DNA from: Acidobacteriota bacterium
GTDB lineage: Bacteria > Acidobacteriota > UBA6911 > RPQK01 > JAJDTT01
Direction of reading: 5' to 3'
DNA length: 64,000 nucleotides
NCBI GenBank assembly: GCA_965263035.1
Contig: OZ253580.1
Coordinates: 4,224,001 to 4,288,000 of the forward strand
Shown here: piece after piece, positions 1 through 64,000 of the stretch
Numbering within the stretch: the stretch's first letter is position 1
Layout of the letters: each line of letters opens with the position of its first letter
Notes under the pieces: model-generated
What the model saw: the letters and a program-made list of their open reading frames with translations, nothing else
What the model was told of the DNA's origin: nothing
Databases searched by the model: none
Position numbers and translations under genes: made by a program

Positions 1-33
1 GCGTGACCCGAGACGACGTGCGATACTCAAACC

Positions 34-1647
34 ATGCGTTTCTTCAACACCGCCGGCCCGGTGAACCCGGAAATGCACTACACCATCCCGCCCCTGGAGC
101 GGCTCGACGTCGACGATTTCCTGATGCTCATACGGCAGTGGAAATACTTCGTCCTGCACGCGCCGCGTCAGACGGGCAAGACTTCGGCATTGCTGGCGTT
201 GAGGGACGAGTTGAACCTCGGCGGCGAGTTCCGGTGCGCGTACGTCAACGTCGAAGGCGGCCAAGCGGCCCGGGAAAATGTCCGCGAGGGTGTGCGAGCG
301 ATCCTCAGCGCCCTGGCGCGGGCGGCGCGCCACGCGCTGGACGACCTGTTCCTGGCTGAAGTTTGGCCGGAGATCCTAGAAACAGCGGGCCCCAACGACG
401 CGCTGGGGGAGACGCTGGCCCGATGGTCCGAAGCCGACGCCAAGCCGCTCGTGCTCATGATCGACGAGATCGACGCGCTGGTGGGCGACACGCTGCTGTC
501 GGTATTGCGTCAACTCCGGGCCGGTTACCCGGACCGCCCCCAGCGGTTTCCCCAGAGCGTGATTCTGTGCGGTGTGCGTGACGTGCGTGACTACCGAATT
601 CGGTCCAGGGCCGAAAACGCCATCGTCGCCGGTGGCAGCGCATTCAACATTCGGGCCGAATCCCTGCGGCTCGGAGATTTCTTGCCACGCGAGGTCGAGT
701 CCCTGTTGGCACAACATACCGGGGAGACGGACCAAGTGTTCACGGACGAGGGGCGGGACGAGATCTGGAGGTTGACGGAGGGCCAGCCATGGCTGGTGAA
801 TGCGCTGGCTTACGAGGCCTGTTTCCGGAACAAGGCCGGTCGCGACCGCAGCCAGGCGATCACGGGCGATGCCATCCAGGACGCGCGCGAGCAATTGATC
901 CTGCTTCGCGAGACCCATCTGGACCAGCTCACCGACAAGCTGCAGGAGGAGCGGGTGCGCCGGGTCGTTGAACCGCTCCTGAGGGGGTCCGGCGCGGTTG
1001 ACTTGATTCCAGCCGACGATCTGGCGTACGTGCGCGACCTGGGCCTGGTGACAAGAACCGGCCCCGTGGCCATCGCCAATCCCATCTACCGCGAAGTGAT
1101 CCCGCGCGATCTCACCTATACCACTCAGGAGATGTCGATCCATCACGATCCGGCCTGGTACGTCGATGAGGCCGGGGCGTTACGATCCGTCAAGCTGCTG
1201 GCCGCGTTCCAGCAGTTCTTCCGGGAGCACTCGGAGCACTGGGTTGAACGCTTTCAGTACAAGGAGGCCGGGCCGCAGCTGCTGCTGCAAGCGTTCCTGC
1301 AGCGTATCGTCAACAGCGGCGGGCGGATCGAGCGCGAGTACGGCCTGGGCCGGAGGCGGACGGATCTGTTGATCCTGTCACCAGTTGCAGGGCGTGCCAG
1401 CGAGGCGCAATCCGGAACGGACCGGCAGATGCAGAAGGTGGTCGTCGAATGCAAAGTGCTGCATCGAGGCCTTGATGAAACGCTCCGCGAAGGCTTGGTG
1501 CAGACGCGCGCCTACATGGATCGATGCGCCGCATCGGAGGGACACCTCGTGATCTTCGACCGCGATGAGGGGAGGTCGTGGGAAGATAAGATCTATCGCT
1601 GCGACGAAACGGCGGGCGGGGCCACGGTGACCGTATGGGGAATGTGA
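34..1647 (+). CDS. AAA-like ATPase with C-terminal PD-(D/E)XK-like nuclease domain
   Basis: 537 aa; Walker A-like APRQTGKTS, Walker B LMIDEID, C-terminal EREY..G..R.DL and VECK nuclease-like motifs. Confidence 0.8.
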   Translation: MRFFNTAGPVNPEMHYTIPPLERLDVDDFLMLIRQWKYFVLHAPRQTGKTSALLALRDELNLGGEFRCAYVNVEGGQAARENVREGVRAILSALARAARHALDDLFLAEVWPEILETAGPNDALGETLARWSEADAKPLVLMIDEIDALVGDTLLSVLRQLRAGYPDRPQRFPQSVILCGVRDVRDYRIRSRAENAIVAGGSAFNIRAESLRLGDFLPREVESLLAQHTGETDQVFTDEGRDEIWRLTEGQPWLVNALAYEACFRNKAGRDRSQAITGDAIQDAREQLILLRETHLDQLTDKLQEERVRRVVEPLLRGSGAVDLIPADDLAYVRDLGLVTRTGPVAIANPIYREVIPRDLTYTTQEMSIHHDPAWYVDEAGALRSVKLLAAFQQFFREHSEHWVERFQYKEAGPQLLLQAFLQRIVNSGGRIEREYGLGRRRTDLLILSPVAGRASEAQSGTDRQMQKVVVECKVLHRGLDETLREGLVQTRAYMDRCAASEGHLVIFDRDEGRSWEDKIYRCDETAGGATVTVWGM

Positions 1648-1722
1648 GGCTATTCAAGAGCCCGTGTTGAGAGGCGCCGGCACGCGACGTGGCGGGACGC
1701 AACGGTGAACTGAGAAGAGAAG

Positions 1723-2913
1723 ATGACACCCGGACGAGACCCGAATCCCAGGATGAACCTCCATCCCGGGTTGAGTTTCAGCCAGGATGAATACTTGCGA
1801 CGTTACCGGCTGGTGATGGACGGTATCCGCAAGGCCGGAGTGGACGCCCTGCTGGTCCGGGGTCCGGAGAACATCACTTATCTCACCGGCTACGAGACTC
1901 CCGGCTACTACGGTTACCACTGTCTGATCCTGGTCCCGGGAGAGTCGCCGGTCCTGGTGGGGCGCAGGTTGGAGGTGGGGACCAACGTCCCCGAATTCTC
2001 CTGGTTGACCGAGGTCGCGCCGGTGGAAGACCACGAAGTGCCGGTGGAGGTCACCATCCGGACCCTTTCCGGCATGGGCTTGGCGCGGAAGCGACTTGGA
2101 ATCGAATCGGATAGCTGGTTTCTGACCGTCAACGAGCATAAAGCCCTGGCCGGTGCGTTGCCTCATGCCACGCTGGTCGACTGCTCCAGCGTCATCGAGG
2201 AGGCGCGGATGATCAAGTCCGCCGAGGAAGTGGACGTGATCCGTCAGGCCGTGGCCATCGCCGATCGCGCCTGTCTCGCCGGGATCCGCGCCACCCGACC
2301 CGGCACCACCGAGGACCGGATCGCGGCGGCGGTCTACAAGGAATGGTGCGAAGCCGGCGCCGAGTACACCGGTCTGCCCAACTTCATCGTCTCGGGACCC
2401 CGTTCCGGCGCCTGCCACGCCACTTGGCGGGGCAGGCGGCTGGAAGACGACGACCATTGCTGTTTCGAAATCGCGGCTTCCAAGCATCGCTATTGCGGAG
2501 CGATTTTTCGGGTCGCCACCGTGGGCCGGGTGAATTCCCGGCTGCGCCGGCTTTCGGACGCGCAGAACCAGGCCATCCGGGAAGTGATCGCCGCCATTCG
2601 GCCGGGAGCCGTCTCGGAAGCGGTGGACCAGGTGGGACGGGACGTCATTGCCAAGGCGGGGTTCGGCAAGTGGCATGTGAGCCGGCTGGGCTATTCCATC
2701 GGCATCAACTATCCCCCCGACTGGGGTGAGGGGCAGATCATCAGCATCCGGCAGGGAGAGAAACGGCGCCTCCAGGAGAATATGACCTTCCACCTGGTGG
2801 CCGGTGTCCTCATTCCCGGCGAGTTCGGCTGCGGGGCCAGTGCCTCGGTGCGGGTCACCGGCACCGGCTGCGAGGTGCTGACCTCGCTGCCACTTCAACT
2901 GTTCGAGAACTGA
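1723..2913 (+). CDS. M24 (Xaa-Pro peptidase/creatinase) family hydrolase, ectoine hydrolase DoeA/EutD-like
   Basis: Creatinase-type N-terminus (ENITYLTGY), RMIKSAEE, GYSIGINYPPDWGE motif as recalled for EutD/DoeA. Confidence 0.8.
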   Translation: MTPGRDPNPRMNLHPGLSFSQDEYLRRYRLVMDGIRKAGVDALLVRGPENITYLTGYETPGYYGYHCLILVPGESPVLVGRRLEVGTNVPEFSWLTEVAPVEDHEVPVEVTIRTLSGMGLARKRLGIESDSWFLTVNEHKALAGALPHATLVDCSSVIEEARMIKSAEEVDVIRQAVAIADRACLAGIRATRPGTTEDRIAAAVYKEWCEAGAEYTGLPNFIVSGPRSGACHATWRGRRLEDDDHCCFEIAASKHRYCGAIFRVATVGRVNSRLRRLSDAQNQAIREVIAAIRPGAVSEAVDQVGRDVIAKAGFGKWHVSRLGYSIGINYPPDWGEGQIISIRQGEKRRLQENMTFHLVAGVLIPGEFGCGASASVRVTGTGCEVLTSLPLQLFEN

Positions 2914-2939
2914 CCGGAAACGGACGTTTCCGGCGGCCG

Positions 2940-4223
2940 TCACCGATTCTGAATGGTCTTGTCCGCGGGCTGGTACCGGTTGCCCAGGTTCCGCCACTCC
3001 AATTGGAAGAACTTGAAGGGTTTGTCGCCCAGGACCTTGTAACCGTGCTTGGCGTAGCGGGGGCAGAAGATCACGTCCCCGGGGCCGACCTCCCGCTCGA
3101 ACTCGCCCACCTCCCAGAGGGCTCTGCCCGAGACCACGATCTCCGCCTGCTCCATGTCGGGATGGTAGTGCACCGGCGTGTAGCCGCCGGGGTCGTACTG
3201 GACCAGGGCGATGATGGCGGCTTCCGAGTTTTTGCCTGGAAGCACGAAGCCCACCTGGGAGATCCCGAAATGGCCTCCCGCCCGCTCCGGGCTCAGCTTG
3301 ATCAGGGGCGTCTGCTTCTCCGAAAGGACGAAGCCCACGGTCCGGGCCAGGACCAGATCGGACGCGCCCTTCCCGTCCAGGTCGATTCCCCCCTTGGGCC
3401 TCGCCCTCCAGTTGAAGTCGACCATCACGAATTCGAAGCGGAGCACCCCGTCGGGTCCGGGTCCCGCGTTGGCCACCAGCAGCTCGCCGTCCCGGGTGAA
3501 TTCCAGTCCGCGGGGAACCCGAAGTCCGGGGTGGGTCAATGTCCCATTGGCAACCAGCCTGCCGTCCTGGATTCGAAGCCGGTGAATGGTCGGTTGGGAC
3601 TCGTCGGAGACGAAGGCCTCACCCCAGGGGCTCACCGTGGCGGCCGTCAGCCGGCTTCCCGGCAGGGCCAGTGCTTCCTTCGCGTCCGGAGTGTCCGCGT
3701 CGTCCCCGGAGAGCAGGTCGATCCGGTCCACGGCTACTCCGAAAGCGGCGTCGTGCAGGACGAAGAGGTCCCGGTAGCGGGACCCGGCGGCCTCCTGCAC
3801 CCGGGCGAGACTATGGCGGTCGCGGTAGTGACCGCCGCCGGTCTCGGAGTACAGTCGGCTGCCGCTGCGAAAATTCTGTTCAGTGTCGGTCTTCTCCAGC
3901 CGCCTGCCCCCAGGATCGGTGGCCTGCCCCGGGCTGCCGTCGTATTTCGTCAGACCGTCTGAACGGCGATACAGCAAGCGAGCCGTCTGACGCTTTTGCT
4001 CGTCGTAAGTGACCAGGATGTTTCCGTCCCGCATTTCCAGCGACTGCGCCGGAAAGACGCCGGGCAGGTCCCGGTCCCGATAGGTCCGGACCCGCCGCGC
4101 GTTGCCTTCGTCGTCGATGTCGACCTCCAGGATGGCTTCTTCCCCCTGAAGCACGAAGAGGCGGTTCTCGGCCCGGCAGGTGAGGGGACACAACAGAAAA
4201 AGGCAGACGAAGACACTCCTCAT
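2940..4223 (-). CDS. Secreted protein with beta-propeller-like region and C-terminal cupin domain
   Basis: Signal peptide; cupin motifs HYHPDMEQ and GDVIFCPRYAKHG. Confidence 0.7.
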   Translation of the reverse strand: MRSVFVCLFLLCPLTCRAENRLFVLQGEEAILEVDIDDEGNARRVRTYRDRDLPGVFPAQSLEMRDGNILVTYDEQKRQTARLLYRRSDGLTKYDGSPGQATDPGGRRLEKTDTEQNFRSGSRLYSETGGGHYRDRHSLARVQEAAGSRYRDLFVLHDAAFGVAVDRIDLLSGDDADTPDAKEALALPGSRLTAATVSPWGEAFVSDESQPTIHRLRIQDGRLVANGTLTHPGLRVPRGLEFTRDGELLVANAGPGPDGVLRFEFVMVDFNWRARPKGGIDLDGKGASDLVLARTVGFVLSEKQTPLIKLSPERAGGHFGISQVGFVLPGKNSEAAIIALVQYDPGGYTPVHYHPDMEQAEIVVSGRALWEVGEFEREVGPGDVIFCPRYAKHGYKVLGDKPFKFFQLEWRNLGNRYQPADKTIQNR

Positions 4224-4254
4224 GGTTTCCTCCTGGAGACGGCGGCGGGTCGGG

Positions 4255-5595
4255 CTAACCCAGGACCTCGCCCACGGACTCGGTCATGATCTCGACGACA
4301 CGATCCATTTGGGACCGGCTGATGATCACGGGCGGAGCCAGGCAGAAGACGTCCTGCCTCAGGCGGCTGAAGAGACCCCGCTCCTGGGCCGCCTGGTGAA
4401 CCCGGATCCCCACCTTCTCGGCCGCGGGAAACTCGGCTTTGGTCTCCTTGTCCTGGACCAGCTCGATTCCGATCATGAGACCCAGCCCGCGAATCTCTCC
4501 CACGTGGGGATGGTCTCCCAGAGCCGACTGGAGTCCGTCCAGCAGATAGCGCCCCTTCTCGGCGGCCTGAGTCGGGAAGTCTTCTCCCTCGATGATGTCC
4601 AGGTTGGCCAGAGCGACGGCGCAACCGACGGGATGGGCGCTGTAGGTGTAGGCGTGCATCCAGGTCGCCTTGCCCTCGTCCATGACCTGGGCGATACGCT
4701 CGCTGACGCCGATCCCTCCCAGAGGAAAGTAACCGGAGGTCACGGCCTTGGCGAACTGGATCATGTCCGGCTCGATGCCCCAGTGCTCCAGGCCGAACAT
4801 GCGCCCGGTCCGCCCGAAGCCGGTGATCACCTCGTCGGAGACCAGAAGCACCTCGTACTGGTCGCAGATTTCCCGGATGCGCTGGAAATAGCCGTCGGGC
4901 GGCACGATGACGCCGCCGGCGCCCTGGACCGGTTCGGCCAGGAACATGGCTACCGTGTCCGGACCCTCACGGAGGATGGCCTGCTCCAGTTCATCGGCCG
5001 CGGCCACGGCGGGGTCGGCGCCGGCCGGGGCCTCATAGCGGTAGGGATAGGGGGACGGGATGTGGATGAAGCCGGGCACGCGGGGCTCGAACATGGACCA
5101 ATAGGCGGTGATCCCGGTGGCGCTCATGGCGGCCAGCGTGACCCCATGGTATCCCCACTGCCTCGAAATCACCTTGGTCTTATTGGGGTATCCCAGAAGT
5201 TTCCAGTAATAGCGGGACGTCTTGACGCAGCTTTCCGTCGACTCGCCGCCCCCCGAGGTGAAGAAGAACCGGGAGATGCTGGGATAGGTGAGATCCGAGA
5301 TCCGCTGTGCCAGCCGGATGGCCGGCGGGTTGGAACTTCCGGCGTAGCCGGAGCAGTAACCCAGTTGCTCCATCTGCCCGGAGGCGGCCCGGGCCAGCTC
5401 CAGCCGCCCGTGACCCGCCACCACGTTCCACAACCCGGCCAGGCCGTCGATGTATTCCCGGCCGTCGGCGTCGGTGAGAACCGCCCCATCTCCGCTGATC
5501 CAGACATGCCCCTTCTCCTGGAGGTTCCGGTCGTGCAGGGGATGGATCAGATGGGCTCGGTCCCGCGTCAGAAGTTCAGTCTTGGTGCTTGTCAT
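4255..5595 (-). CDS. Class III PLP-dependent aminotransferase
   Basis: DGLAGLWNVVAGHG, YHGVT, EPVQGAGG, DEVITGFGRTG, FAKAVTSGYFP; start moved to MTSTKTELL. Confidence 0.9.
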   Translation of the reverse strand: MTSTKTELLTRDRAHLIHPLHDRNLQEKGHVWISGDGAVLTDADGREYIDGLAGLWNVVAGHGRLELARAASGQMEQLGYCSGYAGSSNPPAIRLAQRISDLTYPSISRFFFTSGGGESTESCVKTSRYYWKLLGYPNKTKVISRQWGYHGVTLAAMSATGITAYWSMFEPRVPGFIHIPSPYPYRYEAPAGADPAVAAADELEQAILREGPDTVAMFLAEPVQGAGGVIVPPDGYFQRIREICDQYEVLLVSDEVITGFGRTGRMFGLEHWGIEPDMIQFAKAVTSGYFPLGGIGVSERIAQVMDEGKATWMHAYTYSAHPVGCAVALANLDIIEGEDFPTQAAEKGRYLLDGLQSALGDHPHVGEIRGLGLMIGIELVQDKETKAEFPAAEKVGIRVHQAAQERGLFSRLRQDVFCLAPPVIISRSQMDRVVEIMTESVGEVLG

Positions 5596-5621
5596 GAAAG
5601 GTTCTCCAGATAGTGTTCGTC

Positions 5622-6779
5622 TCAATCGGGGACTCCGCACCATTGGCGGATCATCTGTGTGAAGAGTCGGGTCCCCTTCTCGATCTGGTCCAACAGGATC
5701 CACTCGTCGTGCGTATGAGCCTGGGCGATGTCCCCCGGGCCCATCACCACCAATCGCTCCAGCTCCGTCAGCATGGCGCCGTCGGTGCCGAAGGCGACGG
5801 TCCGGGGGCGCCGCCGTCCAGCCAACTCCAGCGCCTCCCGAACGTAGTCCGAGTCGGGATCCATGTAGATGGGTTTGCCCGTCCAGAGGGGGTTGAACTC
5901 GATCCCGCACTCCAGGGCCTTGTCGTGAGCCCGCTGCATCAGGCCGTCGGCATCCATGCCGGCCATGGGACGGAAGTAGACGGTGCAGATGCTCTGGGCC
6001 GCCTTCATGTTCACCACCCGGGTGTGGTCGTTGATTCCGATGTTCCAGCTGATCCCCGGCGGGTCGAACTCGTGGTTCTGCCACTCGGGCGCCTCCTCCG
6101 TCTCGTCGTGGATGCGCTTCATCTCAGAGAGGAAGGGAATCATGGCCAGATTGGCGTTGAGACCCTCCCGGCTGCTGGAGTGGGCCGCCTTTCCATGGGA
6201 GGTGGCGATGAACCCGTACGTGCCCTTGTGGGCATGGACCACCTCCAGCATGGTCGGCTCGCCGATGACGCCGCGGGTTCCCCCGGTGACCATTTCGCGG
6301 AAGAATCGGGACTCGCGGGCCACGGCGGCCGCCCCGCCGTAGCCGATCTCCTCGTCTGACGTCAGGGTGATGTAGAGCGGCTCACGCAAGCGGGCACCCG
6401 AGAGCCGGCTCGCGGCCGCGAGCATGCAGGAAATGGATCCCTTCATGTCGCATGAGCCGCGCCCGTAGAGCCGGTCCCCCTTGATGGTCGGCTCGAAGGG
6501 TCCGTGCTCGTCGCTGAACCAGGTGTCGGCGGGGACCGTGTCGGTGTGGCCGAAATAGGCCATGCCGCCTTGACCCTCTCCTCGCTTGCCCACGATGCTG
6601 GCTTTGCGGACCCCTTGGGCGTCATCATACTCGATCCGCTCGGTTTCGAAACCCAGGTGCTCCAGTGCCTCTTCCACGTAGTCGGCCGCCGGCAGGTTGG
6701 AACGGCTGCTGGTGGTGTTCATGGGAACCAGGTCATGCAGATAGCCGAGGGCATCCATGGGCTCGCTTCTCCTTATCAT
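5622..6779 (-). CDS. M20 metallohydrolase, acetylornithine deacetylase ArgE-like
   Basis: GHTDTVP, YGRGSCDMKG, DEEIG, IGEPT, AHTHDE. Confidence 0.85.
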   Translation of the reverse strand: MIRRSEPMDALGYLHDLVPMNTTSSRSNLPAADYVEEALEHLGFETERIEYDDAQGVRKASIVGKRGEGQGGMAYFGHTDTVPADTWFSDEHGPFEPTIKGDRLYGRGSCDMKGSISCMLAAASRLSGARLREPLYITLTSDEEIGYGGAAAVARESRFFREMVTGGTRGVIGEPTMLEVVHAHKGTYGFIATSHGKAAHSSSREGLNANLAMIPFLSEMKRIHDETEEAPEWQNHEFDPPGISWNIGINDHTRVVNMKAAQSICTVYFRPMAGMDADGLMQRAHDKALECGIEFNPLWTGKPIYMDPDSDYVREALELAGRRRPRTVAFGTDGAMLTELERLVVMGPGDIAQAHTHDEWILLDQIEKGTRLFTQMIRQWCGVPD

Positions 6780-6886
6780 TTGGTCCCGTTTATACCACCG
6801 GTTCCGGCGCCGGGGGAATCGGTGCCCACGTGTTATTGTTGCCCCTCCGGTGATTTAATCGGCGCGAACCGGAATTAGGAGGGATC

Positions 6887-8431
6887 GTGAGAAGACTGAG
6901 TTTGTGCACACTGGGGACGATCTGGCTTGCGGGGCTGCTCTCGCTTTCATTGTCTGCCGGGTCTCACGACGACGTCCGGAATGTCGGGTCGCGTCTGGAG
7001 CTCTTCGTCGACGACTGGCTGATCGCGCGCATGGACAATCTGCGCCTAGCCCTGCACCGGCCGCGCCCGGCCGAGGTGGCTATCGATTTCGACCGGCCCT
7101 GGGAAGGAGAGTACTCGGCCTACGTGACCGTGTTCCAGGACGGCGACCGGTACCGCATGTACTACCGGGGGGTGGGGAGCGCCGAAGACGCCAAGCAGGT
7201 CTACTGCTACGCCGAGAGCCGCGACGGTGTCCACTGGACCCGGCCCTCTCTCGGTCTGCACTCCCACAATGGCTCCACCGACAACAACATCATCTGGACG
7301 GGCAAGGGATCGCACAACTTCGCCCCCTTCAAGGACTCCAACCCCGACACCCCGGCCCCGGAGCGCTACAAGGCGCTGGGCGGAGGGCCGCTCTTGGCCT
7401 TCGTCTCTGCCGACGGCCTGAACTGGAGCCAGGTCCGGGAGGAGCCGGTCATCAGTGACGGCGCCTTCGACTCGCAGAACCTGGCGTTCTGGGACCCCGG
7501 AAGAAAAAAGTATGTGGCCTTCTACCGGGACTTCATCCGCCCCGTCGGAGACGCGTGGAAGTACTCGGGCGTTCGGGCCATCAAGACGGCGACCTCCACC
7601 GATTTCCTCGACTGGACCGAGGGCAGGTACCTGGACTACGAGGATGCGCCCCTGGAGCATTTCTACACCAACGCCATTACGCCCTATCCCCGGGCGCCAC
7701 ACATCTACCTGGGCTTTCCCAAGCGCTTCGTGCCCACCCGGATCGTCCGGGAAACGGATGAGACCCTGTTTCAGAACTATTGGGAGGAACTGCACGAGTC
7801 CGGAAACGAGGAAGGGCTCGAACGGAACCGGAAGCGGGCCCAGGCGGCGGGTCAGCCGCTGGAGGAGTGGTACCGAATCGCCCTCTTCGGGGGTGTCTCG
7901 GATGCGGTCCTCATCAGCAGCCGTGACGGGTACCGCTTCCAGCGCACCTTTCGGGAGGGATTCGTCCGGGCCGGCCTGGACCAGGGGAACTGGGGGCATC
8001 GAAACAACATGACGGCCTGGGGAATCCTTCAGACGGGCTCCGAAGAGCTCTCCATCTACCTGGGGGAGCACTACGAATTGCCCACCTGCCGGCTACGTCG
8101 CCACACCCTGAGGTTGGATGGTTTTGGGTCCGTCCACGCAGACTTCGGGGGCGGCAGCCTTCTGACTCATCCTCTCACTTTCGACGGCAAGGAACTGGTC
8201 CTCAACTACTCGACGTCGGCGGTCGGCTACGTGAAGGTAGGTCTGCAGGATGAGCTGGGTAGACCCGTTCCGGGCCTGAGCCTGAACGAATGTCCCGAGA
8301 TCTACGGTGACGAGATCGAGCGGGTGGTCCGGTGGAACGGAGACGGCGACCTGGGCGCCCGGGCCGGCAAGAAGGTCCGCCTCGTATTCGAGATGAAGGA
8401 CGCCGACCTCTATTCGATTCGCTTCAGGTAG
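6887..8431 (+). CDS. Secreted five-bladed beta-propeller glycoside-hydrolase-like protein
   Basis: Signal peptide; LFVDD, YAESRDGVHW..P.LG, R.DGF motifs shared with four other ORFs in the window. Confidence 0.7.
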   Translation: MRRLSLCTLGTIWLAGLLSLSLSAGSHDDVRNVGSRLELFVDDWLIARMDNLRLALHRPRPAEVAIDFDRPWEGEYSAYVTVFQDGDRYRMYYRGVGSAEDAKQVYCYAESRDGVHWTRPSLGLHSHNGSTDNNIIWTGKGSHNFAPFKDSNPDTPAPERYKALGGGPLLAFVSADGLNWSQVREEPVISDGAFDSQNLAFWDPGRKKYVAFYRDFIRPVGDAWKYSGVRAIKTATSTDFLDWTEGRYLDYEDAPLEHFYTNAITPYPRAPHIYLGFPKRFVPTRIVRETDETLFQNYWEELHESGNEEGLERNRKRAQAAGQPLEEWYRIALFGGVSDAVLISSRDGYRFQRTFREGFVRAGLDQGNWGHRNNMTAWGILQTGSEELSIYLGEHYELPTCRLRRHTLRLDGFGSVHADFGGGSLLTHPLTFDGKELVLNYSTSAVGYVKVGLQDELGRPVPGLSLNECPEIYGDEIERVVRWNGDGDLGARAGKKVRLVFEMKDADLYSIRFR

Positions 8432-8459
8432 CGCCGAGCGCGGAAAGGAGTCACGCGGG

Positions 8460-10058
8460 ATGAGAAGGCGTTCAGCGGCCTGCGGTTTGGCGGGGCTGGT
8501 GTTTTTTCTCCTGAGCGCCGTTGCTGCTGCGGGCTCTGACGAGCCGGTCGCAGTGGGGAGCGAGAAGCAACTTTTCGCTGGACCCTGGACCGAAGACGGA
8601 CGAGACGGCTATCTCGTCGACTCCATGCGCAACGTCACCATGCGGACGGGCGAGGCGATCGCCACCGGTCAGAAGGTGCCCCTTCCGGCACCCGGATTCG
8701 TGGTTCGCGACGGATCCCTCCACCGGCTCTACTACGGCGCACCAGGTGTCGAATGCGACTTCTGGGACCAGAAGCTCCACTGCAATCTCCTGCGCTACGC
8801 GGAATCGGACGACGGTGTGCACTGGAGAAAGCCTTCATTGGGCCTGGTGGAGTGGGAAGGCTCCCGCGACAACAACATCCTGTTCCCCAACGACGATTTC
8901 CCCTACGCTGTGGCCTCCGTCGGCGTCAACACCGTGTTCGTGGATCCCAACGCGTCCGGTCCCGGAGATCGGCTCAAGGCCAGCTACAAACTCACTCCGC
9001 CCCAGGAAACCGGTCCGGACAATGCAATGGAACCGCTTCCCGACGGAAAGGGGAAATACGGTTTTGTGTCCGCCGACGGTATTCACTGGAAGCGGATCAC
9101 GGGCAAGCTGGGCACCTCGGGGGACGGCGGCTTCGAACCCTTCTGGGACGGGCGCATCGGCAAGTACGTGGCCTACAGCCGGGTCAAGACTTTCGACGAC
9201 CCGCGGCAGGTGGACTACTACCATCGGGTCTACGGCAAGCGGAAAATGAACTGGAGGGCCCGGCTCCTCCGCATGGGGCGGTCGGTGTCGGACGATTTCG
9301 TTCACTGGAGTCCGGAGGAGATCGTCCTGGCCCCTGACGACGTGGACGAGGCCGATTCCGTGGCCCCGAACCGCGTCGATTTCTACAGCCTGCCCGTGAT
9401 CCAGTACACGAGCCGGGCCTACGTGGCCTTCCTCTCCATCTACAGTCATTGGAAAGCCCGGGTCAAGAAGGACGGATCGCTGAGCCAGTTCCCGGGACGG
9501 GCCGACATCCAGTTGGCCACGAGCCGCGACGGCATCCACTGGAGCCGGTCCCCGGGGCGGACCCCCTTCATTCGGCTGGGTCCCCAGGGGAGCTTCTGGG
9601 CCGGAATGCTCTTCGTCAAACGTCCGCTCCCCTCGGCGTCGGCCCCGCGCCTGGAGGTCTTCTTCGATGGTTGGCGGAAAGTCCACAACGATCCGACCCG
9701 GACGGGGCAGCCGGTGCGGGGCGTGGCCGTCACCCGGACCGACGGCTTCATCGTGGCCGAAGCCGCCTACACCGGAGGAGAATTGACCACGAAGCCGCTG
9801 GTCTTCGAGGGGAACACGCTCCAATTGAACACGGACACCAGCGCCGGGGGCATCGTGCAGGTAGAGATCCAGGACGAGTCGGGCCGGCCGGTGGAGGGAT
9901 TCAAGGCGGCCGATGCCGACGAGATCAACGGCAACTACCTGAAGGTCGCGGCCAGTTGGAACGGCCGGTCCGACGTGAGCTCGCTGGCGGGGCAACCGGT
10001 CCGCCTCCGCTTCCTCATGCGTGACGCCCGCCTCTACGCTTTCCGGTTCAGCCCCTGA
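8460..10058 (+). CDS. Secreted beta-propeller glycoside-hydrolase-like protein
   Basis: Signal peptide; YAESDDGVHW, SRDGIHW, R.DGF motifs; RBS GAAAGGAG. Confidence 0.7.
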   Translation: MRRRSAACGLAGLVFFLLSAVAAAGSDEPVAVGSEKQLFAGPWTEDGRDGYLVDSMRNVTMRTGEAIATGQKVPLPAPGFVVRDGSLHRLYYGAPGVECDFWDQKLHCNLLRYAESDDGVHWRKPSLGLVEWEGSRDNNILFPNDDFPYAVASVGVNTVFVDPNASGPGDRLKASYKLTPPQETGPDNAMEPLPDGKGKYGFVSADGIHWKRITGKLGTSGDGGFEPFWDGRIGKYVAYSRVKTFDDPRQVDYYHRVYGKRKMNWRARLLRMGRSVSDDFVHWSPEEIVLAPDDVDEADSVAPNRVDFYSLPVIQYTSRAYVAFLSIYSHWKARVKKDGSLSQFPGRADIQLATSRDGIHWSRSPGRTPFIRLGPQGSFWAGMLFVKRPLPSASAPRLEVFFDGWRKVHNDPTRTGQPVRGVAVTRTDGFIVAEAAYTGGELTTKPLVFEGNTLQLNTDTSAGGIVQVEIQDESGRPVEGFKAADADEINGNYLKVAASWNGRSDVSSLAGQPVRLRFLMRDARLYAFRFSP

Positions 10059-10089
10059 CCGTTTTGCTGGCGAATGAGAAGGGGCGGAG

Positions 10090-10233
10090 GGGCGACATCC
10101 TTGTCGCCCATTGGGAGGTGACTTTCTTGTCGCCTGCTCTTCTTTGTCGCTACCGGATGCTGCGGCCGGAAAGTGTAGAGTGGGGACTCCGTCCCCCCTG
10201 CCCCCCTGGTCGGCGACAAGAAAGTCGCCGCTC
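10090..10233. repeat. Cluster of REP-like hairpins (family 1, GGCGAC-N6-GTCGCC-GCTCC)
   Basis: Hairpins at ~10090-10109, 10116-10135 and 10211-10233; relatives at 20041, 20705, 25900, 37247, 37274, 40079, 41662, 52608. Confidence 0.8.
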
Positions 10234-10863
10234 GTGCGCCCGACATGGGCTGTATCTAAGGGATGAAAGATCCCAAGGGAGGTGATGGGACCAACCCTAG
10301 CCGAACCGCAAGGCGTAGCCGCGAGGTGAAGCTGAAGGAAGCGGAAGGCAAACCCACGACCGCAGGAACACGAACCGGCAGCGAGGCCGGGTGCGGGCGG
10401 TGAGCTGGCGAGCAACAGCGAAACCCGAACCCCATCCAGACGTACCAGGTAGAGTCGGGCGGCCCGGGGGGAAAGATGCAGCACCTTACTCGGGGAGATC
10501 TCAAGGGTGAGAGCCTTTGAGAAGTCAGCAGAGGTCATAGTAGCGAAGAAGCCGGATAATGCCGGTGGAGCGAAGGACCGAAGGAGTCGGACGGGCCCTA
10601 TGGTGGACTCGTCAGCGGGATCGCAAATACCTCCGAAAACGGGGCGGGGGGAGGCCCCTCGGACCCGGCATGGAAGGCCCACGGGTGGAGCCCGGCAAGC
10701 CGGAAGGGCGGAGATCAAGTCTCAGCGGCGGCGAAAACCGGAAAGAAAGGCCCTGTACGAGGCTCGAAAGAGCCTCGGGTGACTCCAACCGCCGGATACT
10801 GAAAACGGTACGTCCGGTGGTGTGGGAGGGTGCGGGGGCGCAATCCCCTGCACTCGACCCGAT
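10234..10863 (+). mobile_element. ORF-less class IIC group II intron, copy 1 (630 nt)
   Basis: 5' GTGCGCCCGACATGGG; domain I landmarks (CTGAAGGAAGCGG, AGGAACACGAAC); domain V with CGC triad at ~10788-10821; domain VI ending ACCCGAT; no RT ORF. Confidence 0.92.
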
Positions 10864-10923
10864 CTCGCCTATCGTCTTGCAGCCTGTCTTGTTCCGTCAG
10901 TATCGTAGTCGGAGGAGGACGTC

Positions 10924-12786
10924 ATGCAGCAGAGGGGATTCCGCAGCAGCATCACCACCCAAGGGCGGCGCATGGCCGGGGCCCGGGCTCTCTGGAGGGC
11001 CACCGGCATGAAGACGGAGGACTTCCGGAAACCCATCATCGCCATCGCCAACTCGTTTGCCCAATTCGTCCCCGGGCACGTTCACCTGCATCCCCTCGGC
11101 CAGAGGGTCAAACAGGTCATCGACGCCAGCGGCGGGTACGGAGTGGAGTTCAACACCATCGCCCTGGACGACGGCATCGCCATGGGACACGACGGCATGC
11201 TCTACTCCCTCCCCAGCCGCGAGCTGATCGCCGACAGCGTGGAGTACATGGTGAACGGCCACAAGGCGGACGCCCTGGTCTGCATTTCCAACTGCGACAA
11301 GATCACTCCGGGAATGCTCCTGGGCGCTCTGCGGCTGAACCTGCCCACGATTTTCGTCTCGGGAGGCCCCATGGAGGCCGGCCGGGCCCTGCTGGCTTCG
11401 GGTCCGGCCAAGCTGGATCTGGTCGATTCCATGGTGGCCGCCGGAGACAGCCGGATCAGCGACGCCGAGGTCCTGAAGATGGAGGAGGAGGCCTGTCCCA
11501 CCTGCGGGTCCTGCTCGGGCATGTTCACGGCCAACAGCATGAACTGTCTCAACGAAGCCATCGGCTTGGCCCTGCCGGGCAACGGGACCATCCTCGCGAC
11601 CCACTCACTGCGCTGGCAGCTCTTCGAGCGGGCCGCCAGGCGCATCGTCCAGATGGCCCGCGCCTATTACCTGGAGGGAGACGAAACGGTGCTGCCCCGG
11701 AGCATCGCGACCTTCGAAGCCTTCGAGAACGCCATGAGTCTGGACATCGCCATGGGGGGTTCCACCAACACGGTGCTGCACATCCTGGCCATGGCGCACG
11801 AGGCGGGCGTGGAGTTCACCATGGCCGACATCGACCGCCTCTCGCGGCAGGTGCCCTGTATCTGCAAGGTGGCGCCGGCCACGGGGAAGTTTCATCTGGA
11901 GGACGTGGCCCGGGCCGGCGGGATCCCAACTATCCTGGGAGAGCTCCAGCGCGCCGGCCAGATCCACTCCGGGGTGGGAACCGTCTCCGGGGACGGCATG
12001 GGAGACATGATTCGCAAGAATGACCTTCGCGACGGCAACGGGTCGGTATCCGATTTCGCCCGCCGACGGGCGCTGGCGGCTCCCGGAGGGGTCCGCTCCC
12101 GGGAGGCGTTTTCTCAGGAGAACTATTATCAAGGGTCCGACGTCGACTCGAGGGAAGGCTGCATCCGATCGGCCGAGCACGCCTATTCCCAGGATGGAGG
12201 GCTGGCCGTCCTGTACGGCAATCTGGCCGAGGACGGTTGCATAGTGAAGACGGCAGGGGTGGACGAGTCGATCTGGGTCTTCCAGGGGCCGGCCCGGGTC
12301 TTCGAGTCCCAGGAGGAAGCCTGCGACGGGATCCTGGGCGGACGGGTCGAGGCCGGTGACGTGGTGGTGATCCGGTACGAGGGGCCCAAAGGCGGTCCGG
12401 GAATGCAGGAGATGCTCTATCCGACCTCCTACATCAAGGCCCGGCAGTTGGGCGCCAAATGCGCGCTGCTGACGGACGGCCGTTTCAGCGGCGGAACCAG
12501 CGGATTGTCCATCGGCCACGTCTCTCCCGAAGCGGCTGAGGGTGGGGCCATCGCGCTGGTGGAAGAGGGAGACCTCATCCGCGTCCACATTCCCGAACGG
12601 ACGCTGGAATTGGCGGTCCCCGAGGAGGAGTTGGCGCGCCGCCGCCGTCGCATGGAGGCTCGCGGTCAGGAAGCCTACCGTCCGCGCGACCGTCACCGTC
12701 CCATCTCCCAGGCCCTGGCCGCCTACGCCGCCCTGACCACCAGCGCCGCTCGGGGCGCCGTCCGTGACATCTCCCAGCTCCGATGA
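10924..12786 (+). CDS. ilvD: Dihydroxy-acid dehydratase
   Basis: [48 protein letters not shown]; RBS GGAGG. Confidence 0.97.
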
Positions 12787-12872
12787 CGGGCGGGTCGAAA
12801 TTCAAACGCCAAGAGTTGGATCGGGTGGCGAATCGGGAGCCTTGCCACCACTCGTGGCCGAAGCCGGACTGG

Positions 12873-13031
12873 GAGCCCGCGCGGCAGAAATTGATCTACT
12901 GCGAAAGCGGTAGAATCGATCCATATTCCCCCGATTTGTCGGCGAATAGAACAACTATGCACCTCCAAATCGAGAAAATCCGGCCTCGATTCCCCGCTTT
13001 CTCGCTACGATTATTTTTACCGCGCAGACTC
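12873..13031. mobile_element. 159-bp MITE, copy 1
   Basis: Imperfect ~19-bp terminal inverted repeats; flanking CTGG duplication; inverted homolog at 26532-26690. Confidence 0.85.
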
Positions 13032-13299
13032 CTGGCCTACAACAACCGCCGTGAGGTCAATCTGCTGGCCCAGTCCCCGCCTCTGTGGTCCCGAAAAGGG
13101 GTGCAGTCGTGACCGGAAAATTTATGGCATTCCTGCTCCCGAAATCTTGACGATGGCTTGAGGCGAAATTTTTCTTAGCGCTGTTCATTTGATTTTTGCC
13201 GTGGTATAAATCACTTAACTTTGCGCTATTGTCTTCCATTTCCACAGCGAAGCCGACGTAGCGTGTCACCACAAATTTCTTTTGGGGGGAGGAACATCC

Positions 13300-13620
13300 A
13301 TGGGTAGAATCATTACTGCTTTGACCGTCTTGGTGGCAATCATCGAGGGAGTCGGCAATCTGGAGACAGGGGGCATACTCGCATTGGCTCTGGTCGTCTT
13401 GGGTATCGTTTATGCGGTAACTGAGATCGATGCCGAAGATGCGACAGGCCCGCTGGCCGTTGTCATCGCCTCCGGTGCTGCCGTAAATGCGGAGGTGTTG
13501 AACAACATCCCCGCGATTGGCATGCACCTGAACGCCATCCTCGGAGAGGTTGTCGTGGCGCTGTATGCTGGTGCCGCAACCATTCTCGTGGTGAGGATCA
13601 TCAACCGGCTCAAGGGCTGA
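13300..13620 (+). CDS. Small multi-TM membrane protein
   Basis: 106 aa, hydrophobic; strong RBS GGAGG; AT-rich upstream region. Confidence 0.8.
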   Translation: MGRIITALTVLVAIIEGVGNLETGGILALALVVLGIVYAVTEIDAEDATGPLAVVIASGAAVNAEVLNNIPAIGMHLNAILGEVVVALYAGAATILVVRIINRLKG

Positions 13621-13627
13621 AGTTTTC

Positions 13628-13660
13628 GGCTGAGGAGCGGTCCCCAACCGCTCCTCAGCC
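13628..13660 (+). terminator. Putative terminator hairpin
   Basis: 14-bp perfect stem GGCTGAGGAGCGGT/ACCGCTCCTCAGCC just after the stop codon; no clear U-tract. Confidence 0.6.
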
Positions 13661-13892
13661 CTCTCGCCTCATTTCATTGCGCGCGCGACGGGCAGCTCGG
13701 CTGAGCCTTGACAAGGGGGCGAAGGCCGAGTTGGCAGTCGTCGCGTTTCGTCCGATTTCGGGCGTTCTCGCACCTTTTTCTATCTCGACGAAATCCCCGG
13801 GTTAATTGACTCAAGTTGGAACGCACCGTGACGGCGGTCCGTCCGAATTCCTCTGCCGCTCCACAGTGCTCCCTTCCAAACTCCCGTCCGGC

Positions 13893-16800
13893 CTAAAAAT
13901 AGAACTTTAGCGCCATCTGTAGCTGCCGAGCCGGTTGGGCATGCCCCAGAGCTCCGAACTCCGAGGTCCCGAACTCACCGGTCCTGGACCTGCCCGTCAG
14001 CAGGAAGTTGGGATGGTTGGTGGCGTTGAAGGCCTCCAGGCGCAGCTCCACCCGCTGGGTGTCCTGGAGATGAAATGTGCGCCGGAGTGAAAGGTCCAGA
14101 TTGATCACGCCCGGTCCCTCGACCGAACTCCGTCCCGCATTTCCGTAAAGGAACTCCCCTGGACGCCGGAACGCCCCGGTGTCGAACCACCGGGAAGGAC
14201 TCCGCTCCGAGTCTTTGAGGTTGGGATTCCGAATCCGGTCCGGCCATTGCGAATGGTAGGAGCCGGTGTCCAGAGGATCACCGGGCAGGTAGACTGTAAA
14301 CCAACCGCCGTCCTGGAAGCTGGCGATGACCCGGATCGACCAGCCGCCGGCGATCTTCGCGAATGCCCCTTTGGAAAGAAAGGACCGTCCGGCGCCGAAG
14401 GGCAGATCGTAACCCGCGGTCAGCATCATTCGTTTGGGCGCGTGGAATTCCGAAAGGGACCGATTGGCTTCCAGCGGCAGGTTGCGCGATCGGAATCTGC
14501 GTCTCGAGGGCGGGCCCTGGTATCCGCCCCCGGTATCGATCTGCCGGGACCAGTCGAAAACCACCAGGGCCGAGAGTCCGTACCGGTCCGGCCTCTTCTC
14601 CACCTGCAACTGCATGCCGTGAAACCAGGCGTCGGCATCGGCGAAGGGCATCTCGACGGTTTGCAGCTCAGGGTAAGGGCGGCGCCGGCTCCGGTCGCCC
14701 GGTCCGGGGACCGCATCGTTCAGGGAGACGGTTTCCAGACGGTTGGAGGAATGAGACCCCAGGTATCCCACCTGCAGCAGGATGCCCGGGGAAAGCCGGT
14801 GCTGAACGCTGAGTCCCCAGGAGTGGGTGGCCGCCAGCGGAAGCGGCGTCTCCATCCCCGAGTGGTTGGGAGCCGCCGAATCTGTGAGACGCTCCGGAAA
14901 CGGCTCGGAAAGCCTCAACGTGGCCTGCTCCAGCGGCGCCAGGAACACCAGGCGCTGAGCCCCTGGACGTGGATTTTTGGCCATTTCCTGAACCATGTTC
15001 AGATCGGGCTCGTTGGAATAGATCCCGTAGCCGCTCCTCAGCACGGTGGCGTTTCCGAGTCGAAACGAAATCCCCAGGCGGGGGAGGATGGCGGAGGCTC
15101 GATTCCACTCGACCAGGGGAAACCCGGGTTCGAAGCGGCCGGTCTGTGGAACGGGCGGATCGGCGATCAGGAGCGGGGGAATCAGGCGCCCCTCGGCCAC
15201 GTCGAAGTTGGCCATGAAGCCCCGCTTGTCTCGCCAGGGAAGTCGAAGCTCGTACCGGAGTCCCAGCGTGAGGGTCAACCTGGGCCGGACCCTCCACACG
15301 TCCTTGAGGTAGAAATAGAAGCTGTTCTGGTGGAAGTTTCCCCGGAAGCCCTCCCCGCCCAACTCGGTGCGTACCGGATGGCCCAGCAGAAAGTCGGCGA
15401 ACGCATTTCCCGTATACCGGCTGAAGAACTCGAATCTGGATCGGCGTTCCATCACGTAGAAGTTGTAGTGCTGCCGGAATTCGACTCCTCCTCTCACGGT
15501 GTGGTTGCCGCGGGACCAGGAGACATCGTCCTTGACCTGCCAATTCCCCACGTTGGCGTGTCCCACGGCGCCCGAGTCGCCGATTCCCGTGTAGCCCTGG
15601 ATGACGATCGTGGGAACACCGCTGCGGTCGGCTTCGTTCGTCAACAGTTGCGGAATGCCGAGACTCAATGGGACCTGGGGCTTGGGGTGGGACGGGCCGG
15701 CGATGTAGGGGCGGAAAAACCAGTGGATGCCGGCCGCGTTGATCAGGCCGGTTCCGAACGTCCGGGTGTTGGAGATGGATTGTCCATAGGTCCGCAGGGG
15801 CTGCACTGCGGAGAAGACGCTGAAAGTCCGGGGGGACACCTGGGGACTCGAATCCCAGATGAAGCGGCCGGCCCATCGGTTGCCGGGTGAGGTCGTAAAG
15901 TCCAAGCGCGAGATGAGTTGGGGATTGTCCAGGTTCGCCGTCGAATCGGGACTCGTGAAGTTCAATGAGCCCGGAGTATTGGGAGACGGCCAGAAGTGGA
16001 GGAGCTTCCTGGACACCGGATCCAGGCGGTGCTCGGGCATCCGGTCCGCCGGGAAAAACTGTCCTGTCGCAGGGTCCAAGATGGGCGACGCAAACTCGCC
16101 CCGCTTTTCGGCGTCGGTGGGAACGACTCCGGTCAACGGCCGGGTCTCCCGAATCGACCGGAACTGGTAGGAAAGGAAGAACCAGGCCCGGTCCCTCCCG
16201 TCGAACAGCCCCGGGATCACGATGGGTCCGCCCAGGGTCGCTCCCAACTGGTTGCGCTTGAATTCGGCCTTCCTCTGTTCGAAGAAGTCCCGGGCGTCCA
16301 GATTGTCGTTCCTGTGAAACCAATACAGGTTTCCGTGAAACTGGTTGCTGCCGCTCTTGGTCACGGCGGTGATCTGCCCGCCCGGACGCACGCCGTACTC
16401 GGCCGAATAGAGGCCGGTCTTCACGTCGAATTCCCGCAAGGCGTCGGTGCTCGCCTTGAACGAGGTCTCCCCGTCTCCGTGGGTGAAGAGGGTGCCGTCG
16501 ATATAGGTCAGATTATCCTTGAACCTCATCCCCATGACCTTGACGTTGCCCCGGTTCGAGGCCGAGGGAGTCGCCCCGGCCGCCAAGCCGGCCAGCTTTC
16601 CGATGTCGCGGGCGTTGACGGGCAAAGAGTCGAGTTTCTCCTGGTCGATGACCTGTCCCAGATCCGTCCTCCCGGCCCCCAGCAGGGCCGGGTCCGCTTG
16701 TTTGACCGAGGCGCCGGGGCCTGTCCCCCGCCGGAGTTGGAAATCCGCCCTGGCGGACTGTCCCACCAGCAGTTCCAGATCTCGGAGAACCTCGGTCCGG

Positions 16801-17063
16801 AACCCCGGCAGCGCCACGGTCAACTGATATTTTCCTACCCGTAGACCGTCGCGCCGGAAATAGCCCGCCGCTCCGCTGAGCAGGTCGGCGACTTCGTTGG
16901 TGTCCATGTGCCTGAGGCTGACCTGGGCGTTCGCCGCCGCCGCTCCGTCCTCCCGTAGAACCCGGCCCAGAATCGTGCCGGTGTCGATTTGGGCCTCAAG
17001 GAGTACGCCGGCCGCCAGGCAGAGGACCCAAGCCGGCGCCAGAATTCTTCGGACGAGATTCAT
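13893..17063 (-). CDS. TonB-dependent receptor (carboxypeptidase-regulatory N-domain, Acidobacteria type)
   Basis: Signal peptide at MNLVRR; TKSGSNQFHG, NQLGATLGGP, RLEAFN.TNHPNF, terminal F. Confidence 0.9.
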   Translation of the reverse strand: MNLVRRILAPAWVLCLAAGVLLEAQIDTGTILGRVLREDGAAAANAQVSLRHMDTNEVADLLSGAAGYFRRDGLRVGKYQLTVALPGFRTEVLRDLELLVGQSARADFQLRRGTGPGASVKQADPALLGAGRTDLGQVIDQEKLDSLPVNARDIGKLAGLAAGATPSASNRGNVKVMGMRFKDNLTYIDGTLFTHGDGETSFKASTDALREFDVKTGLYSAEYGVRPGGQITAVTKSGSNQFHGNLYWFHRNDNLDARDFFEQRKAEFKRNQLGATLGGPIVIPGLFDGRDRAWFFLSYQFRSIRETRPLTGVVPTDAEKRGEFASPILDPATGQFFPADRMPEHRLDPVSRKLLHFWPSPNTPGSLNFTSPDSTANLDNPQLISRLDFTTSPGNRWAGRFIWDSSPQVSPRTFSVFSAVQPLRTYGQSISNTRTFGTGLINAAGIHWFFRPYIAGPSHPKPQVPLSLGIPQLLTNEADRSGVPTIVIQGYTGIGDSGAVGHANVGNWQVKDDVSWSRGNHTVRGGVEFRQHYNFYVMERRSRFEFFSRYTGNAFADFLLGHPVRTELGGEGFRGNFHQNSFYFYLKDVWRVRPRLTLTLGLRYELRLPWRDKRGFMANFDVAEGRLIPPLLIADPPVPQTGRFEPGFPLVEWNRASAILPRLGISFRLGNATVLRSGYGIYSNEPDLNMVQEMAKNPRPGAQRLVFLAPLEQATLRLSEPFPERLTDSAAPNHSGMETPLPLAATHSWGLSVQHRLSPGILLQVGYLGSHSSNRLETVSLNDAVPGPGDRSRRRPYPELQTVEMPFADADAWFHGMQLQVEKRPDRYGLSALVVFDWSRQIDTGGGYQGPPSRRRFRSRNLPLEANRSLSEFHAPKRMMLTAGYDLPFGAGRSFLSKGAFAKIAGGWSIRVIASFQDGGWFTVYLPGDPLDTGSYHSQWPDRIRNPNLKDSERSPSRWFDTGAFRRPGEFLYGNAGRSSVEGPGVINLDLSLRRTFHLQDTQRVELRLEAFNATNHPNFLLTGRSRTGEFGTSEFGALGHAQPARQLQMALKFYF

Positions 17064-17238
17064 GATTGCCAATCCGCCGTCCATGATACTCGCTGGTGAG
17101 TCCGGCCTCGTGTGAATTGCGCCGCCGGGTTTCGAGAGTGGTCCTGCAGACCCAAAACGCCGGTTTCCCGCTTGCGCGGAAGGGGGCTTTCCTGGAGACT
17201 CGGTTATCACACGGCACAACAACGTAAGGTAGGAGTCC

Positions 17239-18462
17239 ATGAACCGAAGACGATTCGTCGGCTCGGTGGCCGGGACCGCCGGGTTGGCCGCCGCCATGGC
17301 ACAAAACGCTCGTGGGGAAGCCCATCAGGCTCTCTCATCCATGCGGATCACCCGGATTCGCTTCTACGAGGCCCCCTCCCGCGTCATGTTCAATCAGAGC
17401 TCCCACGTTTCGCTGGTCGAAACGGACCAGGGCATCGTGGGGGTGGGCGAAGGGGGATCGGAGGACACGATTCGCCAGTGTGCCGGCCTGCTCATCGGAG
17501 AGAATCCGGCCCGCATTGAGCATCTCTGGCAGCTCATGTACTGGGGCCACTTCTATCCGCCCGGGCGGGAAAAGATCCATGCGCTGGGTGCACTGGACCT
17601 GGCGCTCTGGGACATCCGGGGCAAAGCTCTCGGAGTCCCGGTCTACCACTTGCTGGGAGGTCCGGTTCGAAACCACATCGAGTGCTATTCGACGGGTTTC
17701 CCCGGCTACAAGAATCCGCGCGACGCGGCACGTGCGTGCATGGATGCCGGCTTTCGAGCCTATCGGACCAGCACTCGTGGTTCGGGCAACCAATTCAACC
17801 CTCGCCAATCCGTTCGCGACACCTACAAGCTGTGCGCGGAAGTGCGCAAGGGCGTGGGCGCCAGCGGCGATTGGGCCATCGACTACCACACGCGGCTGGA
17901 CATGCCCGATGCCATCCGGCTTTCCAGCCTCATCGAGGATCTGGAGCCCTACTTCGTCGAAGACCTGCTCCGCAGCGAGAACCCGGGCGTCTACCGGCAG
18001 CTGCGCCCTCAAGTGAAGGTGCCCATCGCCGTAGGCGAGCAGTTCGGCGACCGCTGGGATATCAACGAGCTGATCGAGGAACGCCTGATCGACTATTCGA
18101 GGATCTCCCTGCCCAACGCCGGCGGTATCACCGAGTTCATGAAGATCGCAACCTTGTGCGAGACCCACTACGTCGGGCTGGTCCCCCATTTCACCGGACC
18201 CATTGCCACTGCCGCCCTGGTCCATGCGTGCAACGCCTTTCCGGGACCCGTCCTGATGGAGATGTTGGGCGGCGGTAAAGAGGATCTGGATCACCTGCCG
18301 GTGAGCTACGACTTTCGGGACGGAAAACTCTGGCCCAGCGCCCGGCCGGGCCTCGGTGTGGAGGTCGATACGGAATCGCTGAAGCTGGTGGCCGAAGTCA
18401 CGGAGCCGCTGGAGGGTGCTCCCCTGAATCGGCGTCCCGACGGGTCCATCACCAATTGGTGA
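17239..18462 (+). CDS. Mandelate racemase/enolase-superfamily dehydratase with Tat signal
   Basis: MNRRRF; ALDLALWDIRGK..GVPVY.LLGG; D.H, E, GE metal ligands. Confidence 0.88.
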   Translation: MNRRRFVGSVAGTAGLAAAMAQNARGEAHQALSSMRITRIRFYEAPSRVMFNQSSHVSLVETDQGIVGVGEGGSEDTIRQCAGLLIGENPARIEHLWQLMYWGHFYPPGREKIHALGALDLALWDIRGKALGVPVYHLLGGPVRNHIECYSTGFPGYKNPRDAARACMDAGFRAYRTSTRGSGNQFNPRQSVRDTYKLCAEVRKGVGASGDWAIDYHTRLDMPDAIRLSSLIEDLEPYFVEDLLRSENPGVYRQLRPQVKVPIAVGEQFGDRWDINELIEERLIDYSRISLPNAGGITEFMKIATLCETHYVGLVPHFTGPIATAALVHACNAFPGPVLMEMLGGGKEDLDHLPVSYDFRDGKLWPSARPGLGVEVDTESLKLVAEVTEPLEGAPLNRRPDGSITNW

Positions 18463-18515
18463 GGAAAGAGAAAACAGAAAATGTGGAAAGAGTGGGGAAG
18501 AGACGGCGAGGTGAC

Positions 18516-20000
18516 ATGGGATTGCAGGTGAATCGCCGCGTGTTTCTGGGTGCCGGATTTGCGGGAGCGCTGGTTGCTCGAACCGCTCATTCAGAAACGG
18601 CGCTGGAGGTTGGCGACCGCGCCCAGTTGCTCTTGGACGATTACTTCGTGGAGCGAAAAGAGGGCGTCCGGCTCAGGGTGACTCCCGCCCGGGCCGATCA
18701 CGTCCGGGTGGTTTCGCCTGACATACCCACGGACCAGGATGGGGTATGGGCCTGGGTGACGGTGGGGGATGAGGGTGGACGGGTGCGGATGTGGTATTCG
18801 GGCCGGGCGCTCGGCGATCCGGCCGAGGTCAGCCGGCTCTGCTACGCCGAGTCGGAGGATGGTGTTCATTGGGACAAGCCGCCCTGCGGGGTGACCTCGT
18901 TTCAAGGCAGCCGGAAGAACAATATCGTCCTCACCATCCAGCATGAAGGCAGCGTGTTCCTGGATCCTTCCGCGGGGCCGGGTCAACGGTACAAGTGTGT
19001 GTTTGGAGAACGAGACAAGGAGCGCGGATACGGGTACCGGATGACCCTTCGGGACCGGGGGCGAACCCGGGAATGGCTGGGGCCCACCATCGAAGGAGCA
19101 GCTTCGCCGGACGGGATCAGTTGGACCAAGGGTCCCGGTCCTCTGATGGACTGGTACACCGATACCTGCAACGTCTGCTACTACGACTCCGGGCTGGGAA
19201 AATACGTCTGCTTCGTCCGGGACAACCAGTATCCTCGCTTCAAAGGGGGAGCCATCCGCTGCATCGGCCGGACGGAGAGCAAGACATTCGGCGACTTCCC
19301 CCGCCCGGAGCGGGTCCTGGCGCCCGACCAGGAGGATCCACCGGGGATGGACCTCTACAATTCGGCGGCCCAGCCCTATCCGTTCGCCGACGGGGTCTCC
19401 CTGCTGTTTCCGGCGGCCTACTACCACGACACGGACAACCTGGAGATTCAGATCGCCACCAGCCGCGACAGCGTGCGATGGCGGCGGCCCGACCGCAATC
19501 CGTTACTGAGTCCCGGAAGGGAAGGGGACTTCGACAGCCGCATGGTCTACATGGGCGTGGGAATGATTCCCCGACGGGATGAGATCTGGATGTACTACGG
19601 TGGCTTCGACGTCGGGCATGAACAGGTCAAACGGGCCCCCGGCATGGGCGGCGTCGGCCGGGTCAGGTTCCAGCGTCACAGGATCGTCGCTCAGGCTGCG
19701 GAGTCGGCACTCGGACATCTGGTAACGAAGCCGCTGATCTTTTCGGGTCGGCATCTGAAACTGAACGCGGATTGCGGAGCCGGCGGGCGGATTCAGGTCG
19801 GCGTCTTGGGGGTGGACGGCGTCCCGGTCCCGGGTCTTGGCCTGGAGGAGTGCGAGCCTCTTATTGGAGATTTCCTGCGAGGCGTGGTGCGGTGGAATTC
19901 TGGGGCCCGGCTGTCGGATCTGGCGGGGAAGCCGGTTCGGCTCAGCTTTCGGTTGCAGCAGCGCAGCCGGCTTTATGCGTTTCGGTTTTGGGCGGCTTGA
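18516..20000 (+). CDS. Tat-exported beta-propeller glycoside-hydrolase-like protein
   Basis: NRRVFL; YAESEDGVHW; paralog of 6887/8460. Confidence 0.7.
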   Translation: MGLQVNRRVFLGAGFAGALVARTAHSETALEVGDRAQLLLDDYFVERKEGVRLRVTPARADHVRVVSPDIPTDQDGVWAWVTVGDEGGRVRMWYSGRALGDPAEVSRLCYAESEDGVHWDKPPCGVTSFQGSRKNNIVLTIQHEGSVFLDPSAGPGQRYKCVFGERDKERGYGYRMTLRDRGRTREWLGPTIEGAASPDGISWTKGPGPLMDWYTDTCNVCYYDSGLGKYVCFVRDNQYPRFKGGAIRCIGRTESKTFGDFPRPERVLAPDQEDPPGMDLYNSAAQPYPFADGVSLLFPAAYYHDTDNLEIQIATSRDSVRWRRPDRNPLLSPGREGDFDSRMVYMGVGMIPRRDEIWMYYGGFDVGHEQVKRAPGMGGVGRVRFQRHRIVAQAAESALGHLVTKPLIFSGRHLKLNADCGAGGRIQVGVLGVDGVPVPGLGLEECEPLIGDFLRGVVRWNSGARLSDLAGKPVRLSFRLQQRSRLYAFRFWAA

Positions 20001-20063
20001 GGCTGTAGAGTGGGGACTCCGTCCCCCCTGCCCCCCTAACCGGCGACAAGAAAGTCGCCGCTC

Positions 20064-20693
20064 GTGCGCCCGACATGGGCTGTATCTAAGGGATGAAAGA
20101 TCCCAAGGGAGGTGATGGGACCAACGCTAGCCGAACCGCAAGGCGTAGCCGCGAGGCGAAGCTGAAGGAAGCGGAAGGCAAACCCACGACCGCAGGAACA
20201 CGAACCGGCAGTGAGGCCGGGTGCGGGCGGTGAGCTGGCGAGCAACAGCGAAACCCGAACCCCATCCAGACGCATCAGGTAGAGCCGGGCGGCCCGGGGG
20301 GAAAGATGCAGCACCTTACTCGGGGAGATCTCAAGGGTGAGAGCCCTTGAGAAGTCAGCAGAGGTCGTAGTAGCGAAGAAGCTGGGTAATGCCGGTGGAG
20401 CGAAGGACCGAAGGAGTCGGACTGGCCCTATGGTGGACTCGTCAGCGGGATCGCAACTACCTCCGAAAACGGGCCGTGGGGAGGCCCCTCGGACCCGGCA
20501 TGGAAGGCCCACGGGTGGAGCCCGGCAAGCCGGAAGGGCGGAGATCAAGTCTCAGCGGCGGCGGAAACCGGAAAGAAAGGCCCTGTACGAGGCTCGAAAG
20601 AGCCTCGGGTGACTCCAACCGCCGGATACTGAAAACGGTACGTCCGGTGGTGTGGGAGGGTGCGGGGGCGCAATCCCCTGCACTCGACCCGAT
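20064..20693 (+). mobile_element. ORF-less class IIC group II intron, copy 2 (630 nt)
   Basis: About 97% identical to copy 1, same ends, same insertion point GTCGCCGCTC|C. Confidence 0.92.
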
Positions 20694-20736
20694 CACCCCC
20701 TAACCGGCGACAGGAACGTCGCCGCTCCATTGCTCC

Positions 20737-21882
20737 TTACTTCCCGGATTCCGGCTTGATGAAGAATACGTGCGTGTTCGTGTCGAGGCCGTCGTAGACG
20801 ATGCTGAACTGGACCATCAGTTCGTTGGGAACGTCGTCGGCATACTTGTTGATGACGCAGTTGTGACTGTATCCGTCGGCGTGTCTCCGATCGCCGCTGA
20901 CGATGATTCCGCTCCCCCAGTTGATGCCGTCGTCGGACTGGTAGAGGACGAAACGGTCGGTCCCTTCGCCGTATTGGCCCGACCTTCCGTGCAGATAGTA
21001 TTTGCCGGCCAGATAGGCCAGTTCGGGATCCCGAACCTTCTTGTCCAGATAGGCTCGCCGTTGTTCGGTCCAGGTCCTCCCCTGATCCCGGCTGATGCAG
21101 TAGTAGAGATGGTTTTCGTCCTTCTCGGTGTAGGCGCCGGCCAGCAGGCGGCCGTCCTCCATGATGCACAGGGCGCCGTACCATTTGTCGTCGTCCAGCG
21201 GCAGGGTGCTTCTCCTGCGCCAGCTCCGTCCGTCGTCGGTGCTGACGTACAGGACGTGGGGACCGCTGCTGATGTCGTACAGGACGAAGTTGGCGCCGCC
21301 CGTCACTCCCACCGCGCAGGGATACCCGACGAAATCTCCGTCGAGGGGTTCGTAGTCGATCCAGGAGGCGCCGTGGTCACGGCTTCTCATGAATCCGCTC
21401 CGGCTCCTTCCCTTGTCGACATGCGTGAGAAAAAGGACGGTGACTCCGTTACTGGTCGTCAGCCCTTCTTCTACGATCACCGGCCGTTTCGGATCTTTCT
21501 TGTAGGCCGCATGGGAATACTCGAACTTGTTGTATCTGGTCCAAGTTCTGCCGCCGTCCTTGCTGAGGGCGTACTCGCTCCACCCGTCGGAGTTATGGTC
21601 GCTGGTGTTGGCGTAGAAGGCCGCGATGTGGCCGTTCGCGTATTCCAGACAGACCGGGCCTCCGTGTGAACACCGGCCCGGAGCGTCGTTCTCCAGGTCG
21701 GCGATGATGGTGCCGAAAATGTCGTCTCCGAGCCGGGTGGAAGGATCGTGATCGTAGATCGACGCCCCTTCGATGGGTTCATATTGGATGGCCTCTTGCC
21801 CGGATGCGGCGCCCTGGGCGAACGTCACGAGGGCGGGGCCGACCAGGAACAGGACAACGGAAACCGGTATCGATCGATTCAT
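20737..21882 (-). CDS. BNR/Asp-box (sialidase-family) protein
   Basis: Repeated S.D.G.TW boxes; signal peptide; RBS GAAAGGAG; paralog at 52878. Confidence 0.8.
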   Translation of the reverse strand: MNRSIPVSVVLFLVGPALVTFAQGAASGQEAIQYEPIEGASIYDHDPSTRLGDDIFGTIIADLENDAPGRCSHGGPVCLEYANGHIAAFYANTSDHNSDGWSEYALSKDGGRTWTRYNKFEYSHAAYKKDPKRPVIVEEGLTTSNGVTVLFLTHVDKGRSRSGFMRSRDHGASWIDYEPLDGDFVGYPCAVGVTGGANFVLYDISSGPHVLYVSTDDGRSWRRRSTLPLDDDKWYGALCIMEDGRLLAGAYTEKDENHLYYCISRDQGRTWTEQRRAYLDKKVRDPELAYLAGKYYLHGRSGQYGEGTDRFVLYQSDDGINWGSGIIVSGDRRHADGYSHNCVINKYADDVPNELMVQFSIVYDGLDTNTHVFFIKPESGK

Positions 21883-22001
21883 CGCGACTCCTTTCCCACA
21901 CGAGATCGCTCGATTCGGACCACCGGTCCAGCCATTGCCGGCGCCGCGGTCGCCATCGAGCCTTTTGGTACGGACTGTTAGAATAAACTCCAACATCTGC
22001 A

Positions 22002-24389
22002 ATGAGAAAATGTTCGTGGAATTTCTGCCCGCCCGGGGCTCGAATTCGTGATTCGGCGAGGCCGCCGGTCGTCTGCCTTGTGCTGCTGAATCTCTTCTTG
22101 TCGCCTCTGGTCACAGCGGTCCCCTCTCAGAACTCCAAAGTCGACTTTCAGCGGCAGATTCGGCCGTTGCTGTCCGATACCTGTTTTCAGTGCCACGGTC
22201 CCGATCCCCAGGTCCGGGTGGCAGACCTGAGGCTCGATCTGCGAGAAAACATCTTCCAGGCCCGGACCTCCGGAGTGCCCGTCGTTCCGGGAGATCCGGA
22301 CAACAGCCTGATCTTTCGGCGCATCACACATGAAGACGCGAACCATCGCATGCCTCCCGCGTACTCGCAAAAGAGGCTGAGCGACGACCAGATCGATCTC
22401 ATCCGCCGTTGGATCGAGCAAGGAGCCGTCTGGCAGCAACATTGGGCGTTCATCGCGCCGCGGCGGCCCACCCTGCCTCAGGTGAAGGACAACTCCTGGC
22501 CCAGGCAGGATCTGGATCGCTTCGTCCTCAACCGCCTGGAAGCTGAAGGGCTGGATCCTGCGCCGGCCGCGGAAAAGAGCCGGATCCTGCGCCGAGTGAC
22601 CTTGGACCTGACCGGGCTGCCGCCGACCTTGGATGAACTGGACGCCTTCCTCGCCGACCCGTCGCCCGGCGCGTACGAGAAGGTCGTCGACCGGCTCCTG
22701 GCTTCGCCCCGGTATGGGGAACGCATGGCGGCGGTCTGGCTCGATCTGGCCCGATACGCCGACACCGACGGCTATCAGGACGACGAGCCTCGAACCATGT
22801 GGAGGTGGCGCGAATGGGTCGTCGACGCGCTGAACCAGAATCTGTCCTTCGACCAGTTCACGGTCCAGCAGTTGGCCGGGGATCTGCTCCCTGAGGCGAG
22901 TCCGGAGCAGAAACTGGCCACCGGCTTCCTTCGCAACAACCGCGTCAACGGTGAAGGCGGATCCATCGCCGACGAGTTCCGGGTCGAGTACGCCGTCGAT
23001 CGCGTCAACACCGTTTCGACCGCCTGGATGGGGCTCACGGTCGGCTGCGCGCGTTGTCACGATCACAAGTATGATCCCGTCTCCCAGACCGAGTTCTACC
23101 GTCTCTTCGCCTTCTTCAACGCCATCTCCGAGCCGGGCACCTATCGGCGGAGCGCCGCGCCCACCATCAAGGTGCCGCCGCGGGCCGTTCAGCTCCGATT
23201 GGATCGGATCCATCGCGAACTTCAGGTCCTGGAGCGGAGTTCACCCGCGTACGCCGCGCTCGAGGCACAGCATCAACGCTTCTGGGAACAGGTCCCCGCA
23301 ACCATGATCATGCGGGACGACCAGGCTCGAGAGACATTCGTTCTGGGACGCGGACAATACGATCAGCCAGGGGCCAAGGTAACCCCGGGCGTCCCCAGGG
23401 TGCTGCCACCGCTGCCCCCCGGCGTCCCGGCCAATCGTCTGCTCCTGGCACGGTGGCTGGTGGATCCGGCCCATCCACTCACCGCCCGTGTGGCGGCGAA
23501 CCGATTGTGGCAGTTGCACTTCGGCTCGGGACTGGTGCCGACGCCCGAGGATTTCGGGGCGCAGGGGGAGCCCCCGACACATCCACTCCTGCTGGACTGG
23601 CTGGCCAGCGAGCTGATTCGACTGCAATGGGACAGCAAGGCTTTCCAGCGGATGATCGTGACCAGCGCGACCTACCTGGAGTCGTCGAAGCTCACGCCGG
23701 CACTGCTCCAGAAGGATCCGGCCAACCGCCTTCTGGCGCGGGGTCCCCGGTTGCGTCTGCCCGCGGAGATGATTCGGGATCAGGCCCTGGCGGTGAGCGG
23801 GCTGCTGGTCGAGTCGGTGGGAGGGCCGTCGGTCAAGCCGTATCAGCCGGAGGCCATCTGGGACGAGATCGCCGGCGGAGCGTCCGGCGCCTACAAGAAA
23901 GGCTACGAGCAGGGGACCGGCGACCATCTCTACCGTCGCAGCCTCTACTCTTTCTGGAGGCGCACCATCCATCCTCCCGGGATGGAGGTGTTCGATGCTC
24001 CGAGCCGCGAGGTCTGTACGGCCCGGCGCGAGCGGACCAACACGCCCCTCCAGGCGTTGACGCTCATGAACGACGTGACCTACGTCGAGGCGGCGCGTGC
24101 TCTCGCCCAGCGTCTGATCCGGGAGGGAGGTTCGACCGATCGGGAGCGGGTCGATTTCGGTTTCCGCCTGGTCACTTCGCGGCAGCCCCAGCCTGCGGAA
24201 ATCGAGGTGCTGACGCGCGGTCTGCAGCGTCATCGGTCGACCTACGAGAACGACCCCGAGGCTGCCCGGAGACTGGCTCAGGTCGGTCAGTCCCCTTTGG
24301 ATCCTGGGATGGACACCGTCGAACTGGCTGCCCACACGGCCCTCGCGAACGGCCTCCTGAACCTGGACGAGACCATTCACCGGGAATGA
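22002..24389 (+). CDS. Planctomycete cytochrome c/DUF1549/DUF1553 (PSD1) protein
   Basis: CFQCHG, CARCHDHKYDP, WLDLARYADT, TNTPLQAL; exact start uncertain. Confidence 0.88.
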   Translation: MRKCSWNFCPPGARIRDSARPPVVCLVLLNLFLSPLVTAVPSQNSKVDFQRQIRPLLSDTCFQCHGPDPQVRVADLRLDLRENIFQARTSGVPVVPGDPDNSLIFRRITHEDANHRMPPAYSQKRLSDDQIDLIRRWIEQGAVWQQHWAFIAPRRPTLPQVKDNSWPRQDLDRFVLNRLEAEGLDPAPAAEKSRILRRVTLDLTGLPPTLDELDAFLADPSPGAYEKVVDRLLASPRYGERMAAVWLDLARYADTDGYQDDEPRTMWRWREWVVDALNQNLSFDQFTVQQLAGDLLPEASPEQKLATGFLRNNRVNGEGGSIADEFRVEYAVDRVNTVSTAWMGLTVGCARCHDHKYDPVSQTEFYRLFAFFNAISEPGTYRRSAAPTIKVPPRAVQLRLDRIHRELQVLERSSPAYAALEAQHQRFWEQVPATMIMRDDQARETFVLGRGQYDQPGAKVTPGVPRVLPPLPPGVPANRLLLARWLVDPAHPLTARVAANRLWQLHFGSGLVPTPEDFGAQGEPPTHPLLLDWLASELIRLQWDSKAFQRMIVTSATYLESSKLTPALLQKDPANRLLARGPRLRLPAEMIRDQALAVSGLLVESVGGPSVKPYQPEAIWDEIAGGASGAYKKGYEQGTGDHLYRRSLYSFWRRTIHPPGMEVFDAPSREVCTARRERTNTPLQALTLMNDVTYVEAARALAQRLIREGGSTDRERVDFGFRLVTSRQPQPAEIEVLTRGLQRHRSTYENDPEAARRLAQVGQSPLDPGMDTVELAAHTALANGLLNLDETIHRE

Positions 24390-25867
24390 GAAAACCGATG
24401 GCTTCTCCCGCGCATCCGATCGCCAACGCCCGGCAGCTGTTGACCCGCCGACACTTCTTTGGCCGGTCGGGGATGGGAATCGGCGCCGTAGCGCTGAGCT
24501 CACTGCTGTCGGAGGACCTCCTGGCCGCCCCCCGACGAAGTCCCGGAGCAGCGGCCGGTGCGGCAGGCCTACCCCACTTCGAGCCCAGGGCCAAGCGGGT
24601 GATCTACCTGTGCCAGGCTGGCGGACCGGCCCAGATGGACCTCTTCGACTACAAGCCGGGCCTGCGGGAAATGTTCGACGTCGATTTCCCCGACTCGGTG
24701 CGGAAGGGTCAGCGCCTGACCACCATGACCTCGGGCCAGGATCGTTTCCCGTTGGTGCCGTCCATTTTCGAATTCCGCCGGCATGGGGAGTGCGGCGCCT
24801 GGGTCAGCGAGTTGCTTCCGCACACGGCCGGCGTGGTCGATCGACTCTGCCTGATCAAGTCGATGCACACGGATGCCATCAACCACGATCCCGCCATCAC
24901 GCTGATGCAGACCGGCTCCGAGCGGTCGGGCCGCCCGAGTCTGGGGGCTTGGCTCTCCTATGGGTTGGGAAGCGCGAACCGGGACCTGCCCACCTTCGTG
25001 GTCATGACCTCCAACTCCAAGAAGGGGTCGCAGCCGCTGTACAAGCGCTTGTGGGGCAGTGGCTTCCTGCCCACCCGGCACCAGGGGGTGAGGTTCCGCG
25101 GCGTCGGCGATCCGGTCCTGTACCTCTCCAATCCGCCGGGGATGGACAGCGTCACCCGGCGGCACATACTGGACGACATCGCCCGGTTGAACGAGTTGAA
25201 GCAGGCCGAGTTCGGAGACCCTGAGATCGCCACCCGAATCGCCCAGTACGAGCTGGCGTTTCGGATGCAGACCTCGGTTCCCGAGCTGACGGACCTGTCC
25301 GATGAACCGGAGCATATTTTTCGGCTCTACGGAGACGACGCTCGAGAACGGGGCACCTACGCGTCCCATTGCCTGATGGCCCGGCGGCTGGTGGAGCGAG
25401 GGGTGCGCTTCGTTCAGCTGTTCCACCGGGGCTGGGATCAGCACCGGGACCTGCCGCGGGACCTGAGGGGCCAGTGCCAGGCCACCGATCGGGCCACGGC
25501 CGCCCTGATCCTGGATCTGGAGCAACGAGGCATGCTTGAGGACACCCTCATCGTCTGGGGCGGCGAATTCGGACGGACCATCTACTGCCAGGGAGATTTG
25601 ACCAAGGAGAACTACGGGCGGGACCATCATCCGCGCTGCTTTACCATGTGGCTGGCCGGAGGCGGGGCCTCGGGCGGTCTGAGCTACGGCGAAACGGACG
25701 ACTTCAGCTACAATATCGTGAAGGATCCGGTACCGGTCCACGACCTGAACGCCACCATCCTGCATCTCCTGGGAATCGACCATCTGCGGCTGACGTTCAA
25801 GTTCCAGGGCCGAGACCACCGGCTGACGGACGTGCACGGCAAGGTGCTGAAACCGCTCCTGGCCTGA
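24386..25867 (+). CDS. DUF1501 (sulfatase-like) protein with Tat signal
   Basis: TRRHFF; GGP.Q.DLFDYKP, WGGEFGRT, GRDHHP; ATGA overlap with the upstream gene. Confidence 0.9.
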   Translation: MRKPMASPAHPIANARQLLTRRHFFGRSGMGIGAVALSSLLSEDLLAAPRRSPGAAAGAAGLPHFEPRAKRVIYLCQAGGPAQMDLFDYKPGLREMFDVDFPDSVRKGQRLTTMTSGQDRFPLVPSIFEFRRHGECGAWVSELLPHTAGVVDRLCLIKSMHTDAINHDPAITLMQTGSERSGRPSLGAWLSYGLGSANRDLPTFVVMTSNSKKGSQPLYKRLWGSGFLPTRHQGVRFRGVGDPVLYLSNPPGMDSVTRRHILDDIARLNELKQAEFGDPEIATRIAQYELAFRMQTSVPELTDLSDEPEHIFRLYGDDARERGTYASHCLMARRLVERGVRFVQLFHRGWDQHRDLPRDLRGQCQATDRATAALILDLEQRGMLEDTLIVWGGEFGRTIYCQGDLTKENYGRDHHPRCFTMWLAGGGASGGLSYGETDDFSYNIVKDPVPVHDLNATILHLLGIDHLRLTFKFQGRDHRLTDVHGKVLKPLLA

Positions 25868-25899
25868 GTGGGGGGTGCCGAGAATTGAGAAGAACGACG

Positions 25900-25955
25900 G
25901 GAGCGGCGACTTTCTTGTCGCCGACAGGGGGGATTAGGGGGGGCTGAGTCCCCCT
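25900..25955 (-). repeat. Unoccupied REP family 1 site, identical to the intron target
   Basis: Reverse complement reads CGGCGACAAGAAAGTCGCCGCTCC. Confidence 0.85.
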
Positions 25956-26531
25956 CCGCCTCTTCCAAAGTCCGGAGCAGGCGATTAGAATGTCCTGTCC
26001 CTATGTTTTCCTCAGAAGAGGAGACTGAGGGGTGGCTCCGCCCCCTTCGATACCCCCTAAGCCCGCGTTTCGGCGGAGTTTTCGGGAGAAACCCACTCCC
26101 ATTTTCCCCGGCCCGACGCGTTGTGATGACTGACCACCGCTACGTCACCACTGGTGTCCACGTATCGCCAACGGAACCCACCGATTAGCAGGCCAACGCC
26201 ACCGCCGTCTCGCCGTCGGCAGTGCTATGCGAGGTTATGGCAGGTGTCCGGACATGTACCGCCGCAGGTGCCCGGCGAGCGTCCCCGACTCGCGTACGGT
26301 GCGGCCACATACTTTGCTGAAGAGGCCGTTATCACGAGACGGAATCGCTCCACCGATCCGCCGCGCCTCCACCGGCAATCGACAGCGGGTGACGCGCCAC
26401 GAATTGCGCGCAGCTGGGGCGGTTCCTCGGGTGCACTCTCCACGCCTTCGCGCTATAGTGATTTGCCTTTGGGATGGAAACCGAAGAGCGCAGAATACTC
26501 GCTACCACAACTACATGGCTAAGTAAGCTAG

Positions 26532-26690
26532 GAGTCTGCGCGGTAGAAATGATCGTAGCGAGAAAGTGGGGAATCGAGGCCAGATTTTCTCGATTTGGAG
26601 GTGCATAGTTGTTCTATTCGCCGAGAAATCGAGGAAATATGGACCGATTCTACCGCTTTCGCAGTAGATCAATTTCTGCGGCGCAGGCTC
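26532..26690. mobile_element. 159-bp MITE, copy 2 (inverted)
   Basis: TIRs GAGTCTGCGCGGTAGAAAT/ATTTCTGCGGCGCAGGCTC; CTAG duplication on both sides. Confidence 0.85.
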
Positions 26691-26813
26691 CTAGGAACTA
26701 TGAAGCATGAGTCGCCCGGCCTCAGCACGATTCACAAGTGGAGCGCCGAAGCCGACCCGCGAACCTAGAGCCGAGAGGAGGGATCCATCAGCTCTGGGTC
26801 TAAGGAGGGCAGC

Positions 26814-28030
26814 TTGAGTACGGGCAGTAGCAGAATCGAGAGTGCTTCGCTACGACTCGCGCGGTACTTGAAGGAGTTCGTTGGCCTCCGCAGTACGACT
26901 GTTCGTGATGTCGACAAGTACGATTCCGTGCTCTGGTTCGACGAGATGCCGCAAACGGCGGACTGCCACAGTGGTGCCTGGACCGACGACTACGATCTGG
27001 CAAAGCCTTGGCTCGAGGTTCGCAAGCAAAAGTTCGAGAACCCGCCAGAGCCACCCGACATCACCGTGAAATGGATCGACGCCGAGGCTCTCTACAAGGC
27101 GACGCCGAGTATTACGCCACTACGTCCGAGCATCTTGGAGGAAGACACGGACATCGATCTGGGGGAGGGCGAGACACCGCCGCTCGTCGAGCGACCACTG
27201 GTGGACTACCCGGAAGTTGTCGAGGCGTATCGGGCCTTTCGGCCGAAGTGGGAGGCGTGGGCGGCAGAACATCGCCGTCGTGAGGCGGTGCAGCATCTCT
27301 ATGCTGAACTCTTCAGGCTTTATTCGCAGTTGCAGAAGCAGAGCGAGATCGTCGAGGTCGTCCTCGGGCTTGGCCTGATGGACTGGCGGGCTACGAACGG
27401 TGTTAGGTCGATTCGGATTCGCCGCCACGCGGTGGCTGGGCAGGTCGAGTTGACCTTTGATCCGGGTAGCGGTGTCATTCGCGTAGGCGCCCCCGGTGAG
27501 GGGACGAACCTGCGAGTCGAAGATGACATGCTCGAGGCCGAACTCCGACCTGATCGATCATGCTATGACGCGGTCGAAGCGCAGCTTGACGAGGTGGGTG
27601 ACGCGATCTGGGACAAGTCGCTCATTCATGCTCCGCTAAAGACCTGGGCGGGGGCACTCAGCCCCGACACGGAGTGGTCGGAGGGACTCGGTGCCAAGCA
27701 GTCAACTGGCAATGACCCTGTCGTGAGCTTTGCGCCGGCCCTGATCCTTCGCAAGCGCCTCCAGACTGGCATGGTCCGTATCTACGAGAAACTGATTCAG
27801 AACCTTGAGGACGAATCCGGCGAAGTGCCTCGCGGTTGGGGCGAGCTGACTGATGACGACTGGGGAAATGGAGGTGGGAAGGCTACCGGGCACGATGGCC
27901 GAGATGTGACGCCTGCTGGCGGCACGCCGTCACTGTCAGAAATATACTTCCCGTTGTTAGCTAACCGGGAGCAGCGGCGTATCGTCAATGCAATCGACGA
28001 CAATCAGGGAGTGCTGGTTCAGGGTCCACC
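26814..28030 (+). pseudogene. 5' part of an interrupted SF1 helicase-nuclease gene
   Basis: RBS AAGGAGG + TTG; ends N.EQ..I...GVLVQGPP, the first half of Walker A. Confidence 0.9.
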
Positions 28031-28058
28031 CGATCCGGTGACATACTGCACCACCTTT

Positions 28059-30143
28059 CTACATCGTTGATGTCATGAGACTTAACTGTGACGCGTTGGT
28101 ACCTCGCGGAACTCTTCTGCCGCTTCGAATGGCCTCGGCGGCTCGTTGGACTGCTTCAGATCCCAAGTCCGAGTGCCGAATCTGCCAGGGGGCCGTGGCC
28201 ACCACCTGCCGTGCTGGCAGGAGTTTGCGGGCAACCAGCTTGCGTACGGAACTGGGGCTGATTCCCAGTTGCGAAGCCGCTTCTTGCATGTTGCAGAATT
28301 CGTGAGGGCGTTGCGAGAAGGCTGGGATGCGCCGATAGTTGCGCAAGCTGCGAACACGAGTCTTGTTCCAGCTGTGCCCTCGTCCCGTCTTCTTGCCCAT
28401 TCGGTTCAGGATCCGGGCAATCTGATCGTCACTCACCTGCCGGGCCAACTGGCGAACCAACTTCACCACGTCCTCCTCGGTGCGGTAGCGATGGCGACCG
28501 GTGGCGTTCTTTCGTACCTGCAGCCGCGTGTGTTTGCCCCCGCGCCAGCGGATGATCAACTCCACCTCCCGCCTACCCTGATCCACGCTCGCAATGATCT
28601 CTTCAATCAACGTGCGTGCGATCCGCTTCTTGATCCGATTGTCGGTGACGGCATCGGACCAGAGCGCTGGAAACCGCTCGGCTAGCCGGAGCAGTTCCAC
28701 TCGCTGCGGTCCCGGCGAACTCGACCGCTTCTGCCCGATCTGCTCCAGACGGGACTGCACTTGGCGCACACTGTTCAGGGCTTCGTTCCACTTCCGCTCC
28801 AGCGTCGAGGCTACCAGCCGGTTCTCCGGGTCGACTGCATCGTACTGTCGCTCAGCCCGTCTTGCCTGGTAGCGCAACTGCTCGAGTTCGCGCTCCAGGA
28901 GTTCTCGTTTCAACTGGTCTCGCTCGGTGGCTTCCTCTTGCACTCGCAGAGCCGCCTCGATCGCGCCTGGGGAAACCACTCGCACGATCTCGCGCCCCAC
29001 GGCTTGGTCGACCCTGCGTCCGCCAAACGAGATGCAACCCGCGACGCCGTGGTTGATCCGCGCCCCTCGGCAATGGTAGCGGGGGACTCGTCCCCCAACT
29101 CCACTGTAGGCCACGTGCAGCCGGCGACCGCAGTGCCCACACAGCAGCAGACCCGCCAGCAAACTCTTTCCCGAACGAACGGCTCCCTTCGCCATTTTGC
29201 CTCGCATCTGTGCGTTGTCGGCCAAGAGGCGTTGATTCGCTTCAAAGCTCGTCCAGTCGATGTAGCCCGGGTGATGCTCCTTGAGCCAGACCGTCCACTG
29301 TTCCGGGTGGGCCCGGGACCGAATCCGTTTGCGAGCTTGACCGTCCTTCAAGTAGGTCTCGGTCCAGGTGCGCCCCCAAGCATAGGCCCCCGCGTACAGG
29401 GGGTTCTTCAAGACCCTCAGCACGCTGCTGTAGACGGGCCGCTTCCACACCGTCTCCCAACCCCAAGCGGTGTGTCGTCTCACGGGCAACCGGATCCCTT
29501 CCTGCCGATACCACAGAAGAGTCTGCCGGGCACTGCCCGTCTCGGAGAATTTAGCAAACACCCCCTGAATGCTTTCCTGCACCCGGCGGTCCGGATCCTT
29601 CTCCAAACATCCGTTCGGGTTCAGAACGAACCCCACTGGCAATGAGGTGTACAGTTCTCCGCGAGCCGCTTTGCTGAGCAGTCCCTGTTGGGCACGCTGC
29701 CGGAGCAGGCTCAACTCTGCCTCGCTCATCGTTCCCTTCAACCCGAGAAGCAGTCGGTCGTTGCTGAGACGCGGATCGTACACGGCCTCGCTGTCGACGA
29801 TCAGGGTCCGCGTCAGCGAGCACAGGTCCAGCAATCGGTACCAGTCGGCATTGTTGCGAGCCAGTCGAGAGGCATCCAGACTGAAGATGGCCCCGCACCG
29901 TCCCAGGCTGACCTCGGCGGACAAGCGTTGAAAGCCCACCCGATCGACCGTAGTGGCCCCCGAACGCCCCTGATCCTCGTCGATCACCTCGACTTGGTTC
30001 CATCCGAGTTCTTCGGCTTTGGCCGCCAGCCGGTATTGCACCCGGCCACTCTCCTGGTGGTAACGAACCTGCCGCAGGCTCGACTGGCGCACGTAGACGT
30101 AGGCTTGGCGTCTCAGGTGATCCTCAGTGATCTTTCCTCTCAT
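28059..30143 (-). CDS. Large serine recombinase (resolvase + recombinase + Zn ribbon + C-terminal HTH)
   Basis: YVRQSS catalytic Ser, DEDQGRSG, SRLARN, CGHCG zinc ribbon, coiled coil. Confidence 0.93.
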   Translation of the reverse strand: MRGKITEDHLRRQAYVYVRQSSLRQVRYHQESGRVQYRLAAKAEELGWNQVEVIDEDQGRSGATTVDRVGFQRLSAEVSLGRCGAIFSLDASRLARNNADWYRLLDLCSLTRTLIVDSEAVYDPRLSNDRLLLGLKGTMSEAELSLLRQRAQQGLLSKAARGELYTSLPVGFVLNPNGCLEKDPDRRVQESIQGVFAKFSETGSARQTLLWYRQEGIRLPVRRHTAWGWETVWKRPVYSSVLRVLKNPLYAGAYAWGRTWTETYLKDGQARKRIRSRAHPEQWTVWLKEHHPGYIDWTSFEANQRLLADNAQMRGKMAKGAVRSGKSLLAGLLLCGHCGRRLHVAYSGVGGRVPRYHCRGARINHGVAGCISFGGRRVDQAVGREIVRVVSPGAIEAALRVQEEATERDQLKRELLERELEQLRYQARRAERQYDAVDPENRLVASTLERKWNEALNSVRQVQSRLEQIGQKRSSSPGPQRVELLRLAERFPALWSDAVTDNRIKKRIARTLIEEIIASVDQGRREVELIIRWRGGKHTRLQVRKNATGRHRYRTEEDVVKLVRQLARQVSDDQIARILNRMGKKTGRGHSWNKTRVRSLRNYRRIPAFSQRPHEFCNMQEAASQLGISPSSVRKLVARKLLPARQVVATAPWQIRHSDLGSEAVQRAAEAIRSGRRVPRGTNASQLSLMTSTM

Positions 30144-30282
30144 CGGCGTCCTCCTTTTGCCCTCGCCAAGCCTGCTCCAGCAGCTGAGCCATCAGCCGCA
30201 GCAGTTGCTTCCTGGTCGAAGGGGGTAGCTGGTCCCACTCGGGCTGGTTGGGGGTTGCAAACGCGAACTCCTTTTGCTTCAT
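30124..30282 (-). CDS. 52-aa accessory protein upstream of the recombinase
   Basis: Own translation MKQKEFAFATPNQPEWDQLPPSTRKQLLRLMAQLLEQAWRGQKEDADERKDH; GGAGG RBS; below the ORF-track cutoff. Confidence 0.65.
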   Translation of the reverse strand: MKQKEFAFATPNQPEWDQLPPSTRKQLLRLMAQLLEQAWRGQKEDADERKDH

Positions 30283-30608
30283 GCCGTCCTCCGGGGGCAA
30301 CGTTGCCCCGGGTGGTCTGACAATCCGACTTCGACCCGAACGTCTCGATCAGGTCCAGAAGTTCTTGCAAGGCGCCGACGCTGCATCGCGGCTGGTCGTC
30401 GACCCGACCCACTGCCGCAGCTTCGGGCCGGCACATCCAGCGTGGGATCTTCGCGTGAGTACTGTCCGGTAGCCGGCAGGTGAACCACTCCCCACACTGG
30501 CCGTGACGAGGAGGCTCGGCCAGTTCAAGGTCTCGTCCGGCTAAGGGGTGAAAGGGGTAATGGATTCTAACGGAGGTCGCAATGTGAGCATTGTGTCGTG
30601 GGTTCGCC
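30140..30608 (-). CDS. DUF5372/Y4bD-like accessory gene body lacking its start in the integrated state
   Basis: Frame reads RHNAHIATSVRIHYPFHPLAG...IPRWM; no ATG/GTG/TTG until 30436; start supplied by 28044 on circularisation. Confidence 0.7.
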
Positions 30609-33600
30609 TGGCACCGGGAAGAGCCACACCATCGCCAACCTCATGTGCCACCTCCTCGCCATGGGGAAGCGAGTACTGATCACGGCGGAAACGGGACGTG
30701 CCCTCCAGGTTCTCAAGCGCAAGCTCCCGAATGAAATCCAGCCCCTGTGCGTCAGCCTGCTTGGGCACGGTGGCGACTCTTTCGCGGAGGTCAACACCGC
30801 AGTGCGTGGCATCACAAACCGGCAAGCCTCATACGCGCCGGGCGCATATGATGGCAGGATCGCGGAGATTGATCGTGAGCTTGACAAGGCCCGAAGGCGT
30901 CTCGCGGGGATCGACTCGGAGATCCGAAGTCTGCGCGAAGGCGAGACGCTGTCACATTCGCTGCTCGATGGCACATACGAAGGCACGGCCTCAGAGATCG
31001 GATCCAGGGTCGCCGACGAACGCAAGATGTTTGGGTGGTTCCGGTTGGCGCGGAATGCGAAAAATCATCCGACGATCTCCAATGCTGAGGTAGCCAGATG
31101 GCTGGAGATTCGCAGGCAGTACTCGGACGAGGAGGTCGCGGCCTCGGAACTCCAGATCCCGAGCACTGCCACTCTTACTGCTCCGGCAGATTTCGCGGGG
31201 ATCGTCTCGAAGGAGGCTACAGCACGAGGGCGCAGCAGCGAACAAGTGGACTCGCTCCGACAGCACCCAACTTTTTCGCCGATTCGTGCTTTACCGGCCC
31301 ACGAGCGAAACCATCTAGCCGACGATCTCAGGAACATTGAGGGGCAACGACGTGCTCTCCTAGGAAGACAAGCCAAGTGGTTGCTCACGGCGCTCGAACA
31401 GGTGGTCTTGGGTCATGACGCGAAGTGGCGTACGCTGCTCAATCTGAGCGAGGAGCGCATCGAGCAGATTGAGCCGCTGGTGCGTAGTCTCGGCAATCGA
31501 GTCGTGACTCGCCCTGAGGGGCTCGACCCGCGAACAGTACGCTCGGATGCGGAAGCCGTGGCCAAGCATCTCCAGGCCGGTGGCAAGTGGAAGTTGCTTG
31601 GATTGGTCACGCCAAAGGTACTCAAGGGACGAACCTATCTCAATAAAGATGTTCTGATCGACGGACAGCCCGCCGATGATGTGCAGAAGCTGCGCTTGGT
31701 GCGCGACGAACTCGACCTCGAGTTTGCGCTTTCTGATCTTGTGGGCCTTTGGAAGGGCGTAGGAGTTACTGGTATCTCGGTCGACCGGAGATTCTGCCTC
31801 GCCGATCTGCAACCACACGTGTTAGCCCTGCAGGGTGTACTCGAATATGGGGACGTCTGCACCCAAGCTGCCGAGAGCATGTCCCGCAAGTCCCCTCCGG
31901 TCCCGACGCCCAACTGGATCGATGGGGAAGCGATGCGGTGGGTTGATCTCGTCGTCGGTGCGGGCCTCGACGAGGCGCTGGACGAGGCAGAAGCACAAGT
32001 CGCAGTATGCGGCCAGCCCTTGACGCGACTTCGCGGTCTGCATGACGTCCACCCTGTCGTGGACGCGCTTCTCGAAGCGATTGCCGCGCGAGACGTGACA
32101 GCATACAGCCAATGTCACGAGCGTGTAGTTGCGATCGAACAGGCGCGGGAGGCTCAGTCTGAACGTAATCGAATCGAGGCCGCGATCAGGTTAGCTGCAC
32201 CTGGCTTGGCGGAGGAAATCGAGGCGAGCCTGAACGAACCGGTCTGGGATGATCGGCTTTCCCATTGGGAGGAGGCTTGGCGCTGGGCATGGGCTAACGG
32301 GTGGATCAAGAAGCGGTCCGACTTCGACTTCCAACAGCGGCTCTGGCGAAGGCGTCACGAGGTGGAGGCTAGCAAGGGCAGACTCGTCGCAGAGGCCGCT
32401 TCCCTCCGGGCTTGGAAGCACTTCTTCAAGCGTCTCTCACCGCGTGAACGCAATGCACTTAAGGGTTGGCGCGAGGCGGTGCGCGCTATGGGCAAGGGGA
32501 AAGGGAAATCCGCGAAGATAGCACGCCTGAAGCGGGAGGCGCGCAACTACATGGGTGAGTGCCGCAAGGCGATCCCGATATGGATCATGCCTCGGTATCT
32601 TGTGGCCGAAATGATCGACCCTTCGCCGGGTCTTTACGATCTTGTCATAGTCGATGAAGCTAGCCAGCTGGGCATCGAGAGCCTATTTCTGTTCTATATT
32701 TCCAAGAAGATCATCGTCGTCGGTGATGACCAGCAGATCAGCCCTGCGGGCGTGGGTATTTCCGATGCAAATATCGCTGCCCTTCAACAGCACTTTCTGC
32801 GTGATGTCCCGCACAAAGTTGCGCTCTACCCGCAGAGTAGCGTCTACGCTAACGCGAAGATCCGGTTTAACCAGAACATCGTGTTACGCGAGCACTTTCG
32901 GTGCATGCCAGAGATCATCCAGTTCTCGAACGACCTTTGTTACGCCAGCAACGGTACCCCGCTCGATCCACTGCGCGCCTACCCCGCTAATCGGCTTCAG
33001 CCACTTGTACGTCGGCATGTGCATGACGGGTACCGCAAGGGAAGTGCCTATTACGCACAGAACCCGCCAGAAGCGGAGGCGATCGTTGAGCAGATCTGCG
33101 CTTGCATCGACGACTCGCGCTACGCTGGCAAGACGATGGGCGTGATCAGTCTCCAAGGCGATACGCAGGCAAAGCTGATCGAGAATATGCTTCTCCAGGT
33201 GCTCGATCCCGAAGTGCTTGTAGAGCGTCGGCTCATTTGCGGCGATGCCTACGCATTCCAAGGCGATGAGCGCAACGTTATTTTTCTGAGCATGGTCGCG
33301 GCCCCAGGAGAGCACAGGATCGGTGTGCTCGCAAACGAGGCGGCCCGACAGCGTTTCAACGTTGCGGTCAGCCGCGCCCAAGACCAGCTTTGGCTCTTCC
33401 ATACGGCCGAGGTCGATTTGCTCAGCGACAGATGCATGCGTCATTGCCTCCTCAGCTACATGCTCGATCCCGGGCGGAAAGCGACGGATCCGGAAGAGCA
33501 GCGGTTCGACTCGAAGTTCGAACGCCATGTCTACCAGCGTATTGCCGAGCGCGGCTTTCACGTTAGAACTCAGGTGTCCGTGGGCGACCCGGTGAATCAC

Positions 33601-34674
33601 CGCTACCGGATCGACTTGGTAGTAGAGGGTATGCGAGGGCGACTGGCGGTAGAGTGCGATGGCGACGAGTGGCATGGCCCCGATCGCTACGAGCAGGACA
33701 TGGCGCGTCAACGCGATCTCGAGCGGGCTGGCTGGCAGTTCGTCCGAATTCGGGGTAGCGACTTCTACCGGGATCGCGAAAAGGCCATGGAGCCCGTGTG
33801 GTCGGAGCTTGATCGCCTCGGCATCCGGCCCGGCGGCGTCGATGACTCAGCCGCTGCGCCGCCACCGCCGAAGTCGATAGGCTCGCAGCGGCGAATGGAA
33901 GACGACCTAAATGAGCCCATAGCCGGTCCGCCGCCCTCCGAGTTGGTTAAGGCGGTGCCTACGGTTACGCGTATCCCCAAGGCATCGCCAACGCCGACGC
34001 ATATCACCGACCTGACGCCAGCTACCCGCAAGCCTATGGTTGAGCCCCAGGAAGAAACAGAATCGATCTTCCGTCCCGAAAATCGATCGCCTCCTACAAC
34101 CCGTGACCCGGTCACGCCGGTCCTCGATAGAGCCGAACCCTATATTGCGTTCGAAGGACCAGCCGGTCCGGACCCGCGGCACTCCACACCCGCCCGGGTT
34201 GCCGAGGGGCTTTGCCGAATCATCGATACCGAAGGTCCGATGCTAGCCAGGCGAGCCTACAATCTCTATCTGCGCGGGAATGGCATCGCCCGAATGGGTC
34301 GTCAACTCAAGCGTGCCATGAACAGGGCGCTTCAGCACGCCATTCGAAAAGGTCGAGTCGCCAAGGTGGACGAGTTGGGCACCGGTGGCCTAGTCAACTC
34401 GATCGTGCGCATCAAGGGTAGGCCTGCAACCATGCTTCGCGAGCGTGGTCCCCGCACGTTCAAGGAGATTCCGCCGAGTGAGCTTGAGCTCATGGCACGA
34501 AAGGTGTCGCAAGATGAGGGGTTCGAATCCGGCTCAAATGACCATCTTCGGGCGGTGGTCGAGGCATTTGGTCTTAAGCGCCTCACAGCACAACGGAGGC
34601 TTCGTTTTACCGACGCGCATGGCTCGACGGATCGTAATGTGAATGATGTGTTGGACGTCAGGAAACCGCAGTAG
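30609..34674 (+). pseudogene. 3' part of the interrupted DNA2/NAM7-like SF1 helicase with C-terminal DUF559/Vsr-like nuclease
   Basis: GTGKSHT, IVDEASQ, VGDDQQ, EHFRC, FQGDER, RFNVAVSRA, DS.FE, YRIDLV, AVECDG..WH. Confidence 0.9.
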
Positions 34675-34959
34675 CCGCTGGCTACATCGGGTGCTCCCTG
34701 CCCCAACCCTGTCTCACGGGGCCTTCTAAAATTGGTAGATGATGCCGCTACTGATCTCGAGACTCCTCAGCCGCATGGTCGCTGGGCCTCGGTTGAACGG
34801 TCGGACTCGTCCACCCGTTCGCATACCATCCGTGATCCGCGAACGTCCTCTCGGGTTGAACGGATTTCCGTACTGAAAAGGGAATAGCAACTGATGTGTT
34901 GTTATCAAGTGGTTACATTGCAATAACTTATGGAATCTATGAGATAGTTAGGAAATCTG

Positions 34960-37236
34960 TTGGCAAATCAATTGATCATCGGACTTTGGAGTTGGAATCG
35001 CCTGATCATTCTGGGCGCCGTTTTGGCGCTGGCCGGCTGCGGCCGGGGTGGCTCGGAGAAGGGAACTGCACCTTACGGGCTGACTGAGAGGACCCTCTGG
35101 AATACCTCGCGGGTCGTTGGATCTCCCGAACCCCCGCCGCCGTACCAGCTCCGGCGCGTCTTTCCGCAGTACACCTTCGAGAATCCGACCTTCATCGCTC
35201 AGGACCCGAACTCGGAGCGGCTGTTGGTCGCCGAGTACGAGGGCCGGATCTACAGCTTCCAGGGGAACGATCCCGATGCCGGGAAAGACCTCTTCCTGGA
35301 CTGGAACCGCCGGGTTTCGGCCTTTTCCTTCCATCCGCGGTACCGCGACAACGGCCAGGTGTTCGTCTTCAGCCCGACCGACCCCAAGCTGGAAGGCAAG
35401 AAGGATGAAGAGGGCAACCCGGTCACACAGCTCAGCCGGGTCTCCAGGTTCGAGTTGGAACCGGGAAGCGCTCCGCCGCGGCTGCGTCCCGAATCGGAGA
35501 AGGTCATCATCCAGTGGCCGGCCGGTGGGCACAACGGCGGCGAAGCCATCATCGGTCCGGACGGGTACCTCTACGTTGCCACCGGAGACGGCACCGGATC
35601 CGCCGACCGCGACGATACCGGTCAGGATCTGGATGATCTGCTGGCGGTCATGATGCGGCTCGACGTGGAGCGGCCGGACCCCGGCCGGGCCTATTCCATC
35701 CCCGAGGACAATCCCTTCGTCGGCGTGCCCGGGGCCCGGGAAGAGATCTGGGCCTACGGCTTTCGCAATCCGTGGCGGTTCAGCTTCGATCCCGTCTCCG
35801 GTCGGCCCTGGGTGGGAGACGTGGGACAGGATCTCTGGGAGCTCATCGAGCTGGTCAGCCGGGGGAGCAATCACGGCTGGAGCCTCATGGAGGGCTCGCA
35901 CCCGTTCCATCCCAATACGAAGCCGGGTCCGACGCCGATCGTCCCGCCCGTCATGGAGCATCACCACCGGGAGAGCCGATCCATCACCGGCGGCTACGTT
36001 TACCAGGGAGACAAGTTCCCGGAGCTCCGAGGGGCCTACCTCTACGGGGACTACCAGTACGGCAAGATGTGGGGGCTGCGGTACGACCACGATGGGAAGG
36101 AGGTGGTCTGGCGCCAGGAACTCGCCGACTCGCCCGTCAAGATCGTCAGTTTCGGCCAGGGACGGGACGGAGCTTTCTATGCGCTGGACTACGACAGCGG
36201 TGAGATCTTCGAACTGGACCACCGGCCGGCGCCGGAGAAGAGACCGCCCTTTCCGAGGAAGCTGAGTGAGACCGGACTGTTCGCATCGGTGAAGGATCAT
36301 CGGCCGGCTTCCGGCGTCATCCCGTATTCGATAAACGTCCCCTTCTGGTCCGACGGCGCCGGCAAGGAGCGGTTTCTCGCCTTGCCGGGCGAGACGCGGA
36401 TCAAGTTCGACGAGGAAGGCACCTGGGAGTTCGGCGACGGTGCGGTGATGGTGAAGTCGTTCACCCTGGAGACCGAGGAAGGCAATCCGGAGACGCGCCA
36501 ATTCATCGAAACCCGGCTACTGGTGAAGCAGGTCGACCGGTGGGTCGGATACACCTACGCCTGGAACGACGAGCAGACCGATGCCGCGTTGGTGGAGGGG
36601 GACGGCCGAGACCGGACCTATCGGATCCAGGACGGGCGGGCGCCCGGCGGACAGAGAAGCCAAGTCTGGCGCTATCCGAGCCGGGAGGAGTGCATGTACT
36701 GCCATTCCCGCGCGGCCGGCTTCGCGCTCGGACTGAACACTCGTCAGATGAACCGCGACCAGGACTACGGCGAGACCACGGACAATCAGTTGCGAACGTT
36801 GGATCACATCGGAATCTTCAAGGAACCGCTCGAGAAGACTCCTTCAGAATACCCGGCCCTGCCGGATCCTTTCGGGACGGAGGCGGACGTGGAGGCGCGG
36901 ACCCGGGCCTATCTGCAAGTGAACTGCGCTATGTGCCATGCCCCGAGCGGCGGAGGAAACTCCCGGATCAACCTGACCTACACAGCGGAACCGGACAAGG
37001 TCCGCTTGATCGACGAGGCGCCGATTCACGACAACATGGGAGTAGACGGCGCCCGGATGGTGGTTCCGGGCGATCCTGAGCGGTCCCTTCTCTACCGAAG
37101 GCTGATCGTACGAGGTCTGAACCAGATGCCCCCGACCAGCACCAATCGGATCGACGAGCGCGGCGCGGAACTGGTGGCCGATTGGATCCGGCACCTCGGG
37201 ACCGAGTCCAAGCTCACTGCAATGTCGGTGCATTAA
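34960..37236 (+). CDS. PQQ-dependent (glucose/sorbosone) dehydrogenase-family lipoprotein with cytochrome c motifs
   Basis: Lipobox LAGC; HNGG, YGFRNPWRFSFD, GDVGQ, SITGG; CMYCH and CAMCH. Confidence 0.85.
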   Translation: MANQLIIGLWSWNRLIILGAVLALAGCGRGGSEKGTAPYGLTERTLWNTSRVVGSPEPPPPYQLRRVFPQYTFENPTFIAQDPNSERLLVAEYEGRIYSFQGNDPDAGKDLFLDWNRRVSAFSFHPRYRDNGQVFVFSPTDPKLEGKKDEEGNPVTQLSRVSRFELEPGSAPPRLRPESEKVIIQWPAGGHNGGEAIIGPDGYLYVATGDGTGSADRDDTGQDLDDLLAVMMRLDVERPDPGRAYSIPEDNPFVGVPGAREEIWAYGFRNPWRFSFDPVSGRPWVGDVGQDLWELIELVSRGSNHGWSLMEGSHPFHPNTKPGPTPIVPPVMEHHHRESRSITGGYVYQGDKFPELRGAYLYGDYQYGKMWGLRYDHDGKEVVWRQELADSPVKIVSFGQGRDGAFYALDYDSGEIFELDHRPAPEKRPPFPRKLSETGLFASVKDHRPASGVIPYSINVPFWSDGAGKERFLALPGETRIKFDEEGTWEFGDGAVMVKSFTLETEEGNPETRQFIETRLLVKQVDRWVGYTYAWNDEQTDAALVEGDGRDRTYRIQDGRAPGGQRSQVWRYPSREECMYCHSRAAGFALGLNTRQMNRDQDYGETTDNQLRTLDHIGIFKEPLEKTPSEYPALPDPFGTEADVEARTRAYLQVNCAMCHAPSGGGNSRINLTYTAEPDKVRLIDEAPIHDNMGVDGARMVVPGDPERSLLYRRLIVRGLNQMPPTSTNRIDERGAELVADWIRHLGTESKLTAMSVH

Positions 37237-37304
37237 TGGACCCGGTGGAGCGGCGATTTCCAGTCGCCGAACAGGAGCAGCGATTTCCAATCGCCGACCT
37301 CCCC

Positions 37305-39341
37305 ATGAACGGTAACCCGACAAGTCTCATGAACTCGTCCTCACAACAAATGCCGAGTCTCCGCAATTCCGTCTTGAAGATCTGCCTCTGCCTGCCCTGG
37401 ATGCTCTTCTTGCAGGCCCAGAGCACCAGCCGCCAGCTCACCCCCCTTCTGGAACGGGAAACCCTGGAACCGGGGTTGCTTCATCATCTGCTCGGCGAAT
37501 ACCTGCTGTCGCGATCTCCACAATTGCCGCCACTCCCCAGCCGTCCCGAAGAGTGGACGGCCCAGGTGAACGACATCCGCAGGAAGCTACTCCGGGAGGT
37601 GGTCTATCACGGCTGGCCCCAGGAATGGGTTAATGCACCCCTTCGTTTCCGAGAGGTGGGAGCCCCCCAGCAACAGCGAGGATACCGCCTCCGCAAGCTC
37701 CTGTTGCAGGTCTTGCCCGGCCTCCAGATCCCGGCACTGCTCTACGAACCGACGGGAGACCGGAGTTCCTTGCCGGCGGTCCTCAACGTGAACGGCCACG
37801 TCCGAGGCCCCGGCAAGTCCGTCGAGTACAAGCAGAAAAGGTGCATCAGCCTGGCCCGCCGCGGCGTGCTGGCGCTGAATCTGGAATGGCTGGCCTGCGG
37901 CGAGCTGTCCCATCCCGAGAACCAGCACTGGTTCGGCGCTCATCTGGACCTGGTGGGAGCCAACGCCATCGGACTCTTCTACCTGGCCATGCGGAAGGGG
38001 CTCGACTACCTGGAACAGCATCCCCGGGCCGATCCTAAGCGCTTGGCCGTCACCGGACTCTCGGGCGGCGGTTGGCAGACCATCATCCTCTCCTCCCTGG
38101 ACGAGCGGGTCGCCGTGTCCGTTCCGGTGGCCGGCTACTCGGCCCTGATCTCGAGAGTCGAACGGCCGCAAGACACGGGGGACATCGAGCAGAACGCCAC
38201 CGACCTGCTCCGGGGTCAGGACTACTCGACGTTGACCGCCATGCGGGCGCCCAAGCCGACTCTGCTGATCTACAACGCCGAGGACGAATGCTGCTTCCGG
38301 GCTCCCTTGGTCAGGCCCTACATCTACGACGACGTCAAGCCCTTCTTTGGCCTCTTCGGAAAGGGAGACCATCTGGGCTGGCATGAAAACACCGACCCCT
38401 CGACCCACAACTATCAACTGGACAACCGGCTTCAAGCCTACCGGCATCTGTCCCGGCATTTCGGCCTCGGGGATTGGGACCGTGAGGATCCCGTCGATCG
38501 GGAGATCCAGAGCTATGAGGATCTGGTGGTCGGTCTCCCGGAGGACAACCTCACCATCCTGGGCGTGGCGCGCCAGTTGGCCGACAGGAAGCTGCGGGAA
38601 GCGGACCCGGAGGAAGGTCGGGCGGTCGAAGATGTCGAGGACCGCAGGGCAAGACTTCGATCGCTGGTGCGTTTCCAGCCGGTGGCAGTCAAGCATGGGT
38701 GGGCGCTCCACAACACCAAGAATCGGGGGGTGGAATCGTATTCCTATCGAGTTCACTTCAGCGACGGACTCGTTGCATCCGCCCTCTGGGGGAAGGGAAT
38801 CGCCACTGCGGAGGGCGCTCCAGCCTCGATCCTGCTTCTGGACGAGGGCAAGGCGAAGGCGGGCCAACGAGCCTCAGACCGGATCAACCGGGGGGAACAG
38901 GTGCTGGTGGCGGACCTGATCCTGACCGGGGAAGCGCAGCCCCGGAGGAGGAATGCGTCGGACTCCCACCGCTACGCCCAACTCCTGGCCACGGTGGGAG
39001 ACCGGCCGCTGGGGATACGGGCTTCGCATCTCCTGGCTCTGGCCGGATGGCTCAAGGACAATCACGCCGCGGCGGAGGTCCGGGTAGAAGCTCAGGGATT
39101 CCGGAGCCAAGTGGTGGCCCTGCTGAGCGCGGCGCTGGACCCCGCGGCCTTTTCGGAGGTCAGGGTCGAGAAGGGCATGAAAAGCCTGCGCCACCTACTG
39201 GCCAAACCGGTCCGCTACAGCGAGGCTCCGGAACTGTTCTGCCTGGGGCTCTTTCCTGAATTCGATCTGGAGCGCCTGGTTCTCTTGGCCCGACCCACCC
39301 CGGTGGATCAGCGCGTCGAATCATCGGATTCCGGAGATTGA
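37305..39341 (+). CDS. Alpha/beta hydrolase (acetylxylan esterase-like), copy 1
   Basis: TGLSGGGWQT nucleophile motif; exact start uncertain. Confidence 0.8.
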   Translation: MNGNPTSLMNSSSQQMPSLRNSVLKICLCLPWMLFLQAQSTSRQLTPLLERETLEPGLLHHLLGEYLLSRSPQLPPLPSRPEEWTAQVNDIRRKLLREVVYHGWPQEWVNAPLRFREVGAPQQQRGYRLRKLLLQVLPGLQIPALLYEPTGDRSSLPAVLNVNGHVRGPGKSVEYKQKRCISLARRGVLALNLEWLACGELSHPENQHWFGAHLDLVGANAIGLFYLAMRKGLDYLEQHPRADPKRLAVTGLSGGGWQTIILSSLDERVAVSVPVAGYSALISRVERPQDTGDIEQNATDLLRGQDYSTLTAMRAPKPTLLIYNAEDECCFRAPLVRPYIYDDVKPFFGLFGKGDHLGWHENTDPSTHNYQLDNRLQAYRHLSRHFGLGDWDREDPVDREIQSYEDLVVGLPEDNLTILGVARQLADRKLREADPEEGRAVEDVEDRRARLRSLVRFQPVAVKHGWALHNTKNRGVESYSYRVHFSDGLVASALWGKGIATAEGAPASILLLDEGKAKAGQRASDRINRGEQVLVADLILTGEAQPRRRNASDSHRYAQLLATVGDRPLGIRASHLLALAGWLKDNHAAAEVRVEAQGFRSQVVALLSAALDPAAFSEVRVEKGMKSLRHLLAKPVRYSEAPELFCLGLFPEFDLERLVLLARPTPVDQRVESSDSGD

Positions 39342-39352
39342 GGCTCCGGCGA

Positions 39353-39405
39353 TCAGGTAGCGCCGTGCCCTTTGACCTCCGGCCGTATGGCGCTGATGTA
39401 CTCGC
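39353..39405 (-). pseudogene. 3' tail fragment of the homocysteine methyltransferase gene
   Basis: Matches ~47646-47697. Confidence 0.7.
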
Positions 39406-39759
39406 GCCCCCTGGGAGCGGGGACATTCTTGTCCCCGTCTTCATCGCCGACGTGGAACCGGCGGCAGGAAAGCTGTTGCTCCCAGACACCCCGTTTTTCT
39501 GGTTGGCTTGCGCCGGTCCGGAGCCGTTGGGGGCTACTAAGGAGGCTCTATACCTCTCAATATCTGAAGCTTCGTGGAATTCTCAGAGAAGTTGACTGTC
39601 CCCTTCTCACGCCTCCCGTTCGAACGACCCGGCTCCCTGGTCCCGCGGCTGATCCGATAACGTACTTTATTGGAGTCTGATTCCTTCTCCGGGTGCATCG
39701 CGGATTCCATCGTGGTCCGAGACTCCGGAAAGGGATAGAATAGGCAGAGAGGAGAATGC

Positions 39760-39984
39760 ATGTTCGACACGCTCACCGCTGCCGATCAACTTACCGCCGC
39801 CGGAATCGAGCCTCAACAGGCCAAAGCGATCGTGGCTGTCGTTCGCTCCAGTGAAGAGTCCGCCGTCACCCGGACCGAATTGGAAGCGGCGCTGGCCCAA
39901 CTGGAAACCGGGCTCTACAGGGCACTCCTCGTGCAGACTCTCACCATTGGCGGGTTGGTCGTCGCCTTGCCCAAGCTTCTGTGA
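39760..39984 (+). CDS. Small DUF1640/CCDC90-like coiled-coil membrane protein
   Basis: MFDTL...L.AAG....QA.AI; C-terminal TM; RBS GAGGAG. Confidence 0.7.
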   Translation: MFDTLTAADQLTAAGIEPQQAKAIVAVVRSSEESAVTRTELEAALAQLETGLYRALLVQTLTIGGLVVALPKLL

Positions 39985-40531
39985 ACGTGACCGCAGAGAA
40001 GGTGACTGTCCCCTTCTCAAGTCCGCCTCGGGACCGAGTCCAAGCTCGCCGCATTGTCGGTACACTGATGAATCCGGTGGAGCGGCGATTTCCAATCGCC
40101 GAACAGGAGTATCCATGTTGCAAGTGGTGGGTGCTAATCGGTGTTTCCATCCCGTGTCGTTAGTACGTGATCTGTCCGGTCCAAAGGGCACAGGGTTAGG
40201 AGGAGCGTTCTTCCGCCGGAGGTGAGGCGGAGATCGAGCTGGATCCGCCGGGCGCCGTGCAGGGGGCGATGAGTGGACCGATAACTGGATCGAGGGGCCT
40301 GAGATCGTCGACGTCAGTCCTCCGGGAGGTCCGGATACGCCCTGGGGAGCGCCGGGTCAAGCCTCCGGCTCCTCCGCTTCGCTGCGCCCCTTCGGGTGAC
40401 CCGGCGCTCCCCAGGGCGTGAAGAGCTTTCATGGCCGTAAGCAAGCTTCCGGCCAGACTTGACCGGAAGTTCGACAGACGGCCATCAGGGGGTCCACACG
40501 CTCCCTTTCCTCACGGGGTCTCTCCGTGGCC

Positions 40532-41479
40532 TCAGAAGGTCGCTCGGGGCGCTACGGGCAACCAGGTGCGGTCCTGCCGGACGAGGGTGTTGGCCAGGAC
40601 GATGAGCTTGCGCATGACGGCGACGAGGGCCACCTTGCCGGGCTTGCCGCGCTCGCTCAGCCTCCGGTACACCTCGGCCAAGTCGGGGTTCCAGCGCAGG
40701 GCGGCCACCGCCGGCATGTACAGGAGCCGTCGCGCCCGCGCCCGTCCGCCCCGGATGAAGGCCCGGCCCTGCCAAGTCCCCGACTCGCGCGGAACGGCGG
40801 CCAACCCGGCCAGACTGGCGGCGGCCTTGCCGCTGAGGGCGCCCAGCTCGGGCATCTCGGCCAGCAGACCGGCGGCGGTGGTGGCCGCGATCCCCGGGAT
40901 GGAGGTGAGGATCTCCAACTTGCGGGCCCGCGCCTCGTCGGCCGCAATCAGCTGCTGCAATTTGCGGTCGATGGCGCGCAGGTGGCGCTCGAACATGTTG
41001 ATCTGGATCTGGTTCTGCTGTTTGAGCAGGGGTTCGCGGAGCTGTCGGCGGCGGTTGAGCGCGGCCGTGCGCTGGCGCATCAGCGCGTCCCGGGACGTCT
41101 GCAGATCCTGGAGCCGGCGTTGCGTTTTGGACGGCACCTGGGTCCGGCGCGGCTCCAGCGTGGCGGCCAGCTGGGCCAGTTTCCGAGCGTCTACGGCGTC
41201 GGTCTTGGCGCGGCTCCCGGTCGCCCGGGCGAAACACCGGGCCTGCCAGGGGTTCACCTTGGCCAACGGCAGCTTCGCTTTGGACAGCGCTTCCTCGAGG
41301 TCCCGGTGGTAGGGACCGGTGGCCTCGTACGCGACGCACTCGACCGGAGTTCCGATCCAATCAATCAGCGCCCGGAAGCCGGCCGGGTCATTGTCGAACT
41401 GGGCGGAATGGCCGTCGGCCAGCCGGTGCGCGTCCAGGTGCGCTTTCGAGATGTCGATGCCTACGGTATGCTGTTTCAT
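40532..41479 (-). CDS. IS110-family recombinase/transposase
   Basis: GIDISK, EATG, KTDAVDA (DEDD); SIPGI; ESG catalytic Ser; VAVMRKL. Confidence 0.95.
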   Translation of the reverse strand: MKQHTVGIDISKAHLDAHRLADGHSAQFDNDPAGFRALIDWIGTPVECVAYEATGPYHRDLEEALSKAKLPLAKVNPWQARCFARATGSRAKTDAVDARKLAQLAATLEPRRTQVPSKTQRRLQDLQTSRDALMRQRTAALNRRRQLREPLLKQQNQIQINMFERHLRAIDRKLQQLIAADEARARKLEILTSIPGIAATTAAGLLAEMPELGALSGKAAASLAGLAAVPRESGTWQGRAFIRGGRARARRLLYMPAVAALRWNPDLAEVYRRLSERGKPGKVALVAVMRKLIVLANTLVRQDRTWLPVAPRATF

Positions 41480-41484
41480 CTTTC

Positions 41485-41645
41485 CTGTCTCCTGTGCTTG
41501 TCATTCGGGCCTTGATGCCCTCGTATCCATTCAGGACATCGGGAAAGACGGTGGCCGACCTCACTCCCATACGGTTCGTAACAGTCCGCGGCGGTACGGT
41601 CCAGCCACCGCCGTCCGGGTCGCTCATGAGCGACCCGGACGGCCC
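41485..41645 (-). ncRNA. Predicted bridge RNA of the IS110
   Basis: 5' hairpin followed by four guide segments matching target and donor in the expected order; ends approximate. Confidence 0.8.
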
Positions 41646-41688
41646 CATTTAAACAGACAAGCGGCGGTTTCCAGCCGCCGACCTCCCC

Positions 41689-43725
41689 ATGAACGGTAAC
41701 CCGACAAGTCTCATGAATACGTCCTCACAACAAATGCCGAGACTCCCCTATACCGTCCTGAAGATCTGCCTCTGTCTGTCCTGGATGATCGTCCTGCAGG
41801 CCCAGAGCACCAGCCGTCAGCTCACGCCCCTTTTGGAACGGGAAACCCTGGAGCCGGGGTTGCTTCATCACCTGCTCGGAGAATACCTGCTGTCCCGTTC
41901 TCCACAATTGCCTCCACTCCCCAACCGTGCGGAAGAATGGACAGCTCAAGCAAACGACACCCGACGGAAGCTGCTCCGGGACGTCGTCTATCGCGGCTGG
42001 CCCGGGGACTGGGTGGAAGCCCCGCTCCGTTTCCGTGAGGTCGGTCCGCCGCAAGAACACCGCGGCTACCGCCTCCGAAAGCTCCTGCTGCAAATCTTGC
42101 CCGGCCTCCAGATCCCAGCACTCCTCTACGAACCGACGGGAGACCGGCGTCCCCTGCCGGCGGTTCTGAATGTGAACGGCCACGTCCGAGGCCCCGGCAA
42201 GTCCGTCGAGTACAAGCAGAAAAGGTGCATCAGCCTGGCCCGCCGCGGCGTGCTGGCGCTGAATCTGGAATGGCTGGCCTGCGGCGAGCTGTCCCATCCC
42301 GAGAACCAGCACTGGTTCGGCGCTCATCTGGACCTGGTGGGAGCCAACGCCATCGGACTCTTCTACCTGGCCATGCGCAAGGGGCTCGACTACCTGGAGC
42401 GGCATCCCCGGGCCGATCCCAAGCGTCTGGCCGTCACCGGACTCTCGGGCGGCGGTTGGCAGACCATCATCCTCTCCTCCCTGGATGAGCGGGTGGCGGT
42501 GGCCGTGCCGGTGGCCGGCTACTCCGCCCTGATCTCGAGAGTCGAACGGCCGCAGGACACGGGGGACATCGAGCAGAACGCCACCGACCTGCTCCGGGGT
42601 CAGGACTACTCGACGTTGACCGCCATGCGGGCGCCCAAGCCGACTCTGCTGATCTACAACGCCGAGGACGAATGCTGCTTCCGGGCTCCCTTGGTCCGGC
42701 CCTACATCTACGACGACGTCAAGCCCTTCTTTGGCCTCTTCGGAAAGGGAGACCATCTGGGCTGGCATGAAAACACCGACCCCTCGACCCACAACTATCA
42801 ACTGGACAACCGGCTTCAAGCCTACCGGCATCTGTCCCGGCATTTTGTCCTCGGGCCCTGGGACCGGGAGGATCCCGTCGATCGGGAGATTCAGAGCTAT
42901 GAGGATTTGGTGGTCGGTCTCCCGGAGGACAATCTCACCATCCTGGGAGTGGCGCGCCAGTTGGCCGACAGGAAGCTGCGGGAAGCGGACCCGGAGGAAG
43001 GTCGGGCGGTCGAAGACCTCGAGGACCGCAGGGCAAGACTTCGATCGCTGGTGCGTTTCCAGCCGGTGGCAGTCAAGCATGGGTGGGCGCTCCACAACAC
43101 CAAGAATCGGGGGGTGGAATCGTATTCTTATCGAATCCACTTCAGCGACGGACTCGTTGCATCCGCTCTCTGGGGGAAGGGAATCGCCACTGGGGACGGG
43201 GCTCCAGCCTCGATCCTGCTTCTGGACGAGGGCAAGGCGAAGGCGGGCCAACGAGCCTCGGACCGGATCAACCGGGGGGAGCAGGTGCTGGTGGTGGACC
43301 TGATTTTGACCGGGGAAGCGCAGCCCCGGAGGAGGAACGCGTCGGACTCCCACCGCTACGCCCAACTCCTGGCCACGGTGGGGGACCGCCCGCTGGGCAT
43401 TCGAACTTCACATCTGTTGGCCCTGGCCAAATGGCTCAAAGACCATCGCGCCGCGCCGGAGGTCCGAGTCGAAGCCCAGGGTTTCCGGAGCCAGGTCGTG
43501 GCCCTGCTCGGCGCAGCGCTCGAACCCACGGCCTTTTCGGAGGTCAGGGTCGAGATGGGCATGAAGAGCCTAAGCCACCTGCTGGCCAAGCCGGTCCGCT
43601 ACAGCGAGGCTCCGGAACTGTTCTGTCTCGGGCTGTTTCCTGAGTTCGATATGGAGCGCCTGGTTCTCTTGGCCCGGCCCACCCCGGTGGAGCAGCGCTT
43701 CCAGGCGGAGAATTCCGGAGATTGA
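41689..43725 (+). CDS. Alpha/beta hydrolase (acetylxylan esterase-like), copy 2
   Basis: Near-identical protein to 37305-39341. Confidence 0.8.
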   Translation: MNGNPTSLMNTSSQQMPRLPYTVLKICLCLSWMIVLQAQSTSRQLTPLLERETLEPGLLHHLLGEYLLSRSPQLPPLPNRAEEWTAQANDTRRKLLRDVVYRGWPGDWVEAPLRFREVGPPQEHRGYRLRKLLLQILPGLQIPALLYEPTGDRRPLPAVLNVNGHVRGPGKSVEYKQKRCISLARRGVLALNLEWLACGELSHPENQHWFGAHLDLVGANAIGLFYLAMRKGLDYLERHPRADPKRLAVTGLSGGGWQTIILSSLDERVAVAVPVAGYSALISRVERPQDTGDIEQNATDLLRGQDYSTLTAMRAPKPTLLIYNAEDECCFRAPLVRPYIYDDVKPFFGLFGKGDHLGWHENTDPSTHNYQLDNRLQAYRHLSRHFVLGPWDREDPVDREIQSYEDLVVGLPEDNLTILGVARQLADRKLREADPEEGRAVEDLEDRRARLRSLVRFQPVAVKHGWALHNTKNRGVESYSYRIHFSDGLVASALWGKGIATGDGAPASILLLDEGKAKAGQRASDRINRGEQVLVVDLILTGEAQPRRRNASDSHRYAQLLATVGDRPLGIRTSHLLALAKWLKDHRAAPEVRVEAQGFRSQVVALLGAALEPTAFSEVRVEMGMKSLSHLLAKPVRYSEAPELFCLGLFPEFDMERLVLLARPTPVEQRFQAENSGD

Positions 43726-43808
43726 GACACGCGGGACCTTCCTGCGGTGAGACTTTTCCGGTGGAGTCGGCGGCCGGGCGTCTGGTGGATGAAACTCTGG
43801 CTAAAGGT

Positions 43809-43978
43809 CTACCCGCGCCCCTTCACCACCGGCCGCATGGCGCTGATGTGCTCGGGACCCGAAGCGCAGCACCCTCCGATAATCCGGGCTCCCATCCGTT
43901 TCCAGCTCAGGGCGAACTCGGCCATCCGTGAGGGAGTGTATTCGGCGTTCTGCAGAACGTCCGGACCCGAGCTGGACT
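43809..43978 (-). pseudogene. 3' fragment of the homocysteine methyltransferase gene
   Basis: Diverged match to ~47650-47818; truncated at a family 2 repeat. Confidence 0.8.
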
Positions 43979-44199
43979 TCTCAGAGAAGGTGACTGTCCC
44001 CTTCTCACGCCCGTCCTAGGACCTGGACGCACACCGCGCCCGGCGGGACCCGGTGCTGGCGGCACAGCCGTCGGCAGGCTCAAACAAAAGCTAGTTCATT
44101 TTCCGTGAGATGAACTAGACTTGGATCAGGAAGCAACGACCCCTTTCCCGGTCCAGAAGAAGCTGACGATCTTACTTGGATACTCGCACTGAGGAGACG

Positions 44200-45468
44200 A
44201 TGTCACTCGCAATTCGCAAAGCGATACGATCAGTCGCCGCGAACACGATGCTCGTGCGTGAACGCTGGGAGAGCGGTGTCGCATACAATCCGTTGTCGAG
44301 CAGCACCGCTCAGGATCCCTATCCCGTCTACGCGGCGCTACGCGAGCGGGACCCAGTGCACCGGAGCCGCCTGATGAATGCCTGGGTGTTCACGCGCCAC
44401 GCGGACGTGGAAACCATCCTGCGCGACCACAGGCGCTTCAGCAACGATCCACGCAAAGGCAACCTTACGCGCCGCCAGCGCGTCCAACTGCCGCCGGACG
44501 ACGATCTCAGCATGCTGTTCCTGGATCCACCGGACCACAAGCGTCTGCGGGGGCTTGTCAATAAAGCGTTCACGCCAAGGGCGGTGAACGCACTGGAGCC
44601 ACACATCCGAAGTCTTCTCGGGGCCTTGTTGGATGACATCGACGACCCCGCCGGCTTCGATCTCATGGTGGCGGTGGCCCAGCCGCTGCCCGTGATCGTC
44701 ATCGCCGAGATGCTGGGCGTGCCGCCAAAGGACCGCGCCCAATTCAAGATCTGGTCGGACCAGCGTGCGCGCCTTCTGGAGCCGACGATTGACTCCCATG
44801 ACCGCGAGGTCGCCGAGGCCACCTCCAGGACGTTCGATGACTATTTCCGGCCGATCATCAAGGAGTGCCGGGTGGCGCCCCAGGACAACATCGTGAGCGC
44901 GTTGGTCCAAGCGGAGGACGACGGCAACCAGCTGACTGAGCGCGAAACGTTGAACATGCTGCGCCTGCTCTTGATTGCAGGCAACGAAACCACTACCAAC
45001 ATGATTGGCAACAGCATGCTGGCCCTTTTACGTCATCCGGATCAGCTTCAACAACTTAGGGAGAATCCGAGCTTGGTTCCGGCGGCGGTTGAGGAGCTGC
45101 TACGCTTCGACTCACCGGTCCAGATGAGTATGCGGCGCCCGCTCAAGGACTGCGAAGTGAACGGTTTCCCCGTGCGTGAGCGCGAGAATATCGTCGTCCT
45201 GCTCGGCGCGGCCAACCGGGATCCGGATGTATTCGAAAATCCTGATTGGCTCGATTTCGAGCGAAGGGAAGGCAACCACTTGGCATTCGGCCGCGGCATC
45301 CATCATTGCCTGGGCGCCCCTCTGGCGCGTCTCGAAGGCCGGATCGTTCTGGAGACGTTGCTCGAACGCTTCCCGCAGATTAGCCTTCTCACCGAGCGAC
45401 CGCGCTTTCGCAATAGCATCGTGTTGCGCGGCCTTGAATCTCTGCCGCTTTACTGCGTAAGGGCCTGA
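44200..45468 (+). CDS. Cytochrome P450
   Basis: DPPDH.RLR, AGNETT, EELLR, FGRGIHHCLG; RBS GAGGAG. Confidence 0.95.
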   Translation: MSLAIRKAIRSVAANTMLVRERWESGVAYNPLSSSTAQDPYPVYAALRERDPVHRSRLMNAWVFTRHADVETILRDHRRFSNDPRKGNLTRRQRVQLPPDDDLSMLFLDPPDHKRLRGLVNKAFTPRAVNALEPHIRSLLGALLDDIDDPAGFDLMVAVAQPLPVIVIAEMLGVPPKDRAQFKIWSDQRARLLEPTIDSHDREVAEATSRTFDDYFRPIIKECRVAPQDNIVSALVQAEDDGNQLTERETLNMLRLLLIAGNETTTNMIGNSMLALLRHPDQLQQLRENPSLVPAAVEELLRFDSPVQMSMRRPLKDCEVNGFPVRERENIVVLLGAANRDPDVFENPDWLDFERREGNHLAFGRGIHHCLGAPLARLEGRIVLETLLERFPQISLLTERPRFRNSIVLRGLESLPLYCVRA

Positions 45469-45757
45469 GCGCCGCCCCTGCCCCTTCTCTCGGGGCGCAC
45501 AGATCAGTTGCGACCTGCCCGCAAAACGGTCCAGAAGAAGATGGCCAGACGCCCCTAGGAAGGGGTCAGACTAGAATAAGATCAACTTATCGTAGTCTGA
45601 AGAACAACTCTGAACCCCCGATTCTCGGCTCCGACCGCGGTCCTGAGCCGTCCCCTTCTAGTCCAACCCGGTGAGCCCATTTCGGCGAGAAAATCACATT
45701 TCCTGATGTGGAGTCGCCGACGAGTGGCGGAGTCACTCCAAGGCAAAAGGAGGTGTC

Positions 45758-46345
45758 GTGATGATGATCCCACCGATGAAATCCTGCCGAATCCAAGTCT
45801 TTGCGTTGGTCCTGGCCGGACTGATCGGACAGCCGGCGCTCGCGGAAGTGATCCCAGGACGCTGGGAGAAGGTGTCCGATCTGGAGTTGAGAACGTCCAT
45901 CACGGTGGAGCTCAAGAACGGGGATCAAGTCGAAGGGCGCTTTAATGGCCTGTCTGCCTCAGAGTTAGAACTTGAGACCCACTCCGCTCGCGCGATGATT
46001 CCGAAAGCCGATATCCAGATGATTACAGCTCCGGCGAAGGACGGTCTGGCCGAGGGAGCCGTAATTGGAACCGCGATCGGAACGGGTTTCGTGGGCGTAG
46101 TAGCTGCGACGTCCGGTCTTAGGAAGGGCCTCGATACCAGTGCAAAAGGAGCGTTGGTGTTCGCCCTCTTTGCAGTGGGAGTTGGAGCCGCACTAGGTAT
46201 AGCTGCCGATGCATCCACAAAGACCGACGACATCGTGGTCTACTTGGCGCCCGGAACTCCTCGGCGTCCCAAGCACGGAGATTCGGAGTGGTGGCCACCA
46301 GAGCCGCCACCGATCAAGGCAGAAGAGCCTGAGGATTCAGAATGA
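45758..46345 (+). CDS. Hypothetical exported/membrane protein
   Basis: RBS AGGAGGTG, signal peptide, glycine-rich TM segments. Confidence 0.7.
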   Translation: MMMIPPMKSCRIQVFALVLAGLIGQPALAEVIPGRWEKVSDLELRTSITVELKNGDQVEGRFNGLSASELELETHSARAMIPKADIQMITAPAKDGLAEGAVIGTAIGTGFVGVVAATSGLRKGLDTSAKGALVFALFAVGVGAALGIAADASTKTDDIVVYLAPGTPRRPKHGDSEWWPPEPPPIKAEEPEDSE

Positions 46346-46502
46346 CAGGGAATGGGATCTCCTCTGACCGATTAGTCCGCGTCACCTTGGACGAATGGAA
46401 GCAGCCCCTGATTTTCTCGCTACTCCCAGCAGGACCACGTCTTCGTACAGTACAGAGAAGGTGACTGTCCCCTTCTCACGTCGTGTCATAGTGCAATCTC
46501 TT

Positions 46503-46925
46503 TCAGGGAGCCATAAGTACTAGCATGACTACAATGATCGTGGTTGTGATCGTGCCGTGAAACAAACAGAGCGTACGCGACCAGGCTACGCTCCACGTTG
46601 TTCCCACGTTAAACGGGTGAGTGTTCATCGAGAAATCGACCGTTCCATCCTTAGTGTCTCGAACGTGGTCGTAGAGCTTCCGAAATAGGCGCTCTTGGCG
46701 CAGGAAATACGCATCCAGTGCCCAAAACATGACCGCCGGAAGGTACGCCACGTAAACAAAGAACCCGTTGGCATCGGCAGCGGCGAGGGCGAACAGTGCA
46801 GTCACCAATGTGACGGTCCAGCCTTTGACCATGAAAGAGTTTCCAGCCATACGTGTGATGACAGCTTGGATCATCTGGAGGTGTGCGATCTTGGTTTCTG
46901 CGCCGTTACCCATGTTCGGATTCAT
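46503..46925 (-). CDS. Small membrane protein (HL.MIQ.VI.RMA.NSF..KGW type)
   Basis: Three hydrophobic helices, FWALDAYFLRQERLFR.LY; lower GC; start 46925 or 46913. Confidence 0.75.
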   Translation of the reverse strand: MNPNMGNGAETKIAHLQMIQAVITRMAGNSFMVKGWTVTLVTALFALAAADANGFFVYVAYLPAVMFWALDAYFLRQERLFRKLYDHVRDTKDGTVDFSMNTHPFNVGTTWSVAWSRTLCLFHGTITTTIIVVMLVLMAP

Positions 46926-47221
46926 CAACAGAAAACCTACCTGATATCCTGCACGATAATCCGTCCCACGCCTTAGGGTACAACAATTAGCTTTATTGGA
47001 CCCTGACGGTCTTCCCCCTGGTGGCCTCCAGTTCCCCGCGCCTAGACCTGCTGCCGCCGTCCGGGTTCGGATTCCGGAGGGCTTGGTCCTCGCGCCCGTG
47101 CTCACGCACTCACGCCCGTGCTCACGCACTCAGAGAAAGCGACTGTCCCCTTCTCAGTCCCCTTGCTTGATAAGAAAGGAGAGAAGGTGACTGTCCCCTT
47201 CTCACGCGGTCCCCTTCTCGC

Positions 47222-47634
47222 TGGGCAAGGGTAGGGTGAAGGCAGGATCGCCGGCCTCGGATCGGATCAACCGCCGGGAGCAAGTGGTGGTGGACCTGAT
47301 CCTGATCGGGGAAGCGCAGCCACGAAGGAGGAATGCATCGGACTCGCACCGCTACGCCCAGCTCCTGGCCACGGTGAGGGACCGCCCGCTGGGCATTCGA
47401 ACTTCGGATCTATTTGCCCTGGCCAAATGGCTCAAAGACCATCACGCCGCGCCGGAGATCCGGGTCGAAGCCCAGGGTTTCCGGAGTCAGGTCGTGGCTC
47501 TGCTGGGCGTTGCGGTGGACCCAACGGCATTATCGGAGGTCAGGATCGAGAAGGGCATGAAAGATCTTACCTGCCTGCTGGCCGAACCGGTCCGGGTGGA
47601 GCCGCGCTTCGATTCAGAGGATTCCGAAGACTGA
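47222..47634 (+). pseudogene. Third, 3'-only and internally deleted copy of the esterase gene
   Basis: Matches ~43225-43725; lacks the YSEAPELF...RPT segment. Confidence 0.85.
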
Positions 47635-47645
47635 GGCTCCGGCGA

Positions 47646-48635
47646 TCAAGTCACGCCGTGCCCTTTGACCACCGGCCGCATGGCGCTGATGTGCTCGGGC
47701 CCCGAGGCGCAGCAACCGCCGATTATCTGGGCTCCCATCCGCTTCCAGTTCAGGGCGAAGTCGGCCATCCGCGAGGGCGTGTATTCGGCGTTCTGCAGAA
47801 TATCGGGACCCGAGCTGACCTTCTGGTTGGTCAGCATGGGGTGGTTGACCAAGGGCCCGGTTGGGTTGTACCCGAGGTTGGCGTAGGCGCCGATGGGACC
47901 GGAGAAAGCGTTCCGGAGCCGGGGCAATCCGACGGAGATCGCCTCCGGGCTGCTGCACATCAGTAGGATCGCCCCCACTGGGCGTCCCTCCAGAGCCTCA
48001 GCCAAGTCTTCCAGCAGCTCGCCGTATTGCATGGTTCCGTCCGGTCGGATATGCCGAATGCCCAGACACACCGTGGCTCCTGTCTGGGAACAGGCGTCAA
48101 CGGCGGTCAGGCAATCCTCGATGAAGCCCATGTATTCGGCCTGGATCAAGTCCACCCCCATCTCGACCAGGAGACTGGCGTGTTCCGCCCACTCGCGGAA
48201 GCAGGCCTCCCGTCCCATCTGCCGGGTGTCGGACGCCGGAGTCGATTCCGGCGGTCCCTGGAGAGTGGGAGCCGCGATGCCGCCGGCCACGTAGGCCGCT
48301 GGGTTGAGCTTGTTCCGGGCCTTGAGCGCATTTTCGGCGGCCGCCCGTGCGTAACGTCTCCACTCCCCGCCCAACCCGCACCGCTCCAGCCGGGTGGGCC
48401 CCGTCCAGAAGTTGTTGCTGATGATGATGTCGGCCCCGACGCGCAGGTAGTCCTGATGGACCTGTTGCACGACGTCGGCGAATTCGACGTTCGCGGTCGC
48501 CGACCAGGCCTTCAGGCCGTCCGTCGCTCCCAGAAGGACATCGACGCCGCGCCTTTGCAGCTCGGAGCCGGTACCGCCGTCGAGCAGCAGTGTCCGGCCG
48601 TCGTTGAGTCGGTCCAGGATGTGTGGTCTGGGCAT
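47646..48635 (-). CDS. Homocysteine S-methyltransferase family protein
   Basis: LLDGGTGSEL, H.DYL..GADII, MCSSP, IIGGCC. Confidence 0.9.
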   Translation of the reverse strand: MPRPHILDRLNDGRTLLLDGGTGSELQRRGVDVLLGATDGLKAWSATANVEFADVVQQVHQDYLRVGADIIISNNFWTGPTRLERCGLGGEWRRYARAAAENALKARNKLNPAAYVAGGIAAPTLQGPPESTPASDTRQMGREACFREWAEHASLLVEMGVDLIQAEYMGFIEDCLTAVDACSQTGATVCLGIRHIRPDGTMQYGELLEDLAEALEGRPVGAILLMCSSPEAISVGLPRLRNAFSGPIGAYANLGYNPTGPLVNHPMLTNQKVSSGPDILQNAEYTPSRMADFALNWKRMGAQIIGGCCASGPEHISAMRPVVKGHGVT

Positions 48636-48869
48636 CGATCGGGTTCCTCCTGCGGTTCAGGATCGACACGCCTCGGGCTGCATCGGAGATCCCGTCCCGG
48701 CCCCATCGGGAGCCAAAATACCACTACGGTCTCGAGCACGTCAGAGCGATCTGTTGCGGAGGCCCGTTCCTGCACTGTCGTCTCAGGGAGAGAAACTCGG
48801 GAGACTGCCCTTGCCCATTGGTGGCGGTTCTGCGGAATAATGGAACCCGCCAACCAGGAGAGAATCGCC

Positions 48870-51470
48870 ATGTGGATGCAGCGGCCGGTGACGGAATGCC
48901 TTTTGGGGATCGGAGTTTTCCTCGGGATTGGGGCCATGTTGAGTGCCGATGCCAACGCCCTTCCCCGCGCTCTCCTGCGCCAGGAGTTGGAGGGATCGCT
49001 CCGGAAGTGGATCGTGCGGGATCGCCAGGGCAACTACCTCCTCTTGTCGCCACGGCATGGTTCCGGAACCCGCGGCGGATTCTCTCTGCGGATGTCCCAG
49101 GGCTCGTCGCCTGAATCATTGCGCGACTTCGGACCGGCGTATGCTCTGGAACCGCTCTTGGAAGAGCGCGGTTTCCTCATCAGCGCCGGAATCACTCTGG
49201 ATCGCCAGGATCGCATCCACATGGTCTGGAGCACCGTGACCGGACTCACCGGATACGCAGTCGTGGATTTTCCCGGCGCCGGCGGCACCGATCTGCTCTG
49301 GCAAAACCCCCAGACCAAATCTCCCGGAGCGCTGGTCCTGGCGGACGAGTACTCCAGGATCGGTGACATTGCGACGGCAGCGGACGGAAGCGTCTGGTTC
49401 ACCTGGACCGAGTCGATATCGGATCACCAGGCGTCGATCCAACTGGGCCGCGTCCATGACGGCGGTTTGTCGTCTTGGCGCATCGCCCACGGCGATGGCC
49501 TCTTTCCGGCCAGCCTTTTCCTGGACGGGCAGGAGCGTTTCCATCTGGGATGGCACGACATCTACGAGGAGTCGTACTACGCTTCGGGGCGGCTGGACCA
49601 ATTGGACGACCCCAAAGCGGCGAGAGTCGTCCGCCTGCAGAGCCGCGCCTTCCAACCGATCCTGACCCGGACGCAAGGACGGACACTGGCCGTATACGAG
49701 GACACCTATTCCCACCTGGTGAGCGTTCTTCCCGAAGAGGCGCCGCCGCGGGCCGTGCCCCTGACCCGGTCCCGGCCACGCTTTGCCTGGCACACCTTTC
49801 ACTCGCCCCAATTCGCCCTGGACCGATATGGCATCGCCTGGTTGTTTTTCGTGGACAGCGCCCGCCAACATGTCTTTCGCACCCGGTGGCTGGGCCAGGG
49901 TTGGGGTCCCGTCCACAATACCGCCAAGCTGATCCGGAACTCGCCCCGCATGGAAGACAACCATCTCTCCATCGAACGTCTCGCGGTGGAGACGCGCATG
50001 GGCGAAGGGGAGCCGGGAATCAAGATTCTGGTGACCCATGGGGATCAACAGGCCCTTCGTTCCGTTTCCGTCCCCTCGCTGGCGGCGTCTCCCGGGAAGA
50101 AGGTTCTCTTCCTGGACCTGGCGGAGGTGCAGGCGTTGGAGAATCTCCGCCTGCGGGTGAACCCGGCGCAGAAACACCCCGGGAATCCCGTCATCCAGGC
50201 CGGCGAGGAGGGCGATCCGGATGTCCACGGAGCCGGGAACTTCCTGCGAGTATTGAAAGAAGAAAACGTCTATCGCATGTGGTATTCGACCATGCGGCGG
50301 GATCGCAGCCGTCCCTGGTGGGAGTGGTATGGAGTGGGCTATGCAGAGAGCAGGGACGGATACCACTTCCGGAAAAAGGAACTGGTCCGGAACACCCCCT
50401 ATGTCCCCATGGTGCTCAAGGACGCAAACGCTCGGAATCCCAACCGCCGCTACAAGCTCCTCAAATTCCCGACCCACGGCAGCCGGGCCCAGGAGGCGCG
50501 GGCCGGCCGCTACAATCCGTGGCAGGAGACCAACGCCGGAACCCTGTCGGTCTCGCGGGACGGGATCGACTGGATTCCCGAACCGGCAATCATGTTTTTT
50601 CCGGGGGGGCGGCCCTTTTCCCTCATGCCCCAGTCGGTCCTCTACGATCCGGAGGAGAGAGATCCCGATAAACGCTACAAGGCATACGGATTCTCGGCTC
50701 TGAACCTGGCTCGCCGAGGCGGCGGCTACGCCTACAGTCCGGACGCCTACCACTGGACCGCCCATCCCGACAACCCCATGCTCGATCCCTTTGCCCGTGC
50801 CATCCCCGTGGTCAGGGGCGGCAAGGTGGAACAGATTCACGACTGGGTGGTCTGGAAGGACGGAGACTACTACCTCTCTCTCTACCAATATCAGCACAAC
50901 GGCCGGGAGCTGGACCTGGAACTGGCGTTCAGCCGCGACGGCGAGAACTTCGTCTTCGTCGACCCGGGGCAGAAAGTGGTGCCGTCCGGCCCAGCCGAGG
51001 ATTGGGACTGCGACCATATCGCTCCCTCTCTGCCCCTGGTGGACGACCGCGAGATCAAGGTCTACTACGGAGCCATCTGCGGCGAGGGCACTCGTGGCGA
51101 AAGACGCTCGGGTGGAGTCGCGGTCCTGAGGCTCGACGGCTACACTCGCCTCGAACCGGAAGATCCCGGGAAGGGTGCGGTGTTGACCACGATCCCGGTG
51201 AGCCCGGCCGGGGCGTCCCACCTCCAGGTCAATGCGGATTGTGGCGAAGGAGGCTACCTTCAGGCCGAGTTGCTGGATGCCGGGAGTGGGATGCCGCTCC
51301 CCGGCTTCACCCGTTCCGACAGCGTCCCGTTTCGGAGCGATGCCGTATCCCACCGGATGAGTTGGACCGGAGGCAGGCGTCTATCCGACCTCGACCGAAG
51401 GTTTCAGGTGCGCTTTCATCTTGTCGGGTCCAACGGATTTCCAAGACTCTACTCCTTCAGCTTCAAGTAG
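48870..51470 (+). CDS. Secreted multi-domain beta-propeller protein
   Basis: RBS AGGAG + signal peptide; YAESRDG, R.DG. motifs in the C-terminal half. Confidence 0.7.
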   Translation: MWMQRPVTECLLGIGVFLGIGAMLSADANALPRALLRQELEGSLRKWIVRDRQGNYLLLSPRHGSGTRGGFSLRMSQGSSPESLRDFGPAYALEPLLEERGFLISAGITLDRQDRIHMVWSTVTGLTGYAVVDFPGAGGTDLLWQNPQTKSPGALVLADEYSRIGDIATAADGSVWFTWTESISDHQASIQLGRVHDGGLSSWRIAHGDGLFPASLFLDGQERFHLGWHDIYEESYYASGRLDQLDDPKAARVVRLQSRAFQPILTRTQGRTLAVYEDTYSHLVSVLPEEAPPRAVPLTRSRPRFAWHTFHSPQFALDRYGIAWLFFVDSARQHVFRTRWLGQGWGPVHNTAKLIRNSPRMEDNHLSIERLAVETRMGEGEPGIKILVTHGDQQALRSVSVPSLAASPGKKVLFLDLAEVQALENLRLRVNPAQKHPGNPVIQAGEEGDPDVHGAGNFLRVLKEENVYRMWYSTMRRDRSRPWWEWYGVGYAESRDGYHFRKKELVRNTPYVPMVLKDANARNPNRRYKLLKFPTHGSRAQEARAGRYNPWQETNAGTLSVSRDGIDWIPEPAIMFFPGGRPFSLMPQSVLYDPEERDPDKRYKAYGFSALNLARRGGGYAYSPDAYHWTAHPDNPMLDPFARAIPVVRGGKVEQIHDWVVWKDGDYYLSLYQYQHNGRELDLELAFSRDGENFVFVDPGQKVVPSGPAEDWDCDHIAPSLPLVDDREIKVYYGAICGEGTRGERRSGGVAVLRLDGYTRLEPEDPGKGAVLTTIPVSPAGASHLQVNADCGEGGYLQAELLDAGSGMPLPGFTRSDSVPFRSDAVSHRMSWTGGRRLSDLDRRFQVRFHLVGSNGFPRLYSFSFK

Positions 51471-51534
51471 ACCTCCCCGAATCCGGCTTCGTGATCCGGC
51501 CCGGTCAGAAAATGGGACTGGTATCCTTGCCCGC

Positions 51535-52569
51535 ATGACGCCCTCTCCTTCCGCAGAAAGGATCCTCCGGGACTCGATCGTCATCGACGCCCACGGTCAT
51601 TTCTTGGACCTGGCCGCCACGTCGCGCCTCCAACTGCATGAGTCCCTGGGCGGGCTCACCGACGTGCCCCTGATGCGCGCCGGCGGCGTGTCCGCCCAGT
51701 TGACGGCCTGCTGGGTGCCCGACGTCCGGATCGGTGGACCCCACGGCAGCCGGCAGCCCTTTCGGGACGTCATGAAGATGTTGGATTACGTCCACCGGGA
51801 GTTGGATGGAGAAGCGGGGGACCACGTGGTTCTGGCCGGGACCGCCGGGGACATCGAAGGGGCGGTGGCACAGTCGAAGACAGCCTTCGTGTTGGGGCTC
51901 GAAGGGGGAGACGCGCTGCAGGGTGATCCGGATCGACTCCGGACGCTGTACCTGGCGGGCCTGCGCCATGTCTGCCTCGTCCACGAGGGACGGAACGCCA
52001 TTGCCGTGGCGACGCAGGTCTGGGAGGGGCAGACCATGCGCGCCTACGACCCCAGGATCGATGCCCCGGGAGGACTGAGTGCCGTCGGCAGGCGGATCGT
52101 CCGCGAGATGAACCGGCTGGGCATGCTGGTGGACGTCACCCACATGATCGAGGAGAGCTTCTGGGACACGCTGGAGGTCTCGACTGCGCCCGTGATCGCC
52201 TCCCACGGGAATGCGCGTTCTCTGCGGGATACCGTAAGGCACTTGACCGATGAGCAGATCCGGGCCGTCGCCGACACCGGAGGGATCGTCTGTCCCAGTC
52301 CCTTTCCGCTCGGCCCCACCCGGGAGCTGCCCAGTCTGGAGATGATGCTCCGGCATGTCGATCACATGGTCCGTCTGGTGGGCCCCGACCACGTCGGTTT
52401 CGGAACCGACTTCCTGGAGCAGACGGGATCCCGGCCCGCCGGTTTCGGGGACATTGGCGAGACACCGCGATTCGTCGAGGGGCTGCTGGAACTCGGATAC
52501 GGCTCCACGGCGATTCGGAAAATCATGGGCGGCAATTTCTTGCGGGTCTTCCGGCAGGTCGCGGGTTGA
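51535..52569 (+). CDS. Membrane dipeptidase (M19) family
   Basis: IDAH, LEGG, MNRLGMLVDVTH, ASHGN, GFGTDF, GGNFLRV. Confidence 0.9.
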   Translation: MTPSPSAERILRDSIVIDAHGHFLDLAATSRLQLHESLGGLTDVPLMRAGGVSAQLTACWVPDVRIGGPHGSRQPFRDVMKMLDYVHRELDGEAGDHVVLAGTAGDIEGAVAQSKTAFVLGLEGGDALQGDPDRLRTLYLAGLRHVCLVHEGRNAIAVATQVWEGQTMRAYDPRIDAPGGLSAVGRRIVREMNRLGMLVDVTHMIEESFWDTLEVSTAPVIASHGNARSLRDTVRHLTDEQIRAVADTGGIVCPSPFPLGPTRELPSLEMMLRHVDHMVRLVGPDHVGFGTDFLEQTGSRPAGFGDIGETPRFVEGLLELGYGSTAIRKIMGGNFLRVFRQVAG

Positions 52570-52877
52570 CTAGGAGGGGGGACTTTTAGTCCTCCATTCC
52601 CCGGAGTCGGCGGCTAGAAACCGCCGCTCCAGCCGCCGCTCCCAAATTCCCCCACCAACGCGTTTTTTGTCATTAATAGTAAAAACTCGGCCACTATTTA
52701 CTATAGATAGAAAATAGTTCGCCAATGACTCGAACCCTGTCTCCCGTTTCCTCGATTTGTGATCGGTCTGGGATTTGAGATTCAGGATCCAATTCGAAAT
52801 TCTCCCATGGGGGTGTTACTCTCCAAATCAAGTCTGGATAGCCGGTTCCAGTGGGGCGGAGACAAAGGGAGCGATAC

Positions 52878-54008
52878 ATGAACCTCAGGAAATTGTTGTT
52901 GGCCGTTTGCGTCTTCGGGTTGGCGGGGGGCGCCGCCTTCGCCCAGGACTACGAGTCCATCGACGGCGCCGTCATCTACGACTATGACCCGTCGACGAAA
53001 CTGGGTGATGAGGTTTTCGGGACCGTCATATCCAATCTGGAGCGCGACTTTCCCGGCCGGAATTCTCACGGCGGGCCGGTCTGCATGCAGTATCCCGACG
53101 GCCGCATCGTGGCCTTCAACACCAACACCAGCGACCACAACCTGGACGGTTGGAGCGAGCATGCCGAGAGCCGCGACGGCGGCAAGACCTGGGACATGTA
53201 CAACCGGTTCCCCTATTCGTTCGAGGCCTACTTGAGAAACGCCAAGCGGCCGGCCTGGATCGAAGCGGGCCTGGTCACGGCCAATGGAACCGTGGTCGTC
53301 TTCGTGACCCATTTCATCTTGGGCGGAAGCCGGACCATGAGCGGTTTCATGAGGAGTTACGACCAGGGCGCCAGCTGGACCCACTACGAGTCGGTCGACG
53401 GGACCCATATCGGCTATCCCGTCGGCACGGCAGTCGACGGCGACACCAACTACGTCATCTACGATTCCGATGGCGGAGGCCCCCATGTTCTGTACGTCAG
53501 TACCGACGACGGGCGATCCTGGCAGAAGCGGAGCACCCTGTCGCTGCAGGACGACGTCTGGTACGGGGCCGTGACCTTGATGGCGGACGGCGGACTGCTG
53601 GCCGGGGCCTACCACTCGGACGACGAGTACCACTTCTATTACTGCATCAGCAAGGACCAGGGCCGCACCTGGACCGAGCAGAGGAAGGCGCGGGTCGACC
53701 AGAAGGTTCGGGATCCGGAGCTAGGCTACGTCGGTGGCCGGTACTATCTCCACGGGAGGTCCGGAAGCTACGGTGAGGGCTCGGACCGCTTCGTTCTCTA
53801 CCAATCCTCCGACGGAGAGAACTGGGGCAACGCCATCGTCGTCAGCAGCGATACCGGCCGGGGGGACGGATACAGCGCGAACTGTCTGATCCACACCGAC
53901 GAAGACGGCGCCCCCGACGAGTTGATGGTCCTTTACAGCATCCAATACAAGAAAGTCGACGCCAACGAGTACGTCTTCTTCATCAGGCCCGGCAACAAGG
54001 GGAACTAA
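52878..54008 (+). CDS. BNR/Asp-box (sialidase-family) protein
   Basis: S.D.G.TW repeats; close paralog of 20737-21882. Confidence 0.8.
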   Translation: MNLRKLLLAVCVFGLAGGAAFAQDYESIDGAVIYDYDPSTKLGDEVFGTVISNLERDFPGRNSHGGPVCMQYPDGRIVAFNTNTSDHNLDGWSEHAESRDGGKTWDMYNRFPYSFEAYLRNAKRPAWIEAGLVTANGTVVVFVTHFILGGSRTMSGFMRSYDQGASWTHYESVDGTHIGYPVGTAVDGDTNYVIYDSDGGGPHVLYVSTDDGRSWQKRSTLSLQDDVWYGAVTLMADGGLLAGAYHSDDEYHFYYCISKDQGRTWTEQRKARVDQKVRDPELGYVGGRYYLHGRSGSYGEGSDRFVLYQSSDGENWGNAIVVSSDTGRGDGYSANCLIHTDEDGAPDELMVLYSIQYKKVDANEYVFFIRPGNKGN

Positions 54009-54200
54009 CGCCTGAGCGAGCAGTCTCGGATCAGGGCCGAAAACGGCGAGATCAACACGGTCAGCGAGCGAACCACCAGAGAGTCCACATCTCGGGCGCG
54101 CGGTTTCCGGGCGCGGCACCGGATTCCGGTTCTTCTTCCAGTTCTGTTCTTCACTTGGCTTCCGCCATCGCTTCCGGCTCAGGATTCATTCCTGGGAGAC

Positions 54201-56378
54201 TTGACCGGACGCTGGCAGCTCCTGGTGGACGACCACCTGATCGAGGAGAAGCGAGGTGTCGTCCGGACCTACCATCCGCTGAAGAAGCATCCGGCCAATC
54301 CCGTACTGGGCATGAAAGGGTCCTGGGGGGAGCGGCGCACCACCCCCTACGGCACCGTCCTGCCGGGGGAGGACGGCCAGGGATACCGCATCTGGTACGA
54401 CATCTGGGACGGAGACTGCCACAACTTCTATGCCACCAGCCAGGATGGCATTCGCTGGGTTCGGCCGAGCCTGGGCCTGGTCGATCGCCGGGGTTCCCGG
54501 GCCAACAACCTCTTCTATCGCCGGACCCGGTTGGACCATATGCCCCAGATTATCCATACTCCCTGGGAAGCGGACTCCGATCGACGATACAAGATGGTCA
54601 ACTTTGATTTCGGCGCGGGCTCTCGCGGCCCTGCCGGCAGGGGTTACTGGGGAGCCACCTCCCCCGACGGGATCCATTGGACGGATTCCCCGCGTAATCC
54701 GATCCTGCCCGATCCGGGAGACGTGGGGCACTTCCTCTGGGATCCCAACCGGCGGAGCTATCTCGGCTATACGAAGCTCTACGCTCCGGTCCGGGGATAC
54801 CGGCGCCGCTCGGTGGGCGTCAACTCCACGACCCGGTTTCAGCACTGGCCCCCGACGGAGCTGATCCTGGTCCCGGACGAGTTCGATGACCGCTGGGTGA
54901 CACGGAGTGGCCAACATACCGACTTCTACGGCCTCGCAGCCTTTCCTTACCAGAGCCAATATCTCGGTTTCCTCTGGATCTTTCGGATCGTGGACGGCGG
55001 AAACGACGGTTCCATCTTCTGTGAGCTGGTGAGCAGCCGGGACGGAGTCACCTGGAAACGCCAGGAGGGCGATCGGATTCCAATGCTGGCTCCGGGTCCC
55101 GCGGGGGCGTGGGACAGCGGCCAGGTCCAGACGTTCAACCATCCACTGCAGGTCGGCGGGAAGTTGCGGGTCTACTACGGCGCCATCGAGACGACCCATG
55201 GCTTCCAGGAGGGCGACGGCGCCATCGGCTTGGCCACCTTGCGCAAAGATGGGTTCGTTTCCCTGGATGCCGGGTCCGACGTCGGGGTCGTCACCACCCG
55301 TCTTCTGATGAACTTGGAGGGTGAGCTACGCCTCAACGCAGACGCCGGAGCAGGAGAGATCCGAGTCGAAGTGCTGGATCGAACGGGTGAGGTTCTGCCC
55401 GGCTACGGCCGGGACGAGTGCCGGCCCATGTCGGAAGAAGGCATCGACTTCCCGGTGCGGTGGCGGGCTCATGAGAAGTTGCCCAGGTCTCGGGAACCTC
55501 TGCGTATTCGTTTTGTGTTGACCCGGGCCTCCCTTTTCTCATTTCGGGCCGGCGACTCGGTTCGGCTCTTCAGCCGGACTGCGCCGCTTGAAGTCTCCTA
55601 TTCGTTCGAGTCGTTTCAAGGGGACGGAGTGGACGATCAGGCGGCGGAGGATGGAGTCCAGCCAGGCCGCCTGCACGGCTCCCTGGCCATTGTCCGAGAT
55701 CCTGACGCAGACCCCGGGGAATCCTCGGCCCTGCGGTTTCCGGAACAGGGAGCCGGCTCGAGTCGATTTGAGGTGCCGGGAACGTCACATCTGGGTCACC
55801 ATTTCACGTTGGCGTCCCGCGTCAAGACACGAAGCCCGGACCGGATGCGCCTGTTCAGCACCCATCGGGGCAGTGGACCCGCGGCTGTGGGAGAGCTGAT
55901 TTTCGACTTCGAGCCTGCAACGGGCGCCTTGCGCCTGGTCGTCAACGGGCAGGAGATCGCCTCGCCGGCAGCCTCGTTCGCAGACGGCACGTACCATCAT
56001 CTGGCCGCCACCTACGATCGGGGCCGGGTCGTTCTCTATCTGGACGGGCGGGTCGTGGCATCGGGCCGGATCCGTTCCGGCGCCGCCCGTTTATTCAGGG
56101 ACGACTCCGTCGTCGAATACTTCGGCCCTCCGGAGACGCCTCCGCTGGCTGGGGTGCATCTGGCGGACAACCTGCATCTGGGAGCAGACCGGGCCGGAAC
56201 ATTCGTCGGCCACGGATGGCAGATCGCGGGTTCCAATCGTTACCAACTAATGGGATGGGTGGACGATGTTCTGGTAGCCAGACGAGTCTTGAGCGCCTCC
56301 GAGATCCAGGGTTTGAGCCGGCGCGGCGTCGAGGAAACGGGTGCGGTAGGCGGGGAATCGAGACGAAGGGAGCAATAG
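54201..56378 (+). CDS. Beta-propeller protein with C-terminal LamG-like domain (true start probably upstream)
   Basis: LLVDD, SQDGIRW, LRKDGF; YHHLAATYD...LYLDG, G.VDD. Confidence 0.75.
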   Translation: MTGRWQLLVDDHLIEEKRGVVRTYHPLKKHPANPVLGMKGSWGERRTTPYGTVLPGEDGQGYRIWYDIWDGDCHNFYATSQDGIRWVRPSLGLVDRRGSRANNLFYRRTRLDHMPQIIHTPWEADSDRRYKMVNFDFGAGSRGPAGRGYWGATSPDGIHWTDSPRNPILPDPGDVGHFLWDPNRRSYLGYTKLYAPVRGYRRRSVGVNSTTRFQHWPPTELILVPDEFDDRWVTRSGQHTDFYGLAAFPYQSQYLGFLWIFRIVDGGNDGSIFCELVSSRDGVTWKRQEGDRIPMLAPGPAGAWDSGQVQTFNHPLQVGGKLRVYYGAIETTHGFQEGDGAIGLATLRKDGFVSLDAGSDVGVVTTRLLMNLEGELRLNADAGAGEIRVEVLDRTGEVLPGYGRDECRPMSEEGIDFPVRWRAHEKLPRSREPLRIRFVLTRASLFSFRAGDSVRLFSRTAPLEVSYSFESFQGDGVDDQAAEDGVQPGRLHGSLAIVRDPDADPGESSALRFPEQGAGSSRFEVPGTSHLGHHFTLASRVKTRSPDRMRLFSTHRGSGPAAVGELIFDFEPATGALRLVVNGQEIASPAASFADGTYHHLAATYDRGRVVLYLDGRVVASGRIRSGAARLFRDDSVVEYFGPPETPPLAGVHLADNLHLGADRAGTFVGHGWQIAGSNRYQLMGWVDDVLVARRVLSASEIQGLSRRGVEETGAVGGESRRREQ

Positions 56379-56419
56379 ACTGTTCGCAATGGTCTGCCGG
56401 GACGGATAGGAGGATTGTC

Positions 56420-57757
56420 GTGGTGCAAGAACTGGATCGTCGTGAGTTTCTGGGAAGGTCGACCGCTGCCGCTGTGGCCCTTGCGTCCTCGAGGCCCCTC
56501 TATTCCTCGGCGCAATCCGGATCGGCGTTGGACCGGCTCAACATCGCATCGATCGGCGTCCACAATCGGGCGGCGTCGAATCTGAAGGGCGTCGCCAGCG
56601 AGAACATCGTCGCCCTTGTGGATATCGACCAGGAGTTTCTCGATGCCGCGGGCGAGACCTATCCCAACGCTCGCCGGTACCGGGACTACCGGGTCATGTT
56701 GGAGAAGGAGGCCGAGAAGATCGACGCCGTCCTCGTCAGCACGCCCGACCATACCCATGCTCCGGCGGCATCGATGGCCCTGCAGATGAAGAAGCACGTC
56801 TACTGCGAGAAGCCGCTCGCCCACACCATCTACGAAGCGCGAAGACTGGCCGAACTGGCGGCCGAAAACAGCCTGGTCACCCAGATGGGGACGCAGGTCC
56901 ACGCCGAGGAGAACTATCGCCTGGTGGTCGAGCTGGTCCGGAGCGGCGCCATCGGTGAAATCCGCGAAGTCCACGTCTGGGTCAACGTCGACTACTCGGG
57001 CCGGCGGATGATCACCGGCAAACCGAGCCCCGGCCACGTCGACTGGGATCTCTGGCTGGGTCCCGCGGCGGCCCGGCCCTACTGCGAGAGTGTCAAGGAG
57101 GACGGTTCGGTGATCGCGGTTCACCCTTTCAACTGGCGCTGGTTCTGGGACTACGGCACCGGTGCCCTGGGGGACTTCGCCTGCCACTGGATGGACCTCC
57201 CCCATTGGGCGCTGGATCTCAAGCATCCGACTCGGGTGTCGGCGGCCGGTCCCTCTCCGCTCCTGGAGAGCGCGACTTCCGGCCTGATCGTGACCTACGA
57301 GTATCCGGCCCGGGGCTCCCTGCCGCCGGTGACGTTGAAGTGGTACGACGGCGGAAAGAGGCCGGACCTTCTGGCCGGGTTCAAGGACCCCGAGGGCCAG
57401 CCCCTGGACCCGGACCGCGGGCAGCTCTTCGTCGGCTCGGAAGGAATGATCCTCTCCAACTACTCGGAGCACATGCTGCTTCCGGTCGAGAAGTTCGCCG
57501 GGTTCAAACGTCCGGATCCCTTCATTCCCCGGTCGCCCGGACACCATCAGGAATGGATCCAGGCCATCAAGACGGGCGGGACCGCCAACTGCAATTTCGA
57601 CTATTCGGGGGCCCTCACCGAGGCCGTCCTGCTGGGGGTTGTGGCCTATCGGAGCGGCCGGACCATCGAGTGGGACGCGCGTTCGTTACGCATTACCAAC
57701 TCGGCGGCCGCCCAGCAACTCCTCCACAAGGAGTATCGCAAGGGCTGGACACTGTAG
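56420..57757 (+). CDS. Gfo/Idh/MocA oxidoreductase with Tat signal
   Basis: DRREFL, STPDHTH, YCEKPL, WDLWLGPA; RBS AGGAGG. Confidence 0.9.
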   Translation: MVQELDRREFLGRSTAAAVALASSRPLYSSAQSGSALDRLNIASIGVHNRAASNLKGVASENIVALVDIDQEFLDAAGETYPNARRYRDYRVMLEKEAEKIDAVLVSTPDHTHAPAASMALQMKKHVYCEKPLAHTIYEARRLAELAAENSLVTQMGTQVHAEENYRLVVELVRSGAIGEIREVHVWVNVDYSGRRMITGKPSPGHVDWDLWLGPAAARPYCESVKEDGSVIAVHPFNWRWFWDYGTGALGDFACHWMDLPHWALDLKHPTRVSAAGPSPLLESATSGLIVTYEYPARGSLPPVTLKWYDGGKRPDLLAGFKDPEGQPLDPDRGQLFVGSEGMILSNYSEHMLLPVEKFAGFKRPDPFIPRSPGHHQEWIQAIKTGGTANCNFDYSGALTEAVLLGVVAYRSGRTIEWDARSLRITNSAAAQQLLHKEYRKGWTL

Positions 57758-57894
57758 CCACGGATCCGACGCTTTCGCGAATGAATGCCGCGCCCGTGAA
57801 TCGGAGGAAGTTCCTTCCACCATCCGGCACCCGGGTGACCGCCGGGACATAGTGGCCCATAGGGGCGGCATCAACCAACAGGACGGAGACGGCG

Positions 57895-59223
57895 ATGAAC
57901 GTGAAAATACTTGTAGCCGGCACACTCCTCGTTGCGGCAGGTCTGACGCCGGGACTGCGGGCTCAGCCGCTCCCCAGAACTCTCGACCTCGACCAGGCCA
58001 TCGAGTTCGCACTCTCTCGCCACGCCGATCTGGACGCCGCCCGGGCGGCGATCGACGCGCGCGCCGGCTCGACGCGGCAAGCCGGTCTGTCGCCGAACCC
58101 GGTGTTCTCATTACAGACGGAGAACTGGCGGTTCTACGGCAATCCAGGGTTTTCGGCCTCCCGCGACCTTGACCTGTTTGCGTGGGTGAGCGTACCGATC
58201 GAGACCGCGGGCAAGCGGACCCGGCGCGTCGAGCTTGCCGAGGCCGATGAACGCATCGCGGAGCACGAAAGCCAACTGGCTGCCTGGAGAATTCGCCAGA
58301 GCGTCAAGAAGGCCTATTGGGAAGCCCTGGCAACCGTGAACGACGCAAAGATGCTGGGGCGCAGCCGCGACACCCTGCAACGCCTGGAGAACTACCACGA
58401 GGTGCGGGTGCGGCTGGGCGCGATGGCCGAGGTGGACCTGATCAAGGTTCGAGTCGAAGCCGGGCGGGCCGCACTGGCCGTCTCCGGCGCCGAGATGGAG
58501 ATCAGCCGCGCCAAGATCGCCTTGCTGGAGGCGATGGGGATCCCGGAGTTGAGCACCGGCTTCGAGGTGCGGCAGCCGGACGCACGGCCAGTCGAAGTCA
58601 GCTGGGACGCCGCCCAGGCCGTTGAGCAGACCGTGGAGCAGGCGTTGGCTCACCGCGCGGAGATCCGGCTCGGCCAAGCCCAGGTGGAGCGCGCCCGCGC
58701 GGCCGTAGAATTGCAACGGTCGCTGGCGCGGCCCGACGTGAGGCCCTATGTTGGTTACAAGCGGAGCGACGCGTTCCACACTCTCATCGGCGGGATCTCG
58801 ATCTCGTTGCCGGTTCGCGACCGGAACACGGGCCGTATCGGGGCGGCCTTGGCCGAGGTCCGCCGCCGGGAAGCGGCCCTGCGGGCAGCGGAAGCGCGCA
58901 TTGGCGCCGAGGTGGCCGCAGCGGTCGAGACGGTGCGGCGGCGCTCGGAAATGTTGCGCTCGATGGAGACCGGAGTGCTCGATCATGCGCGGGAAACCTC
59001 TCGGATCGCGCTCGCCGCTTACCAGGAAGGCGGGGTCGAACTGCTCGACGTGCTCGACGCCCAGCGCACCCGGAACGAACTCGGCCTGTTCCACTCACAG
59101 TTGGTGTTCGACTACCAATTGAGCTGGGTGGACCTGGAGACCGCCTCGGGCACGCCGAACCTGTCGCTGTCCACGGAGGGGACCCAAACGGCGATGGTGC
59201 GTTTCGGCGCCACGGTCGAGTGA
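57895..59223 (+). CDS. TolC/CzcC-family outer membrane efflux protein
   Basis: Signal peptide, helical repeats, AYQEG...LLDVLDAQR; operon context. Confidence 0.85.
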   Translation: MNVKILVAGTLLVAAGLTPGLRAQPLPRTLDLDQAIEFALSRHADLDAARAAIDARAGSTRQAGLSPNPVFSLQTENWRFYGNPGFSASRDLDLFAWVSVPIETAGKRTRRVELAEADERIAEHESQLAAWRIRQSVKKAYWEALATVNDAKMLGRSRDTLQRLENYHEVRVRLGAMAEVDLIKVRVEAGRAALAVSGAEMEISRAKIALLEAMGIPELSTGFEVRQPDARPVEVSWDAAQAVEQTVEQALAHRAEIRLGQAQVERARAAVELQRSLARPDVRPYVGYKRSDAFHTLIGGISISLPVRDRNTGRIGAALAEVRRREAALRAAEARIGAEVAAAVETVRRRSEMLRSMETGVLDHARETSRIALAAYQEGGVELLDVLDAQRTRNELGLFHSQLVFDYQLSWVDLETASGTPNLSLSTEGTQTAMVRFGATVE

Positions 59224-59408
59224 AGGTGTATCAGCCCGTGGCAAAAGTCGTCGCGGCATTCGACCGGGTCTGCATCGTGCGCGGACTGCGTTGCGCCTCG
59301 GTCACATAGGGTCGAATATGCTCCCTCACCGCGCCTTGTCCGGCGGGCGCAGCCCCGGTCTCGGTGCTACGCGGGACATTCACCACGGACTGATATCGGT
59401 GGAAGCTG

Positions 59409-60656
59409 GTGACCATGCGAACTTTGGAACCTGAAATCCGGCGAATATCCCGGGCGGCGGTGGCCGCGGCTCTGATGATGACGTGGGCCGGATGCTCGCA
59501 ACCGGCCGCCGAAACGGAGCCGGCCGAAGCTGAGGCTGCACCCGACCCGGGCTTGATCCGTCTCGACGCGGAAGCGGTTCGAATCGCCGATATCACGCTC
59601 GCCGACGTGGAAGTCAGAAAACTCGAAAAGGAATTGCAGGTCCCGGGACGGGTCACGGTCAACGAGGACGCTACCGCGCGCGTGGGCTCGTTTACCGAAG
59701 GGGTCGTTGTCGCGTGTTGCGAGTCGGTTGGCACGGACGTCGAAAAGGGACAGGTGATCGCCCGCCTCCACAGCCACGAGGTCCATGACGCCGAAGCCTC
59801 CTACTGGCAGGCCCGGGCCGAGTTGAAACGGCGGCAGACGGAACTGCAGTTCGCTGAGGAGTCTTACCAGCGGGCTTCCCGCCTTCACGAGTTGAAGGCC
59901 GGCTCGCTGCAGCAGGTCCAGGAGGCTCAAACGAAGTTTCGAAGTGCTGAGATGTTTCTCGAGATCGCCAGGGCGGGAGTGGAGCGTTCCGAGAAACACC
60001 TGCTCTACTTGGGCCTCACCCCGGAGCGACTACCGGGAGCGGCCGGCGAGGACCACCGCGCGGATGAAGAGGTACCCTTGATCGAGGTGCGCTCGCCGGT
60101 ATCAGGCACCATCATCGAGCGCATGGTCAGTCCGGGCGCCGTGGTCGCGCCGTCGGATTCGCTTTACGTCATCAGCGACTTGAGGAGCCTGTGGGTGATC
60201 GCTCAGGTCCCCGAGCAGCATCTCTCGTCGCTACGGAACGGACTGGCCGTGGAAGTGTCGGTGCGGGCGTACCCCGGCAAAACTTTTCCGGCTCGCATCA
60301 CCTACATCGGCGACGCACTCGATCCGGAGACGCGAACCGTCGAGGTGCGCTGCGAGTTGAACAACCCCGGCCGGCGGCTCAAGAGAGAGATGTTCGCGAC
60401 GCTCACCATCAGCGCCGGCGGCGGTAGGGAAGTGGTCGTCGCACCGCTTGCGGCGCTGCAGAATGTGGATGGGCAAGAGATCCTGTTCGTGCCGGAGGGA
60501 GAGTATTCCTTTCGAGCGCGCCGGGTCCAGGTCGGCCGGCACTCCGATTCCGTTGTCGAAATCGTGAGCGGGCTGCAGGCGGACGAGAAGGTGGTGGTGA
60601 ACGGCGCCTTCCAACTCAAGTCCGAGTTGCTCAAGGCCCGAATGATTGAAGAGTAG
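59409..60656 (+). CDS. CzcB-type RND periplasmic adaptor
   Basis: VRSPVSGTI, LDPETRTV.VR, VVVNGAF.LK. Confidence 0.88.
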   Translation: MTMRTLEPEIRRISRAAVAAALMMTWAGCSQPAAETEPAEAEAAPDPGLIRLDAEAVRIADITLADVEVRKLEKELQVPGRVTVNEDATARVGSFTEGVVVACCESVGTDVEKGQVIARLHSHEVHDAEASYWQARAELKRRQTELQFAEESYQRASRLHELKAGSLQQVQEAQTKFRSAEMFLEIARAGVERSEKHLLYLGLTPERLPGAAGEDHRADEEVPLIEVRSPVSGTIIERMVSPGAVVAPSDSLYVISDLRSLWVIAQVPEQHLSSLRNGLAVEVSVRAYPGKTFPARITYIGDALDPETRTVEVRCELNNPGRRLKREMFATLTISAGGGREVVVAPLAALQNVDGQEILFVPEGEYSFRARRVQVGRHSDSVVEIVSGLQADEKVVVNGAFQLKSELLKARMIEE

Positions 60657-60699
60657 CGGCCGCGCCGGTCGGGTCGCGGAGCCCGTCGGCATCTGTAAC

Positions 60700-63600
60700 A
60701 TGCTCAGACGCTTCATCGACTACCACCTCGATCACCATTGGGTCGTCCTGTTCGGCCTGGTGGTGCTCGTTGCGGCCGGCCTCAACGCTCTTTACCGGAT
60801 TCCCATCGACGCGTTTCCGGACCTGACCAACAACCAGGTCACGGTCATCACCAAAGCGCCGGGCATGGCGCCGGTGGAGGTCGAGCAACTGGTGACCTTC
60901 CCGATCGAGTCGGCCATGATGGGCCTTCCCGACACCGAAGAAGTCCGCTCGATTTCCAAACTGGGTCTTTCCTTGGTCACCATTGTTTTTGCTGACAGCG
61001 TGGACAACTATTTCGCGCGGCAGCTCGTCAACGAACGGCTGAACGAAGCGCGCGGCCGGATTCCGGCCGGCCTCGAGCCGGCGTTGGGGCCTTTGGCGAC
61101 GGCCTTCGGCGAGGTGTATCGGTATACGCTCGAAGGTGAACGCTATAGCACGATGGAGCTGAAGACGCTCCACGACTGGGAGATCAAATACCAACTGCGG
61201 GCCGTGCCGGGCGTAGCCGACATCAACACCTGGGGCGGCTACACGCGGCAGTACGAGATCGAGGTGGATCCCTATCGGCTGCGCGCTCACGGGCTGACGC
61301 TCCGTGACGTGTTCGAGCGGGTTCGGGAAAACAACGACAACTTCGGCGGCGGGTTCGTCGAGCATGCCTCCGAGCAGTACACCGTCCGCGGGCTGGGCCG
61401 CGTCAGGAGCGAGCGGGACTTGGGGACGATCGTCCTGGCGGCCCACGAAGGAACTGCGGTCTACCTGCGTGACGTCGCCGAGGTCAAGGTTGGGCAAATG
61501 CCGCGGCAAGGGGCGGTCACGCGCGACGGCAAGGGCGAGACCGTCTCCGGCATGGTGATCATGCTCAGAGGCCAGAACAGCAAGACGGTCATCGAGCGCG
61601 TCAAAAAGGCGCTCGAAGGGATTCGCCGTTCGCTTCCCGAGGGCGTGAAGATCGTTCCCTTCTACGACCAGTCGGTGGTGATCGACGGGACCATCCGCAC
61701 GGTGCGCGAAAATCTGCTCCTGGGCGGGGCGCTGGTAGTGGCGATTCTGTTCTTTTTTCTCGGCAACTTTCGCGCGGCTCTGATCGTGGCGGCGGTGATT
61801 CCGCTGTCCATGCTCTTCGCGTTTCTGGGAATGCGATGGTTCGGCATCACCGCCAATCTGATGAGCCTGGGAGCGATCGACTTCGGCATGATCGTCGACG
61901 GCGCGGTGATCATGGTCGAGAACCATGTGCGGCGTCTGAATGCGCGTCCAAACCACGACGTACCGCTGACCCAGGACGAGAGCCTGGGCCTGGTGCGCAC
62001 GGCGGCGCACCAGGTGTCCCGGCCGATCCTGACGGGCGTCGCCATCATCATCGCGGTTTACGTGCCGATCCTGAGTTTGCAGGGGCTCGAAGGCCGCATG
62101 TATCGTCCCATGGCCGTTACCGTGTGCGCGGCGCTTTTGGGCTCGCTGGTTCTGACCCTGGCAATGGTGCCGGCCGCATCCCGGCTGTTACTGGGACGCA
62201 GCACGAAGAAATCCAGAGAGCCCTTTATGGACCGCGCGCGGGAGGTCTACGGGCGCGTCGTGAACTACGCGCTCGATCACCGGGGGCTTGTGGTCACCGC
62301 GGGCTTGCTTGTGGTCGCCGTCCCCCTGGGCTCGCTGCGCTTCATCGGCACCGAATTCATGCCGCGCCTCGACGAGGGGTCCATGCTGGTTCAGACGCTT
62401 CGGCTTCCCAGCATCTCGTTGTCCGAATCGGTGGACATCGGGCTCGAAGTCGAAAGGACGTTGCTGGAGTTCCCCGAGGTGACCGGCGTAGTCGGCATGC
62501 TGGGCCGGCCCGACCTCGCCACCGAGGCGATGGGCATCTACGAGAGCGACGTGTTCGTGAAGTTGAAGCCGCGTGACCAATGGACCACGGCCGGCACCAA
62601 AGAAGGACTGACGGAAGCCATGGCGGCGGAACTGTCGAAGATTCCCGGGGTCGTCTTCAACTTTACGCAGCCGATGGCGATGCGCCTGGGCGAGACCATT
62701 TCCGGCGTGGAGGCTGACGTCGCGGTCAAGATCTTCGGACCCGACGAGCAAGTGCTCGACCACACGGCCGACGAAGTGCTGCGCGTGCTCGGGCAGGTGC
62801 GCGGTGCCGCCGACGCCCAGAAGCAAGTCTTTTCCGGCGCGGCCGAGTGGCAGGTTGTCGTGGACCGGGACGAACTGGCACGTTACGGCCTCAATGTTTC
62901 GGACGTTCGCGACGTGGTGCAGGCCGCGGTGGGCGGCAAGGCGGTGACGGAAGTCATCGATGGCCGCCGCCGGTTTCAGATCGCCGTTCGATTGCCCGAG
63001 TCCTATCGCAGGGACCGCGACGCGCTCGGCAGCATTCTGCTGGCGGCGCCGGCGGGAGAGCAGGTTCCGTTGGCCCGTGTGGCCGAGATTCGCCGCGCCA
63101 GCGGTCCGGAGGTCGTCCATCGCGAAGACAGCCAGCGCCGTATTGTGGTGCAGTGCAATGTCCGCGGGCGCGATCTGGGCAGTTTCGTCGCCGCAGCGCA
63201 ACGCCGCATTCAAGCGGCCGTGGACCTGCCGGCAGGCTACTACATCACCTGGGGCGGCCAGTTCGAAAACCAGCAGCGGGCCATGCAGCGGATGATTTTG
63301 GTCCTGCCGGCGGTCCTGCTGGTGATCTTCACGCTGTTGTACCTCACGTTCCGATCAGCCAAGCAATCGTCGCTGGTGCTGCTCATCGTTCCGTTCGCCA
63401 CGGTCGGCGGGATCGCCGCGCTGTGGCTGCGGGGAATGAACCTGAATGTTTCGGCCTCGATCGGCTTTATCGCCGTGTTCGGCGTGGCGGTGCTGGACGG
63501 ACTGGTGATGGTCTCGACGACCAACTCCCTGCTGGAACGGGGCCGTCCGCTTCGCGAGGCGGTCGTTGAGGGCGCCGTGACGCGGCTGCGCCCGGTTCTG

Positions 63601-63798
63601 ATGACTTCGTTGGTGGCCAGTCTGGGGTTCCTTCCGATGGCGGTCGCAACTTCGATCGGCGCCGAAGTTCAGCGCCCGCTGGCCACTGTGGTGATCGGCG
63701 GGCTGGTCAGTTCGACGATCCTGACGCTGCTGTTGTTGCCGGCTCTTTACAGTTGGTTCCTGCCCAGGAACAGGGTTTCCAGCATGGAACGGAACTGA
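60700..63798 (+). CDS. czcA: CzcA/CusA heavy-metal RND permease
   Basis: DAFPD, NLMSLGAIDFG, GTEFMP.LDEG, RLRPVLMT, AEVQRPLA. Confidence 0.9.
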   Translation: MLRRFIDYHLDHHWVVLFGLVVLVAAGLNALYRIPIDAFPDLTNNQVTVITKAPGMAPVEVEQLVTFPIESAMMGLPDTEEVRSISKLGLSLVTIVFADSVDNYFARQLVNERLNEARGRIPAGLEPALGPLATAFGEVYRYTLEGERYSTMELKTLHDWEIKYQLRAVPGVADINTWGGYTRQYEIEVDPYRLRAHGLTLRDVFERVRENNDNFGGGFVEHASEQYTVRGLGRVRSERDLGTIVLAAHEGTAVYLRDVAEVKVGQMPRQGAVTRDGKGETVSGMVIMLRGQNSKTVIERVKKALEGIRRSLPEGVKIVPFYDQSVVIDGTIRTVRENLLLGGALVVAILFFFLGNFRAALIVAAVIPLSMLFAFLGMRWFGITANLMSLGAIDFGMIVDGAVIMVENHVRRLNARPNHDVPLTQDESLGLVRTAAHQVSRPILTGVAIIIAVYVPILSLQGLEGRMYRPMAVTVCAALLGSLVLTLAMVPAASRLLLGRSTKKSREPFMDRAREVYGRVVNYALDHRGLVVTAGLLVVAVPLGSLRFIGTEFMPRLDEGSMLVQTLRLPSISLSESVDIGLEVERTLLEFPEVTGVVGMLGRPDLATEAMGIYESDVFVKLKPRDQWTTAGTKEGLTEAMAAELSKIPGVVFNFTQPMAMRLGETISGVEADVAVKIFGPDEQVLDHTADEVLRVLGQVRGAADAQKQVFSGAAEWQVVVDRDELARYGLNVSDVRDVVQAAVGGKAVTEVIDGRRRFQIAVRLPESYRRDRDALGSILLAAPAGEQVPLARVAEIRRASGPEVVHREDSQRRIVVQCNVRGRDLGSFVAAAQRRIQAAVDLPAGYYITWGGQFENQQRAMQRMILVLPAVLLVIFTLLYLTFRSAKQSSLVLLIVPFATVGGIAALWLRGMNLNVSASIGFIAVFGVAVLDGLVMVSTTNSLLERGRPLREAVVEGAVTRLRPVLMTSLVASLGFLPMAVATSIGAEVQRPLATVVIGGLVSSTILTLLLLPALYSWFLPRNRVSSMERN

Positions 63799-63960
63799 GG
63801 AACAGAGGAAAGAGGAGAGAGTGAGGAAAAGCGGGTATTTTACGCGCAGCGCGGCGCAGACCGGGAAATGGTCTCGTCGAGGACAAGTGAGGCAGATTGG
63901 ATTGAGACCTTGTTTCTTCCATGAATTCGCCGGTGCCCGGCCGGTGAGGGAGCTTCTCCC

Positions 63961-64000
63961 ATGAATCGTAGAAAGTTCCTCGCCCTCTCAAGTACCGCCA
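63961..64000 (+). CDS. Start of a Tat-exported protein, truncated by the window end
   Basis: GAGGGAG RBS then MNRRKFLALSSTA. Confidence 0.55.
   Translation, partial: MNRRKFLALSSTA

Follow-up and report, generated by a model that had tools for sequence, protein, structure and literature searches.

The usual target of class C group II introns is a terminator or an attC site, but the class is not strictly defined by it. A CGC-type D5 and a small domain I are class C traits. Bacterial introns without an open reading frame (ORF) are called rare in one review, with few predicted to have been overlooked; the same review describes a strand bias for introns lacking the endonuclease (En) domain (PMC4424553). 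A lagging-strand bias has been reported for class C introns (PMC8919778). The one well-studied case of proliferating ORF-less introns belongs to a different intron class (PMC2882425): TeI3 of Thermosynechococcus elongatus is described as having 17 ORF-less introns that go back to one deletion and are mobilised by the reverse transcriptases (RTs) of sister introns (Mohr, Ghanem and Lambowitz 2010; PMC2882425). In Pseudomonas putida, two of nine copies of a group II intron have been described as associated with repeated extragenic palindromes (REPs) (Tobes and Pareja 2006; PMC1525189). Our text searches of the literature returned no account of an ORF-less class C family that has multiplied on palindromic repeats; earlier accounts of ORF-less class C introns, or of hairpin targets other than terminators, may exist.

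In this study, two ORF-less introns were analysed in the window (the whole 64,000-nt stretch of Acidobacteriota DNA) together with their relatives in the same genome and in congeners. It is likely that the element arose by deletion from a resident class C intron and is non-autonomous, with a REP-like repeat as its landing pad and an RT acting in trans; as a parasite of a parasite it would not be without precedent in bacteria. Features of the window are listed in Table 1.

Table 1. Intron copies, their domains and flanking features in the window
Feature	Position	Strand	Basis and remarks
Upstream part of composite repeat, GTAGAG-TGGGGAC-TCC-GTCCCC-polyC	10174..10210	+	Common to both window copies
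5'-exon target of copy 1: stem-loop + IBS1 GCTC	10211..10233	+	REP-like repeat unit; DNA fold -8.6 kcal/mol
ORF-less class C group II intron, copy 1	10234..10863	+	630 nt; Rfam, six-domain fold, 19 full-length copies, contig skipping exactly 10234-10863
Domain I	10238..10491	+	Limits approximate, from MFE fold; compensatory pairs 21-244, 44-64, 142-157, 173-184
EBS1 GAGC	10410..10413	+	Terminal loop GCGAGCAA of stem GCTG/CAGC, 10404-10419; complementary to exon GCTC
Domains II + III	10492..10579	+	RF01998 match; fold
Domain IV without ORF	10583..10785	+	Compared with RT-bearing copy
Domain V	10788..10821	+	RF00029 alignment; 34-nt helix in fold
Domain VI	10823..10861	+	Fold, RF00029 alignment; covarying pairs 596-621, 598-619, 601-616
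First 3'-exon base C, IBS3 candidate	10864	+	C in 23/24 copies and 75/75 empty REP + GCTC sites
ilvD, dihydroxy-acid dehydratase	10924..12786	+	ILVD_EDD, E 1.5e-126; co-oriented, 60 nt after intron
Target hairpin + GCTC, copy 2	20041..20063	+	Sequence; fold
ORF-less class C intron, copy 2	20064..20693	+	97.6% identical to copy 1; older subfamily
Next, empty repeat unit GGCGACAGGAACGTCGCC + GCTC/C (slash, insertion point)	20706..20727	+	Just 3' of copy 2

Intron copies with and without an ORF

It had been proposed from the letters of the window alone that positions 10234-10863 hold a complete 630-nt ribozyme without an RT ORF. This was confirmed: the segment is a complete six-domain group II ribozyme lacking an RT. 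An Rfam scan placed RF02001 at 10315-10482 (81.4 bits, gathering threshold 32) and RF01998 at 10485-10578 (47.2 bits, threshold 35), both above gathering, while the RF00029 match (D5/D6, 10787-10863, 38.9 bits, E 9e-6) falls 1.1 bits under its threshold of 40. The minimum free energy (MFE) fold of the 630 nt is a six-domain wheel of -277 kcal/mol (z = -4.24 against shuffles). The termini, GTGCG at 10234 and AT at 10862-10863, fit the GUGYG/AY rule. No ORF inside 10234-10863 is longer than 91 aa, and none of the eight matches in a whole-genome scan with PF00078 lies in any of the 22 ORF-less copies described below, whereas two are in the RT-bearing copies of 1848 nt.

Comparison of 23 distinct sequences revealed compensatory double changes in 20 of the 195 predicted pairs. 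Most of these pairs lie in D1-D3 and D6, and conservation of D4 is poor. The RNAalifold consensus recovered D1, D2, D5 and D6, with D3/D4 not clean. D5 has CGC in the triad position (10790-10792) and a 2-nt AC bulge, and its sequence has changed in one of the 24 genome copies and is the same in the rest and in relatives. The unpaired A10857 in D6, seventh base from the 3' end in the fold, is a candidate branch point.

The 630 nt were searched with blastn against the 6.198-Mb single-contig genome (G000). Nineteen full-length ORF-less copies with 96-100% identity were found, along with three broken by insertions (two of the IS3 family, one IS21), so that the further copies sought on the original prediction exist in number. 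The IS21 element inside one broken copy itself carries a serine-recombinase element. Two copies bear an RT; each is 1848 nt long, with about 1.2 kb in domain IV, and they differ mutually at six positions. In total there are 24 copies (22 ORF-less to two RT-bearing) and one 51-nt intron fragment. An RT-based search of this genome would report two introns of the family and miss 22.

The two 1848-nt copies supply the RT-encoding parent that had been looked for. Their RT is intact (409 aa, YADD motif, 363 bits on TIGR04416 against a cut-off of 300), and RVT_1 and GIIM were the only domains found in it, with no endonuclease domain. Its closest solved structure is the GsI-IIC RT (6ar1, E 1.6e-133), and the next-best PDB matches (7uim, 5hhl, 5hhj) are IIC RTs of E. 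rectale and R. intestinalis. A search for relatives of this RT returned 80 from many phyla, all at most 72% identical to it. Together with the short EBS1-IBS1 pairing, the RT matches and the lack of an En domain bear out the predicted class IIC, and membership of the ORF-less family in class C is supported at the level of sequence. The genome also harbours a second, unrelated group II family with an RF02003-type ribozyme and three intact RT genes.

Relationship between the two forms is close. D1-D3 are identical at 346 of 355 positions and the 3' end at 88 of 91. The deletion breakpoints were read directly from the compared sequences: 1226 nt (long-form positions 532-1757) are replaced by 11 nt in the ORF-less form. 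Domain IV of the latter ends in the hairpin CGAGGCTC-GAAA-GAGCCTCG at 10758-10777, and the final codons of the RT with their stop (CTC GGG TGA, 10774-10782) are still present, which identifies the ORF-less form as a deletion derivative. Domain IV is also the most diverged part between the two forms (about 80% identity, judged by eye), and since IIC RTs are expected to bind there, the resident RT might fail to recognise the ORF-less form.

ORF-less copies were also found in congeners, with lengths of 648 nt (G001), 657 nt (G003) and 650 nt (G008). The copy in G003 keeps an in-frame stump, MEQV-FLVPSDLG-stop, and the junction in G008 is different again. The flanks GAGGCTC...AGAGCCT are common to G001 and G000, and a single deletion event may lie behind both. 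Because the deletion breakpoints differ among congeners, ORF loss has recurred. In G003 the proportions are reversed with respect to G000, with at least five RT-bearing copies and one ORF-less copy.

Among the 19 intact ORF-less copies, ten have at most one difference from the consensus, and two that lie far apart in the genome have the same sequence. In the remaining nine, 3-31 positions are changed, and eight of these copies share older variants. With 12 changes, copy 1 of the window stands in between; copy 2, with 21, belongs to the older type. The ten nearly identical copies point to recent spread. One copy, at genome position 2489581, has the 5' end GTACG, where the other 23 start with GTGCGC, and is followed by T as first 3'-exon base; it is probably dead.

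The hairpin target and its pairing with the intron

Insertion of copy 1 directly after the hairpin CGGCGAC-AAGAAA-GTCGCCG, at GCTC/C, had been read correctly: the arms occupy 10211-10217 and 10224-10230 around the loop 10218-10223, CTC follows to 10233, and IBS1 GCTC is 10230-10233. A stem-loop and GCTC precede all 24 copies. A stem-loop also lies directly upstream of the intron in the nine relatives' copies with a readable 5' flank. The claim that the copies are found at REPs was largely upheld. The exact motif GGCGRC-AAGAAA-GYCGCC lies behind 17 of the 24 insertions and near variants of it behind three; three more are hosted by other repeated hairpins (GGGGGTTG.AAACCCCC and GGGGAC-AAGGAT-GTCCCC). 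The last copy lies behind a unique hairpin, GGCCATC-AGGTC-GATGGCC, antisense inside a gene for a Zn-dependent alcohol dehydrogenase, which it splits after residue 294. Because some copies sit at other or unique hairpins, the feature recognised is the hairpin with GCTC/C, and not the REP as such. The word 'retargeted', used in the original prediction, was too strong, as IIC introns ordinarily recognise a stem-loop with a short IBS1.

The repeat hairpin has 170 exact copies in the genome, 92 of them with a GCTC tail. Seventeen of these 92 sites are occupied and 75 empty, and all 75 empty sites read GCTC/C. With at most two mismatches allowed, the hairpin motif occurs six times in the window and not once in 100 shuffles. 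The units often follow one another as direct tandem repeats every 28 nt and mostly do not form inverted pairs. The repeat family is found throughout the genus, including congener G002, in which our intron search returned none.

The occupied hairpins are not intrinsic terminators, and they are not attC sites. The one at 10211-10230 is followed by GCTCC, which has no run of T, and was not called terminator-like. A RAYT-like protein of 224 aa reaches 73.9 bits on NF047646 (cut-off 80), and repeats lie about 700 nt from it, on one side only. As this gene is no more than a candidate partner of the repeats, 'REP-like' is the safest label. No long ORF with high GC3 runs across the 24 insertion sites, by a crude gene call that missed the split alcohol dehydrogenase gene.

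The conserved 5' flank of about 60 nt was considered as a part of the mobile unit and this was rejected. Among permissive-strand sites, the same composite is found at 14 empty and 11 occupied ones, and occupancy with the flank (11/25) is like that without it (3/8, p = 1). As the composite is as common at empty sites, it belongs to the repeat and not to the mobile unit.

The position proposed for EBS1, GAGC at 10410-10413 in the loop GCTG-GCGAGCAA-CAGC, finds support in covariation among relatives. A GCTC exon is matched with the GAGC of loop GCGAGCAA in the 22 readable copies among the 24 of G000, in two copies of G004 and in one of G031. A CCTC exon is matched with the GAGG of loop GCGAGGAA in G001, in three copies of G003 and in one of G008. 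No exception to this matching was seen among the copies readable at both ends. Such compensatory change on both sides of the pairing supports the placement of EBS1, although the relatives are close, the character has two states and no more than one or two events may lie behind it. The introns with GAGG lie mostly behind a different hairpin family, GGGGGAC..GTCCCCCCTC, so that a single base would shift the intron family between repeat classes. Another idea, that each congener's EBS1 state matches whichever tail is most frequent on its GGCGRC repeats, was discarded: GCTC outnumbers CCTC in all five searched (14/0 in G001, 62/29 in G003, 9/1 in G004, 25/1 in G008 and 19/8 in G002). On the other side of the intron the first 3'-exon base, C in 23 of 24 copies, is a candidate IBS3 for a putative EBS3 nucleotide that does not vary.

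Proposed mobility, the ilvD locus and alternative explanations

Cumulative GC skew is lowest at 2.86 Mb and highest at 5.84 Mb, and the origin was placed by the minimum and the position of dnaA (2,872,067). In 20 of 24 copies the sense strand of the intron is the G-rich strand, the lagging-strand template (binomial p 0.0015); four are on the opposite strand. Empty exact repeat sites lean the other way, 19 of 75 being oriented like this (Fisher p 6e-7). Put in terms of occupancy, 14 of 33 exact repeats with GCTC are filled on the permissive strand and three of 59 on the other (p 2e-5). A bias opposite to that of the empty repeats argues for reverse splicing at replication forks and against recombination between repeats. 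Placement relative to co-oriented upstream genes was also examined and dropped: 12 copies are in the same and 12 in the opposite orientation, by a GC3-based gene call that is unreliable for this purpose, covering 95% of the genome and including shadow ORFs.

It had been noted before that copy 1 ends 60 bp before ilvD and is co-oriented with it, which agrees with the ilvD start at 10924. The orthologous place is an empty REP hairpin with GCTC/C in all four readable congeners, so the insertion in the window is lineage-specific. Contigs assembled from four metatranscriptome runs (X1, X2, X4, X8) were compared over window positions 9400-11900. In X1, one 366-nt contig with a depth of 10.1 starts in the upstream repeat, joins 10233 to 10864 and runs on into ilvD (depth 10.2). 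It skips exactly 630 nt, ending GT..AT, and has a short side of 33 nt. X2, X4 and X8 had no joint at the splice sites. The original prediction had staked itself on splicing, with GTCGCCGCTC-CTCGCC as the ligated exon junction. The exact predicted junction is thus present in an RNA library, which backs base-exact boundaries but does not prove that splicing occurs. The contig could come from a spliced ilvD leader or, equally well, from an intron-less allele, and carried-over DNA may also be its source; the X1 population has a few substitutions and a 26-nt deletion with respect to the window, and DNA can occur in RNA libraries. Contig depth over the intron is about 1000-1500, compared with 7-25 over the flanks, but as it is summed over about 24 copies and other organisms it cannot be read as RNA accumulation.

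Three other explanations were weighed against movement by an RT in trans. That the copies are immobile, decaying relics, spread with the repeats by recombination or array duplication and not by retromobility, is very unlikely. Base-exact boundaries at 24 loci with unrelated outer flanks, one insertion in unique coding sequence and the uninterrupted GCTC/C of the 75 empty units are hard to reconcile with it, as are the strand bias opposite to that of the empty repeats, the unchanged D5 in 23 of 24 copies and the ten nearly identical copies. In its favour are the tandem arrangement of the repeats, which is prone to recombination, and the signs of decay in the three IS-broken copies, the copy with a mutated 5' end and the 51-nt fragment. 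Movement without the class C RT, either with an RT of the second intron family or by protein-free reverse splicing and host repair, is extremely improbable. Three intact RT genes of the second family are available, and protein-free self-integration of a ribozyme has been reported in a preprint (10.1101/2024.08.31.610620); however, that family has an RF02003 ribozyme and its RT matches the GsI-IIC RT with an E-value of 1.9e-47, as against 1.6e-133 for the cognate RT, whose copies are intact and whose D1-D3 and D5-D6 are almost identical to those of the ORF-less form.

Copy 1 could also have been co-opted as a regulator of ilvD, with splicing or non-splicing of the leader controlling the gene, and its orientation, its distance of 60 nt from the start codon and the matching depths of the joined X1 contig and ilvD are in keeping with this. 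Contig depth does not measure expression, though, and the insertion is specific to the window's genome. It is one of 24 copies under a common target rule and has no locus-specific features, and we give co-option hardly any chance. Copy 1 may nevertheless affect ilvD expression.

For the mobile, RT-dependent element that we favour, a mechanism can be drawn from established IIC biology. The 1226-nt deletion took the RT/maturase ORF from D4, leaving a hairpin capped by GAAA and keeping all ribozyme domains. Intron RNA would be transcribed by read-through from neighbouring genes, and its folding and splicing would be aided by the RT/maturase of the two intact 1848-nt copies; it is probably this RT that is used in trans. 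The resulting ribonucleoprotein would reverse-splice into single-stranded DNA at the replication fork, behind a stem-loop and at GCTC/C, with EBS1 GAGC pairing to GCTC and one further base reading the 3'-exon C. The RT would then copy the inserted RNA, presumably with the nascent lagging strand as primer. As the abundant 28-nt palindromic repeat ends in exactly the GCTC/C motif, it would provide a safe and plentiful landing pad. The element's identity, its copy number and boundaries, the rule for its targets, the pairing of EBS1 with IBS1, the strand bias and the intact cognate RT are observed; splicing in vivo, help from that RT in trans and the way of priming are inferences.

A broader proposal is more tentative, and we rate it somewhat below an even chance. 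Class C introns of the genus may have repeatedly become pairs resembling LINEs and SINEs through independent loss of the ORF. The GAAA-capped form in this genome would then be actively mobile and spliced, outnumber its driver 11:1 and fill about 40% of the correctly oriented repeats, and switches of EBS1 between GAGC and GAGG would move the family between repeat classes.

Comparison with known systems

A class C family dominated by its non-autonomous form would be a compact natural system in which the dependence of retroelements on a driver can be studied. It would suit the questions of how small a mobile ribozyme can be and of how fork access and target supply limit spread, since its target rule is simple and readable from sequence and both empty and filled sites are available genome-wide. 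The streamlining of retroelements has a tractable natural model in it, and annotation of introns by their RTs a warning.

The family is like other class C introns (GsI-IIC of Geobacillus stearothermophilus, B.h.I1, O.i.I1) in its RT without an En domain and in its use of a stem-loop with a short IBS1, and it shares with them a small domain I, the CGC-type D5 and the lagging-strand bias described for the class in PMC8919778; the bias also agrees with that given for En-less introns in PMC4424553. It differs in that the targets are an abundant palindromic repeat and not terminators or attC sites, and in that 22 of 24 copies have no ORF. As described in PMC2882425, TeI3 has in common with it the deletion of the D4 ORF with remnants of its ends, the excess of ORF-less over ORF-bearing copies and the presence of intact sister RTs. 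However, TeI3 is presented there as an intron of another class, with an En domain, long EBS/IBS pairings and diverse sites, whereas the present family is of class IIC and has a repeated hairpin as its target. The breakpoints differ among congeners here, in contrast to the one shared deletion reported for TeI3 (PMC2882425). Mobilisation in trans was an experimental result for TeI3 according to the same paper, whereas for the present family it is a deduction from the genome.

The closest parallel for the landing site is the P. putida intron, in that a repeated extragenic palindrome is used in both cases (PMC1525189). The association described there covers two of nine copies, compared with 17 of 24 at the exact repeat here, or 20 of 24 with near variants included; the position of insertion is here fixed to the base and explained by the EBS1 pairing rule. 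The family is therefore best regarded as a well-defined variant of two known modes, class IIC targeting and proliferation of ORF-less introns, and not as a new kind of element.

Intron copies as insertions and as targets

Three of the ORF-less intron copies in the genome that holds the window are interrupted by other elements (Table). The same IS3-family element (rve plus HTH_21) was found in two of the three, in opposite orientations, and an IS21-type element (IstB) in the remaining one. A 694-aa large serine recombinase is also encoded within this IS21-type element. Another ORF-less copy is itself the insertion, in a Zn-dependent alcohol dehydrogenase gene, whose ADH_N and ADH_zinc_N domains are both within the 294 residues preceding the intron break. 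The target here is a hairpin outside the repeat family, followed by GCTC|C. The intron lies antisense to the gene, so the reading frame is split in a way that splicing cannot rescue.

The most distant full relative (L047, G031:C112) has an RT 72% identical. Its aligned 5' end reads GCGTG, as against GTGYG; either the splice site is shifted or this copy is inactive.

Coordinates of intron copies, transposase-like genes and repeat arrays
Feature	Location	Strand or orientation
Interrupted ORF-less copies (L050-L052)	G000:C1:3067627-3070027, 3923178-3925592, 5180457-5185638	
ORF-less copy in Zn-dependent alcohol dehydrogenase gene	G000:C1:436206-436835 = L053 1507-2136	antisense to gene
Second intron family, intact copies (n=3)	L003, L004, L005	
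Second intron family, RT split, parts ~2.2 kb apart	L006/L007	
REP-associated tyrosine transposase-like gene, intact, 224 aa	L040:1390-2064	-
Second transposase-like copy, apparently frameshifted (94 + 127 aa)	L039:1144-1830	+
Head-to-tail repeat array, example	G000 2539987-2540100	
Head-to-tail repeat array, example	G003 1491539-1491756	

Other reverse transcriptase and transposase-like genes

A second group II intron family in this genome has an RF02003-type domain I and is unrelated to the ORF-less family; its RT is 426 aa long (RVT_1 plus GIIM). An RT domain was also matched by PF00078 (30.7 bits) at G000:C1:1811265-1811774; the open frame around it is very long (1253 aa), and by its size it is probably not a group II intron RT.

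The intact REP-associated tyrosine transposase-like protein scored 73.9 bits, below the cut-off of 80. Repeats flank its gene on one side only.

Orientation, strain variation and arrangement of the repeat

Directly after the upstream gene, at window 10091-10134, the repeat occurs in inverted form (GGCGAC-TTTCTT-GTCGCC plus TGCTCTTCTTT) and was scored terminator-like on the + strand. The inverted form is also present in many 5' flanks genome-wide. Given this terminator-like copy, the repeat may have a double role that depends on orientation: transcription terminator in one, intron target in the other.

Compared with the window, the population sampled in two metatranscriptome runs (X1, X2) lacks 26 nt at window 10100-10125, roughly one repeat unit. 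This shows that repeat arrays differ among close strains.

Elsewhere (window 37194-47824), several direct-repeat families of 90-300 nt (83-89% identity) are spaced 2.8-8.3 kb apart, mostly 3.8-4.4 kb. They suggest tandemly duplicated genes or modules, and have no relation to the intron.

Composite units, in which the repeat is joined to a GGGGAC hairpin, are themselves biased, 25 of 43 being on the lagging-template strand. Genome-wide, the arrays consist of head-to-tail units with a strict 28-nt period, the longest (G003, a relative's genome) having at least eight. Inverted pairs are typical of REPINs, whereas the repeat described here forms head-to-tail arrays instead.

Follow-up and report, generated by a model that had tools for sequence, protein, structure and literature searches.

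A two-gene serine-recombinase element inserted in the Walker A codons of a helicase-nuclease gene of an Acidobacteriota bacterium

Inteins and homing-endonuclease elements are selfish inserts that occupy the most conserved, least mutable parts of genes, often the P-loop. Other small or cargo-poor elements, such as those of IS607 TnpA and of TnpX/TndX (Tn4451/Tn5397), move by a serine recombinase and a circular intermediate. The serine integrases phiC31, Bxb1, A118 and SPbeta SprA combine Resolvase, Recombinase and zinc-ribbon domains, and their sites have a 2-bp core and imperfectly inverted attP arms, with no target duplication. For large serine recombinases (LSRs) in general, conserved sites inside coding genes are common targets (PMC10083194). 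Skin (SpoIVCA), the fdxN element (XisF) and the cyanobacterial interruption elements are likewise serine-recombinase elements that split a gene in an exactly restorable way; Hilton et al. place interruption elements in transposase, integrase, primase and recQ-type helicase genes (PMC4874684).

The window analyzed here, a stretch of 64,000 nucleotides from an Acidobacteriota contig, contains a helicase-nuclease gene split by a 2578-bp element (28031..30608, minus strand, including one copy of the core). The element has the domain architecture, 2-bp core, arm structure and lack of target duplication of the serine integrases but, unlike the phages and ICEs that use them, carries no phage or ICE cargo, only two genes in 2.6 kb. 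The N-terminal gene fragment (26814..28030, plus strand) comprises codons 1-405 and the CC that opens codon 406, and its reading frame today runs through element sequence to 28070 (418 aa); the C-terminal fragment (30609..34674, plus strand) starts with the last base of codon 406 and continues through the stop. On the attL side, positions 28023-28030 read GGTCCA-CC, followed by CGATCCGGTGACA; on the attR side, positions 30594-30608 read TGTCGTGGGTTCG-CC, followed by TGGCAC. Comparison of the two junctions leaves exactly two shared bases, the core dinucleotide CC (28029..28030 in attL and 30607..30608 in attR). Joining 26814-28030 to 30609-34674 in silico yields 5283 nt and 1760 codons with a single terminal stop and VQGPPGTGKS over the joint; the earlier note's description of a gene split inside its Walker A motif, with GPPGTGKS intact in the join, is therefore correct in both coordinates and sequence. 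All in-frame joins tried up to about 25 nt either side are likewise open, so an open frame is not enough to locate the joint. The joint is fixed by the CC-only overlap, by the intact homologues examined, every one of which has VLVQGPPGTGKSHTIANL at the joint position, and by gap-free natural alleles of 1760 aa. In a brute-force comparison of all junction pairs, G-x-x-G-x-G-K was restored in only one way, in which the shared bases lie at codon 3 and the size is 2578.

The element is similar to its relatives in size (2555-2682 bp in the latter) and has a GC content of 62.2%, versus 63.2% for the window. Its larger gene (28059..30143, minus strand) encodes a 694-aa protein with Pfam matches to Resolvase (5.2e-19, residues 14-163), Recombinase (PF07508, 2.3e-17), Zn_ribbon_recom (PF13408, 9.5e-9) and HTH_17 (1.5e-4), the last an excisionase-like motif in a C-terminal extension of about 170 aa that sets the protein apart from known serine integrases. 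The catalytic residues Y17, R19, Q20 and S21 and the zinc-ribbon cysteines C335, C338 and C358 are invariant in 35 aligned sequences, and C370 is present in at least 90%. The PDB match is to SPbeta integrase (3e-6; structures 9dxh and 9dxd). Judged by its domains and by att sites with a non-palindromic 2-bp core, imperfectly inverted arms and no target duplication, the protein is identified as an LSR, in agreement with the serine-integrase-type insertion proposed earlier. Its best NCBIfam match is XisF (NF041201, 2.4e-19), but with 69.6 bits against a cut-off of 375 we rejected it as an XisF equivalog.

The P' arm of attP (28031..28058) abuts the recombinase stop codon (28059-28061), contains a distal CATACTGC box and is kept among 10 P-loop elements (consensus CGatCC.Gcg.CATAaTGC). 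The P arm (approximately 30581-30606, with a GCATTGTG box) lies at the end of a non-coding left part (30283..30606) that presumably also contains the operon promoter region. A search of the element for a sigma-70 consensus promoter, a consensus that may not apply to this host, found none, nor was a terminator or an Rfam match found for the left part. The arms are imperfectly inverted, matching at 15 of 26 positions; the 9/13 given earlier is right for the first 13. The second gene is a 52-aa ORF (30124..30282, minus strand) that overlaps the recombinase start by 20 nt. Its reading frame is shared by 35 aligned elements, as is its pattern of a basic N-terminus, Q-L-x-L, W..L, an amphipathic LA.LL helix and an acidic tail. 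In RefSeq plasmid records the ORF appears as a hypothetical protein that overlaps the start of the recombinase; it is a candidate accessory or directionality factor. A 98-aa ORF at 30140-30436 had been taken for the accessory ORF, wrongly, as the frame conserved in the family is that of the 52-aa ORF.

The C-terminal fragment of the interrupted gene encodes an SF1 helicase core followed by an MTES_1575/DUF559 nuclease (Pfam AAA_11, AAA_12 and MTES_1575, 5e-30); the N-terminal fragment of about 400 aa has by itself no match in Pfam, PADLOC or NCBIfam. In PADLOC the gene matches PDC-S37 (4e-64), MkoC and Hhe, although the PDC-S37 match covers only profile positions 797-1529 of 1550 and the library gives no cut-off. 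An intact allele (P0262) matches the NCBIfam models ProA (1.4e-68, 231.6 bits against a cut-off of 1500) and Hhe (135.3 bits against 2000) through its C-terminal half only, and with full-length scores so far under the curated cut-offs we rejected the gene as an Hhe or ProA equivalog. It has in common with the candidate anti-phage helicase-nucleases (PDC-S37, Hhe, Mokosh MkoC, ProA) a C-terminal half made of an SF1 helicase and a Vsr/MTES_1575-type nuclease, but differs from them in its unmatched N-terminal 400 aa and low NCBIfam scores. On these profile matches, the gene is best described as a relative of the candidate anti-phage helicase-nucleases rather than a member. The PADLOC match to PDC-S37 speaks for the earlier assignment as a probable defence gene and the NCBIfam scores speak against it, so that "only probable" is as far as it can be taken. 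The gene stands alone among metabolic genes. Residues 396-446 of the intact helicase match NCBIfam PRK08181, an IstB-type model (4.6e-5).

Three natural, uninterrupted alleles of 1760 aa (P0260, P0261 and P0262) are 99.66-99.83% identical to the join, with 3, 6 and 5 substitutions, respectively, and no gap over residues 1-1760; the claim that the split gene has no other lesion therefore holds. P0121, an intact allele truncated by a contig end, is 99.57% identical across 1380 residues, and the two fragments in the window are each 99.5% identical to it (residues 1-405 and 404-1380). The window's recombinase belongs to a 90% cluster of 41 members, some of them truncated or frameshifted. A one-residue variant and a truncated recombinase of 494 aa are listed on the 6,198,070-bp contig of the window copy, a two-residue variant is found on 7 contigs, and same-cluster recombinases are also listed on the 6,396,855-bp contig of a related genome on which P0262 is listed; multi-copy status is read here from the contig listing of cluster members. 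These comparisons indicate that the insertion is polymorphic among near-identical genomes.

Thirteen relatives in MAGs, genomes and rhizobial plasmids, with LSRs 39-54% identical to that of the window, are also inserted in Walker A codons, which supports the earlier note's suggestion that P-loop codons are a conserved target. With the window's own element this makes 14 P-loop elements; inspection of 80 genome loci supplied 5 of the relatives and inspection of 11 plasmid loci the other 8. For 10 of these 14 elements, the crossover falls at the same two bases, nucleotides 1-2 of codon 3, of an in-frame Walker A motif, and the core at this position in the relatives is CC, AC or AG; for the window, L082 and L088 this codon-3 overlap is the only possible one. 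L003 is in frame with its core 2 nt further on, L085 has two visible junctions with unequal cores (CC versus TC), and only one junction is visible in L005 and L086. The attB derived for the window, GGTCCA-CC-TGGCAC, agrees with the conserved near-core positions of the 10-site consensus. Since the relatives occupy the same codon of other ATPase genes, the conserved motif itself appears to be the landing site.

The Walker A targets come mostly from one ATPase family: 12 are IstB-like (IS21 helper) genes, one is a sigma-54-type AAA+ gene (L014; Sigma54_activat, 2e-13) and the window's is an SF1 helicase. In profile coordinates, the two halves of IstB_IS21 lie end to end (2-101/105 and 97/98-237), and RefSeq annotates istA and a truncated 'ATP-binding protein' beside the recombinase. 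In a recombinase tree, built by a quick LG+G4 search and not bootstrapped, the window's recombinase branches off early and alone within its clade, with the nearest locus 53% identical; the protein search contains closer relatives (60-94% identical). P-loop targeting is not confined to one clade, as six IstB rows need 5 changes, a value equaled in 59 of 500 shuffles.

The wider family of two-gene elements of about 2.6 kb is very large, with at least 8000 recombinase homologues in the protein search, many of them on element-sized contigs of 2.2-3 kb, at least 561 loci in the genome scan, and 924 places in 467 plasmids, with up to 12 per record among the matches listed. Relatives are spread over many phyla and lie overwhelmingly in transposon and intron genes. 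In other clades the insertion lies in a conserved motif of a group II intron reverse transcriptase, a tyrosine recombinase or a transposase (IS66 TnpB/TnpC, rve, ISL3 and IS91), and some elements are inserted in their own recombinase gene. Targets were assigned at 54 of the 80 genome loci (50 via a Pfam match on the abutting ORF, 4 by reading only), and 53 of these are mobile-element genes. Target labels cluster on the recombinase tree, requiring 32 changes versus 48.4 in shuffles, a value reached in none of 200. Unlike known serine integrases, these elements use as attB the coding run of a protein motif that occurs in numerous genes, mostly those of other mobile elements. They also differ from serine transposases in being highly site-specific: IS607 TnpA has the reverse domain order and is reported to show almost no target specificity, and an IS607-type assignment was rejected because the catalytic domain here is N-terminal in a protein of 694 aa. 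The TndX-like clade carries DUF4368 (PMC10083194), whereas a Pfam scan of the window's recombinase found no DUF4368; on this basis, and given 14 Walker A insertions, 10 of them with the crossover placed in the same codon, a multi-targeting TndX/TnpX-like LSR was likewise rejected. A literature search found no description of this family.

We consider it probable, with considerable confidence, that a parasitic, motif-homing element has recently, and potentially reversibly, inserted into the Walker A codons of the helicase-nuclease gene. Following established serine-integrase chemistry, the 2578-bp two-gene element would recently have integrated into a chromosomal gene for a 1760-aa SF1 helicase-nuclease. 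Recombinase dimers would bind attP of the excised circular element, whose arms contain inverted GCATTATG boxes, and also attB, the DNA coding for G-P-P-G-T-G-K, which is now split between the second P and the following G. Cleavage of both sites at the central CC would leave 2-nt overhangs, after which subunit rotation and rejoining of the strands would yield attL and attR without target duplication. Run backwards, the reaction would reconstitute the gene exactly, base for base, and would probably need a directionality factor, for which the small ORF is the obvious candidate. Across the family, attB sites encode conserved catalytic motifs, chiefly within genes belonging to other mobile elements, and in the window's clade the site that recurs is the Walker A motif of IS21 IstB. 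As the helicase P-loop is almost identical to it in DNA and protein, the helicase gene would be either a secondary site used for its resemblance or one ATPase target among several.

The earlier note had offered either a recent knockout or a skin-like switch, and the near-identical intact alleles and extra recombinase copies favor the former. A programmed switch of the skin or fdxN kind would mean that a domesticated element silences the helicase-nuclease and is excised under a defined condition, which would suit the exact in silico restoration of a gene free of other lesions, an intact recombinase with XisF as its best NCBIfam match, and a small ORF that could be a directionality factor; moreover, cyanobacteria that do not differentiate are known to carry serine-recombinase interruption elements, including one that lies in a helicase gene (PMC4874684). 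We regard this as unlikely: the three intact alleles (99.66-99.83% identical) show an insertion that is polymorphic rather than fixed in its lineage, the recombinase cluster contains truncated and frameshifted copies, the distribution of relatives over many phyla in transposon and intron genes is the behavior of a parasite, and the XisF score is far under its cut-off. Unlike skin and fdxN, the element is multi-copy by the contig listing and has no known link to differentiation, and we found no evidence for a regulated switch, although excision as such may occur.

The resemblance of the target to candidate anti-phage helicase-nucleases (PDC-S37, MkoC, Hhe and ProA), and a knockout that is precise and in principle reversible, might instead suggest an adaptive device for anti-defence or phase variation, whose benefit would lie in reversible silencing of a costly or self-harming defence nuclease or in easier entry for other mobile elements. 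This seems to us very unlikely, as a defence role in this host is without support (NCBIfam scores of 231 against 1500 and 135 against 2000), the helicase gene lies alone between metabolic genes, and the sole other target among relatives outside mobile elements is a sigma-54-type ATPase remnant; furthermore, Durrant et al. found LSR targets not enriched in defence genes (PMC10083194). That a transposase-like serine recombinase of low specificity inserted at random and hit the Walker A position by coincidence is scarcely credible. Multi-targeting LSR clades do exist (PMC10083194) and the family overall uses many different targets, but coincidence fits poorly with 14 Walker A insertions, 10 at the same codon bases, despite recombinase identities of 39-54%, or with the absence from the Pfam result of the DUF4368 domain typical of the multi-targeting clade. 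In addition, the 64-kb window contains a single occurrence of GGNCCNCCNGGNNNNGGNAA outside the split site, versus 0.03 expected by chance.

Beyond the favored reading of a motif-homing insertion, we tentatively put forward, as a possibility somewhat short of even, that these elements form an undescribed, very large and phylum-spanning family with attachment sites in unchangeable catalytic codons: Walker A, a reverse-transcriptase motif, the LRH box of tyrosine recombinases, DDE-region motifs of transposases and their own NDRLLLGLK. At the level of DNA they would correspond to inteins, and they would live as hyperparasites on transposons, introns and plasmids, with Walker A as the ancestral target in the window's clade. 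Because the P-loop is universal, they could also enter cellular ATPase genes, here that of a defence-like helicase, and, given exact excision, they would serve as switches that turn genes off reversibly. The insertion logic is that of inteins in helicase and ATPase P-loops, but the element uses site-specific recombination of DNA rather than protein splicing or double-strand-break homing, and it inactivates the host gene unless excised.

Such a family would explain thousands of genes annotated 'recombinase family protein' and the split pseudogenes next to these genes. The finding that the coding run of a universal protein motif can serve a site-specific recombinase as attB bears on how LSRs read DNA and on recombinases whose landing site pre-exists in most genomes. 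A further implication is a tier of parasitism of mobile elements on one another, in which IS21, IS66, IS3, ISL3 and IS91, as well as group II introns, tyrosine-recombinase elements and relaxases, are knocked out at catalytic motifs, perhaps reversibly. For this genome, it would mean the recent, precisely reversible loss of a large helicase-nuclease resembling candidate anti-phage proteins.

The ORF now read downstream of the element (30598..34674, plus strand) has a GTG start, 1358 aa and, 21 nt upstream of this putative start, the nearest GGAGG. Its first residues, V-G-S-P-G-T-G-K-S, re-form a complete GxxxxGKS Walker A motif, since the B arm (GGTCCA) that was displaced is imitated by the P arm (GGTTCG). 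The same mimicry is seen in relatives, where it gives ASPGVGKT, GSTGIGKS and CPPGSGKG.

The insert at 28031-30608 (minus strand; GC 62.2%, against 63.2% for the window) interrupts the helicase-nuclease gene at codon 406, after its second base. On the plus strand, the left junction (attL) reads ...CAG GGT CCA CC and continues from 28031 with CGATCCGGTGACA..., and the right junction (attR, 30594-30608) reads TGTCGTGGGTTCG-CC followed by TGGCACCGGGAAGAGC; exactly two bases, CC, are common to both. Of all junction pairs, searched exhaustively, just one re-creates G-x-x-G-x-G-K and puts the shared bases in codon 3, defining an element of 2578 bp, and VLVQGPPGTGKSHTIANL occupies the place of the joint in all intact homologues examined. 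Joining 26814-28030 to 30609-34674 yields 5283 nt, or 1760 codons with a lone terminal stop, and VQGPPGTGKS over the joint. An open frame is not diagnostic in itself, since all in-frame joins tried within ~25 nt are likewise open; the position is instead fixed by the shared CC, the junction-pair search, and the intact homologues. The P arm beside the core (GGTTCG) is similar to the displaced B arm (GGTCCA), so the downstream predicted ORF, with a GTG start at 30598, begins V-G-S-P-G-T-G-K-S and regains a complete Walker A motif. This mimicry is present in relatives too.

The gene also occurs naturally in uninterrupted form. With the N-terminal fragment as query we found P0121, a protein shortened by a contig end that is contiguous across the joint and shares 99.5% identity with each fragment. 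In its 90% cluster are three complete alleles, P0260, P0261, and P0262, each exactly 1760 aa long, which differ from the in-silico join by three, six, and five substitutions, respectively, and by no gap. P0262 is listed on a contig of 6,396,855 bp and the window's own fragments (P0255 and P0256) on one of 6,198,070 bp. A more distant homologue, P0122, aligns end to end with the join at 84% identity over positions 1-1760. The near-identical uninterrupted alleles indicate that the insertion is recent and polymorphic and that the gene is otherwise undamaged. The description in the earlier note of a gene split inside its Walker A motif, exactly restorable and free of other lesions, is thus borne out by the single junction solution and by natural alleles that match the join.

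The interrupted protein (~1750 aa) is widespread across many phyla and consists of an N-terminal region of ~400 aa without a family match, an SF1 helicase core (AAA_11/AAA_12), and an MTES_1575/DUF559 nuclease domain. Its PADLOC matches are PDC-S37 (4e-64), MkoC, and Hhe; in NCBIfam, the intact allele P0262 scores 231 bits to ProA against a cut-off of 1500 and 135 bits to Hhe against 2000. The likeness to these defence families speaks for the suggestion that this is a probable defence gene, but the ProA and Hhe matches are limited to the C-terminal half of the helicase-nuclease and lie far under the curated cut-offs, and a defence function is best taken as a fair guess from profile similarity. 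The gene is flanked on one side by genes encoding first a PSCyt1/PSCyt2/PSD1 protein and then a DUF1501 protein (22002-25867, plus strand), a gene pair typical of Planctomycetota and allies, and on the other by a glucose/sorbosone dehydrogenase.

The element encodes a 694-aa recombinase on its minus strand (28059-30143), with 28 nt between its stop codon and the element's right end. Pfam recognizes Resolvase (5e-19), Recombinase (2e-17), and Zn_ribbon_recom (9.5e-9) domains and, weakly, a C-terminal HTH_17 (1.5e-4); the catalytic serine and three zinc-ribbon cysteines never vary among 35 aligned family members. By its domain architecture and att-site structure (three features were tested and all are present), the protein is a bona fide large serine recombinase, with catalysis predicted. 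Among PDB structures, 3guv (a resolvase-family catalytic domain; 5e-7) and 9dxh (the SPbeta integrase; 3e-6) match it best, and its top NCBIfam match, XisF, reaches 69.6 bits where the cut-off is 375; an assignment as an XisF, TndX, or IS607-type protein was rejected. These matches suggest membership in the same superfamily and not in a named family.

Upstream of the recombinase, and overlapping its start by 20 nt, is a small ORF of 52 aa (30124-30282, minus strand). In 35 aligned relatives the frame of this ORF is the same, as is its pattern of a basic N-terminus, Q-L-x-L, W..L, an amphipathic LA.LL helix, and an acidic tail, and RefSeq labels it 'hypothetical protein' on plasmids. A 98-aa ORF at 30140-30436 (minus strand) was rejected as an accessory gene: it has no Pfam or PADLOC match, lies in another frame, and is not conserved in relatives. 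Scans of 27900-30750 for sigma-70 promoters, terminators, and Rfam families gave no match. The 64-kb window contains no second copy of the element and no other P-loop-like attB except for one match to the GGNCCNCCNGGNNNNGGNAA pattern (a GPPGxGK coding run), out of frame within the recombinase gene at 29573-29592 (minus strand). One such match was also found in 3 of 100 shuffles, and it is probably due to chance.

Recombinase homologues number at least 8000 at E < 1e-10. The best 120 are all ~697 aa, the closest of them 60-94% identical, and many are on contigs of 2.2-3 kb, the size of the element. A notable proportion of the homologues P0004-P0120 have a longest contig of 2.2-3.0 kb, a length that collapsed repeats or excised circles could produce on assembly. 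A scan of one genome per species returned at least 561 loci, of which we analysed the best 80, from Planctomycetota, Acidobacteriota, Gemmatimonadota, Verrucomicrobiota, Actinomycetota, Chloroflexota, Pseudomonadota, and others. Among plasmids, a protein search gave 467 records with a total of 924 places, predominantly from Rhizobium, Sinorhizobium, and Bradyrhizobium; eleven of these loci were fetched. Similarity of the element to the 80 genome loci in blastn is confined to the catalytic domain, and the ends of the elements were therefore located via their target genes, by reading the DNA just beyond the elements and by Pfam searches of adjoining ORFs. The automatic choice of long frames was often spurious in GC-rich DNA, and a second ORF set and hand-read junctions were added.

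Besides the element in the window, 13 relatives lie in Walker A codons: the genome loci L001, L003, L005, L009, and L014, and 8 of the 11 plasmid loci fetched (L081, L082, L083, L085, L086, L088, L090, and L091). The remaining three plasmid loci are in the LFAGSD motif of an IS66 transposase. The target genes of 12 of the 13 are IstB-like. At L001, L003, L005, L009, and L082, one flank matches positions 2-101/105 of the Pfam IstB_IS21 profile and the opposite flank positions 97/98-237; istA is annotated beside L081, L083, L085, L090, and L091; the assignment of L086 comes from a reading of the flank only; and at L088 the sole neighbour annotation is a truncated 'ATP-binding protein' adjoining the recombinase. 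The exception is L014 (3800-5508 of the locus, Longimicrobiales chromosome OX639991.1), in a Sigma54_activat AAA+ gene (2e-13). This sigma-54-type ATPase gene is truncated ~66 aa past the P-loop and closely followed by an rve/rve_3 (IS3-like) transposase gene; the target at this locus is thus already a remnant.

In 10 of the 14 elements, the window's included, an in-frame Walker A motif is restored with the shared bases at nucleotides 1-2 of the third codon of G-x-x-G-x-G-K; in the window, L082, and L088 no other overlap is possible. The core dinucleotide follows the codon: CC, AC, or AG for Pro, Thr, or Ser. L003 is in frame with the core two bases further on, and only a single junction was found for L005 and L086. 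Both junctions of L085 (Paraburkholderia sabiae plasmid pPs24235_1) are in the IstB P-loop with unequal cores, CC and TC; this copy is probably immobilised, as a point change in the core should block excision. At L086 (Nitrobacter hamburgensis X14 plasmid 2), the right junction is in an IstB-like P-loop, and a search of 1.2 kb did not reveal the left one. In place of the small ORF, this element has a 228-aa ORF, annotated as a LuxR-family regulator, that overlaps the recombinase start. The P-loop elements measure 2555-2682 bp, and their attP sites have in common inverted GCATTATG...CATAATGC boxes ~13-20 nt from the core. The helicase P-loop resembles that of IstB: the NCBIfam model PRK08181 (IstB-type) matches residues 396-446 of the intact helicase (4.6e-5), and the window attB agrees with the 10-site consensus at the conserved near-core positions. 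The proposal that P-loop codons are a shared target is upheld by these 13 relatives and their common crossover position. Inteins in P-loops offer an analogue of insertion into Walker A.

Targets were assigned for 50 of the 80 genome loci from a Pfam match on an adjoining ORF and for four (L029, L053, L063, and L073) from motif reading only, leaving 26 without a target; both target halves were seen at 13 loci. Group II intron reverse transcriptases are the most frequent (17 loci; halves meeting at RVT_1 positions 77-80 / 79), followed by rve-type transposases including IS21 IstA (nine), IS66 TnpB (seven; ~45-47), Walker A motifs (five), DDE_Tnp_1-type transposases (four), tyrosine recombinases (three; ~131-137, in the LRH box), ISL3 (three), IS91 (two), and one each of IS110, the IS66 transposase, and a TrwC relaxase. 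The last target is a recombinase gene of the element's own family: at L049 (5528-8073 of the locus, an alphaproteobacterial MAG), a family member sits between NDRLLLGLK and GTMSEAEL (NDRLLLGLK|GTMSEAE), and the elements thus parasitise each other too. Mobile-element genes make up 53 of the 54 assigned targets, the exceptions being the window helicase and the L014 ATPase.

The tree obtained for 76 recombinases by a quick IQ-TREE search (LG+G4, SH-aLRT only) resolves three well-supported clades. The window's clade (38 rows) has the layout of small ORF and recombinase, with the window recombinase as its earliest branch. The second, B1 (L032, L042, L044, L059, L062-L069, L072, L073, and L077-L079), has extra DUF5372 and HTH_32 genes; in it the place of the small ORF is taken by larger upstream genes: one for a DUF5372 protein, one for an HTH_32/HTH_28 protein, and an ORF bearing an 'RG(M/V)xAW' motif. 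We found no mention of 'DUF5372' in the open-access papers searched. The third clade lies almost entirely in intron reverse transcriptases. Target labels cluster on the tree: they require 32 changes, shuffled labels require 48.4 on average, and none of 200 shuffles came down to 32. P-loop targeting is unclustered and occurs at no fewer than five scattered positions within the clade of the window. This pattern is compatible with a P-loop specificity that was ancestral and switched repeatedly, but the quick-search, SH-aLRT-only tree is too weak to show it.

The 90% cluster of the window recombinase has 41 members. P0249 (one substitution) and P0251 (truncated, 494 aa) are both listed on the 6,198,070-bp contig of the window's copy, P0242 (two substitutions) is on seven contigs, and several members are truncated forms of 513 aa. 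On the Chloroflexota chromosome OZ253449.1, L077 and L078 are identical recombinase copies 5.5 kb apart, each adjoining a different diverged DDE_Tnp_1_4 transposase copy; both transposase copies are cut at position 331 of the 435-position profile. Such variants, truncated forms, and paired copies suggest the behaviour of an active, decaying, multi-copy parasite.

In serine integrase systems, dimers bound to attP and to attB come together in a synapse, cleave both sites at the central dinucleotide, and rejoin the strands after rotation. The recombinase alone suffices for integration, excision requires a directionality factor, and the excised element is a circle carrying attP. For the element in the window, attB would be the Walker A coding run, and excision would restore the helicase gene exactly. 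The 52-aa protein, the only other conserved gene product of the element, is the natural candidate for the accessory factor. Motif-coding targets would suit a parasite, as they cannot drift and recur in many genomes and plasmids, and those within transposons would carry no cost to the host.

Of the two possibilities raised in the earlier note, a recent knockout or a skin-like excision switch, the existence of near-identical 1760-aa empty alleles favours the former, and we consider it likely that this is a recent, in principle reversible, knockout of the helicase-nuclease by a member of a large motif-homing family of serine recombinases. A programmed switch, in which the element would be excised developmentally, would accord with exact restorability; set beside the polymorphic empty site and the relatives lodged in mobile-element genes, it seems improbable. 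Adaptive silencing of a defence gene, for which the profile likenesses might speak, is more doubtful still, and Durrant et al. 2022 (PMC10083194) report no enrichment of large serine recombinase targets in defence genes. The closest described phenomena are gene-targeting serine-integrase elements and cyanobacterial interruption elements. The former target conserved sites within genes; Durrant et al. 2022 (PMC10083194) place 12.4% of site-specific large serine recombinases in a single gene family, that of Mg-chelatase/ATP-dependent protease. The latter, described by Hilton et al. 2016 (PMC4874684), include elements in transposase and integrase genes and one that interrupts a helicase gene in a Synechococcus that does not differentiate. 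We found no description in the open-access literature searched of this family, of the compact two-gene element, of the extra C-terminal HTH region, of serine-recombinase homing to Walker A codons or the P-loop, or of a family-wide preference for the catalytic motifs of other mobile elements.

Elsewhere, the 64-kb window contains no tRNA genes and encodes an OMP_b-brl_4/CarboxypepD_reg outer-membrane protein at 13893-17297 (minus strand), which, with the PSCyt1/PSCyt2/PSD1-DUF1501 pair, gives the window's sole hint of the host's affiliation. Two paralogous genes on the plus strand, 37182-39341 and 41689-43725, are 4.5 kb apart and 93% identical over 678 aa; the lone Pfam match of the pair is a weak one in the first, to GCE_fung (7.5e-4, below the cut-off). 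A GLSGGGW stretch is visible in their alignment, which we take to resemble a serine-hydrolase nucleophile motif.

Follow-up and report, generated by a model that had tools for sequence, protein, structure and literature searches.

An IS110-group insertion sequence with a predicted IS621-type bridge RNA in an Acidobacteriota genome

The element, its copies and its recombinase

We analyzed an insertion sequence of the IS110 family located in a stretch of 64,000 nucleotides of an Acidobacteriota genome (the window, to which all positions refer). The element lies on the minus strand (41661..40108) and spans 1554 bp, including the CT dinucleotide present at both of its ends. It comprises a left end of 182 bp (41661 to 41480), a gene encoding a recombinase of 315 amino acids (40532..41479, minus strand), and a right end of 424 bp. 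Read along the minus strand, the junctions are ..AACCGCCG-CT-TGTC.. on the left (CT at 41661-41660) and ..CATGGATA-CT-CCTG.. on the right (CT at 40109-40108). We refer to this CT, the presumed crossover dinucleotide, as the core.

To delimit the element, we searched for its copies in the window's own genome (6.2 Mb in one contig). We identified 13 copies, of which nine are full-length (96.7-100% identity), three are internally deleted near the right end (by about 75 bp), and one is truncated. There is also one solo right end. All 13 left junctions (the core being at 41660..41661 in the window) read ..G-CT-TGTCTG, and at the right core (40108..40109) the motif ATGGATA-CT is directly followed by the flank in 12 complete copies and in the solo right end. 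We fixed the ends of the element at the two CTs because the similarity of the 12 further copies of the genome stops exactly there. The limits were also set by a paralogous unoccupied site in the window (37345..37200), where both flanks are contiguous and share a single CT. This site consists of two hairpins of the repetitive extragenic palindrome (REP) type with ..ATCGCTG-CT-CCTGTT.. between them (37219..37333, minus strand), and the left target guide described below matches it at five of seven positions. Compared as inverted repeats, the two ends of the element match at 11 of 40 positions. The element has no terminal inverted repeats, and target and donor share a short core dinucleotide, as in the IS110 group. 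The last seven bases before the right core, ATGGATA (40110..40116, minus strand), form the left donor half-site and are kept wherever we found the right end of a relative (44-100% identity).

The right end carries a palindromic repeat of about 83 bp (40337..40419, minus strand), which is absent from three copies. Similar copies of this repeat occur elsewhere in the genome, and contigs assembled from RNA libraries skip 76 nt at this place. It is probably a separate small repeat that has no part in the mechanism.

The recombinase matches the two Pfam domains of IS110 proteins, PF01548 (DEDD_Tnp_IS110, 4.8e-22) and PF02371 (Transposase_20, 4.6e-19), and the NCBIfam model NF033542, 'IS110 family RNA-guided transposase', with 206 bits for a cut-off of 140. 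Its only matches among solved structures are ISCro4 (9t56, 8e-36) and IS621 (8wt6 and related entries, 1.6e-32), both over residues 3-299. Residues D9, E52, D94, D97 and S233 align to positions 13, 62, 104, 107 and 243 of the IS621 chain. Assuming an offset of two residues in the PDB chain, these are the D11, E60, D102, D105 and S241 that make up the composite active site of IS621 in the available text of PMC11208158. The cluster of proteins at 90% identity has 294 members from several sources, and none of the 40 members listed is named. The NCBI family model already names proteins of this kind RNA-guided transposases.

The left end: fold, guide strings and transcripts

The left end folds into a stable structure. 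The 171 nt preceding the ATG have a minimum free energy of -85.8 kcal/mol, corresponding to a z-score of -5.5, and none of 200 shuffled sequences folded as well. The predicted fold has a 5' hairpin followed by two domains containing an internal loop. The hairpin (41610..41643, minus strand), which the original prediction had placed at about this position, starts at position 20 of the element and is 34 nt long, with a perfect stem of 15 bp and a CAUG loop of 4 nt. The putative target-binding domain (41550..41609, minus strand) is closed by a basal stem, GGUGGCUG.ACC / GGU.CGGCCACC, which encloses both target guides. The putative donor-binding domain (41480..41547, minus strand) has the stems CUUUCC/GGAAAG and UCCUG/CAGGA and an inner stem GGGC/GCCC.

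To assess the conservation of this fold, we aligned 17 left ends: four variants from this genome, ten from other Acidobacteriota (44-93% protein identity) and three from Alphaproteobacteria (39-44%). The RNAalifold consensus contains the basal and inner stems, with the guides in unpaired stretches, and both partners have changed in six of its 19 predicted pairs. We also evaluated a structure of 26 pairs, which has some advantage because it derives from the fold of the window's element, itself among the aligned sequences. In this structure 93.6% of the cells are paired, against 38-54% when the partners are slid by one to three columns, and eight pairs have changed on both sides. Among 500 shuffles, zero or one reached the observed values for four of the five measures, while 131 did so for the fifth, 'further standard pair types'. 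The changes are spread over both domains: helix 1, of the target domain, has 11 pairs, 93.9% of cells paired and two pairs changed on both sides, and helices 2-4, of the donor domain, have 87.9-100% of cells paired and six such pairs. The inner stem of the target loop has only 2-3 bp in the window's lineage (from the fold and by eye), and it is a clear GGCC/GGCC in relatives at 57-58% identity. In one relative (G044), two pairs of the 5' stem have changed on both sides, and more distant relatives have a different hairpin in the same place. The check by folding that had been proposed with the original prediction gave the expected architecture, with compensatory changes in the stems. A scan of 39500-42200 with Rfam returned no family above threshold (best E-value 0.56, for chance matches to microRNAs and snoRNAs).

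Four strings of the left end, all on the minus strand, can be read as guides. The left target guide, ACCGCCG followed by C (ACCGCCGC, 41595..41588), is in the sense of the target's top strand and matches the flank AACCGCCG-C. The right target guide, AUGGGAG (41564..41570), is the complement of CT-CCCAT. The left donor guide, AUGGAUA followed by C (ATGGATAC, 41530..41523), has the same sense as the terminus of the right end, ATGGATA-C, and the right donor guide, GACAAG (41502..41497), is the complement of CT-TGTC at the terminus of the left end. The two donor guides of the window copy match its own joined ends at 8 of 8 and 6 of 6 positions. The original prediction had given these four strings, and we found all of them where it had placed them; its right target guide, GGGAG (41568..41564), was too short, as the guide extends to 7 nt. 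We shuffled the mononucleotides of the 180-nt left end 200000 times, and no shuffle contained all four strings. Taken singly, in the order given above and with the right target guide as GGGAG, they occurred at frequencies of 0.005, 0.42, 0.002 and 0.053. GGGAG alone is thus uninformative, being present in 42% of the shuffles; the frequency of the 7-mer ATGGGAG was 0.019.

The guides differ in how they read the core. Both right guides end in AG, opposite CT, and would pair with the entire core. The left guides each have C followed by G and agree with the core at its first base only; in the left target guide, this G is at 41587, where the core has T. Of the proposed match of the left guides to flank and terminus, the part up to the C was confirmed, and at the second core base the guides have G instead of U. 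For IS621 of Escherichia coli, the available text of PMC11208160 describes left guides in the sense of the top strand, complementary right guides, and a preference for pairing with both core bases. Relatives of our element differ at the second core position: their left target guide has U, G or C there, and their left donor guide has G, A, U or C. Since the relatives vary at this position, pairing of the left guides with both core bases is a trait of IS621 and does not define the family.

The bases that follow the right guides are at the positions called handshake in IS621, where, by the rule given in the available text of PMC11208158, they pair with position 7 of the non-cognate DNA. After the right target guide we found UG (41562..41563, minus strand), whose U can pair with donor A7; the AGU at the end of the guide and start of the handshake is invariant in the 17 aligned sequences. 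After the right donor guide we found CA (41495..41496, minus strand), whose C can pair with target G7. In relatives, as read by eye, this base is A with T7 (Alphaproteobacteria) or G with C7 (G039 and G017, see below). The pairing holds for the first base of each handshake, and the second base can make a wobble pair in the target loop and no pair in the donor loop. By analogy with IS621, UG and CA would thus be the handshake bases.

One might instead read the left end as coding sequence, given that an open reading frame for 86 amino acids (41648..41388) spans the region. We rejected this candidate on the basis of the gaps of 1 nt and other non-triplet lengths found among relatives in this stretch. 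Furthermore, the copies differ at guide positions and by paired changes in stems, and long frames arise frequently by chance at 62% G+C. That the strings are part of a small protein is hardly credible.

In the original prediction, joining the ends of the element placed TTGCAA 17 bp from TTAAAT as a weak candidate promoter, and we found this spacing across the circle junction. TTGCAA, the candidate -35 hexamer, is in the right end (40118..40123, minus strand), and TTAAAT, the candidate -10 hexamer, is in the left end (41647..41652, minus strand), where it ends 4 nt before the 5' hairpin. Each fits the consensus at four of six positions, or eight of 12 together, which is weak: the pair scores below the threshold of the scanner, and TTAAAT lacks the A at position 2 that the scanner requires. 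Of 15 right ends from Acidobacteriota relatives (57-100% protein identity), 13 have exactly TTGCAA ahead of ATGGATA-CT, the variants being TTGCAT (L035) and TTGACA (L036); at two further loci of Acidobacteriota relatives the right end was not found. The scan of the linear locus gave no promoter-like site. In the integrated state, the REP hairpin together with the T-rich start of the element scores as terminator-like, directly upstream of TTAAAT; we speculate that this site could shield the element from read-through transcription.

The sequencing runs that contain the element include metagenomes of sponges and four metatranscriptome runs from two studies. In three of these four runs, the left end is covered by RNA-library contigs; such contigs are uninformative on ends, strand and level, and may include carried-over DNA. 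Word depth in one of the studies was 546 and 954 (two runs) for short contigs at 41540-41620, compared with about 15-290 for the gene, and in the contigs of the other study the left end is less covered than the gene; depths of contigs cannot rank the parts of a gene in either case.

Guides and insertion sites in the genome and across relatives

The element is found next to REP-like hairpins. One such hairpin, CGGCGG-N7-CCGCCG (41662..41680, minus strand), forms the left half of the target. A second one is in the right flank (40083..40101, minus strand), and the same pair of hairpins is present at the empty site. The preferred site lies at the 3' shoulder of the hairpin, with consensus ACCGCCG-CT-CCCAT. 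The 11-mer ACCGCCGCTCC occurs 91 times in the genome, for about 12 occurrences expected from composition, and two perfect target sites of 14 nt are still free.

We compared the guides of the 13 copies with the sites in which they are inserted. Ten copies have the left target guide ACCGCCG and are found at ACCGCCG (nine) or GCCGCCG (one). The three others have ACCGACG, a change of C to A at the fifth base that no other copy carries, and all three are found at ACCGACG sites. These three also carry UUGGGAG in place of AUGGGAG, and their site reads CT-CCCTA in place of CT-CCCAT: the changed first base of the guide matches the changed base of the site, and one neighboring mismatch remains. Their insertion site is 37 bp inside the end of an element of the IS1182 family. 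At least two of the three insertions are independent, because the IS1182 copies that host them are 88.5% identical while the inserted elements are 98.5% identical. We considered counting three independent events and rejected this in part, since two of the hosts are 98.6% identical and only the third is independent; the former two may result from one event that was later duplicated. Among the other variants, the single copy with AAAAGGAG is at CT-CCTCTT and matches at seven of eight positions. Three copies carry AAAAGCAG at the right target guide and have a mismatch at the first base after the core in both right flanks that are known. In two of these three the protein aligns only from residue 6, after an insertion of 1 nt following codon 5, and the AAAAGCAG copies may be decaying.

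To extend this comparison beyond the genome, we searched for relatives in two ways. Among 76 genomes of the same order, ten had a match at E <= 1e-40. A scan of genome contigs added 57 loci, all from assemblies titled as metagenome-assembled genomes of Acidobacteriota or Alphaproteobacteria. Of the resulting 67 elements, 63 have a recognizable target loop and 57 have both flanks. Five (L040, L046, L047, L052, L056) were read by eye only. The table of guides leaves out L060 and L038 (44-46% identity), whose loops align and whose ends cannot be fixed from single copies, four elements with no target loop found by pattern (L102, L105, L106, L110), as well as the truncated copy at 5836385, L050, L055 and L057.

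The resulting 12 distinct pairs of guides match their modal cognate targets at 127 of 144 positions. In 20000 permutations of guides and targets the mean was 73.2 and the maximum 110, so that none reached 127; this is not a true probability, because the lineages share ancestry and the core fixes the register. The left target guides GUCGCCG and CACGCCG, each from a different relative, face the flanks GTCGCCG and CACGCCG. A third relative has GACGCCG at GACGCCG on the left and GUCUGGAG at CT-CCAGAC on the right, and a fourth has the right target guide GAGGGAG at CT-CCCTC. Relatives with CUGGAG as right target guide are found at CT-CCAG. In two genomes of Alphaproteobacteria, the left target guides are UUCGUGU, at TTCGTGT flanks (24 of 31), and AUUGUGU, at TTTGTGT (3 of 3). 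By the terms of the original prediction, other insertions that do not match the guides would refute it. It withstood this test: across the 13 copies and the relatives, the target guides and the targets change together.

The donor guides require more distant comparisons. Wherever we found the ends of a relative with at least 44% identity, they were the same, ATGGATA-CT-TGTC, as were the guides reading them, so that these relatives cannot test the second loop. We therefore turned to two more distant elements. The first, G039 (33% identity, 26 copies), has the left end CT-TATAT and the right donor guide AUAUAAG. The second, G017 (39% identity), has the left end CT-TGTAT and the right donor guide AUACAAG. 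The left donor guide ACAGUCGC is common to both, and matches the right end of G039, ACAGTCG-CT (four aligned copies). Donor guides and ends thus covary between the window's element, G039 and G017, as judged by eye and without statistics, the match to the right end being for G039 only. In the first loop, G039 has GAAACCCU at GAAACC-CT and G017 has GCUAACC at GCTGACC-CT (six of seven positions). AGCCCAG is found in the first loop of both, and was confirmed against CT-GGGCT in G039.

These results bear on whether the strings act through RNA. They could be subterminal repeats read by the protein in the DNA, or belong to a cis-acting leader that controls translation of the recombinase, without any guide RNA acting in trans. 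The fold could indeed also gate translation, because the 3' strand of the donor domain covers the GGAG and AGGAAAG motifs just before the ATG, and the evidence for RNA in our data consists of library contigs. Yet the strings are in the unpaired sides of two loops bounded by stems with compensatory changes, the left guides are in top-strand sense and the right guides complementary to that strand, which is the geometry of IS621, and the protein is homologous to two recombinases whose structures were solved in complex with such an RNA. Moreover, base-by-base agreement with the insertion site would not be expected of a translation leader. We regard these DNA-level and leader readings as very improbable. 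The reading of the left end as an IS621-type bridge RNA is well supported, because independent lines of covariation and protein homology converge on it, and the agreement of the strings with target and ends is far beyond chance.

Activity of the element and comparison with known systems

Taken together, this is very probably an insertion sequence of the IS110 group that moves by recombination guided by a bridge RNA, as IS621 does. In the mechanism that we propose, the element would excise as a circle, thereby joining ATGGATA-CT to TGTC and bringing TTGCAA to within 17 bp of TTAAAT. Transcription from this junction would give an RNA of about 170 nt, with the 5' hairpin and the two internal loops. 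In the second loop, AUGGAUAC and GACAAG would read the element's own joined ends. The DEDD/Ser recombinase would exchange strands at the CT core, and the element would land beside a REP-like hairpin. Here, a discrete RNA with defined ends, its binding by the protein, and catalysis are expected from the homology with IS621.

The element could also be a genuine IS110 member that has become an immobile fossil, either in the window copy or in its entire lineage within the genome, the matches of the guides being a record of past activity. Several observations fit this view. The 13-nt motif of the circle (or tandem) junction is absent from the genome, and no such junction was found among the loose ends listed for the contigs of the RNA libraries. 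The three copies with AAAAGCAG mismatch their own sites. The window copy has the right flank CT-CCTGT, with which AUGGGAG can pair only by making two wobble pairs. Some copies are damaged: one copy has a frame shortened at the C-terminus to 281 aa, one has internal deletions, and the two with the insertion after codon 5 align from residue 6 on. Against this, six copies at six loci are 98.7-100% identical and have intact frames of 315 aa and identical guides. In all, 10 of the 13 copies keep an open frame that aligns over the whole 315-aa protein. The large cluster of close proteins from several sources, and the free target sites of 14 and 11 nt, also argue against a fossil, which we consider unlikely. 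The system is probably active, and a real bridge-recombinase system of the IS621 type.

The genome seems to hold two coexisting sublineages that differ by one base in each target guide, one directed to REP hairpins (ACCGCCG-CT-CCCAT) and the other to the end of an IS1182-family element (ACCGACG-CT-CCCTA). We lean, by a small margin, towards seeing in this a case of natural retargeting by single bases, in which a compact recombinase of 315 aa would be active, programmable and tolerant of left guides that read half of the core. With two variants of the guides and two matching classes of sites in one genome, a natural control is built in, and a simple swap experiment is possible.

Bridge-RNA systems were described in 2024. 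Our literature search on IS110 elements in sponge-associated Acidobacteriota found no paper. The element provides a natural, well-documented bridge-recombinase ortholog from a sponge-associated member of the phylum, and its target, donor and four guides can all be spelled out. It leaves the understanding of these systems unchanged, and its value is that of a clean natural example and of one more candidate for engineering; the available part of a recent study indicates that screens of many bridge-recombinase orthologs already exist (bioRxiv 10.1101/2025.05.14.653916). To call it a candidate new ortholog, as was originally done, is fair, and it is not a new kind of system.

One of the closest known systems is IS621, and the layout and CT core that the original prediction had likened to it agree with it. 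The two proteins share both domains, and their catalytic D, E, D, D and S align. As far as IS621 is described in the text available for the two papers, both systems have a non-coding RNA encoded in the left end, with a 5' hairpin before the target and donor loops. They also share left guides in the sense of the top strand, complementary right guides followed by two bases at the handshake positions, a CT core, and a target of the REP type. A promoter formed across the circle junction would be a further common trait, for which our element has a weak candidate. The differences are several. The proteins are distantly related (1.6e-32 over residues 3-299), and ours has 315 aa, whereas the IS621 chain in the PDB has 328. 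Within the same limits of the available text, the right target guide has 7 nt here and 4 nt in IS621, where an engineered extension adds three, and of the two core bases our left guides match the C alone. The 6 nt of our right donor guide are contiguous, whereas in IS621 nine bases of the RNA pair discontiguously with seven bases of the donor.

The best match among solved structures is the transposase of ISCro4, compared here by protein alignment (8e-36 over residues 3-299). Compared with the IS110 group in general, the right end is longer than the left end, which is the reverse of the typical pattern; part of this excess is the 83-bp palindromic repeat that three copies lack. Elements of the IS1111 group, whose seekRNA is downstream of the gene, have a recombinase of the same superfamily and the same RNA-guided logic. 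In contrast to them, our element has its guides upstream of the gene and ends that are not inverted repeats, and neither the left target guide nor the right donor guide string occurs in its 424-bp right end. Finally, ISPpu9 and ISPpu10 of Pseudomonas putida are presented in the available descriptions as IS110 members whose insertion sites are REP or conserved intergenic repeats. Our element resembles them by this description, as a multi-copy IS110 member aimed at a repeated extragenic palindrome, and differs from them in host phylum and in sequence.

Genomic surroundings of the insertion

The IS110 element lies in the neighborhood of two tandem, highly similar paralogous genes on the plus strand (window 37182-39341 and 41689-43725), encoding proteins of 678-719 aa. 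Two REP-like hairpins stand in front of each gene. The element itself is inserted 27 bp upstream of the ATG of the second paralogue, which it probably separates from its upstream region. The REP-like family is found genome-wide and follows the pattern CGGCG[GA]-N7-[CT]CGCCG, then CTCC, with examples flanking the element at window 41662-41680 and 40083-40101. Across the whole genome, ACCGCCGCTCC and GTCGCCGCTCC occur 91 and 80 times, respectively, against about 12 expected for each, and tandem arrays of these repeats are often seen. On the minus strand, the target hairpin (41662-41680) and the T-rich start of the element (41651-41661) together score as an intrinsic-terminator-like site, located directly upstream of the candidate -10 hexamer.

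We found contigs of low depth in two RNA-library runs (X19 and X20) that link window position 41681 to 40079. The element and both hairpins are replaced there by 30 other letters, which form a single REP-like hairpin. The joined sequence differs from a precise empty site, and these contigs probably represent an insertion-free allele or related strain.

Variation among the copies, and an IS1182-family host element

Inside the right end of the element we identified a near-perfect palindrome of 83 bp (window 40337-40419, minus strand). It is missing in 3 of the 12 complete copies of the element in the same genome, and contigs from two RNA-library runs jump over 76 nt of it, from 40340 to 40417. 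Similar copies also occur at several sites elsewhere in the genome (loci L018-L020 and L026). The palindrome looks like an independent repeat of small size, nested within the IS110 element.

Three of the copies (genome start positions 4766667, 2496251, and 5836385) have a common right target guide region, AAAAGCAG, which is mismatched to their insertion sites. Two of the three also carry a 1-nt insertion just 3' of codon 5 of the recombinase, and their protein alignment begins only at residue 6.

An IS1182-family element, found at L009:258-1415 (minus strand) and at other places, with at least 8 copies in the genome, houses the bridge-RNA copies that have been retargeted. It matches NF033551 with 281 bits (cut-off 270). 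The sublineage that houses them has ACCGACG-CT-CCCTA at 37 bp from its end; in a second sublineage the site reads ACCGAAG-CT-CCTTA and is without an inserted element.

Other IS110-family genes and relatives with lengthened left ends

The genome encodes four further IS110-family DEDD domains (at 3360524, 2038245, 4848500, and 2456933), in open reading frames of 505-558 aa that are much longer than that of the element studied here and belong to a different element.

Among the relatives of the element, the left end is greatly lengthened in seven loci, the distance from the left boundary to the first loop being about 630-700 nt in L034, L044, and L035, and about 370-380 nt in L037, L045, L051, and L059. 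The extra DNA of the first three contains a second, degenerate donor-loop-like segment, similar to that of the 58% lineage (relatives defined by protein identity). These three left ends look like the product of a fusion between two elements. The lengthened left ends are possibly connected with the 'expanded IS110 loci' of a preprint (bioRxiv 10.64898/2026.08.14.744561).
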